The translations under genes were made by a program, and so were the position numbers. The notes beneath the pieces were generated by a model. That model searched no databases. It had not been told where the DNA came from and saw nothing but the letters and a program-made list of their open reading frames with translations. Below, piece by piece: positions 1 to 64,000 of a stretch of DNA of 64,000 nucleotides; position 1 is the stretch's first letter, and every line of letters begins with the position of its first letter. This DNA comes from Ophelia neglecta (lineage: Eukaryota), in contig OZ260661.1 of assembly GCA_965285935.1 (NCBI GenBank), positions 20,584,001 to 20,648,000 of the forward strand, in the 5' to 3' direction.

Positions 1-861
1 ATTATCATTGTCGTTATCTTTGGTAGTGAACTTCATGCCGTTGGCGTACTTCATGGAATCCGAAGCAGTGGTAGAGGCGGTATTGTAGCCAGACACGCTC
101 AGCTTATATTTTGTATCTTCCCCAGCCACACTAAAGTGGGAATACTCGGCATACTTCTTATCCCCATTCCAGGCTGTTAGATCTACACGGAGCTTATAGC
201 CCCCTTTTCCGGTAAGTTGATGGAGTTTCTCTAAACCCAGCCAGAAATTTCCCCTGGGATCTCCAAATCCATTCCGGTAGTCGGTCCACCCTTTGTTGAA
301 GTCCACGCTGGAGTCCTGACGGTGAAGAAAGACGACGTCGGTGACGGGTATCAGTGTGAGTGTGGTGGCTTTAAACCCACGATAGTCGTTATAGGCGCTG
401 AACCACTTTATTCCACCATTGTTCGGCCCTGTTCCATAAAAACCTGTTAAATGTGCAAAGAAGCAGTTAGTGTACCACCAGCCAGCCTCCCAGGTACGGG
501 CACAGTTCCCACTCCACTGGTCGTTGTCCTTGTCGGGGGTGGAGAACTTGGCGCCGTTATGTTGTGTCAAACTATCTCCAGCTGTGGAGGAGGAGTCATA
601 CCCAGAAACAGAAATCTTATACATCTCGGTCTCACTGGCGACAGAAAACGTCGAGTAAAGGGCCCACTTCTTCTGTCCCGACCAATCAGTTAGATCCACT
701 CGGAGTTTGTAACGACCTTTGCTTGTCAATTCGTGTAGTTTCTCAAGACCAATCCATAAATCTCCATGAGGGTCACCAAAACCGACCTTATAGTCGACCC
801 ATTTTCGGTTGAAAGTTTGTCTCCCATCCTGGCGCCGCAGAGCGATAGTATTTGATGACGC
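1..861 (-). CDS. Tandem fibrinogen-related domain (2xFReD) protein, copy 1, main coding exon (3' end outside window)
   Basis: Acceptor tatttccag|GCG at 862/861. Hand translation is open for 287 codons: ASSNTIALRRQDGRQTFNRKWVDYKVGFGDPHGDLWIGLEKLH...DKDNDQWSGNCARTWEAGWWYTNC...GFGDPRGNFWLGLEKLH...FTTKDNDNDN. Colinear without net indel with 46760-47620. Probably absent from the ORF track because no stop lies inside the window. Confidence 0.9.
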
Positions 862-1727
862 CTGGAAATATATAATTAAAAAATCAAAAAAAATCAGAAA
901 CCCCAACTCCACTGAACTAAGGTGAAGCCATAAACCAACAACTGGTCAGCTCAATTCAAATGTTATTATACTATAAACAGCGGGATAAATCGCTTTCCAG
1001 CAATTTGTGTCGGTTAGTTTATATTTCGAAAACAACGAAAAGAAATACTGATGGATACTAGGCAGACATAACCAAACAGCTGATATAGATTCAAATGTGT
1101 GACATTGTATTGATGTAAGACTTCTGGCTTTCGCTTAATAAAGAACTTGCTTCAAATCGAGTCGCACTTTTGACTTAAGATTGCTAAAAAAGTGTTTAGT
1201 TGACACATTTTAGAGCAATAAAAGCAACAGAAACAGGCCCAGAACAAACAATTTTGTGAAAGACCAAATTTCCTGAAATACATATCCACGTTCCTAGAAG
1301 TGGTATTTCATTCATAAACACGGAGGAATTGAAGAAGTATATTATCCAAGACATTATTGACACATCTAACAAAGACCGGAATATGACGGGGGGAAATACT
1401 AGATGTAGCTGCTTTTGCGCGCATATGTATATATACCAGAAGAACAATATGGTCCTGTCACCCTGTAAGTGTCATATTTTATGGCCAGTAGATATTTTAT
1501 GTATAAAATGCGATAAAGGAATGGTATACCATCAACAACAAGAAATTTAACAAAAAAACATTAACAAAGCGTGTATTTTGACAGCCAAAACATAATTGCT
1601 GTACCGTACGTAGCACCATATGATACCAAAACTGGTTTAAGATATGGCAAATGATGGCATCGTTGTTACCAGTTTAAAACTGAAGAAAGACGACGATGGC
1701 CAGAACAATTACGCAGAGTGTACTTAC

Positions 1728-1889
1728 CTGCTTTCCTTGTAAATTTCGAATCTGCCCTCTAGATGTTTTGAGCAAGGAACCAGGTATGTTGTCGCTCAGT
1801 CCTGCTCGCTCATTTCTCTGCTCTTCGCAAGAAGTCTTACAGATCCATATTATCAATATGGCAATTTTCATGAAAGCCGACAGTGTCAT
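1728..1889 (-). CDS. Copy 1 first coding exon (signal peptide plus short linker, 54 aa)
   Basis: MTLSAFMKIAILIIWICKTSCEEQ...RNLQGKQ ends in consensus donor CAG|GTAAGT at 1728/1727. Phase 0 matches the phase-0 acceptor at 861. A pyrimidine-rich acceptor lies just upstream of the ATG. Confidence 0.75.
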
Positions 1890-1914
1890 ATTTCAGTTTG
1901 CTATAAAAGAACAT

Positions 1915-2140
1915 AAAGCAAGCAAGTATGTAAGTGTGCAATTAAGTCAGTTAATAAGTAAGTAAGTAAGGAATCAGGTAGGTGTCATATTTCAATTGGC
2001 TTCAATTATTTGATAGAAATTAAGTAAGCAAGTATGTAAGTAGGCAAAAAAGGAAGTAAATAAGTAAGTTAGTAAGCAAGTAATTGGGTATGTATGAAAA
2101 TGTAAATAAGTAAGCAGGCAGGTAGGTAAGTAAGGAAGAA
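1915..2140. repeat. Degenerate (AAGT)n simple repeat; mirrored as (ACTT)n at about 45480-45700
   Basis: Runs of aagt/aagc/taag seen directly. Confidence 0.7.
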
Positions 2141-2928
2141 ATATGCTAAAATGCCTATATTAGCTTTTGACTCACAGAACTATGAATTGCTTGGTCATGT
2201 GATACCAACATCACGTATGAATATAATTAGCGAGCTTAACAGCCGTTTAATAACTGTTAAATTGACTAAGAAGAGTAGCAGCTGGCTTTGACTAGGGCCA
2301 AATTTTCCAAAATTGATTATATATTTCCGGGGCTAACGGAGACATACAATAATTTATGTGAAAATGACAGAGTATGTTATATAACAATCTTGGCAGAAGT
2401 ACGTTTTGATGCATTCATTAAAATACCATTTTAGATATACGTCAACCCAAGTTTCCAAAATGATGAACTTAAAATATTGTCAGTTTTTTATGATTATTAA
2501 GTAGAAAGCAAAGGGGGCCATGGATATACCAATTTCACACTGAATTCTCGTGGGACAATTTTGGACAACGAAACAAAAGACACTAGGCATTAAGGAGTTA
2601 ATATAAATTAAAATGCGTTTTAATTCAAAAGAGAAATTAAACCAAAACAACGACCGAATATAAGTACATAGCAATGGATTTTTAAAAGCGGCAATGCATT
2701 TTATATTTCCGGCCTGAGACAAATGATGATTACAATATTAAATCTTCATTCCCTAACTCAGAAGGAAATACCAACCATAAGAAACAGCATTCGTATGAAA
2801 TGGACAATTAAAAGTTAAACTATGAAATATATAGCAAATGTGCCACCCTTTCTTGTCTGTTTCACTGTCGAACTGTTTTAAATATCGCTCGTCAAAAAGG
2901 GTGCAAGTATAAAGCAAATGACACCTAC

Positions 2929-2993
2929 CTCTGATGTCGAATTGCCTTCAATAATGAGTACAGCATGATCCTGAACTTCGTCCTCTCTTAACT
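2929..2993 (-). promoter_or_regulatory. Candidate transcription start / non-coding first exon of FReD copy 1
   Basis: Inr-like TCAGTT followed 65 nt later by donor AG|GTAGGT. Same arrangement at 44628-44692, about 25.9k and about 29.0k. Inference only. Confidence 0.3.
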
Positions 2994-3924
2994 GAAGTTG
3001 TAAAGAGTGTGCATCCTGAGTCTAAAGAGAGTCACTGTATAGCTGAAATAACACCTGACACTCAATGAAAGAGATATTTGATTAAAGGTATGATAGCTGA
3101 ATTTAAATGTTATGGAGCAGACATGACCAGACACAAACTGATTTGAATCATGATGAATTGCCGTTGCCTGATATTACTTGCGATGATGCTCACAAGATTA
3201 TTAGTGGCAAACACATGGCGGTGTCTGATCGGCTGCGATAGAAACAACGCAGTCAGACTGACGGTTCAAATGCTGGCTTGGAGATCAGTCCGGTCTGTTC
3301 ATATGATGATACTATCAAAATAAATACATTTATTAATATTAATATATGAATCCGGTTTGGAGAGCGTCTAAATTGTATGAAAGGAGACACAGCTGGCTAT
3401 GGTCTGGCCCGCGGAAAGGTTAGGGTTTATATTCCTGAATGCCGCGAAAATACAAAAGCAAAAGTTTCTAACCATGTCTCTCGACAAGATATATTACTAA
3501 ATGAAAGATATAAAATGAGCACCTAGCTGGCCGGCCAGGTGCATGTGTAATATCAATTTCATTGTGGACCCGAAAATTCCATCGATATACTGATAGCCAC
3601 AATTTGAAAATGTATTGGTGCTTATGGTTGACCCTGCGCTGCATAACCCACACAAAAAAAAAGACCTTCCTGGGCTTAATGTTACAAGGCTGTAATCTAT
3701 AGTCTGTGTGTTTGATGCACGTGTGTCTTCATGGCGACGTCTGAAGAAAGAAGGCGGCTAGATTCCCGCCATGTCTATATGCTAGTACATGTCTGTGAGT
3801 GAGGACAGCGCAACTCTGTAAAATACCGTCCTCCCAGTCTTCTGATGGGCCCTATGTGGCTGTAGCTCCACTCACAAAAAGGCTCCCTGATGGGTCGTAG
3901 TTTGATGAGCTAGTCGCTTAAGGA

Positions 3925-4645
3925 CGCGTCCGTCTGATCTCTATCATGATCGCAGAGCGACGCGTCAATCGGGCCTCTATCAAGATAATCGAGGGGCGTG
4001 TCCATCAGGTCTCTATCAGCATCGTCAAATCGGGCCTCTATTCTGATCACCGAGGGGCACGTCTATGGGCCTTCTATCGTGATCGCTGAGCAATGCGTCA
4101 ATCGGGCCTCTATCATGATCACCGAGGGGCACGCTCAACGGGCCTTTATCATGATCACCGAGGAACACGTTCATCGGGCCTCTATCATGATCACCGTAGG
4201 GCTTGTCGATCAGGTCTCTATCAGCATCGCTAAGCGACGCGTCAATTGTTCGGGTCCATCGGGCCTCTAAACTGAACACCAAGGGACGCGTCGATGGGCC
4301 CTCTATCATGATCGCTATGCGACGCGTCATATCGGGCCTCTGTCCTGATCACCGAGGTGCAAGTCCATGTAGCCTCTATCATGATCACTAACCGACGCTT
4401 CAATCGGGTCTCTATCATGATCACCGAGGGGCGTGTCCATCGGGTCTCTATCAGCATCGCTGAGCGACGCGTCAAATCGGGCCTCTATACTGATCACCGA
4501 GGAGCACGTCCATGTGGCCTCAAGCATATTCGCTAAGTGACGCGCCAATCGGGCCTTTATCATGATTACCTAGGGGCGTGTCCATCGGGTCTCTATCAGC
4601 ATCGCCAAGTGACGCGTCAAATCAGGCCTCTATACTGATCACCGG
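3925..4645. repeat. CpG-rich 36(-37)-bp tandem repeat with alternating unit types
   Basis: Units ATCGGGCCTCTATCATGATC+ACCGAGGGGCGCGTCC and ATCGGGCCTCTATCATGATC+GCTAAGCGACGCGTCA. Confidence 0.9.
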
Positions 4646-5794
4646 TTTAAAGAGATTCACGGAGCAATGGAGCTGGAAGGATCAACACAGCCTTAACCAA
4701 AGGCCCTTCCCCCCTCCTCCCTCCAACCTCCCCCGACCGACCAGACCCGCCCGCCACACTCTTGAACAGGCTGGGGATAAATGAATTATGAATTCTAAGA
4801 TGTCTATATCTTTGGCATTCAGAACTTCGTTTTAAATACTTCACTCAAATTTATATCTTCGAAACTTAAAATGTCAGTTTCTACTTTTGATTATTTGTGT
4901 CTCGGAAAGTACCACTAGGTTCCCACTACTCGAGTGTGCAACGAAAATGCTTCGGCCATAATAATATAAATGGCTTTTGCTCTTTGAAATTAAACATTCA
5001 GATCCGTTGTTGATACCATCACGAATGTTGTGCATGCATCCAATCAATTATATGTGTAGTGTTGAATCGATCAAGCGTTAGGTCGTCTACAAATGATACC
5101 AAATGAAAAAGCAACTGGCTTCAACAGAATTATATATTTTAGTTGGTACAATATTCCAGCTATAGTCCGACAAACAGATCGATAATATGAATGGAAATGC
5201 CCTTCATCTAGATATGTTCCAATGCGAAATTATAAAAGTGTAAAAACCGAATTCTACACTAGGCGTGAATTACAAATCAATAAGTAAACGTGAATAATTC
5301 AGATTAAATTTGCTGATCTCGTTTAGTGACATCTGCTATGGCGGGTAATTTTTGGCTGGTGTTTATGGTAAACAAGGCTTAACGTATTGCAGGGGTAATG
5401 ATTAGCGGGAATGCAATATTCAACATACTATTCATACACTTGTGAAGTAAAGTTCAGGCCATCACGACAAGATAACTTTCGCCACATCACTACACTAAAA
5501 TATAAAGCACCCAAGAACCTAGTAGCTCGTCAGTATTATTTTTCAGGCTTCTCTCTGACGCCTTATTTTACAAGTTTAAGCAATGACGAATCGCATCCGC
5601 ACCCAAACAGCGTCCTGCTGCCAAAGACGAGCTTCTGTTGACAATATAAGTAACTGTAGTTTAATTTGTGCCAACTGAGAAATTATGCACAATGTAAAAC
5701 CCGGTATTCCTTATTTAAACAGCAGGGGCAGTTTGCCTACCAGCACATCGTTGTAATTCAAACATGGAGAACAGAACTCATTCGACCCAACCTA

Positions 5795-5930
5795 TGTAAC
5801 AGGTATATGTGTGCCTGATCATGGGCACTGGACCATGGTCACAGCACCCCTACTAGATCGGCCAGTGGCCTCCGCCCCTTAGCTCAATCGGTAGAGTCGA
5901 TGCGTGGAAAGCCAGATGTTTAAGAGCTTT
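5795..5930 (+). mobile_element. Remnant with tRNA-like A-box (SINE head or tRNA-bearing LTR fragment); paralogs at about 13290 and 41530 (inverted)
   Basis: TGTAACAGG start followed by CCCTTAGCTCAATCGGTAGAG. No intact B box or cloverleaf. Confidence 0.3.
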
Positions 5931-6329
5931 AAGAAGAGGTTGGATACCCGGTAGACAAATCATATTAAAAATCCTATCTTACTGCCCTAGTAAATGCACA
6001 TAGGTATTTGGAATATATACTATACATGTACTTATCTTTATCCAATTTCTCACAACTAATCGACAGACCTAACGCTGATAATCTAAAGTTGAGGATGTGT
6101 CTTTTTGAGAGTCTACAGAGCCTTCTTGATATAGGCCAATGTCTTCTGCATATTGAGAGTGGTTTCTATAGAGCGCCTTTTTTTTATTTACCTCGACTTT
6201 CTGGAGAGCTTACAAAATGGTAAATGTAATAGGGAACAAAAAGAAATCAGGTAAGTGAACATAAACTATAGCACACATGGCAAAAGAGGTTATACATTCA
6301 AAAGAAATGAACAATATATACAAATAGTA

Positions 6330-7797
6330 TTAATCGAGTATAAACATGTTATTGTTGCACCAGGGTTCGAGAGGGTGTATATTTACTGCTGTCCAGGATT
6401 CCTTTTACTGTACCTGGTGTAAATACATTGCAGAATACTATGTCTTACATATGGCGAGTATGAAGCGCTATTCAAAATTCGAGCACAGGAACGTTTTGTT
6501 GTATCTGAATCAACTTATTCTCGGAAAAGCACTGCCATTTCCCTCACCAGAACCTGGCACATGAGTAGAAAGTTTGGGAGGTCGTCCTCCTCGGCCTCGC
6601 ACAGCGGACATTGGTTTATTCTGTTTTCGACGTATCTACCGGAATGCGTACATATGCCGGAAGTTCCCGTGAGAAGTTTTGTGATCAATTGACAGCCTCG
6701 AACGTCCTGCATTGCGGAGGCATCATCCCCCCAACCATGCCTGTGATATTCCAGGGAGACACATTATTGAAATCAGCAAGGGATGGGTTAGTCGTACATT
6801 CGATGGCCCATTTCTGCTCAATGTACTTCAATGAAACTGACCGTGAGTGCTTTTTCCATTGCAGTTTGGGCGGGACTTCTCCGCTTTGAAGCCATGAGAA
6901 GAGTGTGCGCTCCAGGTTGTATTTTTTGAAGGTATCCAGCAGGACCCCTACTGGACTATTGCCGTTATACTCTCCAGAGACTTCGGTTACAGAGGTAACG
7001 CGTATGATCATTCTCTTGTAGATATTTGCACTCGGAAGCTCAAGAATGTTCCTCATAAGTTGAAGCCTTTTATGGTCTAGATACTGCCTGATTGATCCCC
7101 AGCCGATGGTGACCGAAGTTGCAGGGTTGGGGGCCTGGGAATCTCCTGGCTATTTCCTGATGTATCGACTCTGCTATCTACATCTGCTGCCTATTCAGAT
7201 TCAGGAGTTCAAGTCCATATAAGAATCCCGGTACTACGACTGTCCAGTAGAGCTGACCGAGTGTCTTGGTGTTGATTTTACCAAACTATGTACCAACGCC
7301 CAGGGCGTTCACTTGTCTCCTTGCTTTAGCTGCCCGATCCTTAATGGCCACCGTCATGTGCTGTAAGGTAGAAGTCAAAGTGACGCCGAGGTGCGTTGCA
7401 GATGATATCTCAGTGATTAATTCTTTCCCGATCATTATCTTAGTGCTCCTTTCTTCGTTGGCATTACCGAATCTCAATATGTCACATTTAGATGCATTGA
7501 AATCCAGTCACCACTTCCGGCTGAATTCAAGAGCAATATTGCAAAGTTTCTGCATTTGGTTGTATGGTTACCGACATTAAGGGAATGTCGTCCGCATACC
7601 CAGGGCTTGTGACGTCAATGCCATGTAATAAGCAGGGACTTTCGGGGAATATAATGTTTCCTGCACAGGTTGTCAGCCTCTCAAACAGTTCATTGTAGAA
7701 GAATACAAAAAGCATCAGTGACAGCTTCCCTCCTTGGTGAAGGCCTTGTTGGACAGAAAACCATTTGGATAATTTTCCGTCTATTTTCACAGCGCTT
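6330..7797 (-). mobile_element. 5'-truncated decayed LINE ORF2 (RT C-half plus C-terminal CCHC); same insertion as 13830-17290
   Basis: QGLHQGGKLSLMLFVFFYNEL, SPGYADDI, CPLCEAEEDDLPNFLLMC, with frameshifts. 3' flank matches that of the 13.8k copy. Confidence 0.88.
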
Positions 7798-8124
7798 GGG
7801 CGGCGACTGTGTATACCCATTTGTCTGACTCGGCAAGGTGGAATGAGCCATAGTTGGAAATGAAAGCTGATTATGCCCTGAATTGTCTACACCAAGTGAA
7901 GGCGACTGCCATGTCAAAAGGGGCGATAAATACGAAGACGAAGATACCTCTGGCATGGTTGTTACTGGATGTGGTTCTATCTTGTAGTGGCTGTAATACT
8001 TCTGACATTTATCTGCATTGATCTCTCTAATGCTATGCAATTCTGCCCTATTTCTCGTTCAATAGTTGAAATTTGCCTCCTACCATCTTCAATTTGAGAC
8101 TGCAACTCCACAGCATAAGCAGTA

Positions 8125-8735
8125 GGATCCATTGGTCCCAAGGCCCATTGGTCCGACGACCCATTAGTCCGACGGCCCGTTAGTCCGACGACCCGTTGGT
8201 CCGACGGCCTATTCGTCCTATTTCACGTCTTTTTTATTGTTAATTGTCTTACCACCTGGGTGATGTTTAGTCAAAAAAAAATGTACATTTTCGGATTAAT
8301 TGGAGAAACTGTGTGTCATGTTTTGTAATTAGAATTTAGTTAAGTATCGAGAAACTATATTTCCTGCAACTGTACCTCACAGGTCCGAACTGCCGAGACT
8401 AAACATCACCAATAAGACGGGGCCAATAGGCCGTCGGACCAATGGGTCGTCGGACCAATAGGCCGTCGGACTAATGGGTCGTCGGACCAATGGGTCGTCG
8501 GACTAATGGGTCGTCGGACTAATGGGCCGTCGGACCAATGGGTCGTCGGACCACTGGGCCGTCGGACCAATGGCTCGTAGGACCAATGGGCCGTCGGACC
8601 AATAGGCCGTCGGACCAATGGGCCGTCGGAAATTCGGCCCAATGGCTCGTCGGACCAATGGGCCGTCGGACCAATAGGCTTTAGGACCAATGGCTCCTCG
8701 GACCAATGGTCGGTCGGAATTTCGGCAGTCCCCGA
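8125..8735. mobile_element. Foldback/MITE-like element with inverted arrays of a 16-bp unit
   Basis: Left arm (CATTGGTCCGACGRCC)n at about 8128-8215, a spacer of about 200 bp, and a right arm of the reverse-complement unit (GGYCGTCGGACCAATG)n at about 8420-8720. Confidence 0.65.
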
Positions 8736-8789
8736 CCCGGTGAAGGACAGTCTCTCGTAAATGGATGTCTCCGTTAGAGCAAGTATCTC

Positions 8790-9760
8790 TGTAAGAGTGT
8801 TTTAGGTGTCCATGGTTGGACAAGTTTCTCTGTAAGAGTGTTTCAGGCGTCCATGGTTGGACAAGTATCTCTGTTAGCGTGTTTTAGGTGTCCATGGTTG
8901 GGCCAGTCTCTCTTTTAGAGTGTAGTTGGTGTCCCCAGTAGGGTTAGTCTCCTTGTTAGAATGTAGTGGGTGTCCCCAGTAGGGTTAGTCTCCTTGTTAG
9001 AATGTAGTGGGTGTCCCCAGTAGGGTTAGTCTCTCTGTTAGAATGTAGTGGGTGTCCCCAGTAGGGTTAGTCTCCTTGTTTGAATGTAGTGGGTGTCCCC
9101 AGTAGGGTTAGTCTCCTTGTTAGAATGTAGTGGGTGTCCCCAGTAGGGTTAGTCTCTCTGTTAGAATGTAGTGGGTGTCCCCAGTAGGGTTAGTCTCCTT
9201 GTTAGAATGTAGTGGGTGTCCCCAGTAGGGTTAGTCTCTCTTTTAGAGTGTAGTTGGTGTCCCCAGTAGGGTTAGTCTCCTTGTTAGAATGTAGTGGGTG
9301 TCCCCAGTAGGGTTAGTCTCTCTGTTAGAATGTAGTGGGTGTCCCCAGTAGGGTTAGTCTCCTTGTTAGAATGTAGTGGGTGTCCCCAGTAGGGTTAGTC
9401 TCCTTGTTAGAATGTAGTGGGTGTCCCCAGTAGGGTTAGTCTCTCTGTTAGAATGTAGTGGGTGTCCCCAGTAGGGTTAGTCTCCTTGTTAGAATGTAGT
9501 GGGTGTCCCCAGTAGGGTTAGTCTCTCTTTTAGAGTGTAGTTGGTGTCCCCAGTAGGGTTAGTCTCCTTGTTAGAATGTAGTGGGTGTCCCCAGTAGGGT
9601 TAGTCTCCTTGTTAGAATGTTGTGAGTGTCCCCAGTAGGGTTAGTCTCTCTGTTAGAATGTAGTGGGTGTCCCCAGTAGGGTTAGTCTCTCTGTTAGAGT
9701 GTAGTTGGTGTCCCCAGTAGGGTAAGTCTCTGTTAGAATGTAGTGGGTGTCCACGATAGG
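8790..9760. repeat. 41-bp minisatellite (about 21 core units plus degenerate flanking units)
   Basis: Unit TAGTGGGTGTCCCCAGTAGGGTTAGTCTC(CT/TC)TGTTAGAATG. Confidence 0.97.
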
Positions 9761-10297
9761 GCCAGTTCGTGGTAAATGGATGTCTCCGGTACCAGTCTCT
9801 CGGTTTTTCTATCTCACTTTATTTAATATTCCAGGGAAGACAAATTCGCAAGGTTAGACTTCTCATCACACCTTATTTGTTTATCTCTGCGACTTATTTT
9901 TAGCCATTTATTTACAGTTATAGTACTGGGAATTACATTTTCTGTGCCATGCCCCGTATTTGGGTCGCTGTAGTGAATCTTCCAACTTATTATGTTCGAC
10001 ACAATAACACACAAACAATCTCGGTTATGGTAAACTTCTGCATATACACTTCCTAAAAATTCCCCTAGATCGTGCTTTGCAATTACACATGGGCTTTCAT
10101 CAGGTGTTTTAAGGTCCAAAGTGTTTATGCATATTTGATAGTGGCCAGTTGTCGGGACTTGAGGTTCGATAGGGTGTGTAAGTCGGTTGTAACACAAGCT
10201 GAAACACATTTTATTAAAGTAAATTTGAAGAGGGAAATGAAGAATATTGTGAGACTGTCCACCTAACGGCACTTGTAATTGAATCTACAATATCATG

Positions 10298-13200
10298 CCT
10301 GATATTACTTGCAATGATGCTCACACGATTATTAGTGGCAAACACATGGCGTTGTCAGATCGGCTGCAATAGAAACAATGCAGTCAGACTGACGGTTCAA
10401 ATGCTGGCTTCGAGATCAGTCCGGTCTGTTCATATGATGATACTATCAAAATAAATACATATATTAATATTAATATATGAATCCGGTTGGGAGAGCGTCT
10501 AAATTGTATGAAAGGAGACACAGCTGGCTATGGTCTGGCCCGCGGAAAGGTAGGGGTTTATATTCCTGAATGCCGCGCAAATACAAAAGCAAAAGTTTCT
10601 AACAATGTCTCTCGACAAGATATATTACTAAATGAAAGATATAAAATGAGCACCTATCTGGCCGGCAAGGTGCATGTGTAATATCAATTTCATTGTGGAC
10701 CCGAAAATTCCATCGATATACTGATAGACACACTTTGGAAATGTATTGGTGCTTATGGTTGACCCCGCTCTGCATAACCCACAAAAATAAAAAGAGCTTC
10801 CTGGGCTTAATGTTACAAGGCTATTATCTATAGTCTGTGTGTTTGATGCACGTGTGTCTTTCATGGCGACGTCTGAAGAAAGAAGGCGGCTAGATTCCCG
10901 CCATGTCTATATGCTAGTACATGTCTGTGAGTGAGGACAGCGCAACTCTGTAAAATACCGTCCTCCCAGTCTTCTGATGGGCCCTATGTGGCTTTGGCTC
11001 CACTCACAAAAAGGCTCCCTTATGGGTCTTAGTTTGGATGAGGTAGTCAGTTAAGGACGCGTCCGTCTGACCGCTATCATGATCGCAGAGCGACGCGTCA
11101 TTCGGGCCTCTATCATGATCGCTAAGCGACGTGTCAATCGGGCCTCTATCATGATCACCGTGGGGCGCATCCATCAGGTCTCTATCAGCATCGCTAAGCG
11201 ACGAGTCAATTCGGGCCCCTATCCTGATCACCGAGGGGCACGTCCATGGGCCCTCTATCAGGATCGCTTAGCATCGCGTCAATCGGGCCTCTATCATGAT
11301 CACCGTGGGGCGCATCCATCAGGTCTCTATCAGCATCGTTATGCGACGAGTCAAATCGGGCCTCTATCCTGATCACAGAGGGGCAACTCCATGGGACTTC
11401 TATCATGACTGCTAAGCGACGCGTCAATCGGGCCTCTATCATGATCACCGAGGGGCGTGTCCATCAGGTCTCTATCAGCATCGCTAAGCGACGCGTCAAA
11501 TCATGCCTCTATCCTGATCACCGAGGGGCAAGTCCATGGGCCCTCTATCATGATCGCTAAGCGACGTGTCAATCGGGCCTCTATCATGATCGCCGAGGGG
11601 CGCGTCCATCAGGTCTCTATCAGCATCGCTAAGCGACGCGTCAAATCATGCCTCTATCCTGATCACCGAGGGGCATGTCCATGGGGCCTCTATCATGATC
11701 GCTAAGCGACGCGTCAATCGGGCCTCTATCATGATCACCGAGGGGCGCGTCCACCAGGTCTCTATCAGCATATCTAAGCGACGCGTCAATCGTGCGGGTC
11801 CATCGGGCCTTTGTCTAGAACAGCAAGGGACTCGTCCATTAGGGCTATATTTGCATCGTCAAGAGACGCGTCAAATCAGGACTCTATACTGATCACCGAG
11901 GGGCGTGTAAATCAGTTCTCTATCATCATCGCAAAGCGACGCGTCAATTGTTCGGGTCCATCGGGCCTCCATGGGGTCTCTATCATGATCACCGAGGGGC
12001 GCGTCCGTGGGGCCTCTATCATGATCGCAGAGCGACGCGTCAATCGGGCCTCTATCATGATCAACGAGGGGCGCGTCCATCAGGTCTCTATCAGCATCGC
12101 TAAGCGACGAGTCAAATCGGGCCTCTATACTGATCACCGGTTTAAAGAGATGCACGGAGCAATGGAGCCGGAGGGATCGACACAGACTAAACCAAAGCCC
12201 CCCCCCCCCCTCCTCCCTCCAACCTCCCATGACCGACCCGACCCACCCGCCACACTCTTGGACAGGTTGGGGATGAATGAATTATAAATTCTAAGATGTA
12301 TTTATCTTTGGTAATCAGAACTTCGTTTTAAATACTTCACTCAACTTTATATCTTCGAAACTTAAAACGTCAGTTTCTACTTTTGATTATTCGTGTCTCG
12401 GAAAGTACCACTAGGTTCTCACGACTCGAGTGTGCAACGAAAATGCTTCGGCCATAATAATATTAAAGTCTTTTGCTCTTTGACATTAAACATTCAGGTC
12501 CGTTTTTGATACCATCACGAATGCTGCGCATTTATCCAATCAATTATATGTGAAGTGTTGAATCGATCAAGCGTTAGATCGTCTGCAAATGATATCAAAT
12601 TAAAAAGCAACTTGCTTCGAGAGAATTCTATATTTTAGTTGCTACAATATTCCAGCTATAGTCCGACAAACAGATCGATAATATGCAGGGAAATGCCCTT
12701 CATCTAGATATGTTCCAATGCGTAATTATAAAAGTTTGAAATCGAACTCTACACTAGGCGTGAATTATAAATCAATAAATAAACGGGAATAATTCAGTTT
12801 AAATTTGCTGATCACGTTTACTGACATTTGTTATGGCGGGTAATTTTTGGCTGGTGTATATGGTAAACAAGGCTGAACATATTGCAGGGGTAATGATTTG
12901 CGGGAATGCCATATTCAACATACAATTCATACACATGTGATGTACAGTTCAGACCTTCCCGACAAGATAACTTTCGCCTCATCAATTCACTGAAATATAA
13001 AGCCCCTACGAACCTAGTAGCTCGTCAGCACTATTTTCAGGCTTCTTTCCGACGCCTTATTTTACAAATTTAAGCAAAGACGAATTGCATCCGCCCCCAA
13101 ACAGCGTCCTGCTGCTAAAGATGAGCTTTTGTTGACAATATAAGTAATTGTAGTTTAACCTGTGCCAACTGAGCTATTATGCACAATGTAAAAACCAGTT

Positions 13201-15297
13201 TTCCTTATTCAAACAGGAGGGGCAGCTTGCCTACCATCACATCGTTGTGATTTAAACATCGAGAACAGAACTCTTTCGACCCAACCTATGTAACAGGTAT
13301 ATGTATGCCTGATCATGGGCACTGGACCATGGTCACAGCACCCCTACTAGATTGGCCAGAGGGATCCGCCCCTTAGCTTAATCGTTAGAGTGGAATGCAT
13401 GGAAAGCTAGATGTTTAAGAGCTTTAAGAAAAGAGTGGATGCCGGGCAGACAAATCACATTAAGAATCCTATCTTACTGCCTTAGTTCATAAACGCACAT
13501 AGGTATTTGAAATATATACTATGCATACCTTTATCCAATTGCTCACAATTAATTGACAGACCTGACAGCTGAGAAAAATAATCTAAATTTGAGTATGTGT
13601 CTTTTAGAGAGTCTAAAGAGCCTTCTTGATATAGGTTTCGTCTGCATATTGAGAGAGCTTTCTGTAGAGCGCTTTTTTTTATTTACCTCGACTTTCTGGA
13701 GAGCTTACAAAATGGTAAATGTAATAGGGAGCAAAACGAAATCAGGTAAATGAACATAAACTATAGCACACATGGCAAAAGGGGTTATACATTCGAAATG
13801 AAATGAACAATATATACAAATAGTATTAATGGAGTATAAACATGTTATTGTTGCACCAGGGTTCGAGAGGGCGTATATTTACTGCTGTCCAGGATTCCTA
13901 TTACTGTACCTGGTATAAATACATTGCAGAATAAGATGTCTTACACATGGCGAGTGTGAAGCGCTATTCAAAATTCTAGCACAGGGACGTTTTGTTGTAT
14001 CTGAAACAACTAATTCTCGGGAAATCACTACCCTTTCCCTCACCAGAACCTGACACATGAGTAGAAAGTGTGGGAGGTCGTCCTCCTCGGCCTCGCACAT
14101 CGGACCAAGGTTTATTCTGTTTTCGACGTATCTACGGGAATGCGTATATATGCCGGAAGTTCATGTGAGAAGTTTTTGTTATCGCTTGTCAGCCTCGAAC
14201 GTCCTGCATTGTGGAGGCATCATCCCATCAACCATGCCTGTGATATTCCAGGGAGACACATTATTGAAATCAGCAAGGGATGGGTTAGTCGTACATTCGA
14301 TGGCCCATTTCTGCTCCATTTTCTTCATGAAACTGACCGTGAGTGCTTTTTCCATTGCAGTTTTGGCGGGACTTCTCCGCTTTGAACCCATGAGAAGAGT
14401 GTGCGCTCCAGGTTGTATTTTTTGTAGGTATCCAGCAGGACCCCTACTGGACTATTGCCGTTATACTCTCCCGAGACTTCAGTTATAGAGGTAACGGGTA
14501 TGATCATTCTCTTGTAGATATTTGCACTCGGAAGCTCAAGAATGTTCCTCATGAGTTGAAGCCTTTTATGGTCTAGACACTGCCTGATTGATCCCCAGCC
14601 GATGGTGACTAACGATGCAGTGTTGGGGGTCTGGGTCCCAAGTCCTTGGAATCTCCTGGCTATTTCCGGGTGTACCGACTCTGCTATCTCCATCTGCTGC
14701 CTATTCAGATTCAGGAGTTCAAGTCCATATAAGAATCCCGGTACTACGACTGTCCAGTAGAGCTGACCGAGTGTCTTGGTGGTGATTTTACCAAACGATG
14801 TACCAACGCCCAGGGCGTTCACTTGTCTCCTTGCTTTAGCTGCCCGATCCTTAATGGCCACCGTCATGTGCTGTAAGGTCGAAGTCAAAGGGACGCCGAG
14901 GTGGGTTGCAGATGATGTCTCAGTGATCACTTCTTTCCCGAGCATTATCTTAGCGCTCCTTTCTTCGTTGGCATTACCGAATCTCAAGATTTCACATTTA
15001 GATGCATTGAAATCCAGTCTTCACTTCCGGCTGAATCCCAGAGCAAAGTTTCTACATTTGGTTATAGGTAACTGACAGTAAGGTAATGTCGTCCGCATAC
15101 CCAGGGCTTGTGACGTCAATGCCATGTAATAAGCAGGGACTTTCGGGGAATATAATGTTTCCTGCACAGGTTGTCAGCCTCTCAAACAGTTCATTGTAGA
15201 AGAATACAAAAAGCATCAGTGACAGCTTCCCTCCTTGGTGAAGGCCTTGTTGGACAGTAACCATTTGGATAATTTTCCGTCTATTTTCACAGCGCTT
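10298..15297. repeat. Direct duplicate of about 3165-7797 (upstream block plus LINE) with no FReD exons
   Basis: Colinear match from gcctgatattacttgc through the 36-bp array to LINE ...ttcacagcgctt. Confidence 0.9.
11055..12140. repeat. 36-bp CpG-rich tandem repeat, second array
   Basis: Same units as 3925-4645; longer array. Confidence 0.9.
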
Positions 15298-17290
15298 CGG
15301 AAGTCTGCATAGCATTTTCTGAGTAGGCTTTATAATTTCCCCCTGATTCCGACCCGGAAAACTTTGTATAAGAGGCCATCGGACCAAACAATGTCAAAAG
15401 CCTTACAACACACCAACAGGGCGACATGTACTGCTTTACCCTGGTGCACGAACTCCTCGATTGCCTGCCTTAAGAGCATCGTTGAGTGGATGTTAGAGCA
15501 TCCCTTGTGGTAAACTCCTTGTAGAGGGTGGATAATACTTTGATCGTTTGTCCATATTTTCTATAATTGTCCAAACAGAGCGGATCTTTTTTTACCGGCC
15601 TTCAAAATTGGTATTTTTACTCCTTTTCTAAAATACTCTGGTATATATTCAAGCCTTATAACAGAGTTTAGGAGAATAACAAGTATATTGATCACTATTG
15701 ATGCACCATATTTCAGGTGTTCTGCCGCGATGCCATCGTGACCGGAAGCGTTCCCTGGCTTTAGGTTTTTGACCACAATTGTCAACTCGTCCCGCCTGAC
15801 TGGAGTGCCAAGGATGGAGTCTTCTGCCTGGAGTGACTGTTCATCGAAGTCTTGGAGCTTTCCTTCAATGTGATGTTTTAAGGAGTCGTCGTAATCGTTG
15901 TCGTTATTGGGGACACTGTCCAAAAGGGTCCCAAGGTTATGGGAGAGGTTTTGTGTGTATCGAAGGGAGATTTCTAACAGTGATAGTTTATTCCAGTTTG
16001 GTATTTCCAGCTTCCGGCTTTCCACGGCGTTGGTCTCAGGCTTCTGGCAGGGAAGAGCAAAGCTTGATAGAATGGGCAAATGATCTGAGGTTATAATTAT
16101 ATCATCCTCAACTACCTTGCATCGTTTTACGAGCATACAAAGTTCGGCTGATACCAGGCAGTGGTCAATATAGGAGGTATACCCTTACTAGTAGTAACTT
16201 ACATACGTATATGAGGGGTCCGTACATTTGTCTGACAGATCAGGAACTAGACAATTCTCAATCATCATGTTTTTTAGGTACCTACTTTTTTCAGTTTCCT
16301 TAGTACAGCCTCGAGGTCCAAAGTACTGACCGAGCTGTACATTAAGGTCTCCTAGAACAATTACCGGACCTTGCTGACTACAGGTGGCGATTATCTCCTC
16401 CAAGATATCTGTCACGGAGATAAAACTAGTGTGTATACATTGGCTTTGAGGTAGGTATACAGCAGCACACTTATAGTGAGCATTTTGTCACCTGGATTTT
16501 AACTCCACTCATTTTATCAGAGGGTAGATCACATATTTCATGCGTATATTCAGCAATGTGCCTTAAGAACATCAGAGCTACGCCCCCATTACCTATAACT
16601 CGGCCAAATTTTCTTCCTTTAGAGTATTGCTAGATTTACATTCACATGAGAAGTTACTATCAATATTTTCTAGTTTATGTAACTCATGGGGATAGAGGAA
16701 ATCTTCAGACAATGCTAATAAATCACAGGTATCTAACAAGTAGTTAACGTATTCCTTGAAACCGGCAAGTCCTCGGCAATACCACTGGCCAACAGTTAGA
16801 TAAATCACGTTACAACCTCGAGGCGCTCGGTCAGTATCTGCTGTGTTCATTATGGTTACGGGAGTTAGTTTGTTCGTTCCAGCGATCGCGACTACTTCGT
16901 GACCGGGGTTCCCGCCAGTCAAAATCTCCGTGTTGTCCATCGTACCGCCTTTAGTATTCGCGGCTGTCCCATTGTCGTCACGTGACACCACTTGGCCAAA
17001 AATCTGGCGAGAGAACATGCTTTGCACAGCTTTTCGGTACAAAGATTTTACACCCGACTACATAGTCATTGCGTTTGTTCCGTATTATGCGGGCAGACAG
17101 AACATTTACGCTGTTTGCACGAGCGTGATCACGTTAGTCCCGAACACTGTCTTCATCTTTGTCTGCAATTTGTATCTCAATCTGCTGCATATACAGATAT
17201 GTGCCCTTCTCGTAGGGTCGGCCTTGAAGGCGTCTTTCTTGGCTTGGCTTCTGTTGCTGTTCTCTGAGAGCAGCATCGCGCTTGGCCTGA
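13830..17290 (-). mobile_element. Long decayed non-LTR retrotransposon (ORF1 C-terminus plus APE endonuclease, RT and CCHC), RTE-X/CR1-like
   Basis: ORF1 remnant RIIRNKRNDYVVGCKIFVP...PDFWPSGV (about 16970-17290). APE motifs LALSE, VLGDLN, IDHCLV, SDHLPI. RT motifs ASGHDGIAAEHLKYG, KAFDIVW, QGGKLS, YADD. Many stops and frameshifts. Clade is tentative. Confidence 0.9.
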
Positions 17291-17294
17291 TGGC

Positions 17295-17523
17295 GTTTTG
17301 TTGTCCAAGCTCTGAAGGTTAAAAGTCACTGGCATTATCTCAAATGTATCCACCTAACCATTTAGAACATTTACTGTCACTTTTTGAGTTTGTCCTTGCA
17401 GCTCCAATTCATATGCTATTTCTAAGTTTAAATATGTTCGAGTACTGGCATCGTCAAGGAGAGCATTAATTTTTTTATTGTCCTCGGGCCAGCTTTTAAT
17501 AGCACAGGCACAGTCCTAAGCGC
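17295..17523 (-). mobile_element. BEL/Pao LTR-retrotransposon aspartyl protease fragment
   Basis: Hand translation ALRTVPVLLKAGPRTIK/INALLDDASTRTYLNLEIAYELELQGQTQKVTVNVLNG*VDTFEIMPV, with one frameshift and one stop. Confidence 0.75.
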
Positions 17524-19634
17524 ACATGCTGCCCACTGCTGGCCGCCTATTATATTATTATATCCTTATCCTTGCCGGCATTTATTACTACTAGCCACAT
17601 ATTGATGCCACTAAAAAGATATCTGATACACTGCTCCCACAGTGAGTAGTGATACACATTTGACATTTGACTGACAGCGCTCGCCGCCCACATCAACACA
17701 ACTGGTGGTGACTGACAGGCTCCACGGCCGATAACAACAACTAACAACGGTTCTCACTTACAGGGGCAGCAAGCGATGACACTCGGTCAGTAGTGTGAAA
17801 ATAAAAGTAGTGAAATTATATGCTACAGAAACCTAAAGGCGCCGACATACAATTGGTGACAGATATACATACTTAAAAGAAGTAGTTAGGGGTTAAGAAG
17901 TTTCAAATTGATTGTATATTTTCCGCCCAATCTTTGCATCACGGGTGTTGTAGTGAAAAACCAATTCCCACCAGCCTACAGCTATTAGCCCTTACATTCG
18001 AGCAAATAGTTTAAACGAACAGATTCTGTGCACTCAATCCCGAAGAGGGAGGGGAGTTCCAGCAGGGGGCTAGCCGTAAATAAACATATTAAGATATTAA
18101 GTTCTCTTTAATTTCCTTTTTTGGGATATAATTATAATTGACACTTTTGTAGCCAAAGTGACTAAATCAGTCCTTGATAAAAGATATATATCCGATATTG
18201 ACAAATGCATGACTGACGCTTTTATATCTACTTTACGTGATTTATTGATATCCATCCACATGTGACATTTCAGTACAATTCTGCCTGCGCGGTTTTGAAG
18301 ACATTTGACACATATAAACAAAACAAATCGCCATATTGAATTATCGACAGTTCAATGGATGGTACTGCTAAGTCGATTTGGGACTCTCAGTATTTTGCTA
18401 ACACTAATTTTTTACCAAGTGACCCTTTGACGTGCGGCCATGAAAAACAACACGTTTAGAGGTGTGTGAATACACTATTCAGATTGCAATTAACGCTCAC
18501 AAGGTCGAATATAGATGAAGCTCCATCCAAATTAAAACAAAAAACTTTCATCGTGATAAAATACGAGAGAAATATCACTACTATCTCATGTTCAGGTAAA
18601 TGTTCATATATGTATTCTTATAAATAAGGGTTTTGAATATGATTTTTTTTGTGTGATTTTCTTGTGTTCTTGTTCTTAAAGTAATTTATATCCAAAGCAT
18701 TTACATAAGATTTGTATTGTAGGCTTGTAATATTGACGTTAAGCCAAAGCGTTTATTGCTGTGTCACCTTATTCTGCTATTTTTATTTCCCAAAATATTC
18801 CAATCAATAGGCCCGAATTTCTACAGGCCCCGCAGCTAAAAATTACCTCTCATGGGGGCAGTCTTTAACACATTGCCCTTTCTGTCACAAGTCACAAGCA
18901 TTTATCTAAACTGATACCGGTCTAGTAAATAAACCGATTGGATAGTTCTACTTCCTTACCATATTGTTACTAAAACACTACATGGCACATTTTGGCACAT
19001 GGATTTTGATGAATTTATATATCGGTCATGAGGGATCAGCCAGCACACTAACAATTAGTGGCATCGTTTAAATAACGTGTGGCTAACATACATTAAAACT
19101 TCGTCTCTTTTGTTTTCTGCCGAGGTAAACCAACATGTAATAAATCGGATTGGATGGTTATACCACAATTGGTTGGCTAAACTATAGTACCGTATTCTTT
19201 TCTGGTAAAAAAAACCAAGCACAGAAATATGAACAGAAAAGGTAACTTTATTTCCGTAGAAACTAGTATAAGCAAACACAACATTTAAAAAATTTCAATA
19301 ACTCCTATTTGTTATGTACGAATTATGAATAACTCTATGATCAATTGCAGATTTTGAAAGACAATTTCCAGCTATATCAAATTATTTCCAATTTTTTTTG
19401 GTGGATTGGCTGTGCAGTCTTTGGGATATTTTGGAGATGTATGACCCTGGCATTGATAAGTGCCACCACGATGGACACGTCTAACAGCTCAAACCTGCTT
19501 TTGGTCTTTTCTCTGATATGCAATAGAGTTAGGCATTGCGGATTGTGGTGCTGAAGATTTCATATGGAGATGGGGATTGAAGATTGTGGGCCTGAAGATG
19601 GAGGACTGCAGGCCTGGAGCTGGAGGGTCCTGGA

Positions 19635-19874
19635 GGGCCCTGATTCTAGAAGCGGTCCTAAGTCTGGCCATTCAATGGGCCTATGACAGATTAGCTGAGA
19701 CCACATTAATCAGTGGTGCTCATGACCAGGATTATGTTTAAGAACAAAATGCCTAGGTTTAAGACCAAATCCTGCTTCCAGAAACCCCGATTAGTAAGTT
19801 AAGACCGATTAAGTATTTGAATCCTGTTGTATATCCGACTTAAGAGTATTAAGCTCTACCTGAGACCAGGGCCC
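19635..19874. mobile_element. Possible PIF/Harbinger-like MITE (mirror at 52612-52851)
   Basis: Imperfect terminal inverted repeats GGGCCCTGATTCT...AGACCAGGGCCC around 240 bp of non-coding DNA. Confidence 0.35.
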
Positions 19875-22800
19875 TGGTGATTTCGGATTTACGTATCAGA
19901 TTATTCATGATTGATGGGTTTGACTAATCGGCCCGCTACCGCTCCCCCTGAGAGGGAATGCTATTACTTTTCTCCTTTATATATGCATACACTACACCAG
20001 GCGTAGTTCCCATTTGCCTGCTGCAACCTTATTATCTTTGATACCCAGACCTTTAGCCAAAATGGAGTTTTTATATTAAGGAATACTTTTAACGCAAAAG
20101 TCACCATTGTCCTCATTTCCTGCTTCAGAGTAAATGCCTGCGGGCCTAAGTTTTATTTTTTTACGATTCTCTCAATCTTACGGTATTTTTTTCTGCCTGA
20201 TTGTCAGGGAAACCATTTAGAAGGGAGGCAGGCTTCTACCAATATCCGGCATCTAGACTAAAAGGTGGGGTCATTTAGTACAGTTGGCAGGATGGGTGTT
20301 ATGCACGACGTCTCCGGTCAAACAATTCGTTTTCACTCAGTAGGCGCCACGTCTTAAATGAGCAAAGCTTGCGAGCAAACTGTGCATACCTTCAGCATAG
20401 GTATATAAAGAAATATGGTTCCTATAATAAGCGGAGCATGTAATATGACGAGCATGCTTTTTCGCTAACAGTTGGAAAAAACATTACATGGTACACCAAG
20501 TAGTAAATTATATGAATGAATGTTAAATCTGAGCTCATTGATTCTAGGCTGACTTCAAAAGAAGACAAATACACCCATAATAGATACCTTCATTCATTCA
20601 AATGCTCCAGAAAAAAACGAGAGAATAAATCCGGTCGAAAATCCAAAAAGCAGTCTTATAACATCTTTTTTATTCCCATTTTCTCTTTCTTTTGAACATT
20701 CACGCAAATGACACCCATCAGAATCAATAATCATCAATGATACATTATCTATCAAATTGATCTGACTCCGCGAGGAGCCGACTGCGAAATTACCGACAAG
20801 CAGCTTCTTCATTCAAATAAAATTGCATATAGAAAATGCCATCTCAATGAAAAGAAGACCCGTTTTTCAAACAATATTTAATTATAATTGCCCACTTTTC
20901 TATTGAGCAGTCCCAGATCGTTCATTGCCTATCAAGATTTTCCACACTACCACTCCCACAGTCATCATCCTAATCGATGAGTCCGCCTAAAAGCCACCCT
21001 GAGTATTAATATATATAGCATTCCTTTTTACAGGTGTCTGGATTATTGGCTCCAAGGGGTACATTAGCTGTTCATATATCCACCGAAAGACTGCTTACTC
21101 CGTACTACCAGGGAGGTAATGACCAGAAGATATACCAAGTGAGCCTGTAAATTAAACTTAATCATCGAACCTCGTTCTAAAGGATTAATAAGCCAAAATG
21201 GGCTGACATCTCTTTTTATTATGAATGTTACGCCAACCACCATAAGAGTTCTTCATTTAAATGTCATTATTAGTTTACAAATCAATCCCGAAAGGAAAAA
21301 AGAGTTTGTCGCAAAAAAAAGCAATAACAAATAAACCAGGTAGGTGTGGGCAAGTATCGTGTTGCAAGTATAAACATTATTGAATGTCTACATCTCCTCA
21401 AACCAGGCCTTACTCCCATTACTCGCCATTGAGGGAAAGCATTAGGTGTGGTTAGTACACCCATAGGTTCATGTTGAAAGGCAATTCAACTTGATACGAT
21501 GGAATCAGTGTTGAAACTACATTTCAAGCTTGACCAAATATGGGTGGATAACAAACGTATGGGTCCCCTCGACATGAATTAAGTTCGAACAATTGTTTAA
21601 GAGCGTGAATAGCAATTTTGCTTAAAAGTATAACTTAGTTACAACCATATTTACAGTTAGGCAACAGGGAGATGCTAGTTGCTAGCTTGCAGCATGTGGT
21701 TCCCGGTGATGTAAATAGACTCTTCTTGATTTATGATTTTCGCTCGGTCCGCCGGACACCCACTCTCGATGGTTTCTTACAGTGGTTACCCGTGTGAGCA
21801 CAGAATAGATAAGTCGGTAATTGCCAACTCCGCCAGACACTGGCTTTTAACTTCTGGGATTCTCCCCTAGCGGTATTTGCTTACAATGTTGCTTGAAGCT
21901 CAGGACTATTTGCATCTTAGCAATTGTTTAGTTTGAGCATTAAATGGAATTGCTAGGGCAATGTCAAGGAAAATCACTCCCTTATATATTTGATTTTTAT
22001 TAAATATCATTGTTGCGGCAATACCAGTACTATTGTAACCAAGAGTGATTGAAAGGGCATGCTGAAAGCCTACATCAATAACGCATGGCCACTCTATGGA
22101 TCGTTCAATAACGGAACCGGAATCATGACAGGATAATTCATGGTAGGACTTTGTACTGTATAACTCTATTCTTGGTGGTTCATGGTTGTTATCAAAGATG
22201 TGTATTTCGAACTTGGACTTACTTTTAGGTATGCGAAATGAAAGAATAAATGCCATGTTCTTTTTACCAATCAGTTAATAGTTTCAATAATTTATAGAAT
22301 TTGGGATACTACTTCTGTTATGAATTGATACTTTTTGGCAGGCCATTATGGTCATTACACTACTACTGCACTTTGCATTCTATCCACGTCAGTTTTAGTC
22401 ATTACTGGTTGCAAATTGATAGTAGCAATGAGGCTATTTTGGTTAATGCTTAATTCCGAGATCAGGCAAGCCGAAATTGATGGCCGGTAATTCTGAACAG
22501 AAGCCTGTTCCACAGCAAACAAGAGTGGGCTAAAGAAGATTGGATATTAAGGAAGTTTGGAGATGTGGGGGCAAGGCTGCCGCGAAGGTATTTTACATTT
22601 CTGGAGGGCATGAAACCAAATGTCTACAAATGGATTAGGTGGCGGAGGGTAGGCGCAGGCTTAGCGGAGGCTAGGCGGCTCGTCTAGGCGCAGGCTAGGT
22701 GGATATTTGTTTAATTATTTATCTTATATTGTGTCATGTAACAACTGTTGCACTGACATAAACCGCATATTTTTGTTTATTTATAACCAATAGGGCGTGT

Positions 22801-23384
22801 AAATGATGTCGTCGAAAAGTCTTATATGATGTTATACATCAAAACAGTCAGATCCAGATATAGGAATTTTGCCTTAGGATCAAATAAAATCTGTCACAGC
22901 ATCTTTACTAAGTACCAGAACCATATTATACTCACATTACTCACACGGGTGGGCTTGAACAAGTTAAGACATTTGATCATATTGTTAGATTGCATAGACC
23001 GTCCTTTTTTTTCAAATTATTGAAAACGTAATTTTCCAAGCCTTGATTGGCCTTCGATTGTACCCAGACGACATTATTAAAATGTGTTTCATTTTGTGTT
23101 ACGACCAACTTACACACTCTATCGAACCTCAAGTCCCGACAACTGGCCACTATCAAATATGCATAAACACCTTGATGCCTAAAACGCATGAAGAAAGCCC
23201 ATGCATTATTGCAATACACGATGAAGGGGGATTTTTAGAAAGTCTATACGCAGATGTTTACCATAACCGAGATTGTTTCAGTGTAATTGTTTCGAAGATA
23301 ATAATATCGAACTATTAGATATATCCCCCCCCCCTACACGACACTCTAACTGAGACACTTGCCCAACCAGGGACCCCTACTCGT

Positions 23385-23417
23385 AGTAGGGTCATTCTCA
23401 GTGAGAATGACCCTACT
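23385..23417. repeat. Perfect palindrome, 16-bp arms with 1-nt loop
   Basis: AGTAGGGTCATTCTCA-G-TGAGAATGACCCTACT. Imperfect mirror copy at about 48433-48465. Confidence 0.9.
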
Positions 23418-23967
23418 TGGGACACTTACTTCCCTCTTACAGAGAGACAATCCTTAACCTTACCCCCTTCCTCATTATAAGGCACAAGCAACATGAAACA
23501 TGATCATTTTATCATCTTAAATGATAAATTAAAAAACAGTTTAGGTGCCAAATGAACTTTATTTCCCGAAGGAAAGTACACAAATAACCTTGAGGTAAGA
23601 TTGATACTGACTCGATGTTTTTCCGAAATTTCAGATCAGTCAAAGCCTTTACACAAAGAAGTAAAAGGAAATGGGAATTCTACATTTAATCAAATCGAAA
23701 AGGAATCCAATTCTTTTTCCATATGGTAAACGAGTTGAACAAATGCTTTGATGTGTATATTTAACAATATATATCTTTAGTAATGAGGAAGCTAATAATT
23801 GTATTTCGAAAGCTATTGGTTAAATTTACAGTTATACAGAGCAATTTGAGAATGTTTTAATTAAAATGGAAAAAGCGCATCCAGCCTTTTGGTGTTTAAG
23901 AGTGACTTTCAATCCACCCAAAAATTGATTATATCAATTAGATTATTAAAACGAGTGCTGTTGGAAT

Positions 23968-25010
23968 CTAAGCAGGCTGTACTGTGAGAGTCACAGCTTT
24001 TAATGCAGCGTGGTTATTATAAGCCCCATACCAAAACATGCCGTGTACGGATGTATATCCGTCGGGTTTGTACAGACCTGTAGGGTGGACCCAAGAGTCA
24101 CCATCATACCACCAACCTCCTGTAATTTCTTTGGCTATGTTTTCAGAGTGATCATCATTGTCGCGGTCTCGGGTGGAGAACATAGCGCCGTTAGCGTTCT
24201 TAAAGGAATCCGAAGTAGAGGTAGAGGCAGTTTTGTAGCCAAACACGGTCAGCCGTTATTTCAAATCTTCACCAGCCACACTAAAGTGGGAGTACTCGGC
24301 ATACTTCTTTTCCCCATTCCAGGCTGTTAGGTCTACACGGAGCTTAAAGCCCCCTTTGCCGGTGATTCGATGAAGTTTCTCTTACCCCAGCCAAAAGTTT
24401 GCCTTGGGATCTCCAAATCAATTCCGGTAGTCGGTCCACCCTTTGTTGAAGTCCATGCTGGAGTCCTGACGGTGAAAGAAGACGAATTCCGTGACGGGTA
24501 TCAGTGTGAGTGTGGTGGCTTTAAATCCACGATAGTCATTATAGGCGCTGTACCACTTTATTCCACCATCGTTCGGCCCTGTTCCATAAAGACCTGTTAA
24601 TTGTGCAAAGAAGCAGTTAGTGTACCACCAGCCAGCCTCCCAGGTACGGGCACAGTTCCCACTCCACTGGTCGTTGTCCTTGTCGGGGTGGATAACTTGG
24701 CGCCGTTATGGTGTGTCAAACTATCTCCAGCTGTGGAGTAGGAGTCATACCCGGAAACAGAAATCTTATACATCTCGGTCTCACTGGCGACAGAAAACGT
24801 CGAGTAAAGGGCCCACTTCTTCTCTCCCGACCAATCAGTTAGATCCACTCGGAGTTTGTACCGACCTTTGCTTGTCAATTCGTGTAGTTTCTCAAGACCA
24901 ATCCATAAATCTCCCTGAGGGTCACCAAAACCGACCTTATAGTCGACCCATTTTCGGTTGAATACTTGGGTCACATCCTGGCGCCTCAGAACGATAGTAT
25001 TTGATGACGC
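23968..25010 (-). pseudogene. Tandem FReD gene copy 2, pseudogene
   Basis: 1043 nt vs 1044 in copy 3. One-base deletion in the G-run at about 24685. In-frame stops at 24418-24420 (TGA), 24382-24384 (TAA) and 24256-24258 (TAA). Signal-peptide exon removed by a deletion joined at about 25157. Confidence 0.92.
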
Positions 25011-26849
25011 CTGGAAATATAATTAACTTCAGAAAAAATTCAGAAAACCCGACTCCACTGCCGTAAGGTGAAGCCATAAATCAACAGTTGGTCAGCTCAA
25101 TTCAAATGTTATTATACTATAAACAGCGCAATAAATCGCTATTTAGCAATTTGTGTCTATATTAGCTTTTGACTCACAGAACTATGAATGTCCTGGTCAT
25201 GTGATACCATCATCACGGGTGAATATAATTAGGGAGCTTATCAACTGTTTAATTACTGTTGAATTGACTAAGAAGATTAACAGCTGGCTTTGACTATGGC
25301 CAACGTTCCAAAATTGATTATATATTCTCGGGGCTAACGGAGACATACAATAATTTATGTGAAAATGACAGAGTATGTTATATAACAATCTTGGCAGAAG
25401 TTTGTTTTGATGCATTCACTAAAATACCATTTTAGATATAATTCAACCCGGGTTTCCAAAATGTTGAACTTAAATATTGTCAGTTTTTTATGATTATTAA
25501 GTAGAAAGCAAAGGGGGCACATGGATATACCAATTGTCGTGGGACAATTTCGGACAACGAAACAAAAGACACTAGGCATTAAGGAGTAAATATCAATTAA
25601 AATTCGTTTTAATTCAAAAGAGAAATTTAACCTTAAACAACGACCGAATATAAGTACATAGCAATAGTGTTTTTAAGGCGGCCATGCATTATATATATCC
25701 GGCCTGAGACAAATGATGATTACCATATTAAATCTTCATTCCCTAACTCAGTAGGAATACCAACCATAAGAAACAGCATTCGTATGAAATGGACAATTAA
25801 AAGTTAAAAAATGAAATATATAACAAATTTGCGAACCTTTTTTGTCTGTTTCACTGTCCAACTGTTTTAAATATCGCTCGTCAAAAATGGTGCAAGTATA
25901 AAGTAAATGACACCTACCTCTGATGTCGAATTGCCTTCAATAATGAGCACAGCACGATTCTAGACTTCGTCCTCTCTTAACTGAAGTTGTTCAGAGTGTG
26001 CATCCTGAGGCTAAAGAGAGTCACTATATAGCTGAAATAACACCTGACACTCAATGAAAGAGATATTTGATTAAAGGCATGATAGCTGAATTTAAATGTT
26101 ATGGAGCAGACATGACCAGACACAAACTGATTTGAATCATGATGAATTGCCGTTGCCTGATATTACTTGCAATGATGCTCACACGAGTATTAGTGGCAAA
26201 CACACGGCGTTGTCAGATCGGCTGCAATAGGATCAACGCTGTCAGATTGACGGTTCAAATGCTAGCTTCCAATTCCGGGTTTGGAAAGCGTGTAAATTGT
26301 ATGAAAGGAGACACAGCTGGTTTGGCCTGGTCTCCCGGTATAGTTAGGGTTTATATTCCTGAATGCCGCGGTAATACAAAACAAAAGTCTTTACTCATGT
26401 TTCTCAACAAAATATATTTGTAAATGACAGATATAAAATGAGCACCTAGCTGACCGGCCAGGTGCATGTGCAATACCAATTTTATTGTGGACCCGAAAAT
26501 CCTACCATATTCCATTGATATACTGAGAGCCACACTTAAATATATGTCATGGTGCTTATGGTTGACCCTGCGCTGCATGACCCGGACAAAGAAAAAGAGC
26601 TTCCTGGGCTTAATGTTACAAGGCTGTAATCTATAGTCTGTGTGTTTGATGCACGTGTGTCTTTCATGGCGACGCCTGAAGAAAGAAGGTGGCTAGATTC
26701 CCGCCATGTCTATATGCTAGTACATGTCTGTAAGTGAGGACAGCGCAACTCTGTAAAATACCGTCTTCTCAGTCTTCTGATGGGCCCTATGTGGCTTTAC
26801 TCACAAAAAGGCTTCATTATTGGTCGTTGTTTGGATGAACTAGTCGCTA

Positions 26850-27575
26850 AAGGACGCGTCCGTCGGACCTATATCATGATCGCTCAGCAATGCGTCAATC
26901 GGGCCTCTGTCATGAACACCAAGGGGCAAGTCCATGGGGATGCTATCATGACTTCTAAGCCACGCGACAATCTGGCCTCTATCATGATCACCGAGGGGCG
27001 TGTACATCAGGTCTCTATCAGCATCGCTAAGCGACGCGTCAATCGTACGGGCTCATCGGGCCTCTGTCCCGAACACCAATGGACGCGTCCATCGGGCTAT
27101 TATACTGATCACAGAGGGGCGTGTCCATCACGCCTCTATCCTAATCACAGAGGGGTGCGTACATCGGGCTTCTATCATGATCACCGAGGGGCGTGTACAT
27201 CAGGTCTCTATCAGCATCGCTAAGCGACGCGTCAATCGTACGGGTTCATCTGGCCTATGTCCCGAACACCAATGGACGCGTCCATCGGGCTATTATACTG
27301 ATTACAGAGGGGCGTGTCCATCACGCCTCTATCCTAATCACAGAGGGGTGCGTACATCGGGCTTCTATCATGATCACCGAGGGGCGTGTACATCAGGTCT
27401 CTATCAGCATCGCTAAGCGACGCGTCAATCGTACGGGTTCATCGGGCCTCTGTCCCGAACACCAATGGACGCGTTGATCTGGCTATTATACTGATCACAG
27501 AGGGGCGTGTCCATCACGCCTCTATCCTAATCACAGAGGGGTGCGTACATCGGGCTTCTATCATGATCGCTGAGG
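26850..27575. repeat. 36-bp family array containing a 193-bp higher-order unit repeated about 3 times
   Basis: The segment beginning gtgtacatcaggtctct recurs at 27000, 27193 and 27386. Confidence 0.88.
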
Positions 27576-28819
27576 GCTGCATCACAGGACAGACTGCTTG
27601 TTTTTTGGACTTAGCTGAAATAATATACTATCCGAGCAACCATAAAAGGTGAACACCACATCTGAAAGCCACATCTCAAATGGTAATTGTTTAATACATC
27701 GGACAATATACGGTTAACGGAGGAATGAGGCTGGAAGGATCGACACAGCCTAAATCGCCCCCGACACACCCGACCCACCCGACCAACCCGCCACACTCTT
27801 GGACAAGCTGGGTATGAATGAATTATGATTTCTTATTGCAATATGTTTTATAGAATTTGTAATCAGAACTTCGTTGTTGCATAGAGGAATGGGGCTGGAA
27901 AGATCGACACAGGCTAAACTGAACAAATGAATTTCGAATTCCAACATGAGTATGTTATTGGTAATCAGAACTTCGTTTTAAATACTTCACTTAACTTTAT
28001 ATCTTCGAAAATAAAATGTCAGTTTCTAACATTTGACTATGTGTTAATCTTTAACTTTCCTTACATTGTATAAAAAATTCGGCGGAGATGCCGTGGAAAG
28101 TACCACTAGGTTCCCACGACCCGAGCGTGCATCGAAATTGCTTCGGCCATAATTATATTAAAGGCTCTTGCTATTTGACATTCAACATTCAGATCCGTTT
28201 TTGATACCATCAAGATGGGTGTGCATGTATCCAATCAATCAAATGTGCAGTGTTGAATCGATCAAGCGTTTGATCGTCAGCAAATGATATTAAAAGAAAA
28301 GCAACTGGCTTTGACAGAACTCTATATTTTAGTTAGTACAATATTCCAGGTATATCCCGACAAACAGATCGATAATATGAATGGAAATGACCTTCATCTA
28401 GATATGCTCCAATGCGAAATTATAAAAGTTTGAAATTGCACTCTACACTAGGAGTGAATTATAAATCTATAAATTAAAGGAAATAATCCAGTTTAAATTT
28501 ACTAATCACGTGAAGTGACTGATTACTGGCATGCTATATTTAACATACAATTCATAGTCGTGTGAGGTAAAGTTCAGGCCATCCCGACAACACAACTTGC
28601 GCTACATCAATTCACTGAAATATAAAGCCCCTACGAACCTAGTAGCTCGTCAGCATTCTTTTTTAGGCTCCTTTCTGACGCCTTATTTAACAAGTTTAAG
28701 CAATGACGAATTGCATCCGCCTCTAGTGAGCGTCCAGCTGCCAAAGATGGGCTTTTGTTGGCAATATAAGTAGCTGTAGTTTAACTTGTGCCAACTGAGA
28801 TATTCAAGACAAATAATGG

Positions 28820-31380
28820 TGACCATATAAAACCTTCATTCCCTAACTCACTAGCAAATATTAACCATAAGAAACAGCATTCGTATGAAAAAGATAATTT
28901 CTATTCAAAGTTAAAAGATAAAATATAAAACAAATGTGCAAACTTTTATTGTCTGTTGAAATGTTGAACTGTTTTAAATATCGCTCGTCAAAAATGGTGC
29001 AAGTATTAAGCAAATGACACCTACCACTGATTTGCCTTCAATAATGAGTACAGCTAGGTTCTTGACTACGTCCTCTCTAAACTGAAGTTGTCCAGCAGTG
29101 TGCCTTCTAGGTCTGAAGAGGGTTACTATGTAGCTGCAATATCACATGAAATTCAATGAAAGATAAATTTGATTAAAGTAATGATAGCCTAAATCAAATG
29201 TCATGAAGCAGACAGAACCAGGCACCAACCGATTTGAATCAAGATGAATTACCGATGCCTGGTATTACTGGCAGTGATGCTAACATGATTATTAGGGGCA
29301 AACACATGTCGTTGTCACATCGGCCGCGATTGGATCAACGCAGTCAGACTGACGGTTCAAATGTTGGCTTCCAATTGAGGATGGGCATTGAAAGGATATC
29401 TGCCTAAACCGGTCTGTTCATATGATGAAACTATCAAAATAAATACATATATTAATATTAATATATGAATCGGGTTTGGAGAGCGTTTACATTGTATGAA
29501 AGGATACACAGCTGGCTATAGTTTGGTCTCCCGGTAAGGTTAGGGTTTATATTCCTGAATGCCACCGTAATACAAAAGCAAAAGTTTTTAACCATGTCTC
29601 TCGAAAAGATATATAACTAAATGAAAGATATAAAAGGAGCACGAAAATTTGACTATATTCCTTTGATATAATGAGCCCTCCAGGTCTCTATCCGCATCGC
29701 CCAGGGACGCGTCAATTCAGGTCTCTATACTGATCACCAAGGGGCGCGTCCATCAGGTCTCTATCAGCATCGCTAAGCGACGCGTCAATGGGGCCTTTAT
29801 CATGATCGCTAAGCGACGCGTCCATCAAGCCTCTATACTGATCACCGAGGGACACGTCCATGGAGCCTCTATCATGATCGCTAAGCGACGCGTCAATTGG
29901 GCCTCTTTCATGGTCATCGAAAGGCGTGTCCATCATGTCTCTATCAGCATCGCTAAGCGACGGGTCAAATAGGGCCTCTCTCCTGATAACCGAGGGGATC
30001 GTCCATGGGGCCTCTATCCTGATCACTAAGTGAAGCGTCAATCGGGCCTCTATCATTATCACCGAGGGGCGTATCCATCAGGTCTCTAGCAGCATCGCTA
30101 TGCGACGCGTCAATCGTGCGGGTCTTGGACAGGCTGGGGATGAATGAATTATGAACTCTAAGTCCAACATGTCTATATACTTGGGTATCAGAACTTCGGT
30201 TTAAATACTTCATTCAACTTTATATCTTCGAAACTTAAAATGTCAGTTTCTACTTTTGATTATTTGTGTCTCGGAATGTACCACTAGGTTCCCACAACTC
30301 GAGTGTACAACGAATATGCTTCGGCCATAATAATATAAATGGCTCTTGCTCTTTGACATTAAACATTCAGATCCGTTTTTGATACCTTCACGAATGTTGT
30401 GCATGTATCCAATCAATCATATGTGCAGTGTTGAATCGTCAGTAAATGATATTAAATGAAAAGCAACTGGCTTTGGCAGTACTCTATATTTTAGTTGGTA
30501 CAATATTCCAGGTATATCCCGACAAACAGATCGATAATATGAATGGACATGACCTTCATCTAGATATGCTCCAATGCGAAATTATAAAAGATTGAAATCG
30601 CACTCTACACTAGGAGTGTATAAATCAATAAATTAATGGGAATAATCCAGTTTAAATTTGCTGATCACGTTTAGTGACAACTGTCATGGCGGGTAATTTT
30701 TGGCTGGTGTATTTAGTAAACAAGGCTTAACGTAATGCAGTGGAAATGATTGCGGGCATGCCATATTAAACATACCTTCATACACATGTGAAGTAAAGTT
30801 CAGGCCATCTCGACAAGACAACTTGCGCTACATCAATTCAGTGAAATATAAAGCCCCTACGAACCTAGTAGCTCGTCAGCATTATTTTTCAGACTTCTTT
30901 CTGACGCCTTATTTAACATGTTTAAGCAATGACGAATTGCATCCGGTTTCAAACAGCGTCCTGCTGCAAAAGATGAGCTTTTGTTGACAATATAAGTAAT
31001 TGTAGTTAAACCTGTACCAACTGAGAGATTATGCACAATGTAAAACCCGGCATTCCTTATTCAAACAGTAGGGGCAGCTTGTCTACCATGACATTGTAAT
31101 TCAAACATGGAGAACAGAACTCATTCGACCCATCCTATGTAACAGGGATATGTATGCCTGATCATGGGCACTGGACCATGGTCACAGCACCGCTATTAGA
31201 TTGGCCAGAGGGATCCGCCCCTTAAATATACTTTGCATACCTTTATCCCAGTTCTCGAAATTAATCGATAGACCTGACAGCTGAGAAAAATAATCTATAG
31301 TTGGGGATGTGAATTTAAGAGAGTCTACAGAGCCTTCTTGATATACGCTAGTGTTGTCTGCATATTGAGAGAGCTTTCTG
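28820..31380. repeat. Additional, more diverged orphan copy of the FReD upstream block
   Basis: Matches about 2720-3520 then about 4770-6170. Includes a short 36-bp array at 29680-30125. No coding exon. Confidence 0.85.
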
Positions 31381-31500
31381 TATTTGGTTAAAGAGCGCAA
31401 CACCGTTGAGATCACTATTCTCTCGAATATTTGTGGATAGTATTTTGGCACAAAGAATAAATATATCTGCTGATAGAGGGCAGCCCTGACGGTTCTTTAT
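31240..31500 (-). mobile_element. L1/Tx1-clade reverse transcriptase remnant; more decayed paralogs at about 6050-6190, 13550-13680 and 41270-41390
   Basis: RQGCPLSADIFILCAKILSTNIREN and KLSQYADNTSVYQEGSVDSL...FSQLSGLSINFE. Confidence 0.75.
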
Positions 31501-31788
31501 TTCCTCATAGTAGTGACACAGAAACAGGAGACCAGCTCTAGCCAACTTTACCATTCTTTGAATATACGATCTGACTTCTTGAGGAGCCGACTGCGATATT
31601 ACCGACTCCCATCTTCTTCAACAGTTGTACAGAATAAAAAATCCGTCCTAATGAAATATACGATCCGTTTCCACACAGTACTTATTTATAAGTGGCCCCT
31701 TTTCTATTGAGCAGTCCCAGAACTTCAATCATCTATCCAGATTGTCCGCAATGCTCCACCCACATTCATCATCCAAAACAATGAGTCT

Positions 31789-33649
31789 AAATTGTAATTT
31801 ACTCAACTCAATGGCGCCATTTGGAGCATGGAGTACATAAATCCATATAACATAATTCAAATACAAATGAGTTCTACAAATCCAGGTTTCACAATAAGTA
31901 AATCAAAGTTTTGATAGTATCTACTATTCATAAGTAGAAGTCATAATTTATAAATACTGGGATTCTTACAAATAATGGGGATGTATATCTTTCGTAAATT
32001 CTTAATATTGGTTTCATTACAAATAAATAATCCATGAAACTCACTGATCAGTATTACATGAATTGCATACTCTTTGGTTTCTAGGCTTTATAAAACTATT
32101 ATGCCTTTCCAGTTCATTTGGTAAAATATGATCGCTTGTTCTAAATTTACAGAGGTATAGCTATAGATTAGCAGGTACAGTCGATAAATATTGTTCAAAT
32201 TTAAATTCAGACTTAAATGCCCTTAATCAACCGGGAGAGTTAATTCCAGATAACCATTTTTGCTGGATTTGATCCGAGAGCCATTTTGGGTTGAAATTAT
32301 TATCCAAACTATAAAAATCTGTATTACCAGTTTCATCAAGTATATTTTTATATAACTTAACCAGTGGCTTTGGTACCGACCTTCCAAACTTAATTTGAAA
32401 ACAACAATCCTAGATTTAAGTAGAATCTTGAGCGGGTTTCTCCCCAGTTCGCCATTGACCATACTTTTACAAGAAGACCTTCGGATCATTTTAAAACCAC
32501 TTTCGACAGTTAACCTCAAGGTCTCTCAAGCTTTTTTGTAGCCTACCAGTCGTGACTGTTATTACAATTGTGTCGTCTGCATACAGTAAAACAAGTATTT
32601 TGATAATTCCCTTTGGGTCAACATTTACACCATCAATTTCTGCGTTAGTAAGATAATTTTCAAGGTAATTAATATACATAGAAACAAGAAATGAGGACAG
32701 ATTTCTCCCTGTCGGAAGCCTACTAAACAAACAATGTAATCTGATTTAACACCATTCGCCAAAATACACGATTTAACATTTGTACTTTGAATAACTTATA
32801 CTACTTTGGTATTAACACACACTCCATGGCTGCCCAATTTAAACCAAAAGTCAATCTCTCCACACAATATCAAATGCCTTTTGATAACCAATAAAGGTAC
32901 AGTATAGCTTTTTCGGAGATGATTTTTTTTTCCAGAATGCAGTGCAGTAAAAAGCAGTGAGCTTATGTACTATAGCCTTTCCTAAACCCAGTTTGGTTTT
33001 CATTAAACAGGATATTTTCTTTCACAAACTAGCAAGCCTTCTATTTAGAATAGAAGTAAATAACTTTTCTATACACTATAGTAGTGTGATTCCCCTGTAG
33101 TTAATGGCATTTGTTTTAAAACTGTGTTCTTGTAGATATAAACGATCTACCTTGTTGTCCAACACTCTGGTTAAACAGCGGTATTTAAAACCTGATTAAA
33201 CACTCTCCCCAGTTGATCAATGGAACTCTTGATACACGTATTCAATACAAAATCAAGCCCACTTGCCTTTGCATTAAGGAGCTGACGGACACATTTAGAG
33301 AGTTCCTTTATAGTGAATGCTATATTAAGGATCTCATAACTATAATTCTGGTGATTATGCATGACATTTGGTAGCAGGTGATAATGGTCAGCATTATGTG
33401 TATTGGTATCAATGTTTCCTGTTATTTATTAGATGCCAGTACTGTTTGGTATATGAGCATCGTAGATTCTTCCATTTTGATCTCAACTCGTGATGGTGTT
33501 TTAGCTGAACCTTTGCTCTTGCCCTTTTTACCATTTTACTTGACGCTAGGTTTGTAGGTTGTTGTCCAGTGGATTGAGAGGTGCTGTATTGATATGTAGT
33601 TTCATCAAACCTCAGTGGCTGGAGAATAGTATGTGACGTCATGCGGTAA
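31789..33649 (-). mobile_element. Decayed LINE ORF2 (RTE-X/CR1-like) with candidate TSD GAGTCT
   Basis: KASGLDFVLN, NYRGITLL, NLSSFLVSMYIN, LLYADDT, MVNGELGRNPL, LCKFRTSDH. GAGTCT at 31783-31788 and 33650-33655. The flanks rejoin to match the uninterrupted paralog at about 20980. Confidence 0.82.
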
Positions 33650-34796
33650 GAGTCTGCCAGTTTAGCCACCCTGGGTATTAATATATATAGCATTCCTTTT
33701 CATATGTCTCTGAATAAATGGCTCCAAGAGTTGCCTTTGCTGCTCATATATCCACCGAAAGTCTGCTTACTACTTACAAACAGAGAGGCAATGAGCAGAA
33801 GAACTACCATATGAGCCTATAAATTAAACCATAACAAGAATATTTCATACAAAAGGTCAATATTGGTTTTAATTTTAATCCCAAAGGAATTGAAGCGCCA
33901 ACGTGTTTGACGCAAACAAACTTTCCAAGACAGGTGTGGAGCAATTGTCGTTTTGCGAACATAAACATTATAGAATGGCTACATCTCCACGTACCATGTC
34001 TTACTCCGATTATTCTCCACTGAGGGAACTCGTCGGGCTACATTTGAAGCCTGACCAAATAAGCCAGACAACTCCGCCAGACACTGGCTATTAACTTCTG
34101 TCCTTCTCCCCTAGCAGTTTTGAAGTTTAAGGGCATAAGCATCTTGGTGGTTGTTAAGTTTGAGCATTAGATGGAATAGCTAGGACACCGTCAAAAAAAG
34201 GCTTCAATATATCTAATTTATATTAAATAACATTTTTTTTGAAAAAACCAGTTGGTTTGTAACCAAGAGTGTTTGAAAGCCTAATCCAATAATGCATTGC
34301 CACTCTATGGATCCTTCACTAACGGAACTGGAATCATGAAAAGCTAATTCATGGTAGGACATTGTCATGAATAGTTCTATTCTTGGTGGCTCATGGTTGT
34401 TATTACTGATGTGTAGTTCAAACATAAGTATCCGAAATGACAGGGTCCATACTAAAACATGCCCTGTTCGTTTTAATGGTCAGGTTATACTTTAAATACT
34501 TTATAAAGTTTGGAATACTACTTCTGATATGAATTCATTCTGTTTTGCAAGCCATTAGCCACTACTACTGTTAATGAGAACGATTGAAACGTTGATATCA
34601 TATTCCACATAATAAGTAGCCGGTTCGACAGAATAAATGAACGATGTATAGAATGCCGATAACCTGTAGTGACAGATGGTTAACCAGGTAAATGTATGCA
34701 CCCATTCAGGCTTTATAGTTAACACCAAGAAACTCATTACCATACCGCAGAGATACCTATAAAGTAACAAGGGAAATAATAGTTTTAGGAAAGTGG

Positions 34797-34850
34797 GTTT
34801 GGTTGGTTGTTTGGGGTTTAACGTGGCTTTCAACACTTATATATGTTATT
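34797..34850 (-). mobile_element. SINE 3' tail fragment, same family as 60735-61036
   Basis: Reverse complement reads ...taagtgttgaaagccacgttaaaccccaaacaaccaacc. Confidence 0.6.
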
Positions 34851-36384
34851 TACTTTCCGTCTTCGCCCATTCCAGCCATTATTGGTTGTAAGAGTACTAG
34901 TAATGGGGTTACGTCATGGTTTAATTCATAGATCAGGCTAACCAAAATTGATGACCGATTATCCAGGGAAAAAATTCGATTAGTAACGAAAATGATATTC
35001 AATTCGTCTGAAATTGCCGCCAACAGTCAGCCATACCTCCTAGGTGTGTGTGCCATGCTTTGAAAACCGAAAACGAGGCTACCGTAAACGGGCGGGCCTT
35101 ATCGATAGCATAAACATCAACAACATGGCTTCCGCGAATATCGTGCATCATATCTGCTGGCGTTTGGCGTAGGTTGTCATCGGTTCTTTCAATTGGCCAA
35201 TTGTCAGTGTGATTGAGGGTTGATTCCACAATATGGATCGAAAAGTTGCTGACATTAGGGATTATATTAACAATTGTTAATGGCACGGTCAAAATCAAGT
35301 GCAACTTTTTGTTTAACTGCTGTAGGAATTATTCTATAGTATGTGTCTGGATGTGTAGATTCAAGTGGGGCCCGGTGGACAGTTTCACCATATTCTTTAT
35401 TTCCCTCTTCAAATTTACTTTAGGCTTTTCAATATACCATCCACTTAAGATGTCACTGCTGTGAAATGCGGTCTTTATATTCAAATTAATTGAGGTATCC
35501 AGAGCGGATTAAAGTTTAGCCATCTTGTATGTTTATTATTTTTATTCTGTTGAGAGAAAGAAAGATTCGTAAAATTCTGGCAAGATGTACAGGGAATTAA
35601 CATAAATACAATTTCAAGTTATGGCTAAATTACGGATACACAATTAAACAATAGTGTATCAGAAAATGGTCAGTCCACAATCAATATAAAAAGAAATAGA
35701 TCGATTGTCATACGAATTGTCAAGGCAAGTAATGTTTTAAATAGAAAACAACGGTTATATGTGGTTTATCTGTTTAATATGTATCTTACATTGTGTCATG
35801 GTACAAATACAACACTGACATTAACCACATATTATTGTTTATTCATAGCCTATAGGATGTCTTCGAAAAAGGTAATATATTTTTACATCTTAAAACATGT
35901 CCAGTCTGGGTACACGTTGGACCCATACATAGGGATTTTACCTTACTTTTATACTCACATGGGTGGGCTGGAACAAGTTAAGACTTTTGATCATATTGTT
36001 AGATTGCATTGCCCGTCCTTTCTTTATTACATTGATGAAAATGTGATATTCGAAGCCTGGATTGACATTCGATTGTACCCAGACGGTATTATTAAAATGT
36101 GTTTCAGCTTGTGTTACTACCAGCTTACACACCCTATCGAACCTCAAGTCCCGACAACTGGTCACTATCAAATATGCATAAACACTTTGGACCTTAAAAC
36201 GCCTGATGAAAGCGTATAATATAACTGTAAATAAATGGTTTAAAAGTAAGCCGCAGAGATAAACAAATCAGGTGTGATGAGAAGTCTAACCTTGCAAATT
36301 TGTCTTCCCTGGAATATTAAATAATGTGAGACAGAATAACCGAGAGACTGGTACCGGAGACATCCATTTACCACGGACTGGCCC

Positions 36385-38830
36385 TATCGTGGACACCCAC
36401 TACATTCTAACAGAGACTTACCCTACTGGGGACACCAACTACACACTAACTGAGAGACTAACCCTACTGGGGACACCCACTACATTCTAACAGAGAGACT
36501 AACCCTACTGGGGACACCAACTACACTCTAACTGAGAGACTAACCCTACTGGGGACACCCACTACATTCTAACAAGGAGACTAACCCTACTGGGGACACC
36601 CACTACATTCTAACAGAGAGACTAACCCTACTGGCGACACCCACTACATTCTAACAGAGAGACTAACCCACCTGGGGACACCAACTACACACTAACAGAG
36701 AGACTAACCCTACTGGGGACACCCACTACATTCTAACAAGGAGACTAACCCTACTGGGGACACCCACTACATTCTAACAAGGAGACTAACCCTACTGGGG
36801 ACACCCACTACATTCTAACAGAGAGACTAACCCTACTGGGGACACCCACTACATTCTAACAGAGAGACTAACCCTACTGGGGACACCAACTACACTCTAA
36901 CTGAGAGACTAACCCTACTGGGGACACCCACTACATTCTAACAGAGAGACTAACCCTACTGGGGACACCCACTACATTCTAACAGAGAGACTAACCCTAC
37001 TGGGGACACCCACTACATTCTAACAGAGAGACTAACCCTACTGGGGACACCCACTACATTCTAACAGAGAGACTAACCCTACTGGGGACACCCACTACAC
37101 TCTAACTGAGAGACTAACCTTACTGGGGACACCCACTACATTCTAACAGAGAGACTAACCCTACTGGGGACACCCACTACATTCTAACAGAGAGACTAAC
37201 CCTACTGGGGACACCCACTACATTCTAACAGAGAGACTAACCCTACTGGGGACACCAACTACATTCTAACAAGGAGACTAACCCTACTGGGGACACCCAC
37301 TACATTCTAACAGAGAGACTAACCCTACTGGTGACACCCACTACATTCTAACAAGGAGACTAACCCTACTGGGGACACCCACTACATTCTAACAGAGAGA
37401 CTAACCCTACTGGGGACACCCACTACATTCTAACAGAGAGACTAACCCTACTGGGGACACCCACTACATTCTAACAGAGAGACTAACCCTACTGGGGACA
37501 CCCACTACATTCTAACAGAGAGACTAACCCTACTGGGGACACCCACTACATTCTAACAAGGAGACTAACCCTACTGGGGACACCCACTACATTCTAACAG
37601 AGAGACTAACCCTACTGGGGACACCAACTACACACTAACAGAGAGACTCACCCTACTGGGGACACCCACTACATTCTAACAGAGAGACTAACCCTACTGG
37701 GGACACCCACTACATTCTAACAGAGAGACTAACCCTACTGGTGACACCCACTACATTCTAACAGAGAGACTAACCCTACTGGGGACACCCACTACATTCT
37801 AACAGAGAGACTAACCCTACTGGGGACACCCACTACATTCTAACAAGGAGACTAACCCTACTGGGGACACCCACTACATTCTAACAAGGAGACTAACCCT
37901 ACTGGGGACACCCACTACATTCTAACAGAGAGACTAACCCTACTGGGGACACCAACTACACACTAACAGAGAGACTAACCCTACTGGTGACACCCACTAC
38001 ATTCTAACAAGGAGACTAACCCTACTGGGGACACCCACTACATTCTAACAGAGAGACTAACCCTACTGGGGACACCCACTACATTCTAACAAGGAGACTA
38101 ACCCTACTGGGGACACCCACTACATTCTAACAGAGAGACTAACCCTACTGGGGACACCCACTACATTCTAACAGAGAGACTAACCCTACTGGGGACACCC
38201 ACTACATTCTAACAGAGAGACTAACCCTACTGGGGACACCCACTACATTCTAACAAGGAGACTAACCCTACTGGGGACACCCACTACATTCTAACAGAGA
38301 GACTAACCCTACTGGGGACACCCACTACATTCTAACAGAGAGACTAACCCTACTGGGGACACCCACTACATTCTAACAAGGAGACTAACCCTACTGGGGA
38401 CACCCACTACATTCTAACAGAGAGACTAACCCTACTGGGGACACCCACTACATTCTAACAAGGAGACTAACCCTACTGGGGACACCCACTACATTCTAAC
38501 AAGGAGACTAACCCTACTGGGGACACCAACTACATTCTAACAGAGAGACTAACCCTACTGGGGACACCCACTACATTCTAACAAGGAGACTAACCCTACT
38601 GGGGACACCCACTACATTCTAACAAGGAGACTAACCCTACTGGGGACACCAACTACACTCTAAAAGAGAGACTGGCCCAACCATGGACACCTAAAACACG
38701 CTTACAGAGAGACTTGTCCAACCATGGACACCTCAAACACTCTTACAGAGATACTTGTCCAACCATGGACGCCTGAAACACTCTTACAGAGAAACTTGTC
38801 CAACCATGGACACCTAAAACACTCTTACAG
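36385..38830. repeat. 41-bp minisatellite, inverted and expanded copy (about 55 core units)
   Basis: Unit CATTCTAACA(GA/AG)GAGACTAACCCTACTGGGGACACCCACTA. Confidence 0.97.
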
Positions 38831-38884
38831 AGATACTTGCTCTACCGGAGACATCCATTTACGAGAGACTGTCCTTCACCGGGT

Positions 38885-39545
38885 CGGGGACTGCCGAAAT
38901 TCCGACCGACCATTGGTCCGACGAGCCATTGGTCTTAAGGCCTATTGGTCCGACGGCCCATTGGTCCGAAGAGCCATTGGGCCGAATTTCCGACGGCCCA
39001 TTGGTCCGACGGCCTATTGGTCCGACGGCCCATTGGTCCTACGAGCCATTGGTCCGACGGCCCAGTGGTCCGACGACCCATTGGTCCGACGGCCCATTAG
39101 TCCGACGACCCATTGGTCCGACGGCCCATTGGTCCGACGACCCATTAGTCCGACGGCCTATTGGTCCGACGACCCATTGGACCGACGGCCTATTGGTCCG
39201 ACGACCCATTGGACCGACGGCCTATTGGCCCCGTCTTATTGGTGATGTTTAGTCTCGGCAGTTCGGACCTGTGAGGTACAGTTGCAGGAAATATAGTTTC
39301 TCGATACTTAACTAAATTCTATTTACAAAACATGACACACAGTTTCTCCAATTAATCCGAAAATGTACATTTTTTTTTGACTAAACATCACCCAGGTGGT
39401 AAGACAATTAACAATAAAAAAGACGTGAAATAGGACGAATAGGCCGTCGGACCAATGGGTCGTCGGACTAACGGGCCGTCGGACTAATGGGTCGTCGGAC
39501 TAATGGGTCGTCGGACCAATGGGCCTTGGGACCAATGGATCCTAC
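38885..39545. mobile_element. Foldback/MITE-like 16-bp array element, inverted duplicate of 8125-8735
   Basis: Same arms and spacer in reverse complement, with slightly different unit number. Confidence 0.65.
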
Positions 39546-39865
39546 TGCTTATGCTGTGGAGTTGCAGTCTCAAATGGAAGATGGTAGGAGGCAAATTTCA
39601 ACTATTGAACGAGAAATAGGGCAGAATTGCATAGCATTAGAGAGATCAATGCAGATAAATGTCAGAAGTATTACAGCCACTACAAGATAGAACCACATCC
39701 AGTAACAACCATGCCAGAGGTATCTTCGTCTTCGTATTTATCGCCCCTTTTGACATGGCAGTCGCCTTCACTTGGTGTAGACAATTCAGGGCATAATCAG
39801 CTTTCATTTCCAACTATGGCTCATTCCACCTTACCAAGTCAGGCAAATGGGTATACACAGTCGCC

Positions 39866-41110
39866 GCCGAAGCGCTGTGAAAATAGACGGAAAATTATCC
39901 AAATGGTTACTGTCCAACAAGTCCTTCACCAAGGAGGGAAGCTGTCACTGATGCTTTTTGTATTCTTCTACAATGAACTGTTTGAGAGGCTGACAACCTG
40001 TGCAGGAAACAGAATATTCCCAGAAAGTCCCTGCTTATTACATGGCATTGATGTCACAAGCCCTGGGTATGCGGACGACATTCCCTTAATGTCGGTAACC
40101 ATACAACCAAATGCAGAAACTTTGCAATATTGCTCTGGAATTCAGCCGGAAGTGGTGACTGGATATCAATGCATCTAAATGTGACATATTGAGATTCGGT
40201 AATGCCAACGAAGAAAGGAGCACTAAGATAATGATCGCGAAAGAATTAATCACTGAGACATCATCTGCAACGCACCTCGGCGTCACTTTGACTTCGACCT
40301 CACAGCACATGACGGTGGCCATTAAGGATCGGGCAACTAAAGCAAGGAGACTAGTGAACGCCCTGGGCGTTGGTATATCGTTTGGTAAAATCAACACCAA
40401 GACACTCGGTCAGCTCTACTGGACAGTCGTAGTACCGGGATTCTTATATGGACTTGAACTCCTGAATCTGAATAGGCAGCAGATGGAGATAGCAGAGTCG
40501 GTACATCAGGAAATAGCCAGTAGATTCCAAGGACTTGGGACTCAGACCCCCAACCCTGCAACGTTAGTCACCAACGGCTGGGGATCAATCAGGCAGTATC
40601 TAGACCATAAATGCTTCAACTTATGAGGAACATTCTTGAGCTTCCGAGTACAAATATCTACAAGAGAATGATCAAAGGCGTTACCTCTATAACTGAAGTC
40701 TCTGGAGAGTATAGCGGCGATAGTCCAGTAGGGGTCCTGCTGGATACCTTCAAAAAATACAACCTGTAGCGCACACTCTTCTCATGGGTTCAAAGCGGAG
40801 AAGTCCCGCCAAAACTGCAATGGAGAAAACACTCACGGTAAGTTACATGGAAGTAAAAGGAGCAGAAATGGGCCATCGAATGTACGACTCAGTTTCTGGT
40901 AAGGGAAATGGCAGTGATTTTCCGAGAATTAGTTGATTCAGATACAAAACGTCCCTGTGCTAGAATTTTGAATAGCGCTTCATACTCGCCATATGTAAGA
41001 CATAGTATTCCGCAATGTATTAATACCAAATACAGTAAAAGGAATCCTGGACAGCAGTAAATATACGCCCTCTCGAACCCTGGTGCGACAATAACATGTT
41101 TATACTCGAT
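39866..41110 (+). mobile_element. 5'-truncated LINE fragment, inverted duplicate of 6330-7797 with a further internal deletion
   Basis: QGGKLSLMLF, YADDI, YWTVVVPGFLYGLELL. Deletion junction at about 40889. Confidence 0.85.
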
Positions 41111-42944
41111 TAATACTATTTGATTATATTGTTCATTTCATTTCGAATGTATAACCCCTTTTGCCAAGTGTGCTTTAGTTTATGTTCACTTACCTGATTT
41201 CTTTTTGTTCCCTATTACATTTCCCATCTTGTAAGCTCTTCAGAAAGTCGAGGTAAATAAAAAAAAAGCGCTCTACAGAAAGCTCTCTCACTATGTAGAC
41301 GACACCTATATCAAGAAGGCTCTTTAGACTCTCTAAAAGGCACAACCTCAACTTGACATTATTTTTATCAGCTGTCAGGTCTGTCAATTAATTGTGAGCA
41401 ATTGGATAAAGGTATTCATAGTATATATTCCTAATACCTATGTGCATTTATGAACTAGGGCAGTAAGATAGGATTCTTAATGTGATTTGTCTGCATGGCG
41501 TCCACTCTTTTCTTAAAGCTTTTAAACATCTGGCTTTCCACGCATCCACTCTACCGATTGAGCTAAGGGGCGGATCCCTCTGGCCAATCTAGTAGGGGCG
41601 CTGTGACCATGCTCCAGGGCCCATGATCAGTCACACATATCCCTGTGACATAGGTTGGGTCGAATGAGTTCTGTTCTCGATGTTTAAATCACAACGATGT
41701 GATGGTAGGCAAGCTGCCCCTCCTGTTTGAAAAAGGAAAACTGGTTTTTACATTGTACATAATAGCTCAGTTGGCACAGGTTAAACTACAATTACTTATA
41801 TTGACAACAAAAACTCATATTTGGCAGCAGGATGCTGTTTGGGGGCGGATGAATTCGTCTTTGCTTAAACTTGTAAAATAAGGCGTCAGAGAGAAGCCTG
41901 AAAATAATGCTGACGAGCTACTAGGTTCGTAGGGGCTTTATATTTCAGTGAATTGATGAGGCGAAATTTTCTTGTCGGGATGGCCTGAACTTTACTTCAC
42001 AAGTGTATGAATAGTATGTTGAATATTACATTCCCGCTTATCATTACCACTGCAATACGTTCAGCCTTGTTTACCATATACACCAGCCAAAAATTACCCG
42101 CCATAGCAGATGTCACTAAACGAGATCAGCAAATTTAAACTGAATTATTCACGTTTACTTATTGATTTGTAATTCACGCCTAGTGTAGAGTTCGATTTCA
42201 AACTTTTATAATTTCGCAATGTATGATATTTTGATGAAGGGTATTTCCATGCATATTATCGATCTGTTTGTCGGACTATATACTGGAATATTCTATCAAC
42301 TAAAATATAGAATTCTGTCGAAGCAAGTTGCTTTTTCATTTGATATCATTTGCAGACGATCGAACGATTGATCGATTCTACAGCCCACATATGAGTAATT
42401 GGATACATGCACAACATTCGTGATGGTATCAACAACGGATCTGAATATTTAATGTCAAAGAGAAAGAGCCTTTTATATTATTATTGTCGAAGCATTTTCG
42501 TTGCACACTCGAGTCGTGGGAACCTATTGGTACTTTCCGAGACACAAATAATCAAAAGTAGAAACTGACATTTTATGTTTCGAAGATATAAAGTTGAGTG
42601 AAGTATTTAAAACGAAGTTATGATTACCAATTGTATAGACATGTTGGCCTTAGAATTCATAATTCATTCATCCCCAACCTGCTCAAGAGTGTGGCGGGTG
42701 GGTTTGGTGGGTCGGGGGAGGATGGAGGAAGGGGGAGGGTGCTTCGGTCTAGGCTGTGTCGATCCTTCCAGCTCCATTTCTCCGTGCATCTCTTTTAACC
42801 GCATTTTGTCCATTGTATTTAACAAATACCTTTTCATATTTGGCTTTCAGATGTGGTGTGAACCTTTTATGGTTGCTCCGATGGTATATATTTTTTTAAG
42901 TAAATCCGAAAAACAATTTGTCTGTCCTGTGATGCAGCCCTAGA

Positions 42945-43700
42945 CCCGCACGATTGACGCGTAGCGATGCCGATAAAGACCTGATGGACACTACCCTCGG
43001 TGATCATGAAAGAGGCCCAATTGACGCGTCGCTCAGCGATCATGATAGAGGCCTCATGAACGTGCGCCTCGGTGATCATGATAAATGCCCGATTGACGCG
43101 TCGCCCCATCGACGCGTCCCTTGGTGATCAGTTTAGAGGCCCGATGGAACCGAACTATTGACGCGTCGCTCAGCGATCATGATAGAGGCCTCATAAACGT
43201 GTGCCTCGGTGATCATGATAGAGGCCCAATTGACGCGTCGTTCAGCGATCATGATAGAGGCCTTATGAACGTGCCCCTCGGTGATCATGATAGAGGCTCG
43301 ATTGACGCGTCGCTCAGCGATCATGAAAGAGGCCTCATGGACGTGCCCCTCGGTGATCACGATAGATGCCCGATTTGACGCGTCTCTTAGGTATGCTGAT
43401 AGAGACCTGATGGTCACGCCCCTCGGTGATCAGGATAGAGGCCCGATGAACGTGCTCCTCGGTGATCATGATAAAGGCCCGTTGAGCGTGCCCCTCGGTG
43501 ATCATGATAGAGGCCCGATTGACGCATTGCTCAGCGATCACGATAGAAGGCCCATAGACGTGCCCCTCGGTGATCAGAATAGAGGCCCGATTTGACGATG
43601 CTGATAGAGACCTGATGGACACGCCCCTCGATTATCTTGATAGAGGCCCGATTGACGCGTCGCTCAGCGATCATGATAGAGGTCAGACGGACGCGTCCTT
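42945..43700. repeat. 36-bp CpG-rich tandem repeat, inverted array
   Basis: Reverse-complement units GATCATGATAGAGGCCCGAT... Confidence 0.9.
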
Positions 43701-44627
43701 AAGCGACTAGCTCATCAAACTACGACCCATCAGGGAGCCTTTTTGTGAGTGGAGCTACAGCCACATAGGGCCCATCAGAAGACTGGGAGGTCGGTATTTT
43801 ACAGAGTTGTGTTGTCCTCACTTGCAGACATGTACTAGCATATAGATATGGCGGGAATCTAGCCGCCTTCTTTCTTCAGACGTCGCCATGAAAGACAGAC
43901 GTGCATCAAACACACAGACTATAGATTACAGCCTTGTAACATTAAGCCCAGGAAGGTCATTTTATTTTTGTGGGTTATGCAGCGCAGGGTCAACCATAAG
44001 CACCAATACATTTCCAAAGTGTGGCTATCAGTATATCGATGGAATTTTCGGGTCCACAATGAAATTGTAATTGCACATGCACCTGGCAGGCCAGCAAGGA
44101 GCTCATTTTATATTTTTAATTAAGTAATATATCTTGTCGAGAGACATGGTTAAACACTTTTGCTTTTGTATTTGCGCGGCATTCAGGAATATAAACCCTT
44201 ACCATACCGCGGGCCAGACCATAGCCAGCTGTGTTTCCCTTCATACAATTTAGACGCTCTCCAAACCAGAGTCATATATTGATATTAATATATGTATTTA
44301 TTTTGATAGTATCATCATATGAACAGACCGGACTGATCTCGAAGCCAGCATTTGAACCGTCAGTCTGACTGCGTTGTTTATATCGCAGCCGATATGACAA
44401 CGCCATGTGTTTGCCACTTATAATCGTGTTTGCATCATTGCAAGTAATATCAGGCAACGGCAATTCATCATGATTCAAATCAGTTTGTGTCTGGTCATGT
44501 CTGCTCCATAACATTTAAATTCAGCTATCATACCTTTAATCAAATATCTCTTTCATTGAGTGTCAGGTGTTATTTCAGCTATATAGTGACTCTCTTTAGC
44601 CTCAGGATACACACTCTTAACAACTTC

Positions 44628-44692
44628 AGTTAAGAGAGGACGAAGTCTAGAATCGTGCTGTGCTCATTATTGAAGGCAATTCGACATCAGAG
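44628..44692 (+). promoter_or_regulatory. Candidate transcription start / non-coding first exon of FReD copy 3
   Basis: TCAGTT at 44626-44631 and donor AG|GTAGGT at 44692/44693. The acceptor ttttatag at 45724 before the ATG implies an upstream exon exists. Confidence 0.3.
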
Positions 44693-45735
44693 GTAGGTGT
44701 CATTTGCTTTATACTTGCACCCTTTTTGACGAGCGATATTTAAAACAGTTCGACAGTGAAACTGACAAGAAAGGGTCGCACATTTGTTATATATTTCATC
44801 TTTTAACTTTTAATTGTCCATTTCATACGAATGCTGTTTCTTATGGTTGGTATTTTCTTCTGAGTTAGGGAATGAAGATTTAATATGGTAATCATCATTT
44901 GTCTCAGGCCGGAAATATATAAAGCATTGCCGCTTTTAAAAAACCATTGCTATGTACTTATATTCGGTCGTTGTTTTAGGTTAAATTTCTCATTTGAATT
45001 AAAACGAATTTTAATTGATATTAACTCCTTAATGCCCAGTGTCTTTTGTTTCGTTGTCCGAAATTGTCCCATGACAATTGGTATATCCATGTGCCCCCTT
45101 TGCTTTCTACTTAATAATCATAAAAAAACTGACAATATTTAAGTTCAACATTTTGGAAAACTGGGTTGACGTATATCTAAAATGGTATTTTACTGAATGC
45201 ATCAAAACATACTTCTGCCAAGATTGTTATATAACATACTCATTTTCACATAAATTATTGTATGTCTCTGTTAGCCCCGGGAATATATAATCATTTTTGG
45301 AAAGTTGGCCCTGGTCAAAGCCAGCTGCTACTCTTCTTGGTCAATTCAACAGTTATTAAACAGTTGATAAGCTCGCTAATTATATTCACCCGTGATGATG
45401 GTATCACATGACCAGGACATTCAATGTTCTGTGAGTCAAAAGCTAATATAGGCATTTAAGCATATTTCTTCCTAAGTTACCTACCTGCCTGCTTACTTAT
45501 TTACATTTTCATACATTCCCAATTACTTGCTTACTTACTTACTTATTTACTCCCTTTTTTGCTTACTTACAAACTTGCTGACTTAATTTCTATCAAATTC
45601 TTCCCTTTCTTTTACAGCCAATTGAAATATGACACCTACCTGATTCCTAGCTTGCTTACTTACTTACCTATTAACTGTCTTAATTGCTTACTTACATACT
45701 TGCTAACTTTATGTTCTTTTATAGCCAACTGAAAT

Positions 45736-45897
45736 ATGACACTCTTGGCTTTCATGAAAATTGCCATATTTACAATATGGATCTGTAAAACTTCTTGCGA
45801 AGAGCAGAGAAATGAGCGAGCAGGACTGAACGACAACCTACATGATTCCTTGCTGAAAACATCTGGGGGGCGAATTCGAAATTTACAAGGAAAGCAG
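45736..45897 (+). CDS. Copy 3 first coding exon (signal peptide plus linker, 54 aa)
   Basis: MTLLAFMKIAIFTIWICKTSCEEQ...RNLQGKQ with donor CAG|GTAAAT at 45897/45898, phase 0. Frame conserved with copy 1. Confidence 0.75.
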
Positions 45898-46759
45898 GTA
45901 AATATAATCTGCGTAATTGTTCTGGCCATCGTCGTCTTTCTTCAGTTTTAAAATGGTAACAACGATGCCATCATTTGCCATATCTTAAACCCGGTTTGCT
46001 ATCACATGGTGCTACGTAGGGTACAGCAATTATGTTTTGGCTGTCAAAATACTAGCTTTGTTAATTTTTTTTGGTCAAATTTCTTGATGTTGATGGTATA
46101 CCATTCCTTTACGGCATTTTATACATAAAAGATCTACTGGCCATAAAATATGACACTTACAGGGTGACACGACCATATTGTTCTTCTGGTATATATACAT
46201 ATGCGCGCTAAAGCAGCTACATCTAGTATTTCCCCCCATTATATTCCGGTCTTTGTTAGATGTGTCAATAATGTCTTGGATAATATACTCTTTCAGTTCC
46301 TCTGTGTTTATTAATGAAATACCACTTTAATGTAGGAACGTGGGTATGCATTTGAGGAAATTTGGTCTTTCAAAAAAATTGTTTATTCTGGGCCTGTTTC
46401 TGTATCTTGTATTGCTCTAAAATGTGTCAATAAACACTATTTTAGCAATCGAAAGTCAAAAGTGCGACTCGATTTGAAGCAAGTTCTTTATTAAGCGAAA
46501 GCCAGAAGTCTTACATCAATACAATGTCACACACTTGAATCTATATCAGCTGTTTGGTTAATTCGAGTATCCATCAGTATATATTTTCGATGTTTTCTAA
46601 ATATAAACTAAACGACACAAATTGCTGGAGAAGCGATTTATCCCACTGTTCATAATATAATAACATTTTAATTGGGCTGACTAGTTGTTGGTTTATGGAT
46701 TCACCTAACGTCAGTGGAGTCGGGGTTTATGAATTTTTTCTAATTCTAATTATTTCCAG

Positions 46760-47803
46760 GCGTCATCCAATACTATCGCTCTGCGACGCCAGGATGGAAG
46801 AGAAACATTCAACCGAAAATGGGTCGACTATAAGGTCGGTTTTGGTGACCCACAGGGAGATATATGGATTGGTCTCGAGAAACTACACGAATTGACAAGC
46901 AAAGGTCGGTACAAACTCCGAGTGGATCTAACTGATTGGTCGGGAGAGAAGAAGTGGGCCCTTTACTCGACGTTTTCTGTCGCAAGTGAGACCGAGATGT
47001 ATAAGGTCTCTGTTTCTGGGTATGACTCCTCCTCCACAGCTGGAGATAGTTTGACACAACATAACGGCGCCAAGTTCTCCACCCCCGACAAGGACAACGA
47101 CCAGTGGAGTGGGAACTGTGCCCGTACCTGGGAGGCTGGCTGGTGGTACACTAACTGCTTCTTTGCACATTTAACAGGTTTTTATGGAACAGGGCCGAAC
47201 AATGGTGGAATAAAGTGGTACAGCGCCTATAACGACTATCGTGGGTTTAAAGCCACCACACTCACACTGATACCCGTCACCGACGTCGTCTTCCTTCACC
47301 GTCAGGACTCCAGCGTGGACTTCAACAAAGGGTGGACCGACTACCGGAATGGATTTGGAGATCCCAAGGGAAATTTCTGGCTGGGGTTAGAGAAACTCCA
47401 TCAACTTACCGGAAAAGGGGGCTATAAGCTCCGTGTAGATCTTACAGCCTTTAATGGGGACAAGAAGTATGCCGAGTACTCCCACTTTAGTGTGGCTGGT
47501 GAAGATACAAAATATAAGCTGAGCGTGTCTGGCTACAATACTGCCTCTACCACTACTTCAGATTCAATGAAGGACGCCAACGGCATGAAGTTCACCACCA
47601 AAGATAACGACAATGATAATTACATATTTAACATTGCCATCGGACAAACAGGAGGTTGGTGGTATAAAACTACGCCCCGGGCCCACCCTACAGGTGTGTA
47701 CCAACCCGACGGATATAGCAAGCTGGACTGCATGTATTGGTATGGGGCTTATGATAACAGCGGTTCATTAAAGGCTGTGACTCTTACAGTACAGCCTGCT
47801 TAG
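46760..47803 (+). CDS. Tandem fibrinogen-related domain (2xFReD; ficolin/FREP/tachylectin-5-like) protein, copy 3, intact main exon
   Basis: Acceptor ttccag|GCG, then 347 codons plus TAG, in frame with ORF 46892-47803. Two sets of FBG motifs: RxDxxxxFxxxWxDYxxGFGD, WxGLEKLH, LRVDL, FST/FTTxDxDND, GWWY. Confidence 0.95.
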   Translation, partial: ASSNTIALRRQDGRETFNRKWVDYKVGFGDPQGDIWIGLEKLHELTSKGRYKLRVDLTDWSGEKKWALYSTFSVASETEMYKVSVSGYDSSSTAGDSLTQHNGAKFSTPDKDNDQWSGNCARTWEAGWWYTNCFFAHLTGFYGTGPNNGGIKWYSAYNDYRGFKATTLTLIPVTDVVFLHRQDSSVDFNKGWTDYRNGFGDPKGNFWLGLEKLHQLTGKGGYKLRVDLTAFNGDKKYAEYSHFSVAGEDTKYKLSVSGYNTASTTTSDSMKDANGMKFTTKDNDNDNYIFNIAIGQTGGWWYKTTPRAHPTGVYQPDGYSKLDCMYWYGAYDNSGSLKAVTLTVQPA

Positions 47804-47839
47804 AATCCAGCAGCACTCGTTTTATAACCTGATTGCTGT

Positions 47840-47861
47840 AATAAATTTCAGGATGAAATAA
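47840..47861 (+). terminator. Candidate polyadenylation signals for copy 3
   Basis: AATAAA at 47840 and about 47857, within 60 nt after the stop. Further AATAAA at about 48167 and 48279. Confidence 0.3.
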
Positions 47862-50800
47862 AAGTGACGCTGAAGCCTAAAAACGCTTGTTGCATATTTT
47901 GTCTTTTTTCCATTTTAACTAAAACTTGCTCCTATTGCTCTGTATAACTATAAAAATCAATCCATTAGCTTTCGCAATATAATTATCAACTTCCTCATTA
48001 TCATTAAAGATATATATTGTCAAACGTGAACCTTAAAGATGGATATTTTTGCCGGAAAACCGTGTAACATTGATAAACGTGTTTCTAAAACATCACTATT
48101 CTCTAGGTCAAAGCTTTTGTTCAACTCGTTCACCATAGGAAATAGAATTGGATGCCTTTTCTATTAAATAAAATCTACCCTTAACCTCTTAATAAAAAGG
48201 TTTTGACTCTGAAAGGCTGCTTACACACAGAGTCGGATAAAATCTTGCCTCCGGATTATTTCTGCACTTCCCTCATTGAAATAAAGTTGAATTTCCACCT
48301 AACCAGTTTTTTTTATTTATCATTTAAGACGCAAAAAATGGTCATGTTCGTGTTGATTGTGCCTTAAAATGAGGAAGGGGGAAGGTTAACAGCCAAGGAT
48401 TGTCTTTCTGTAAAAGGGAAGTAAGTGTCCCAAGTAGGGTCATTCTCATTGAGAATGTACCTACTACGAGTAGGGGTCCCTGGTTGGGGTAGCCTCTCGG
48501 TTAGAGTGTCGTGGTTTGGTTGATTATTTGATAGTGACCTGATGTCGGGACTTGTGATTCGATAGGGTTTGTAAGTCCATGGTAACACAAGCTGAAACAC
48601 ATTTAATAATACCGTCCGGGTACAATCGAAGGCCAATCAAGGCTTGGAAAAGGGAAAGGACGGTCTATGCAATCTAACAATGAGATCAAATGTCTTAACT
48701 TGTTCCAGCCCACCTGTGTGAGTAATGCGAGTAGTGAATGGACATGTGCATGACAAAATATAAGATGAAAAATTAAACAAATAAAACCACAAATATCTGT
48801 TTTCTATTTAATACATTACTTGACAATATTCCATGTGACAATCGACCTATTTCGAATTACATTTCTCTTAAAATATCATTCCTTTCTTCAAATTATTCAT
48901 CTACTTTTGTCTAATAGATTATATACATAATAGCCACTGGGTGTTTTTCTATCTCCATACACTGATTGTGGATTTTTGCCGCTTAGCCTCCGCTAAGCCT
49001 GCGCCTACCCGCCGCAACCGAATCCCTTTGTAGACATTTGGTGTCATTCCACCCAGACATGTAAAATACCTACGCGGCAGCCTAGCCTCCACATCTCCGA
49101 ATTGATTAATAGCCTATTTTCTTAAGCCATCTATTGTTTGCTATGGAACAGGCTTCTGCGGAAAATTATTTCAGAATCACCGGTCATCAATTTTGGCTTG
49201 TCTGGTCTCGGAATTAAACATAGCAAATAGAACCTCATTACTATTACTCTTTTACAACCAGAAATTGCTGAATCTGACGTGGACGGAATGCAAATTGCAG
49301 TAGTAGTGTAATGACCATAATGGCCTGTCGAAATGTATCAATTCATAACCGAAGTAGTATCCCAAATATTATAAATTATTGAAACTATAATCTGATCGTA
49401 AAAAAAAACATGGCATTTATTTATTTAAGTCCAAGTTCGAAATACACATCTTTAATAACAACCATGAACCACCAAGAATAGAGTAATTTATGACAAAGTA
49501 ATACCATGAATTATCTTGTCATGATTCCGGTTCCGTTATTGAACGATCCATTAAGTGGCCATGCATTATTGAAAAAGGCTTTCAGCATGTCCTTTCAATA
49601 ACTTTTGGTTACAATAGTACTGGTATTGTCGTAACAATGATATTTAATAAAAATCAAATATATAAGGGAATGATTTTCTTTGACATTGCCCTAGCAATTC
49701 CATTTAATGATCAAACTAAACAATTGCTAAGATGCATATAGTCCTGAGCTTCAAGCAAAATTGTAAGCAAATACCGCTAGGAGAAGACCAGAAATTAATA
49801 GACAGAGTCTGGCGGAGTAAGCAATTACCGATCTATTCTGTGCTCACACGGGTAACCACTGAGAGTGGGTGTCCGGCTGACCGAGCGAAAATCATAAATT
49901 AAGAAGAGTCTATTTACATCACCAGGAACCACATGCTGCAAGCTAGCAACTATCATCTCCCTGTTGCCTAACTGAAAATATGGTTGTAACTAAGTTACAC
50001 TTTTAAGCAAAATTGCTATTCACGCTCTTAAACAATTGTTCGAACTTAATTCATGTCTAGGGGACCCATAAGTTTGTTATCCACCTATATTAGGTCAAGC
50101 TTGACATGTAGTTTCAACACTCATTCCATCATATCAAGTTGAATTACTTTCCAACATGAACTTATGGATGTACCAACCACACCTAATGGTTTCCCTCAGT
50201 GGCGGGTAATGGGAGTAAGACCTGGTTCGAGGAGATGTAGACATTCAATAATGTTTATACTCGCAACATGACACTTGCCAACACCTATCTGGTAAAATTT
50301 AGTTGCGACAAACATTTTAGCGCTTTATTTTCCTTTTGGGATTAATATGGAAACTAATATTGACATTTAAATGAAGATCTCTTGTGGTGGTTGGCGTAGC
50401 AATCATTATATAATGATTTGTCAGCCCATTTTTTGGCTTATTAATCCCCAAGAACGAGGCAATTTGATGATTAAGTTTAATTTACAGGCTCACTTGGTAT
50501 TTCTTCTGGTCATTATCTCACTGGTAGTACGGAGTAAGCAGTCTTTCGGTGGATATATGAACAGTTAATGTACCCCTTGGAGCCAATAATCCAGAAACTT
50601 GTAAAAAGGAATGCTATATATATTAATAGCCAGGGCGGCTTTTAGACGGACTCATCGATTAGGATGATGACTGTATGAGTGGCAGGGTGGAAAATCTGGA
50701 TAGACCATTAACGATCTGGGACTGCTCAATAGAAAAGTGGGCAATTATAATTAAATATTGTTTGAAAAACGGATCTTCTATTTCATTGAGATGGCATTTT

Positions 50801-53800
50801 CCTATATGCAACTTTATTTTAAAGAAGAAGCTGCTTGTCGGTAATTTCGCAGTCGGCTCCTCGCGGAGTCTGATCGACTTGATAGATAATTTATCATTGA
50901 TGATTATTGATTCTGATGGGTGTCATCTGCGTGAATGTTGGAAAGAAAGAGAAAATGTGAATAAAAAGACGATATAAGACTGCTTTTGGATTTTCTATGG
51001 CGGGTTTATTCTCCCGTTTTTTTCTGGATGATTTGAATGAAAGTAGGAAAATCAAACTCTCGCTTTTAGGTCATAATTATATGGATTAGGCGAAAGCTGT
51101 CCGTTACCCATCCTCTTGATTTCAGCTGATACTGTCCTGTAATTGTTCTTTGTAATTATCATTGGCAGTACTTTGTTATATTAGGCTAATTATACCCCTG
51201 GCGGATGCTTTAAGTGGGCTGTGGATGGTGGTTCTGTTTAACGGAATGAATTCGTGAACTAATCTTGATTCATGATATAGCTTTTTCTGCCGTATATTCG
51301 AAAGTTGCCTGGAGTTAGTCCCCTGTTTCTGTGCCGTATAAACAATGCAGGTGTTGTTGCTTCAAACAAGTCGAGGTGAAGCTCATAATAGAATCATATA
51401 GATATGATGGCGAGATGGATAATTTGAGGACATAATATATCAAGGACCAATATGGCTAATTTATTCACACATTCTGTCTGTACAGTGTTTATTAGGAAAT
51501 GATGGTGATGGGAATATCGTGTCTAGTAAAGTCAATGATCTCTTGTTAGAGCCCTAACTGGGGAAGCACATATGGTTTGTTTTCTCGCCTTGTGCGATGG
51601 ATGAAGTATTGATTTTTAAGTAAACAGTGAATCTTCAAAAACGCAGTGTCAAAACAATTGTATTTATTTCTTTGTTCGAATTCACTAACAAGTTTACACA
51701 TTTATTAACAAAGAAAAAATATAATTGTCGGACGGGATGCGAAACAGAATCGAGCATGCATATGTTAACAATATGCTTTGAAATATAATTTATATGACAG
51801 AAGGATCCCGAGAAAAAGCATACATTGTACAATAATTACCTAGAAAACGTCACTCATGTGCAAAAAACAATGTCACGACTATAAATAATGGACGTCGTAG
51901 TGTAAAAATTTTATATGATAAAAGCAGTGCTATTAAAAAGAATATCGTCGACCATGTCTCGTTTCAAGTTATATTATTTAACATTACATTCATAGTTGGT
52001 TACGAGATTATTGCAGCATTAAGCCTTGACTTTTTTAATGAATAGATATATTCTATTATTAATAATTTTTGTTTTATATATTTGGTGGAGTTTTTTCAAA
52101 CAGGACCAGAATATAATATGCTTTGCTCACTTATGGCGTGGCGGCTACTGGGTGAAAACGAATAGTTTGGCCGGACATGCCGTGCATAGCACCAATTCTG
52201 CCCGCTGTACTAAATGACCCCACCTTTTAGTCTAGATGCCGGATATTGGTAGAAGCCTGCCTTCCGTCTAAATGGTTTCCTTGACAATCAGGCTGGAAAA
52301 AATACCGTAAGATTGAGAGAATCGTAAAAAATAAAACTTAGGCCCGCAGACATTTACTCTGAACAGGAAATGAGGACAATGGTGACATTTGCGTAAAAAG
52401 TATTCCTTTATATAAAAACTCCATTTTGGCTAAAGGTCTGGGTATCAAAGATAATTAGGTTGCAGCAGGCAGATGGGAACTACGCCTTGTGTAGTGTATG
52501 CATATATAAAGGAGAAAAGTAATAGCATTCCCTCTCAGGGGGAGCGGTAGCGGGCCGATTAGTCAAACCCATCAATCATGAATACTCTGATACGTAAATC
52601 CGAAATCACCAGGGCCCTGGTCTCAGGTAGAGCTTAACACTCTTAAGTCGGATATAAATCAGAATTTAAATGCTTAATCGGTCTTAACTTACTAATCGGG
52701 GTTTCTGGAAGCAGGATTTGGTCTTAAACCTAGGCATTTTGTTCTTAAACATAATCCTGGTCATGAGCACTACCGATTAATGTGGTCTCAGATAATCTGT
52801 CATAGGCCCATTGAATGGCTAAACTTAGGACCGCTTCTAGAATCAGGGCCCTCCAGGACCCTCCATGTTCAGGCCTGCAGTCCTCCATGTTCAGGCCCAC
52901 AATCATCAATCCCCATCTCCACATGAAATCTTCAGCACCACAATCCGCAATGCCTAACTCTATTGCATATCAGATCAAAGACCAAAAGCAGGTTTGAGCT
53001 GTTAGACGTGTCCATCGTGGTGGCACTTATCAATGCCAGGGTCATACATCTCCAAAATATCCCAAAGACTGCACAGCCAATCCACCAAAAAAAATTGGAA
53101 ATAATTTGATATAGCTGGAAATTGTCTTTCAAAATCTGCAATTGATCATAGAGTTATTCATAATTCGTACATAACAAATAGGAGTTATTGAAATTTTTTA
53201 AATGTTGTGTTTGCTTATACTAGTTTCTACGGAAATAAAGTTACCTTCTCTGTTCATATTTCTGTGCTTGGTTTTTTTTACCAGAAAAGAATACGGTACT
53301 ATAGTTTAGCCAACCAATCGTGGTATAACCATCCAATCCGATTTATTACATGTTGGTTTACCTCGGCAGAAAACAAAAGAGACGAAGTTTTAATGTATGT
53401 TAGCCACACGTTATTTAAACGATGCCACTAATTGTTAGTGTGCTGGCTGGTCCCTCATGACCGATATACAAATTCAACAAAATTCCATGTGCCAAAAAGT
53501 GTGTTTCAGCAACAATATGGTAAGGCAGTATAACTATCCAATCAGTTTATTTACTAGACCGGTATCAGTTTACATAAATGCTTGTGACTTGTGACAGAAA
53601 GGGCAATGTGTTAAAGACTGCCCCCATGAGAGGTAATTTTTAGCTGCGGGGCCTGTAGAAATTCAGGCCTATTGATTGGAATATTTTGGGAAGTAAAAAT
53701 AGCAGAATAAGGGGACACAGCAATAAACGTTTTGGCTTAACCTCAATAATACAAGCCTACAGTACAAATCTAATGTAAATCCTTTGGCTATAAATTACTT

Positions 53801-54189
53801 TAAGAACAAGAACACAAGAAAATCACCAAAAAAAAAATAACATTTCATATTCACAACCCTTATTTATAAGAATACATAAAATGGTGCTCCTCAGGGCCTG
53901 AATAATATAAATAAAAGAAAAGGATACATACATATAAATGGGCCAAAAGTTAATTTTTGCATCGGGTTACTTTGCCTGAACACGAGAAAGTAGTGATATT
54001 TCTCTAGTATTTTATTACGATGACAGTTCTTTGTCTTAATTTGGCTTGAGCTGCATCTATATTCGAACTAGTGAGCGTTTATTGTAATCTGAACAGTTTG
54101 TTTGTTTATTTATTAGAAACTATTTTTACAAAATGTGTTTCACATAGTATTATTGTTAGTAACATAATAAAAAAAATAAATCACATTGT

Positions 54190-54227
<38 letters not shown>

Positions 54228-54228
54228 T
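54190..54228. repeat. (TA)n microsatellite
   Basis: Seen directly. Confidence 0.9.
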
Positions 54229-55623
54229 GACACAACCTTTTATACAGTGCATTCACACACCTCTGAATATGTTGTTTTCCATGGTCATACGTCGAAGGGG
54301 CACTTGGTTAAAATAAGTGTCAGCCAAATACTGGGAATCCCAAACCGATTGAGCGGTTTTTGTATCTTCTTGTATTACAGCCATCGGAAATTTAATATGG
54401 AAATTGGTTTTGTTGATATGTGTCAAATGTCTTCAAAACCGCGCAGGCAGAATTGTACTGAAATTTAACGCATGTATGAATATAAATAAAGGAACCGTCA
54501 GCTGCAGGGCAACAAACATCACTTCCAAGTTAACTAGCAGGAAGTAGTCTTGCAACGAATAAAACAAAAAATAGAACTGATATCACTTGCAATGTTAAGT
54601 AGTAAATAGTTTCCCTGAAGTGAGTCAGACCACCAAACAAACGAGCCAATGACATTCATGATGTGGAATTTCATAGTTTGTTTCATTATTATCGTCAAAG
54701 GTATAAATTGGCTATATATTGATCAACAATTTAGATTGATAAACATAAAAGAACGTATACCAACTTATATAATTGTTAAATGGTGTAATGAGATTTATTC
54801 CAAGAATATTATTTTAAGGCTTCCTCTACCTGTTCGTTGGTTCATTATTACCTTAACATCTGCGATGCAAAATCTTTTGTTAAATACTGCTTCAATACTG
54901 TTCTGGACAGGGATTACCTCGACGTTGCTGAACATGTCAATAAACTTTTCGCAAAGGTATATGGTCCGTTTGCAAAAGCGATTTTCAATGTTGCATATCG
55001 GGAGTAATGGCGCTGAAATAACTATCTATGATATTATATTATATATATTAACTTTTGTATTGTGTTGTTGCATGAAATTTGTAATTATGTTTGATTTTTT
55101 GTACCTATGATTGCTCTCATTAATTTGAGGAAGTTAATAAAATACATACATACATACGACACGAAGCATTGCCTTCTTTGGCATAAAAATAGGAAGTTAT
55201 TAAATTATTGCGGCTGCCTGATCCTGCGAAAGAAAAACACTAAGGCTTTCGAGACAGAAATGCCACAAACAAGGCAAGATAATAAGAGTCACTCTTTTTT
55301 CTACATAAAACGAGAATAGTGCTTCTAAGAATTCCAGTCAGAATAACAGTCCCTCAATGTTTCTTTTATCAAAAGGACAACAGTATGACCGACGGCCATG
55401 CATGTCATCGTCGCATTACGATTTAAGCCTAAGGCAAAAGTAAAATTATAAAGTGGCATCAAAACTGATATTCATAAGAACAGATCGTAAGGCACCCTCG
55501 ATAGCTGCATATCTTCCAATTACCCGTAAATGTAGTATGATTTTGTACATGAGTACGCATAGTTGGTGCACAAAACTTTTAGACAAATCCTAGGAATAGT
55601 CTTTACGATTTTAGTTTTGTGTA

Positions 55624-55701
55624 CCCGTGATAGCTCAGTTGGTAGAGCGGGAGACTGTAGTGGTAAACTGACTGATATCTCTAGGTCTCCGGTTCGCGGG
55701 A
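55624..55701 (+). pseudogene. tRNA-Tyr(GTA) pseudogene with 16-nt intron and T-arm/B-box deleted
   Basis: CCCGTGA TA GCTC AGTTGGTA GAGC G GGAGA CTGTAG[intron]A TCTCT AGGTC, then lacks ACTGGTTCGAC relative to 63024, and ends TCGCGGGA followed by a T-run. Confidence 0.85.
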
Positions 55702-57619
55702 CACATTTTTGTTTAAAATTATAAAGTATAGCCCATGGTAGTTTTTGATATAAAGCTGTAGGTGAGGTTTTGCGTATCTGAATGGTTGAAAGACAATGAC
55801 TTGTCCACATTTGACACTTGTACACTAATGTGCGTATGTGTTAAGAGTTTAGGAGTATCTTAAGATGTGGACTAACTGTATATCAAGGTTTTAAACATGC
55901 TTTTCGCCTGGAAGGAGCTCGTTTCAAATCAGATTTTTTGCCTAGAAAGCCTACTTCTAGCCAAGAACGTATGCCTCATTCGACCAACCGACGCCATTGT
56001 CTTTCTTGGTTTCAGCCCTAGAGGCCTTCCCCCAAAATTGAGCGTCTAACCGATATATACATTATTTTCCATTTCACTAATTAGCTAGTTTTAATTGTAT
56101 GGGCATGTATGGAGGTAGTATCTGATGAGGCCTGATTAGCTTGAGGTACGTAAATAACATGATTTCTCGGCTGTAGTTTGCTGCGAGGGAATATAAACCT
56201 TCTTTGAAAATGATTCAGCGACCATAAAGACAATTCCGGACGAAAATTATGTGAGAGACATTAAATTTCACAGTTAAGGTGGAGCGACATTTTGATGGTG
56301 TTAGAGGAGGTGTGTTTGTGTGAGTGTACCGCACTCTGACGGAAGGGGGGGGGGGAGCCATATGATGGGAGCGATCATGGAATGCCTCGGATAAGAAGGA
56401 AAACTCACATAGATATCGAACCCCTCCTAACATAAAAAAAATACTGGGTACGTGACTGTTGCCCATACATGTTAATAAAATTGTGTCTATGAAAGCCAGG
56501 TATTATTCCTGGTTATTTATTATGATTGCTTATGTACATGAATGATTTGCTAGCGTCAAGCCGGGTTATCCCACACAAAGCCAAAGAAAAATATGTCATC
56601 GTCTCTATTAATGTTACTCTAATCAAAAATAATCATCAACTCAGGTAGATGAACCTTCTAAAGTCAAATTAAAATACGACTTTTTCCTAAACATATAAAT
56701 GTCCGTTTAAAAATAACGAAGTTCACGGCTATCAATGTTGAATAAATGTTTATTAAAGGATTTCTTTCCCCTGGAGAGACAGGAAAAAATTCTCCCAATA
56801 AAGGAAATAACTCTTCTTTGCAAAAGGGATATTGTGGACCTGTTGTATTCGAAACATTAAAAAGTAGAGAACTAGGACCATTACCTAGGTGCTTTACAGG
56901 TATATTATATTATTTTCATTTACGCCAATGGTAGACCATGGGTTTTTTCTACAACAAACAGCTGTCAAATTGTTCATCAACATACATATGGTGGATGTTT
57001 ACAAGCACGTAGAAAAATAGAATATATACTTGCAAAACCACAAGTTAAGATTTAAATGATGACTCCAACGTGTAATGTTTTGATAGTTTGGATGCAGTTT
57101 GGCAGAGGATCAGTATATAATGTCTACATTGGCAGATAAATATTTAAATCGGAAGGCATTTTTCCTTTATTCTTCAAAATAGGAAAAGGTCCTCTATGCT
57201 AAAAGAGAAAATGTCCCTATTTTGCACAAAAGGATTTTTCTTTTTTTTTCTGGTTGGAGAATTCCAATTCTACCTCATATATCAAATTGTCTTTACGTTC
57301 CTTAATGGAAATGTTTTCTTTTTAAAAGGTGACATTTGTTTTCTAGAAAAGGAAAATGGTATTTTTTTTTTACTTGGAAATTGTCATTTATTTATTTCAA
57401 CCGGCTTAAAACGCCCAAAACTGGCTAACAAAACCATATTATCAAATTCGTGGACATAAATGCACCATATGACTCCTATAATTAAACAAAATCCGGAAGG
57501 ACATGCCCCAAAAACATGCGACTTGTGTCAGGGGGGTATTGAGATCCAGACCCAGGCAAGGTGGAGCAGGGCAACAAAATCAAAAACCTTTTCATGTAGC
57601 AAACCACTAACCCTAGCAC

Positions 57620-57695
57620 TATCCATAATGTCAACAAGATCATTAGGGTTCTCGCCAGGGACAAACACATTGGAATCGTCCGCGAAAAGAATACA
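57620..57695 (-). mobile_element. Short CR1/L2-type RT fragment
   Basis: ILFADDSNVFVPGENPNDLVDIM. Confidence 0.5.
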
Positions 57696-57699
57696 CAAC

Positions 57700-58065
57700 A
57701 GTCGTCTCTCCGGGAGACGAGAGGCTGTCTAAAACATTTTGTTATGAAGGGTCAGATTGAGTGTGATTTGTTTTCTGTGGCCTGACGTCTGACATAGTTT
57801 CCAACCTTACACATTGATGGGGTTTTATTAGTCCGAGAAGGAATTTTAAAAACAGAAAATTGCAGCTTCCAAGGCCTCTTCTGCCCTGTATTCAGCAGCG
57901 TCATTGCCTTTGTTGCTTACATGGTTCGGCACCCATAGAAGGCCAATGTGTTTACCTCGCTTAAGGATTTTATTTATAGTCTCGCCTGGAGAGAACCAAA
58001 GGGGTTGACAAGTTAAACCCTTCTAGAGCCTGGAGGGGAGACATAGGGTCCGTAGCGAAGGTTAG
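57700..58065 (-). mobile_element. I/Nimb-like LINE RNase H fragment
   Basis: TFATDPMSPLQALEGFNLSTPLV / KRGKHIGLLWVPNHVSNKGNDAAEYRAEEAL resembles the DS..ALQAL and WVPSH.GI.GNE.AD..AK RNase H signatures. Confidence 0.65.
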
Positions 58066-59874
58066 GACAGCACAGCCAAATAACTGTAGTTATAAATCTC
58101 TTGAAACTTTATACGGATAAAAGCGAATTGATACCCGGCAGTACAAAATAAGATGTTAGTTACAATTACGTTGGTCCGGATACTGTATACCAGTACTCTA
58201 CCTGGATAACCGTCTTTCAACTGATCATTCCATAAACACACACAGTACACATTTAAATCATTTTCATTGGAGGCCTGAAGGACAAAGAAGGAAACCTAAA
58301 GATGGATGTAAGCTGATGAATTAGTATAGCAATTTTTTTTAATTCTGGACAAACTCACTATTTATTTTGTCGATAGTGAGTTAATATTGAAGTAATGAAT
58401 AGATCAATATTTCCTTTTTCTTTCTTCTTGGAGGCATGAAGGACGAGGCAGGGTACATAAATGCCATAAATAGGTTTCCTAAGAAAGCTGCCAGCTGGCA
58501 AATTAAAGAATAACTAGTTTTATTACTGAAAAATCTCACCAACCCCAATTTCGATAGGAAAGCAGACAGTTATAAAGTGTGAGTCCGTGCGAATATGACA
58601 CGAAACTCGACCTATAATGAGTGCCGCAACTCGAAATATGGCGTGTTTACTGAGTCGTAAATGGGCGCAAGTGCTTTGCAATCTATCTCACTGTGTCGCT
58701 GCTGCCTGCACACCACACTTTCAGCATGCTATGAGTGGCGCGAAGCCAATAGCCCAGCCCCGCCGCGGGCTTACAGCATTCTGTCTGGCTCAATTCTAGG
58801 ACCTGGCTTTGACCTGGCTTTAAAACAGATGCTCGCTGAAAGACACTGTAGCGTAGGCAAATGACTAACGTTTGATACATTTTGTTTTAAAGCCTATGAA
58901 ACTGGGCAGTAAGATTAACCAGTGAGATTATTGTCACATTTTGGATACTGTTGTTAGGTAGGATATCGTTTGCTCGAGGATATACAGTCATATAAAGCTA
59001 ATAGAAGGACGGCAGATACGGTGAGTGGTTTTGTTATCATCTGGTCGTTACAGCGTATACGCTGATAGGTGAAGTCAGTACTTGATAAGTGTGAAAAGAA
59101 ACATCTAACGACTTTTATTGTGTATAGGGACGGACACAATGGCACAATCATGATTTGGGATTTTGTATAATTCATGCTTTTTATTTTGCCCGTATATTTT
59201 TATATATGCTCTAAGTGGTACTTAAATCGATACAGAAATTGATTACCTGTGCCAAATGTGTGACTTTAAGGACCTCTATCATACATTGTGCTTCCTTATG
59301 CTTCGATATCACTTCAAACTTCGTGTCTGAAGTGGTTGAAAAACAATATAGACGCTAGACTTTATTAGTACTGCTACCTTCCTTTCAACAAACACCACTT
59401 ATACTTATAAAGTGTTTCATCTTTATTATCTGCGCAAGGCGTTCATTCGTGACTAAAAAAAGTAATCCACTGGGCCACTTTTTTCTTCTTTTTTTTTGTT
59501 ATGAATAAACTTCTATACTTTTCTTGTTGTATGTGCTTTGAAATCTTATTCTAGGAGCGGTCTTGGCTTTTCACAATGGTGATTTTATTGTTTACCGCCT
59601 GACTGATGCTCTCGGGTTTTTTGGTTGTGCTAAAATCCCTCAGAGATGTAAACACACGGATGTGATTCTGGTGTGTGTTTTTGGCCATTGTGAACAAAGT
59701 CAAGCTGATAAGCGCTTTTTCTGGTGTTGGGAGTTCGAGACACTGGGATTGAAAACCCAAGTTGATGTCTATGCATGTTTTCTATATATACGCGGGGTAA
59801 TTAATGAAATATATAAGCACTTCATTTTTATGGGTCTTGTACACAGCTGGTACAAGCAATTTCACTAGGATTTG

Positions 59875-60530
59875 GTTTAAACATATTTATTTACAGTTTG
59901 AATTATGCAAAAGCCAAAGGCTTACAAAGGTATATTTCAAAACGTTCACAACATATATACACAGGCATGCAGGGTGGATGTGATGAGATGGGTTGATAGG
60001 GGGTGGGATGGGATGGAGTGGGATGAGGCAAACAACATGGTTACTATAAAGTTAAATGTAGCCAGAATTAAACGGTCACAAGCACTATACATTAATAAAT
60101 AAATATAATGTTGTATACTGATGAGAAACAAACAGCAATTATGAAGGCCACAGAAACAGATTATTTATGAAACATATCTTCCAGAGTGTATGATGAATCT
60201 ATCAACTACCTGAGACATTTCCAAGGACAGGCCGCGTCGGCCGCAGAGTAGTATAAAATTAGTGTGTTCGCCCGGCGGTAGATTTGCGGAGTTTAAGAAA
60301 TCCATTAAAGGCCCACGAATGGTTGAGTAGAGATTACAAGATAGGAAGAAATGAGACGGGGTTTCGCTTTCAAGTCCACACTGACAAAGCGGCGGTGCTA
60401 TGCAGTGATTTGAATAAAGATGCTGATTTAAACAAGAACAGCCAAGTCTACATTGGGAAAAGAAAATTTGACCACGGCGGGATCCCAGATAATAATAACC
60501 AGGGGGACGTTTCACATTCTTTCTAGGATT
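59875..60530 (-). mobile_element. CR1-type LINE 3' end with 10-bp TSD
   Basis: CRLGCSCLNQHL...CQCGLESETPSHFFLSC...FIIHSGRY, then a 3'UTR ending aataaatatgtttaaac. CTAGGATTTG at 59865-59874 and 60531-60540. Confidence 0.82.
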
Positions 60531-60734
60531 CTAGGATTTGATTATGATTAATTGCCAAATAATATATATTGACATCAAATGATAAGTTTACTTTATGAGA
60601 TGACTGTTTCAGAAAATGTATTTACAGGAAAAATATGCCGCATACATGTATGCATAATACAGAAGACATGCAATCACAGTGTATGTTTATCCTTGACGAA
60701 TCAATTAGATTAAGAAAACTGTTAGCTTCCTAAT

Positions 60735-61036
60735 AGCCTTACCTCGCAAAGGAGTAGATCGGGGTTCGAACCCGATCGCGTCAAACCCAAGATGTAAAAA
60801 TAGGTACTGATAGCTCCCCTGCCAGGCGCCTGGTATTTCGGGGGTAGTATCAGGACTGGTTAACCCGGTGTCAGTATAATGTGACTGGATGGGGTTCCCT
60901 GTCTGGTGGGTACGGCAGGTACTCCAGTGAGGCAGCACTATAAAGAGGGCATTGGGCCCACTGTCACAAGTAGGCACCGTGGCGATATGACCATATAAGT
61001 GTTGAAATCCACGTAAAACCCCAAACAACCAACCAA
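60735..61036 (+). mobile_element. tRNA-derived SINE (MetaSINE-like), 5'-truncated
   Basis: B box GGTTCGAACCC at about 60763, central domain ...gactggttaacccggtgtcagtataatgtgactgg, (AACC)n tail, candidate TSD CCTAAT at 60729-60734 and 61037-61042. Family name from recall. Confidence 0.75.
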
Positions 61037-63023
61037 CCTAATGACCTTACCACTGTGACCCACTATTTTGCATAAATCATTTGTCTATGTATGCCGGGTA
61101 TCCCCATCCGTGGTATTCACTATCTTTCTTGTTGGCTGGCCTTAGTGTTGATAGACGGATTGAGGTGGGAATCTTTGGGAAGATTGCTGATTGGATAACT
61201 CAAGATTGAATAAATGTCAACAGGCAGACCAGCAAACGTTGCCGTGGCAACTTATTTGATAAACTTTCACTTAAAATTGGATAGTCAAATCCATTACTAG
61301 AAGCCAGCATTTTACTTGTCAATACTATGACATAGTGAATAAAATTACCTTCATTGGCAAAAAAACCCTTTATATTAATCGATCAAAAGAAAAAAAAACG
61401 CATATTGCCAGTTTTAAATCGATCCCGGGGCATAGTGGATGTGCATTGTACGAGCTTGTTCATCTTACAAATTTTCACTATCTTATCCGTTGTTACTTAT
61501 TCAGAACGCATGGCAGATAGAAATATTCACAGACAGATAAATCTATAATGCAAGACAATATTTCATTTTTGCTACAAACCCCATAGTTTAAAAAAATATA
61601 ACCATGAAATGCACAATTTCCATTATAAACAATCAACACATTGTAAGCTGTTTGTGGCAATTTTTTCTACCCTCCTAAAGTGATTATCATTTTCCGGTTA
61701 TCAAAACACTAATATTCAATGCAACATTTTTTTTTCTCCAGATGTTTTCGACCGGATTTGTGAGTTTGTCATTTTCAAAGCTCCTATTAATTACGACTAT
61801 ACATTTCACTCCCTGCTGGTAGATTGCTATCTAAATGGTTGTATTGTATTTAGAACACGCGAAAACACCATTTATATCAAAAATGTCAAATGCAAGTAAA
61901 AAGCATACCTGCCGCTCATTTAAGAATTCTGTTAGTCGTCACATTAGAGCTAACAAAATACGAATACTTTGAATATACACAAATGGTGTTTTATAACAAA
62001 TTGAAACTTGTTCCAGTAATTCCAACTAAATCTATGTTTGCATTTAGCGAAAAGTCATATGAATAATGTTTCTTTACAATAAAAAAACAGAAAATCGATT
62101 GTTATAAACATCCCAAATGGTAGCCATTAAACATGCATATATTTTTATGCCTTAGCATTGCATTTCTTGCGTGTCCCGCATACACACGTTTTCTAGATGT
62201 TTTATTCGTTTATCCTTTTCCAGTTCGTCATTTAAGTACCTAAGTTTTTCCGTTCACGCACCAGGTTTCCAAGCAAGCAAAGAAAAGATTTAACTTCAAT
62301 AGCCTACACTTTACCTCTAAAAATAAAGATAAGTGCCACCGTATACGAGGCGTTGTAAAAGGAAGCTTTGCCACCACCTTCAATGCGGAATATAAATCAA
62401 ATACTCATATATTGATTTACATTGATGGTTCTTCCAAGCTGCTGACTAAAGTAATTCTTTTCCCACCTAGCGAGCCGGTGACACACTTTACTTGGGTAAA
62501 ACAGGTGAGGATCGGTTTAAATCAACAAGTGAATCAACAACACGTGGGCGCATGTATGGGCAAGTGCAACAAGCTTATAGGTCAACTGCGCGTTTGGCCG
62601 CACTATCTGATGATGCCAAACTTGGTAGTTTTGTCCATAGCTTATGCATTAATTGTTCTTGATGAGAAATATAGATTCCACAAACCTCAGTCAGCATACA
62701 CTCACTTCACGCGCCTTTGATTATCCTACAAACAGTTTGTTTACTTGTCAGCTGGAAAGCAGCTGCCAAAGTTTTATATAAGCAGTATACAACATAGTTA
62801 CAAATTCTGACCGCTTATAATGTTCACGATCTCAAGATTATTCTCGCAATAGTATAGTCGAGGTCAAGTAAGCGATGATTCCATTTCTCTTTCGGCAAGC
62901 CTTTAGATTGGCTAGGACTTCACGAATAAATAATTGCCTAACTATGCAGCAACAATGCTACGCTGATTAAGGAATCATGCATGCACTAAGAACATAACCA
63001 TTTTAGGGACCCTCATTCGTGTA

Positions 63024-63112
63024 CCCGTGATTGATCAGTTGGTAGAGCGGGATACTGTAGTGGTAAACTGATTGATATCTCTAGGTCACTGGTTCGACTT
63101 CGGTTCGCGGGA
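63024..63112 (+). tRNA. tRNA-Tyr(GTA) with 16-nt intron, full length but probably a pseudogene
   Basis: Complete cloverleaf with C1-G72/A73 and a T-run terminator. Mismatches in the D stem (GATC/GAGC), anticodon stem (GGATA/TCTCT) and C61>T. Confidence 0.75.
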
Positions 63113-64000
63113 AAATTTTTTTTTGAAATATATATATGGATGAAGGTTCCAAAAACCTATCGACTGTTATGAATTTGTTTTGATTTGGATTTTTGGGGCT
63201 TAACGACACATAGACACCATGTGGGTCATTTAGTGTCTTAAGTTGGGTATAGTTTATTGTTCATTGTACTGTCTATTTTTATTTACATGGGGATATTCGT
63301 AAGAAGTAAGAGGTTATTGAGCTCTATTTTATAAAAAAAAATCTTCTAGGTGGGTGGGTCAGATGTTTTTCTGACTAAAATGTGTTAAAGGAACATAAAA
63401 ATTTGGAATTTGTTTTGAGGTTGACTTTCTGGATACACACCTCTGTCTGGCAAAGAAAATGCATCTCAAACAAGTACTCAGCCTGTTCGTCTGCTTTAGA
63501 TTTAGGCTTACTAGTTTTTACAAGTTCTTTGAAGTTGTGGTCGGTAAAGCATCATTTAATGTCATGAGGATACGAGCAAGCATGTATGATAATGTTGCAA
63601 GAAAGTATTTCCATTTTCTTTCGAAGACATTAATTAATTTAAGGTGTAATAGAAGTCATGAGTCAAAAACTAATTGAATCGTTATCTGTGAATTTCGGAA
63701 ACTTGAATCAGTTGTAAAACTACAATAGAATATGGCGAAAACTGTATATTTAAGTACTACTGCATGAATTATTTTGGTGACAGATTTGATTAATGTTCAT
63801 ACTGTGTGGAACATTAAAACAGAAAAGACTGGTGGCCCTCTAAATGTAATTCGCCTATGGTCTACTTTAATTACTATTATATTATAGATTAACAGATACA
63901 ACTGTATAATCAATCTAAACTTGGTCAGTCTGCTACCTGAATGGTCGTTTGCCAATAGACGAGATTTGCGCAACAGTCTCCCCCCCCCCCCCCTATACTT

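What the first reader, a model, noticed from the sequence alone, without database searches (positions are those of the whole stretch)
45736..47803. Secreted lectin-like protein made of two A-subdomain-less fibrinogen domains on one exon
Seen: signal peptide, a linker of about 33 aa, then two FReDs fused head-to-tail (TIALRRQDG...TLTLIP / VTDVVFLHRQDS...TVQPA) on one 1044-bp exon. Each domain starts at the equivalent of the W-x-V-x-QRR strand. There is no DC...SGVY...CDM-x-T-x-GGGW segment and no collagen, coiled-coil or IgSF region. Established: ficolins, tachylectin-5 and gastropod FREPs have complete FBG domains and gain avidity by oligomerising. Inference: this family may use an internal B/P-B/P tandem instead, giving a bivalent or bispecific recognition molecule. 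Multi-FBG proteins are known in invertebrates, so novelty is unproven.
Basis: partly seen in the sequence, partly recalled or inferred. Interest (0 to 1): 0.75.

Follow-up and report, generated by a model that had tools for sequence, protein, structure and literature searches.

The report
Two-headed fibrinogen-type lectin gene
This invertebrate gene appears to encode a small secreted protein made of two sugar-binding fibrinogen-type heads that both lack the usual first subdomain, one head kept constant and the other highly variable between gene copies, which is an unusual build of a well-known immune lectin family.

Summary
Exon 2 (46760-47803) is one open frame of 347 codons with two Fibrinogen_C matches. 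Each covers Pfam profile positions 44-220 of 221 (E 1.7e-47 and 5.4e-46), so both lack the A-subdomain. An A-subdomain profile finds nothing in any frame of the 64-kb window, while a control gene scores 8e-22.

Exon 1 (45736-45897) encodes a signal-like peptide. It is kept in two neighbouring copies and in a paralog with about 58% identity in exon 2. AlphaFold2 of the exon-2 product gives pLDDT 93.7 and pTM 0.75, and its best structural match is M-ficolin (Z 28.8).

The design is neither a fluke nor unique:
- About 96 of 150 scored FReD exons in this 762-Mb genome start at the same point.
- Tandem, coiled-coil and five-repeat mucin-like versions exist in this genome.
- A-less tandems occur in other animals, all uncharacterised.

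Domain 1 is nearly identical between copies. The last 61 codons of domain 2 have lost the pocket disulfide and evolve at dN/dS 1.06-1.63, against 0.11-0.28 upstream.

No RNA data exist, so splicing, expression and sugar binding are untested. Two other first-stage notes on this window (s1-747441, s1-747477) touch the same genes. Verdict: a new variant of a known lectin kind, of moderate interest.

The parts
45736..45897 (+). Exon 1: start codon, signal-peptide-like N-terminus (hydrophobic stretch IAIFTIWIC) and a polar linker, 54 codons, ending at a GT donor in phase 0.
   Evidence: The ATG, open frame and GT donor are kept in copies C and D. A homologous exon (37% identity over 43 aa, E 9e-6) lies about 400 bp upstream of the tandem exon in paralog L040. 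No signal-peptide predictor was available.
45898..46759 (+). Intron (862 bp, GT...AG) with no FReD coding piece.
   Evidence: No A-subdomain hit. The three intron ORFs scanned have no Pfam family. It is 91% identical to the intron of copy C, close to the synonymous divergence of the exons. The splice itself is not shown by RNA.
46760..47803 (+). Exon 2: 347 codons plus TAG, encoding both FReD cores with a junction of about 3 residues (TLTLIP/VTD).
   Evidence: AlphaFold2 gives pLDDT 93.7 and pTM 0.75. Foldseek and VIA rank ficolin, ANGPTL and tenascin FBG domains first.
46760..47278 (+). Domain 1: A-less FReD core that keeps the D-x-D-x-D calcium motif and the Cys-Cys pair of the P-subdomain. 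It is nearly invariant between copies.
   Evidence: Pfam profile 44-220, E 1.7e-47. D110, D112 and D114 are invariant and C120 and C133 nearly invariant in alignment A2. dN/dS is 0.18 for A against C. Its last 61 codons differ at 1 of 61 residues between A and C.
47279..47800 (+). Domain 2: A-less FReD core fused directly to domain 1. The calcium motif is kept and both P-subdomain cysteines are lost.
   Evidence: Pfam profile 44-220, E 5.4e-46. Sequence. Its first 114 codons have dN/dS 0.12.
47618..47800 (+). Hypervariable tail of domain 2 (last 61 codons, P-subdomain loops). Three variable patches sit on an invariant framework (TGGWWY, H-x-TG-x-Y, DGY, WYGAY, LKA-x-TLTVQ).
   Evidence: dN/dS is 1.06-1.63 here against 0.11-0.28 in the 82 codons before, for the six pairs among A, C, D and L012. 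Fisher p is 0.002-0.03, but dN/dS is not significantly above 1. Of 61 positions, 29 are invariant and 19 carry 3 or more residues in 5 copies.
47840..47845 (+). AATAAA polyadenylation-type signal 37 bases after the stop codon.
   Evidence: Motif scan, sequence. It is a consensus match only.
1..861 (-). Copy C, exon 2, which runs off the window start (whole in L002). It is an intact paralog, 91% identical in protein.
1728..1889 (-). Copy C, exon 1 (open frame, GTAAGT donor).
   Evidence: Coordinates are converted from L002 3408-3569.
23971..25010 (-). Copy B: a dead copy with a frameshift near 24687, three stop codons in domain 2 and no counterpart of the 45455-46613 segment that holds exon 1.

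Best explanation
The locus is a real two-exon gene of a spiralian-like invertebrate. It encodes a small secreted protein that is little more than two fibrinogen-related (FReD) lectin heads in one chain. Each head has the B and P subdomains only.

Shown:
- The exact truncation point of both heads.
- The absence of any A-subdomain coding in 64 kb.
- Conservation of the exon layout in paralogs.
- Purifying selection on most of the frame.
- A confident FReD fold for both heads.

Inferred: the protein is exported through the exon-1 signal peptide. Each head binds a ligand in its calcium-dependent P-subdomain pocket, as ficolins and tachylectin-5 do. Because it lacks the A-subdomain and any collagen or coiled-coil neck, it probably gains cross-linking power from the built-in tandem and not from oligomerising.

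Head 1 is held constant, with its pocket disulfide kept. Head 2 has lost that disulfide and its three pocket loops differ strongly between gene copies. The cluster would therefore supply a set of adaptors with one fixed and one diversified binding site, acting as agglutinins or opsonins or as bridges between a common partner and varied targets.
For: Architecture: Pfam profile 44-220 for both domains. No A-subdomain in the whole window, with a working positive control.

Gene model:
- The exon-1 ATG, frame and GT donor are kept in copies A, C and D.
- A homologous signal-like exon sits upstream of the tandem exon in a paralog whose exon 2 is about 58% identical.
- An acceptor lies 4-5 codons before the first core strand in A, B, C, L005, L006 and L011.

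Constraint: dN/dS is 0.18 for domain 1 and 0.12 for the first 114 codons of domain 2, against an intron identity of 91%.

Age: in a tree of 62 cores, the first domains of all tandem paralogs form one clade (SH-aLRT 97). The second domains of L040 and L005-L009 form another (96). So the tandem predates the spread to three chromosomal sites.

Fold: pLDDT 93.7 and pTM 0.75. M-ficolin gives Z 28.8, and L-ficolin gives 173 aligned residues at rmsd 1.5.

An A-less body can fold alone: the solved alphaEC chain 1fzd (201 residues) aligns from its residue 11 to query residue 8, with Z 27.3.

Constant versus variable heads.
Against: No RNA evidence exists. The three public runs that hold the stretch come from one sample of one study. 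They cover intron and exon alike and show no joints, so they are DNA. Splicing and expression are therefore unproven.

Exon 1 is no better conserved between A and C than the intron is. This is my hand count of about 14 of 162 differences, against 91% intron identity.

The signal peptide was judged by eye only.

Two to three of the five neighbouring copies are dead or damaged. The cluster is in birth-and-death turnover, and copy A could be a recent silent copy.

dN/dS in the domain-2 tail is not significantly above 1, so relaxed constraint on a decaying pocket is not excluded. The lost disulfide is nearly invariant in the family.

No ligand, calcium dependence or valency was tested. I could not inspect the model's coordinates, so the interface between the heads is inferred from pTM and from aligned ranges only.
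Confidence: 0.6

Rival explanations
1. The gene is real, but only head 1 works. Domain 2 is a decaying or purely structural pseudo-lectin domain. Its loss of the pocket disulfide and dN/dS near 1 would reflect relaxed constraint, so the protein is functionally monovalent.
For: Both P-subdomain cysteines, nearly invariant in alignment A2, are gone from domain 2 in all copies of this cluster. Tail dN/dS of 1.06-1.63 is not significantly above 1. pLDDT dips to 81-87 in that part.
Against: Of the 61 tail positions, 29 are invariant in five copies, and the variable ones fall in three patches between conserved framework motifs. That pattern does not fit uniform decay. The first 114 codons of domain 2 are under strong constraint (dN/dS 0.12). 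The D-x-D-x-D motif is kept. The reading frame is open in A and C.
Confidence: 0.2
2. Copy A is an unexpressed or recently silenced member of a birth-and-death cluster. It would be an intact-looking frame without present function.
For: Copy B is dead: frameshift, three stops and no exon 1. Copy D has a TAA and a changed acceptor. L012 is a fragment. No RNA run holds the stretch. Retroelement debris lies between the copies.
Against: A and C both keep 401 codons open across two exons with intact splice signals. They differ with dN/dS 0.12-0.18 over 287 codons. More distant intact tandem paralogs exist at C5 (5 copies) and at C1:134.67 Mb.
Confidence: 0.12
3. The gene model is incomplete. Exon 2 would be joined in vivo to exons outside the stretch examined, supplying an A-subdomain, a coiled coil or other domains, and exon 1 would not be its true 5' end.
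For: Splicing is unverified. A polypyrimidine-AG (ttttatag) lies 11 bases before the ATG and is conserved in the copies, so at least a 5' UTR exon upstream is possible. Other A-less FReDs here do carry coiled-coil-like necks.
Against: No A-subdomain coding is found anywhere in the 64-kb window, within 1.5 kb of 30 related loci, or within about 8 kb upstream in 3 other clusters. Exon 1 starts with ATG plus a signal-like peptide and is homologous in a distant paralog. Domain 2 cannot receive an A-subdomain in any case, because it is fused in frame to domain 1.
Confidence: 0.08

Closest known systems
Ficolins, tachylectin-5A and FIBCD1 (complete FBG-domain lectins with solved structures)
   Same: Same fold for the B and P parts. 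M-ficolin 2wnp gives Z 28.8, L-ficolin 4r9t gives 173 aligned at rmsd 1.5, and TL5A 1jc9 gives Z 27.5. Identity is 35-42%. The calcium motif is kept, and head 1 keeps the pocket disulfide.
   Different: Those proteins have the A-subdomain and reach avidity through collagen stalks, N-terminal cysteines or tetramers. Here the A-subdomain and any neck are absent, two cores are fused in one chain, and head 2 lacks the disulfide.
Multi-FBG FREPs annotated in Anopheles gambiae and Drosophila (PMC1242226, PMC2429915; passages read)
   Same: Proteins with two or three FBG domains, 'most of them not full FBG domains', one of them with a hinge of about 20 aa.
   Different: Those truncations were mostly 3' and were partly put down to misannotation. 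No regular loss of the A-subdomain, no head-to-tail fusion and no constant or variable heads were described. In my sample, most multi-core proteins keep A-subdomains: 296 A+ against 49 A- cores, and 12 of 91 multi-core proteins have none. Their supplementary files were not seen.
Uncharacterised A-less tandem FReD proteins of other animals
   Same: Examples are P0187 (S. purpuratus 'mucin-22-like', XP_011664009.1), P0126 (Macrostomum lignano), P0199 (JGI), P0195 (Logan) and P0001, P0133 and P0134 (ENA). Their Fibrinogen_C matches start at profile 40-54, and they carry two or three cores per chain. P0199 and P0195 are head-to-tail like the window gene. P0001 is 50% identical.
   Different: They have other partners: Thr-rich mucin spacers, PAN-like spacers, or EGF plus trefoil domains. 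In the tree each one's domains pair with each other, so the duplications are independent. None has a described function.
Human fibrinogen alphaEC domain as crystallised (PDB 1fzd)
   Same: The solved chain of 201 residues begins about where exon 2 begins: chain residue 11 aligns to query residue 8. It superposes at Z 27.3 and rmsd 1.5 over 170 residues. This shows that a B+P body is stable on its own.
   Different: As I recall, unchecked because the paper is not held, that body arose by accidental proteolysis of a complete domain. Here the loss is encoded in the gene.
Tandem-repeat galectins (functional analogy only)
   Same: Two carbohydrate-recognition domains in one secreted chain, which allows cross-linking and two specificities (PMC8878817, passages read).
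   Different: An unrelated fold. There the two domains are joined by a linker, whereas here the junction is about 3 residues.
Coiled-coil FReD proteins of spiralians (FreDC2; PMC9835746 and PMC8878817, passages read)
   Same: Secreted FReD lectins from the same broad animal group. This genome also has A-less singles with coiled-coil-like necks (L031, L032, L035, L038).
   Different: The window gene has no neck, and the published descriptions do not mention loss of the A-subdomain.

Membership tests
Fibrinogen-related domain (Pfam PF00147 Fibrinogen_C) | Profile match above the curated cut-off (22 bits) | tested here: met
   307.4 bits for exon 2. Separately, 162.5 bits for domain 1 and 157.6 bits for domain 2.
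Fibrinogen-related domain (Pfam PF00147 Fibrinogen_C) | Complete three-part domain A + B + P. The A part is a helix plus two strands with a disulfide, called the most conserved part in PMC5928061. | tested here: not met
   Both matches start at profile position 44. No A-subdomain is found in any frame of the window, with a positive control at 8e-22.
Fibrinogen-related domain (Pfam PF00147 Fibrinogen_C) | FReD fold of the B and P subdomains | tested here: met
   The AF2 model has pLDDT 93.7. Foldseek gives E 1e-19 with TM 0.75 to the target. VIA gives Z 26-29 to ficolins, tenascins, angiopoietins and fibrinogen. This is a predicted structure, not a solved one.
Calcium-dependent FReD lectins (ficolin / tachylectin-5 type) | Asp-rich calcium site in the P-subdomain | tested here: met
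   D110, D112 and D114 are invariant in the 60-sequence alignment. Domain 2 has DNDND at the matching place. This is sequence evidence only, with no metal binding tested.
Calcium-dependent FReD lectins (ficolin / tachylectin-5 type) | Disulfide that braces the ligand pocket | tested here: inconclusive
   Domain 1 keeps C120 and C133, which are nearly invariant columns. Domain 2 has lost both in every copy of this cluster.
Calcium-dependent FReD lectins (ficolin / tachylectin-5 type) | Binding of acetylated sugars or other glycans | not testable with these tools
   Needs recombinant protein and glycan arrays.
Ficolins | Collagen-like stalk N-terminal to the FBG domain | tested here: not met
   No Pfam family in exon 1 or in the three intron ORFs scanned. 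No Gly-X-Y run appears in the 54-aa exon 1.
Gastropod FREPs | One or two IgSF domains N-terminal to a single FBG domain (as described in PMC8878817) | tested here: not met
   No Ig family in exon 1, in the three intron ORFs scanned or in exon 2. There are two FReD cores, not one.
Secreted protein | Cleavable N-terminal signal peptide and no membrane anchor | tested here: inconclusive
   A hydrophobic N-terminus is seen by eye, and it is homologous to a more canonical one in L040. The chain ends right after the last strand. No predictor was available.

The most novel reading that the evidence does not exclude
FReD cores without the A-subdomain, cut cleanly at Pfam position about 44, would be an unrecognised but widespread subtype of the fibrinogen-related domain. 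In this genome it has become the main form and has been rebuilt into three avidity designs: necked singles, head-to-tail doubles and a five-head mucin-like chain. The doubles of this cluster would then be germline-diversified bispecific lectins, with one invariant head that docks to a fixed partner and one head whose three pocket loops are under diversifying selection. That amounts to a small constant-plus-variable recognition system.
Probability: 0.3. Interest if true: 0.65.

Novelty: new variant of a known kind. Interest (0 to 1): 0.5.

Why it matters
FReD lectins are among the main expanded recognition families of invertebrate immunity. Their avidity is normally explained by oligomerising necks.

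This locus suggests a different solution. The domain is stripped of its most conserved subdomain and duplicated in one chain, with one conserved and one hypervariable binding site.

If confirmed, it would give three things:
- A compact natural scaffold of about 350 residues for two-site glycan recognition.
- A clear test case for how germline diversification is focused on pocket loops.
- A reason to stop discarding 'truncated FBG domains' as annotation errors in genome surveys.

It also shows that the A-subdomain is dispensable for the fold in nature, not only in the proteolysed alphaEC crystal.

Tried and rejected
Expression test. The look-up of sequencing runs found three runs, all from one sample of one study and none recorded as RNA. 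Laid on 44300-48400, they covered 29-30 of 30 bins, intron included, with no joints. They are DNA and say nothing on splicing.

Close relatives. Domain 1 alone found only 16 proteins at E<=1e-20 among 36 candidates, none above 47% identity and only one named ('hypothetical protein'). The whole exon found nothing above 50%.

First rule for calling A-subdomains. My rule was too strict. It wrongly called Elysia (P0124, P0131) and Physella (P0193) proteins A-less, although their sequences show C-D...GGGW. I replaced it with a full-length profile, and I do not use the labels.

Organism. An intronless HSP70 (L041) had its best full-length named matches in bivalves at 77-79%, in the annelid Owenia at 77% and in insects at 76%. 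The top rows by score were long fused models from pig and plants. So it is a spiralian-like invertebrate with the phylum unresolved. Earlier agents' guesses of annelid or mollusc are neither confirmed nor refuted.

Literature. Searches found multi-FBG and 'truncated FBG' listings but no description of a regular A-less class or of constant and variable heads.

alphaEC paper. I could not reach it. Its account of proteolytic removal is recalled only.

Positive selection. Pairwise counts do not show dN/dS significantly above 1. I did not run site models.

Rejected idea.

Joined product. The joined exon-1 plus exon-2 product was left out on purpose. All searches and the fold used the exons separately.

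Second structure job. I did not use it.
Full report
**What is there**

The region holds a two-exon gene on the + strand.
- Exon 1 (45736-45897) is an ATG followed by 53 codons. It reads MTLLAFMKIAIFTIWICKTSC, then a polar stretch, and ends at a GTAAAT donor in phase 0.
- The intron (45898-46759) ends in ttccag.
- Exon 2 (46760-47803) is a single open frame of 347 codons plus TAG. An AATAAA lies 37 bases after the stop.

Pfam finds Fibrinogen_C at 8.5e-92 with two stretches. Scanned separately, domain 1 (46760-47278) scores 1.7e-47 and domain 2 (47279-47800) scores 5.4e-46. Each covers profile positions 44-220 of 221. Exon 1, three intron ORFs and one ORF just upstream of exon 1 have no Pfam family at E<=1. 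The joined 401-residue product was not built, searched or folded.

**Is the A-subdomain really missing?**

I built a 56-position profile of the A-subdomain from 33 complete FReDs among the first hits.
- It finds nothing below E 0.36 in 560 six-frame pieces of 38000-48500.
- It finds nothing at E<=1 in 3449 pieces of the whole window.
- It finds nothing at E<0.01 within 1.5 kb of 30 related loci.
- As a control, it scores 8.1e-22 on a complete FReD gene of the same genome (L036) and 7.6e-6 on L037. Pfam reads L036 as profile 2-220.

Domain 2 cannot have an A-subdomain in any case, because it follows domain 1 in frame after about three residues (TLTLIP/VTD). In 56 solved FReD chains, domain 1 aligns only from chain residue about 44-56 onward.

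**Gene model without RNA**

The only public runs holding this DNA are three runs of one sample from one study. They cover intron and exons alike and show no joints, so they are DNA and expression is untested. The indirect evidence is as follows.
- The window holds three copies: A (this gene), C (1-861 on the minus strand, running off the window, whole in L002) and B (23971-25010, minus strand). Further copies D (L003) and a fragment (L012) lie just outside.
- The exon-1 ATG, frame and GT donor are kept in A, C and D.
- A paralog on the same chromosome 114 Mb away (L040/L011, about 58% identical in exon 2) has a homologous first exon. It is 37% identical over 43 residues (E 9e-6) and starts MTFPALLKMAILMAFLCAVSG. 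It lies about 400 bp upstream of that paralog's tandem exon.
- An acceptor lies 4-5 codons before the first core strand in A, B, C, L005, L006 and L011.
- Between A and C, dN/dS is 0.18 in domain 1 and 0.12 in the first 114 codons of domain 2. The intron is 91% identical.

Against this, exon 1 itself is no better conserved than the intron, by my hand count. Copy B is dead: it has a frameshift and three stops and lacks the segment with exon 1. Copy D has a TAA and a changed acceptor.

**Fold**

AlphaFold2 on the exon-2 product, with a 60-sequence alignment, gives mean pLDDT 93.7 and pTM 0.75, and no segment falls below 50.
- Foldseek ranks ANGPTL2, M-ficolin and L-ficolin FBG domains first (E about 1e-19, target TM 0.72-0.77).
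- VIA-align gives Z 28.8 to M-ficolin 2wnp, Z 28.7 to L-ficolin 4r9t (173 residues, rmsd 1.5, model 173-347) and Z 27.5 to tachylectin-5A.
- When whole FBG chains are aligned, about 189 residues match over model range 43-347, against about 173 for one domain alone. This hints that part of domain 1 lies where the A-subdomain would lie relative to domain 2. I could not inspect coordinates, so this stays a hint.
- A B+P body can stand alone. The solved alphaEC chain 1fzd (201 residues) aligns from its residue 11 to query residue 8, at Z 27.3 and rmsd 1.5. My recollection that this body arose by proteolysis during crystallisation is unchecked.

PMC5928061 (passages read) defines A as a helix plus two strands with a disulfide. 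It calls A the most conserved part of the domain and says P is the part involved in functional interactions.

**The two heads differ**

Domain 1 keeps the Asp-x-Asp-x-Asp motif and the two cysteines that are invariant or nearly invariant in the family alignment. Domain 2 keeps the Asp motif but has lost both cysteines in every copy of this cluster. Paralogs at other sites keep them in their second domain.

The last 61 codons of domain 2 (47618-47800) behave differently from the rest:
- dN/dS is 1.06-1.63 in the six pairs among A, C, D and L012, against 0.11-0.28 in the 82 codons before. Synonymous divergence is similar in both parts.
- The contrast is significant (Fisher p 0.002-0.03), but dN/dS is not significantly above 1.
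- Of the 61 positions, 29 are invariant in five copies and 19 carry three or more residues. The variable ones fall in three patches between fixed framework motifs.
- The same stretch of domain 1 differs at 1 of 61 positions between A and C, against 20 of 61 in domain 2.

This confirms the other first-stage note on 47560-47803 (s1-747441).

**How common is the design?**

In this genome (762 Mb, 223 contigs):
- The exon-2 protein finds 119 matches at E<=1e-20, with 117 of 312 candidates scored.
- The Pfam profile finds 150 scored matches of 316 candidates. By my hand count of that table, 27 start at profile position 5 or lower, 27 at 16-32 and 96 at 34-45.
- In three further clusters, no A-subdomain lies within about 8 kb upstream of the core exon.
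- A-less cores occur here in four settings: singles whose exon continues upstream into a conserved coiled-coil-like neck (L031, L032, L035, L038), head-to-tail doubles at three sites, a 1247-codon open frame with five cores separated by Thr/Ser/Pro-rich spacers (L039), and beside ordinary complete FReDs.

In a tree of 62 cores (quick IQ-TREE, SH-aLRT support):
- The first domains of all tandem paralogs and the five L039 repeats form one clade (97).
- The second domains of L040 and L005-L009 form another (96).
- The window's second domain sits on a long branch within the same A-less clade of 28 rows (98).
- Complete FReDs fall elsewhere.

Outside this genome:
- A full-length profile was run on 285 fetched FReD proteins. 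It labels 296 cores A+, 49 A- (plus 20 at a protein's N-end), 23 unclear and 34 fragments.
- Of 91 multi-core proteins, 12 have no A-subdomain. Four of these 12 belong to one cluster.
- They include a sea-urchin RefSeq model named mucin-22-like, a Macrostomum protein and unnamed contigs.
- One of them, P0199, reads as signal peptide, two head-to-tail A-less cores, two EGF and trefoil domains.
- Each one's domains pair with each other in the tree, so the duplications are independent.

**Organism**

An intronless HSP70 gave its best full-length named matches in bivalves (77-79%) and in the annelid Owenia (77%). The organism is a spiralian-like invertebrate, and its phylum remains open.

**Comparison with the known**

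Ficolins, tachylectin-5A, FIBCD1, tenascins and angiopoietins share the B/P fold but have the A-subdomain and other means of oligomerising.

Multi-FBG proteins, many with truncated domains, were listed for Anopheles. That paper describes 2- and 3-FBG proteins, 'most of them not full', some put down to misannotation (PMC1242226, passages read). Similar listings exist for Drosophila (PMC2429915, passages read).

Spiralian FReDs with coiled-coil necks are described in PMC8878817 and PMC9835746 (passages read).

My five literature searches found no description of a regular A-less class, of head-to-tail A-less doubles, or of a constant and a variable head. The library is incomplete and supplements were closed.

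**Verdict**

The gene is probably functional, although its cluster also contains dead copies.

The most likely mechanism is a secreted, single-chain, two-site calcium-dependent lectin with one fixed and one diversified pocket. Everything beyond fold and constraint is inference. It is a new variant of a well-known lectin kind, and I score its interest at about 0.5.

Noticed in passing
L039 4537-8277 (G000:C5:26520537-26524277): One open frame of 1247 codons holds five A-less FReD cores (Pfam 5 stretches, profile 44-218). They are separated by Thr/Ser/Pro-rich mucin-like spacers of about 50-85 residues. Its repeats group with the first domains of the tandem genes in the tree.
   Followed up: partly
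L031, L035, L032, L038 (G000:C12:56.1-56.6 Mb, C9:28.86 Mb, C7:76.86 Mb): Single A-less FReD genes whose core exon continues upstream into a conserved coiled-coil-like segment with a cysteine (for example ...SQIEQLSQRADVCIR...). The A-less core is therefore also combined with a neck in this genome.
   Followed up: partly
window 23971-25010 (-) and L003/L004: Dead copy B and stop-bearing copy D share almost the same domain-2 tail (dN 0.05) while differing elsewhere. This points to exchange or recent duplication between copies and fits the other first-stage note on 23480-25010.
   Followed up: partly
window 14325-16136 (-) and 39627-40626 (+): ORFs with the same retroelement-like protein (shared stretch MRFGNANEERS...LGQLYWTVVVPGFLYGLELL) lie between the FReD copies. 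I did not scan them against families.
   Followed up: no
window 11811-12287, 26780-27416 and 38724-39245 (+): Long ORFs made of short peptide repeats (ITEGRVH.../RRVNRASIMI... and GPLVRRAIGP...), probably translated satellite or tandem-repeat DNA.
   Followed up: no
window 45526-45742: A segment of about 110 bases that includes the polypyrimidine-AG and the sequence just before the start codon is duplicated in tandem (45526-45635 and 45651-45742, 73% identical). It has a counterpart near copy C (1908-2080).
   Followed up: no
P0199 (JGI contig of 1888 bases; cluster of 4): A 582-residue protein reads as signal peptide, two head-to-tail A-less FReD cores, two EGF and trefoil domains. The contig is barely longer than its coding length, which suggests a transcript, so such tandems may be expressed in some eukaryote.
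   Followed up: partly
window 44300-48400, runs X1-X3: Summed contig depth is roughly two to five times higher over exon 2 than over the intron, as expected if reads from paralogs pile up there. Several single-base differences from the window were seen in those contigs.
   Followed up: no

What the first reader, a model, noticed from the sequence alone, without database searches (positions are those of the whole stretch)
47560..47803. Domain 2 lacks the conserved P-subdomain disulfide and varies strongly in the ligand loops
Seen: domain 1 has NCARTWEAGWWYTNC and is almost unchanged in all three copies. Domain 2 reads DNDNYIFNIAIGQTGGWWYKTTPRAHPTG...SKLDCMYW...DNSGSL in copy 3 but DNDDHSENIAKEITGGWWYDGDSWVHPTG...TSVHGMFW...NNHAAL in copy 2. 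Framework residues are kept, loops are replaced, and both Cys are absent from both copies. Established: these loops form the Ca2+/acetyl-binding site of ficolins and tachylectin-5A. Inference: a constant domain plus a variable specificity domain, as in diversifying immune or allorecognition receptors.
Basis: partly seen in the sequence, partly recalled or inferred. Interest (0 to 1): 0.75.

Follow-up and report, generated by a model that had tools for sequence, protein, structure and literature searches.

The report
Disulfide-free variable fibrinogen lectin domain
A small cluster of secreted two-domain fibrinogen-type lectin-like genes keeps its first domain constant, while the second domain has lost a near-universal disulfide and differs between gene copies exactly in the ligand-pocket loops; half the copies are already dead genes.

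Summary
Copy 3 (46760-47803, +) encodes two fibrinogen-related domains (FReDs), both without the A-subdomain. Domain 1 keeps the P-subdomain Cys pair and is near-identical in all copies. Domain 2 lacks both Cys and differs in three or four loops.

- Copy 2 is a pseudogene: a 1-nt deletion, three in-frame stops, and the exon-1 region deleted.
- The assembly holds only six Cys-less domain-2 copies. Two sit in apparently intact genes (copies 1 and 3).
- Contigs from the sequenced sample carry a copy-3 variant that turns the first Trp of GGWWY into a stop.
- The pattern is partly historical. Domain 1 is homogenised (0-6% divergence in all pairs), and loop cassettes have moved between paralogs by gene conversion.

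The proposed refutation fails. In pocket-proximal codons omega is 1.5-1.95, against 0.41-0.53 elsewhere in domain 2. A site model that also lets the local rate rise gives omega about 3.5 for a quarter of P-part codons (p=0.006). The flagged sites map onto FIBCD1 pocket residues, including one ex-Cys position above 0.9 and the other above 0.7.

I found no RNA evidence, and no evidence for allorecognition. My reading is a lineage-specific variant of a known theme, paralog diversification of FReD lectins; interest is moderate.

The parts
45736..45897 (+). Candidate exon 1 of copy 3. It encodes 54 aa with a signal-peptide-like start (MTLLAFMKIAIF...), followed by a GT donor.
   Evidence: The ORF and the GT donor are conserved in copies 3, 1 and 0. 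The region is deleted in copy 2. No RNA support was found, and the signal peptide is inferred by eye.
45898..46759 (+). Inferred intron of copy 3 (GT...CAG).
   Evidence: The acceptor TTTCCAG|GCG is conserved in copies 1, 2 and 3. The donor is shown. The splice is not shown by reads (DNA contigs only, no joints).
46760..47275 (+). Domain 1 of copy 3: a FReD with B and P subdomains and no A-subdomain. It has the Ca-site Asp and the Cys pair (NCARTWEAGWWYTNC).
   Evidence: Pfam PF00147 profile positions 44-220. Divergence between all copy pairs is 0-6%. Copy 1 vs copy 3 gives dN 0.015, dS 0.084.
47276..47803 (+). Domain 2 of copy 3 plus the stop codon: a second A-less FReD without the P-subdomain disulfide.
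   Evidence: AF2 model of domain 2 alone: pLDDT 93.4, pTM 0.90. Foldseek gives TM 0.91-0.94 and rmsd 1.2-1.6 to ficolin, FIBCD1 and ANGPTL2 FReDs.
47618..47650 (+). Loop V1 (NYIFNIAIGQT), equivalent to FIBCD1 396-406. It includes the ex-Cys401 position (Ile, 47633-47635) and the Tyr405 position (Gln).
   Evidence: Gapless motif alignment to FIBCD1 through P0101 and residue numbers from PMC3908420. The six copies read NYIFNIAIGQT, NYGLNMAIGLT, DHSENIAKEIT (twice), NYIYNNPNELT and LSKSNRALRNT.
47666..47689 (+). Loop V2 (KTTPRAHP), equivalent to FIBCD1 412-419. It includes the Asn413 and ex-Cys414 positions (Thr-Thr; ex-Cys at 47672-47674) and the His415 position (Pro).
   Evidence: Four sites here have NEB above 0.9 for the omega>1 class.
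47714..47731 (+). Loop V3 (YSKLDC), equivalent to about FIBCD1 429-434 (the Tyr431-Ala432 region). Placement of a one-residue gap is uncertain.
   Evidence: S, K and L are flagged with NEB above 0.9. It contains the unpaired Cys unique to copy 3.
47750..47764 (+). Loop V4 (YDNSG), near the FIBCD1 Trp443 position.
   Evidence: One site is flagged.
47657..47659 (+). Trp codon (first W of GGWWY, exon residue 300). A G>A variant at 47659 in the sample's contigs gives TGA.
   Evidence: read laying: a 170-nt contig (47597-47766) in runs X2 and X3 has this single difference, while X1 contigs carry G. That segment differs from every other assembled copy by 29-49 of 170 bases.
1..861 (-). Copy 1, last exon. 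It runs on to 179 bases before the window start. It is an intact 347-aa frame, 91% identical to copy 3.
   Evidence: L002:1501-2541:-.
1728..1889 (-). Candidate exon 1 of copy 1 (coordinates approximate, taken from the alignment offset).
   Evidence: open 54-codon frame with a GT donor.
23968..25010 (-). Copy 2, a pseudogene. It has a 1-nt deletion in the C-run at 24685-24688 and in-frame stops at 24418-24420, 24382-24384 and 24256-24258. It also lacks about 1.16 kb upstream (copy 3 positions 45455-46613), which holds exon 1.

Best explanation
This is a young, lineage-specific birth-and-death cluster of secreted lectin-like genes. Each gene appears to have two exons: a signal-peptide exon and one exon encoding two fibrinogen-related domains that both lack the A-subdomain.

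Domain 1 keeps the canonical P-subdomain (Ca-binding Asp pair plus disulfide). Purifying selection and gene conversion hold it nearly identical between copies.

Domain 2 lost both P-subdomain cysteines once, in the ancestor of this cluster. It still folds as a FReD and keeps the Ca-binding Asp pair. The three or four loops around the canonical ligand pocket, including both former Cys positions, have been replaced between paralogs at or above the neutral rate. Whole loop cassettes have moved between copies by gene conversion.

The likeliest function is a bivalent, Ca-dependent glycan-binding protein. The constant domain would supply a fixed interaction, and domain 2 would supply a paralog-specific one.

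Shown: the anatomy, the fold prediction, the loss of Cys, the mosaic history and the rate pattern. Inferred: secretion, ligand binding, Ca dependence, and that the loop changes alter specificity.
For: Two FReD stretches on one exon.

Domain 2 structure:
- Model pLDDT 93.4; TM 0.91-0.94 to ficolin and FIBCD1.
- The Cys-less domain-2 copies form one clade with 100/100 support on a long stem.
- Exactly six copies exist in the assembly at 60% identity or more; the next hit is at most 49%.

Signs of constraint on domain 2:
- Ca-binding Asp (FIBCD1 D393 and D395 equivalents) kept in 6 of 6 copies, with no indels in the loops.
- The framework is constrained. B-part omega is 0.14 for copy 1 vs copy 3. 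The rest of domain 2 has omega 0.41-0.53, significantly below 1.

Loops:
- The 30 pocket-proximal codons have omega 1.95, 1.69 or 1.53 depending on the codon-frequency model. Their tree length is 4.8, against 0.83 for the rest.
- M1a vs M2a on the 70-codon P-part gives 2dlnL 50.7-53.7.
- A dual-rate control, in which the fast class may also have a higher synonymous rate, still prefers omega 3.5 over 1 (2dlnL 7.52, p 0.006). On the 30 codons it gives 6.17, p 0.013.
- The domain-2 B-part, used as a negative control, shows nothing (p 0.82 and 0.29).
- My M0 fit reproduces IQ-TREE exactly: lnL -871.032, omega 1.178.
- Sites with NEB above 0.9 fall on FIBCD1 E398, N399, N413, C414, t416, l419, s430, Y431, A432 and q444. 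C401 and Y405 are above 0.7.

History and sister cluster:
- Copies 0 and 1 differ by 1-10% in the 3' flank but by 28% in the loops. Copies 0 and 2 differ by 6-10% in the loops but by 18-26% in the flank.
- The sister C5 cluster, which keeps the disulfide, shows the same constant domain 1 and variable domain-2 loops. The variability therefore does not simply follow from losing the Cys pair.
Against: - No RNA run was found, and the reads laid were DNA contigs, so transcription and splicing are unproven.
- Only 2 of 6 copies look intact. Copy 2 has four lesions plus a deletion, copy 0 has a stop, and two copies are fragments.
- Copy 3 itself has a TGG>TGA variant in domain 2 in the sample.
- Pairwise loop omega is only 0.87-1.38.
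- The a-priori partition test is marginal or not significant: 2dlnL 4.02, 2.47 and 1.17.
- The C5 replicate is not significant once local rate is allowed (p 0.31).
- dS is also raised in the loops: 0.24-0.26 against 0.08 in domain 1.
- Recombination is demonstrated. It is known to inflate site-model tests (recalled, not read here).
- Four of the six sequences are pseudogenes or fragments.
- The site and dual-rate models are my own code, validated against IQ-TREE only at M0.
- The acetyl-pocket residues (FIBCD1 Y405, H415, Y431) are not kept in domain 2, and Y405 and H415 are not kept in domain 1 either. The ligand class is therefore unknown.
Confidence: 0.5

Rival explanations
1. Degenerate second domain. 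After the disulfide and the pocket residues were lost, domain 2 no longer binds a ligand. It survives only as a folded spacer or stabiliser. The loops drift neutrally, and the apparent omega above 1 is an artefact of gene-conversion patches and multi-nucleotide changes.
For: - In solved FReDs the disulfide ties the Ca site to the acetyl site and sets the cis-peptide that binds the ligand (PMC3908420 passages). It is kept even in ANGPTL3 and ANGPTL4, where a Cys change is listed among loss-of-function mutations (PMC5928061 passages).
- The pocket aromatic residues are absent.
- Pairwise loop omega is about 1, and the partition LRT is weak.
- Pseudogenes and a nonsense variant are present.
Against: - The Ca-binding Asp pair and the loop lengths are kept in 6 of 6 copies.
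- ML omega point estimates are all above 1, and the dual-rate test rejects omega=1 for the fast class (p 0.006).
- The same loops vary in the C5 cluster, which keeps the disulfide.
- Domain 1 also lacks the acetyl-pocket residues yet is strongly conserved. Their absence therefore does not mark a dead site in this family.
Confidence: 0.3
2. History alone. Gene conversion homogenised the 5' part (intron, domain 1, start of domain 2). The 3' end simply escaped and is older. No difference in selection is needed.
For: - Divergence steps up near 47500-47650 and stays raised in the non-coding 3' flank. For copy 1 vs copy 3 it is 0.04-0.08 in the intron, 0-0.07 in domain 1, 0.21 in the loops and 0.10-0.19 in the flank.
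- dS rises 5' to 3' in both clusters.
- The genealogies are mosaic.
Against: - Age raises dN and dS together, but omega differs about fourfold between the pocket codons (1.5-1.95) and the rest of domain 2 (0.41-0.53).
- Conserved framework residues are interleaved with the replaced loops within 210 bases.
- For copies 0 and 1 the loops are an island of 28% divergence between flanks of 3-5% and 1-10%.
Confidence: 0.15
3. Allorecognition-type or somatically diversified receptor. Under this reading the variable domain would be highly polymorphic between alleles or diversified in somatic cells.
For: Only the constant-plus-variable layout and the gene-conversion mosaic.
Against: - The predicted product ends ...TLTVQPA with no membrane anchor.
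- In the one contig assignable to copy 3's loops, the sample's alternative sequence differs at 1 of 170 bases, and that base makes a stop.
- All the variation seen is between germline paralogs.
- Only two intact genes exist.
Confidence: 0.03

Closest known systems
FReD pattern-recognition lectins: ficolins, tachylectin-5A, FIBCD1
   Same: - The same B+P fold: Foldseek TM 0.91-0.94, rmsd 1.2-1.6.
- The same Ca-binding Asp pair.
- The variable loops are the ones that form the S1 acetyl pocket.
   Different: - There is no A-subdomain, and two domains sit in tandem on one exon.
- Domain 2 has no Cys401-Cys414 type disulfide, so it lacks the usual anchor for the cis-peptide.
- The pocket residues Tyr405, His415 and Tyr431 are not kept.
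- No collagen-like stalk or transmembrane part was seen in the two exons.
Mosquito multi-FBG FREP/FBN proteins
   Same: - Tandem, mostly incomplete FBG domains are reported in Anopheles gambiae (PMC1242226 passages).
- One Anopheles melas protein (P0002) has a second domain lacking both P-subdomain Cys.
- The family is expanded and immune-related.
   Different: - Identity is only 38%, and the tandem arrangement arose independently.
- No constant/variable split between the two domains is reported in the passages I read.
Nearest database relative P0001 (unnamed, 559 aa, three A-less FReD units)
   Same: Units begin at the same point (VVFLHRQD...) directly after the previous unit. It is 50% identical over 86% of the query.
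   Different: All three of its units keep the Cys pair.
Expanded invertebrate FREP families (snail FREPs, oyster and mussel FReD genes)
   Same: They show lineage-specific expansion, gene conversion and high diversity of FReD genes. I saw only search listings and abstracts: PMC12074976 and PMC4346834.
   Different: - In snail FREPs the diversified part is the IgSF region (recalled, not read here).
- Here there is no IgSF domain and the cluster is tiny, with two intact genes.
Sister paralogs in the same genome (contig C5, five copies; contig C1 at 134.67 Mb)
   Same: They have the same two-domain exon, with domain 1 near-identical between copies and the domain-2 loops replaced.
   Different: They keep the disulfide. 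In the C5 copies domain 2 is cut short after PTG-Y. The evidence for omega above 1 there is not significant once local rate is allowed.

Membership tests
Fibrinogen-related domain (Pfam PF00147 Fibrinogen_C) | Significant match to the family profile | tested here: met
   E 8.5e-92 and 307 bits against a cut-off of 22, with two stretches.
Fibrinogen-related domain (Pfam PF00147 Fibrinogen_C) | Complete A+B+P architecture | tested here: not met
   The best stretch, in domain 1, starts at profile position 44 of 221. Domain 2 aligns to residues 47-216 of a 221-residue solved FReD. No A-subdomain-like exon was found in 104 kb using 70 A-subdomain queries.
Fibrinogen-related domain (Pfam PF00147 Fibrinogen_C) | B+P fold | tested here: met
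   Predicted only: pLDDT 93.4; TM 0.91-0.94 to solved FReDs.
Fibrinogen-related domain (Pfam PF00147 Fibrinogen_C) | P-subdomain disulfide (TL5A Cys206-Cys219; FIBCD1 Cys401-Cys414) | tested here: not met
   Domain 2 has I/T, M/H, I/E, I/D, N/K and R/Y at the two positions in the six copies. Domain 1 keeps the pair.
Ca-dependent acetyl-binding FReD lectins (ficolin / TL5A / FIBCD1 type) | Ca-binding Asp pair (FIBCD1 D393 and D395) | tested here: met
   D-x-D-N-D is kept in both domains and in 6 of 6 domain-2 copies. This is by alignment only; no metal binding was shown.
Ca-dependent acetyl-binding FReD lectins (ficolin / TL5A / FIBCD1 type) | Aromatic acetyl pocket (FIBCD1 Tyr405, His415, Tyr431, Trp443, with Ala432) | tested here: not met
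   In domain 2, Tyr405 becomes Q/L/I/I/L/N and His415 becomes P/P/S/S/P/P. The Tyr431-Ala432 region is variable. In domain 1, Tyr405 becomes Trp and His415 becomes Phe.
Ficolins | N-terminal collagen-like stalk | tested here: not met
   The candidate exon 1 peptide (54 aa) has no Gly-X-Y run. Other upstream exons cannot be excluded without RNA data.
Snail-type FREPs | IgSF domain(s) upstream of the FReD | tested here: inconclusive
   Pfam found only Fibrinogen_C in exon 2. Exon 1 is too short for an IgSF domain. The full gene model is unverified.
Diversifying immune-type recognition families | omega above 1 concentrated in ligand-contact sites | tested here: inconclusive
   Point estimates are 1.5-1.95. 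The dual-rate site test gives p 0.006. However, there are only six sequences, recombination is shown, and the C5 replicate is not significant.
Allorecognition receptors | Membrane anchoring and extreme allelic polymorphism | tested here: not met
   No hydrophobic tail was seen. There is 1 difference in 170 bases between the sample's two copy-3 loop sequences. This comes from a single sample and contigs only.

The most novel reading that the evidence does not exclude
A cnidarian-like animal has a germline 'constant plus variable' lectin. Shedding the near-universal P-subdomain disulfide freed the two Cys positions and the surrounding pocket loops to become a positively selected, cassette-exchanged binding surface. 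This would be a FReD analogue of a paratope, diversified between paralogs by gene conversion.
Probability: 0.3. Interest if true: 0.6.

Novelty: new variant of a known kind. Interest (0 to 1): 0.42.

Why it matters
FReD lectins are major innate recognition molecules of invertebrates. The P-subdomain disulfide is treated as a fixed part of their binding site. If a disulfide-free FReD is shown to fold and bind, the pocket tolerates far more remodelling than the solved structures suggest. It would also give a compact natural system for asking how specificity is rewritten: two intact paralogs, four fossil cassettes and a sister cluster that keeps the disulfide. If domain 2 proves inert, the cluster is simply an ordinary example of birth-and-death decay in an expanded lectin family.

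Tried and rejected
- Expression. The run search found three runs of one sample, none on record as RNA. Laid on 42300-48200, they behave as DNA contigs: even cover of introns and no joints. Transcription and splicing stay unchecked.
- A-subdomain exon. tblastn with 70 A-subdomain segments against 104 kb around the cluster found nothing credible. Reading the three frames of 43650-45480 and 45300-46800 showed only the 54-aa exon-1 candidate.
- Structure mapping. One gap near the Tyr431 equivalent is ambiguous. The full 347-aa model was mediocre (pLDDT 77.7; loops 144-160 and 306-330 below 50) and was not used for interdomain claims.
- Close relatives elsewhere. A scan of 1.84 billion representatives gave nothing above about 51% identity, so no orthologous Cys-less domain was found. 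The word-based search gave a best hit of 50%.
- Standard M1a/M2a. It is very significant. I do not rely on it, because it confounds high local rate with omega above 1. C5 domain 1 and the C5 B-part also reach p 0.03 under it.
- Literature. Six searches turned up no description of a FReD lacking the P-subdomain disulfide with variable loops, and none of A-less tandem FReDs in cnidarians. That holds only for the open library searched; supplements were closed and not consulted.
- A words look-up in earlier findings gave nothing relevant.
- Row selection. For alignment A2 I used 88 sequences picked by eye, mostly single-domain hits, out of about 130 available. For A1 I used 13 two- or three-domain sequences.
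- Regex limits. The Cys counts use a regular expression on the WW[YF] core and miss cores without that motif.
Full report
WHAT IS THERE

The window is G000:C1:20584001-20648000 of a 762-Mb assembly. The best database matches of the protein are cnidarian (octocoral, stony coral) and mosquito FReD proteins, at no more than 50% identity. I did not determine the organism.

On the + strand, 46760-47803 is one open frame of 347 codons plus a stop, preceded by a conserved CAG acceptor. Pfam finds Fibrinogen_C with two stretches (E 8.5e-92). The best stretch starts at profile position 44 of 221.

- Domain 1 is exon residues 1-172. Domain 2 is residues 173-347 and follows without a linker.
- Both domains begin where the B-subdomain begins, so both lack the A-subdomain.
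- No A-subdomain-like exon exists in 104 kb around the cluster.
- A 54-codon ORF at 45736-45897 starts with a signal-peptide-like sequence and ends at a GT donor. It is conserved as an ORF in copies 3, 1 and 0.
The splice is inferred.

THE COPIES

tblastn and the whole-genome search give five copies on this chromosome and one on contig C12.

| Copy | Position | State |
|---|---|---|
| 3 | 46760-47803, + | Open |
| 1 | 861 to 179 bases before the window start, - | Open; 91% identical to copy 3 |
| 2 | 25010-23968, - | Pseudogene: 1-nt deletion in a C-run (24685-24688), three in-frame stops (24418-20, 24382-84, 24256-58), and 1.16 kb upstream missing, which holds exon 1 |
| 0 | About 10.5 kb before the window | One stop in domain 1 and a one-codon insertion |
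| L012 | Further upstream on C1 | 3' fragment |
| L010 | Contig C12 | Degenerate copy |

A search with the domain-2 P-part alone finds exactly these six at 60-100% identity. Nothing else exceeds 49%.

THE OBSERVATION

It is confirmed.

- Domain 1 carries NCARTWEAGWWYTNC in copies 0, 1, 2 and 3. In copy 2 it lies downstream of the frameshift.
- Domain 2 has no Cys at either P-subdomain position in 6 of 6 copies.
- This is unusual. 29 of the 35 distinct FReD cores seen in L001-L030 keep both Cys, and the other 6 are these copies.
- 110 of 118 cores in 120 homologues keep both, and one lacks both: an Anopheles melas second domain.
- 177 of 187 cores in 149 library representatives keep both, and three lack both.
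- The Cys-less domains form one clade (100/100) on a long stem, so there was one loss event.

WHERE THE VARIATION SITS

FIBCD1 numbering was transferred by a gapless motif alignment through P0101. It agrees with every residue number quoted in PMC3908420 (passages). In that paper:

- Ca is bound by Asp393, Asp395 and two carbonyls.
- Cys401-Cys414 links the Ca site to the acetyl site.
- The Asn413-Cys414 cis-peptide presents the NH groups that bind the acetyl oxygen.
- Tyr405, His415, Tyr431, Trp443 and Ala432 form the pocket.

In domain 2:

- The Asp pair is kept in all six copies.
- Cys401 is I/M/I/I/N/R and Cys414 is T/H/E/D/K/Y.
- Tyr405 is Q/L/I/I/L/N and His415 is P/P/S/S/P/P.
- The variable blocks are V1 (FIBCD1 396-406), V2 (412-419), V3 (about 429-434) and V4 (about 441-445).

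Domain 1 keeps the Cys pair but has Trp at 405 and Phe at 415. Neither domain is therefore a canonical acetyl binder.

Domain 2 alone is predicted with pLDDT 93.4 and pTM 0.90. It superposes on ficolins, FIBCD1, ANGPTL2 and tenascin FReDs at TM 0.91-0.94. PMC5928061 (passages) notes that subdomain P is the ligand site and the most variable part of FReDs. It also notes that even ANGPTL3 and ANGPTL4 keep this disulfide.

Nei-Gojobori estimates for the two open copies, 1 vs 3:

| Region | dS | dN | omega |
|---|---|---|---|
| Domain 1 | 0.084 | 0.015 | 0.18 |
| Domain 2, B-part | 0.145 | 0.021 | 0.14 |
| Domain 2, P-part | 0.241 | 0.210 | 0.87 |
| Loops, residues 283-331 | 0.255 | 0.270 | 1.06 |

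Loop dN/dS is therefore not well below 1, and the stated refutation fails. However, dS is also 2-3 times higher in the loops.

ML partitions (IQ-TREE GY, fixed topology):

- The 30 pocket-proximal codons give omega 1.95 (F1X4, 2dlnL 4.02 against omega=1), 1.69 (F3X4, 2.47) or 1.53 (F, 1.17).
- The rest of domain 2 gives 0.41-0.53, significantly below 1.

My own site-model code matches IQ-TREE at M0 (lnL -871.032, omega 1.178). Its results:

- M1a vs M2a on the 70-codon P-part gives 2dlnL 50.7-53.7.
- That test confounds fast sites with selected sites, so I added a dual-rate control in which the fast class may have a higher overall rate. It still prefers omega 3.5 over 1 for 24% of codons (2dlnL 7.52, p 0.006). 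On the 30 codons it gives p 0.013.
- The domain-2 B-part shows nothing (p 0.82 and 0.29).
- The sister C5 cluster gives M1a/M2a p 4e-5, but the dual-rate test gives p 0.31.
- Sites with posterior above 0.9 fall on the equivalents of E398, N399, N413, C414, t416, l419, s430, Y431, A432 and q444. C401 and Y405 are above 0.7.

HISTORY

Sliding divergence for copy 1 vs copy 3:

| Region | Divergence |
|---|---|
| Upstream intron | 0.04-0.08 |
| Domain 1 | 0-0.07 |
| Loops | 0.21 |
| 3' flank | 0.10-0.19 |

Across four copies:

- Domain 1 differs by 0-6% in every pair.
- The loops of copies 0 and 2 differ by 6-10%, while their flanks differ by 18-26%.
- Copies 0 and 1 differ by 1-10% in the flank but by 28% in the loops.

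The genealogies of loop cassette and flank therefore conflict. Gene conversion or recombination has homogenised the 5' part and moved loop cassettes. This agrees with note s1-747477. Part of the 'constant versus variable' contrast is thus a product of history, not only of selection.

EVIDENCE OF DECAY

- Only two of six copies are open.
- The three runs holding this DNA are one sample. Their contigs show 47659 G>A in runs X2 and X3 but not in X1.
- That change turns TGG, the first Trp of GGWWY in domain 2, into TGA.
- The contig carrying it (170 nt, one difference from copy 3) differs from all other assembled copies by 29-49 of 170 bases. It is therefore a copy-3 allele or an unassembled twin.
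- The other exon differences match paralog states in domain 1, seen by comparison. I read them as cross-laid paralog contigs.

READING

The anatomy, the Cys loss, the fold prediction, the mosaic history and the rate contrast are shown. Secretion, Ca and glycan binding, and different specificities are inferred.

| Reading | Weight |
|---|---|
| Paralog-specific, adaptively remodelled domain-2 pocket | 0.50 |
| Inert, drifting domain 2 | 0.30 |
| History alone | 0.15 |
| Allorecognition or somatic diversification | 0.03 |

The last has little support. There is no membrane anchor, the sample's two loop sequences are nearly identical, and all the variation lies between germline paralogs.

COMPARISON

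Tandem, partly incomplete FBG domains are described for Anopheles FREPs (PMC1242226 passages). Expansion and diversification of invertebrate FREPs are well known; I saw only listings and abstracts for this. Three features distinguish this case:

- Both domains lack the A-subdomain.
- The P-subdomain disulfide was lost cleanly in one domain only.
- The former Cys positions are among the fastest-changing pocket sites.

I found no description of this in six literature searches. Supplements were closed.

VERDICT

This is a new variant of a known kind, of moderate interest. Its value depends on showing that the two open genes are expressed and that domain 2 binds something.

Noticed in passing
window 46760-47275 and 45736-45897: Domain 1 also lacks the A-subdomain. 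With the 54-aa exon-1 candidate, the whole predicted protein would be a signal peptide, a short linker and two A-less FReDs. The nearest database relative, P0001, is a chain of three such units.
   Followed up: partly
L013-L017 (G000:C5:26520581-26524000): A single open frame of 1247 aa holds at least five tandem FReD units, with cores spaced about 252 residues apart. All of them keep the Cys pair.
   Followed up: no
L005-L009 (G000:C5, 16.8-18.0 Mb): Five two-domain paralogs have a domain 2 that stops shortly after PTG-Y, so the C-terminal third of the P-subdomain is missing. Domain 1 is near-identical between them and the domain-2 loops are replaced.
   Followed up: partly
window 36391-38673 and 8905-9752: A 41-nt satellite, with 55.7 and 20.7 copies at 93-94% matches. 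The two arrays lie in opposite orientation, inside a 2.9-kb segment duplicated at 38000-40889 and 9619-6790.
   Followed up: no
window 4029-4644, 11052-12057, 26970-27576, 29798-30113, 42994-43682: A 72/145-nt minisatellite recurs about 3 kb upstream of each FReD copy. It produces long spurious ORFs with repeated ...ITEGRV... peptides in the ORF list.
   Followed up: no
window 14325-16136 (-), 39627-40626 (+), 6685-7056 (-): ORFs that look by eye like reverse-transcriptase fragments of a non-LTR retrotransposon, present in several copies between the FReD genes. They were not scanned against any family library.
   Followed up: no
window 44341-45454 versus 26269-25154: The upstream non-coding segment of copies 3 and 2 is 94.3% identical. 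That is more than their exons (85.9% over 46614-48024), and it sits next to the 1.16-kb segment missing in copy 2.
   Followed up: no
window 47672-47677 and the equivalents in copies 1, L012 and L010: Four of six domain-2 copies have Pro at the position of FIBCD1 His415, directly after the ex-Cys414 position. An X-Pro bond might take over the role of the canonical cis-peptide, but this is pure speculation.
   Followed up: no
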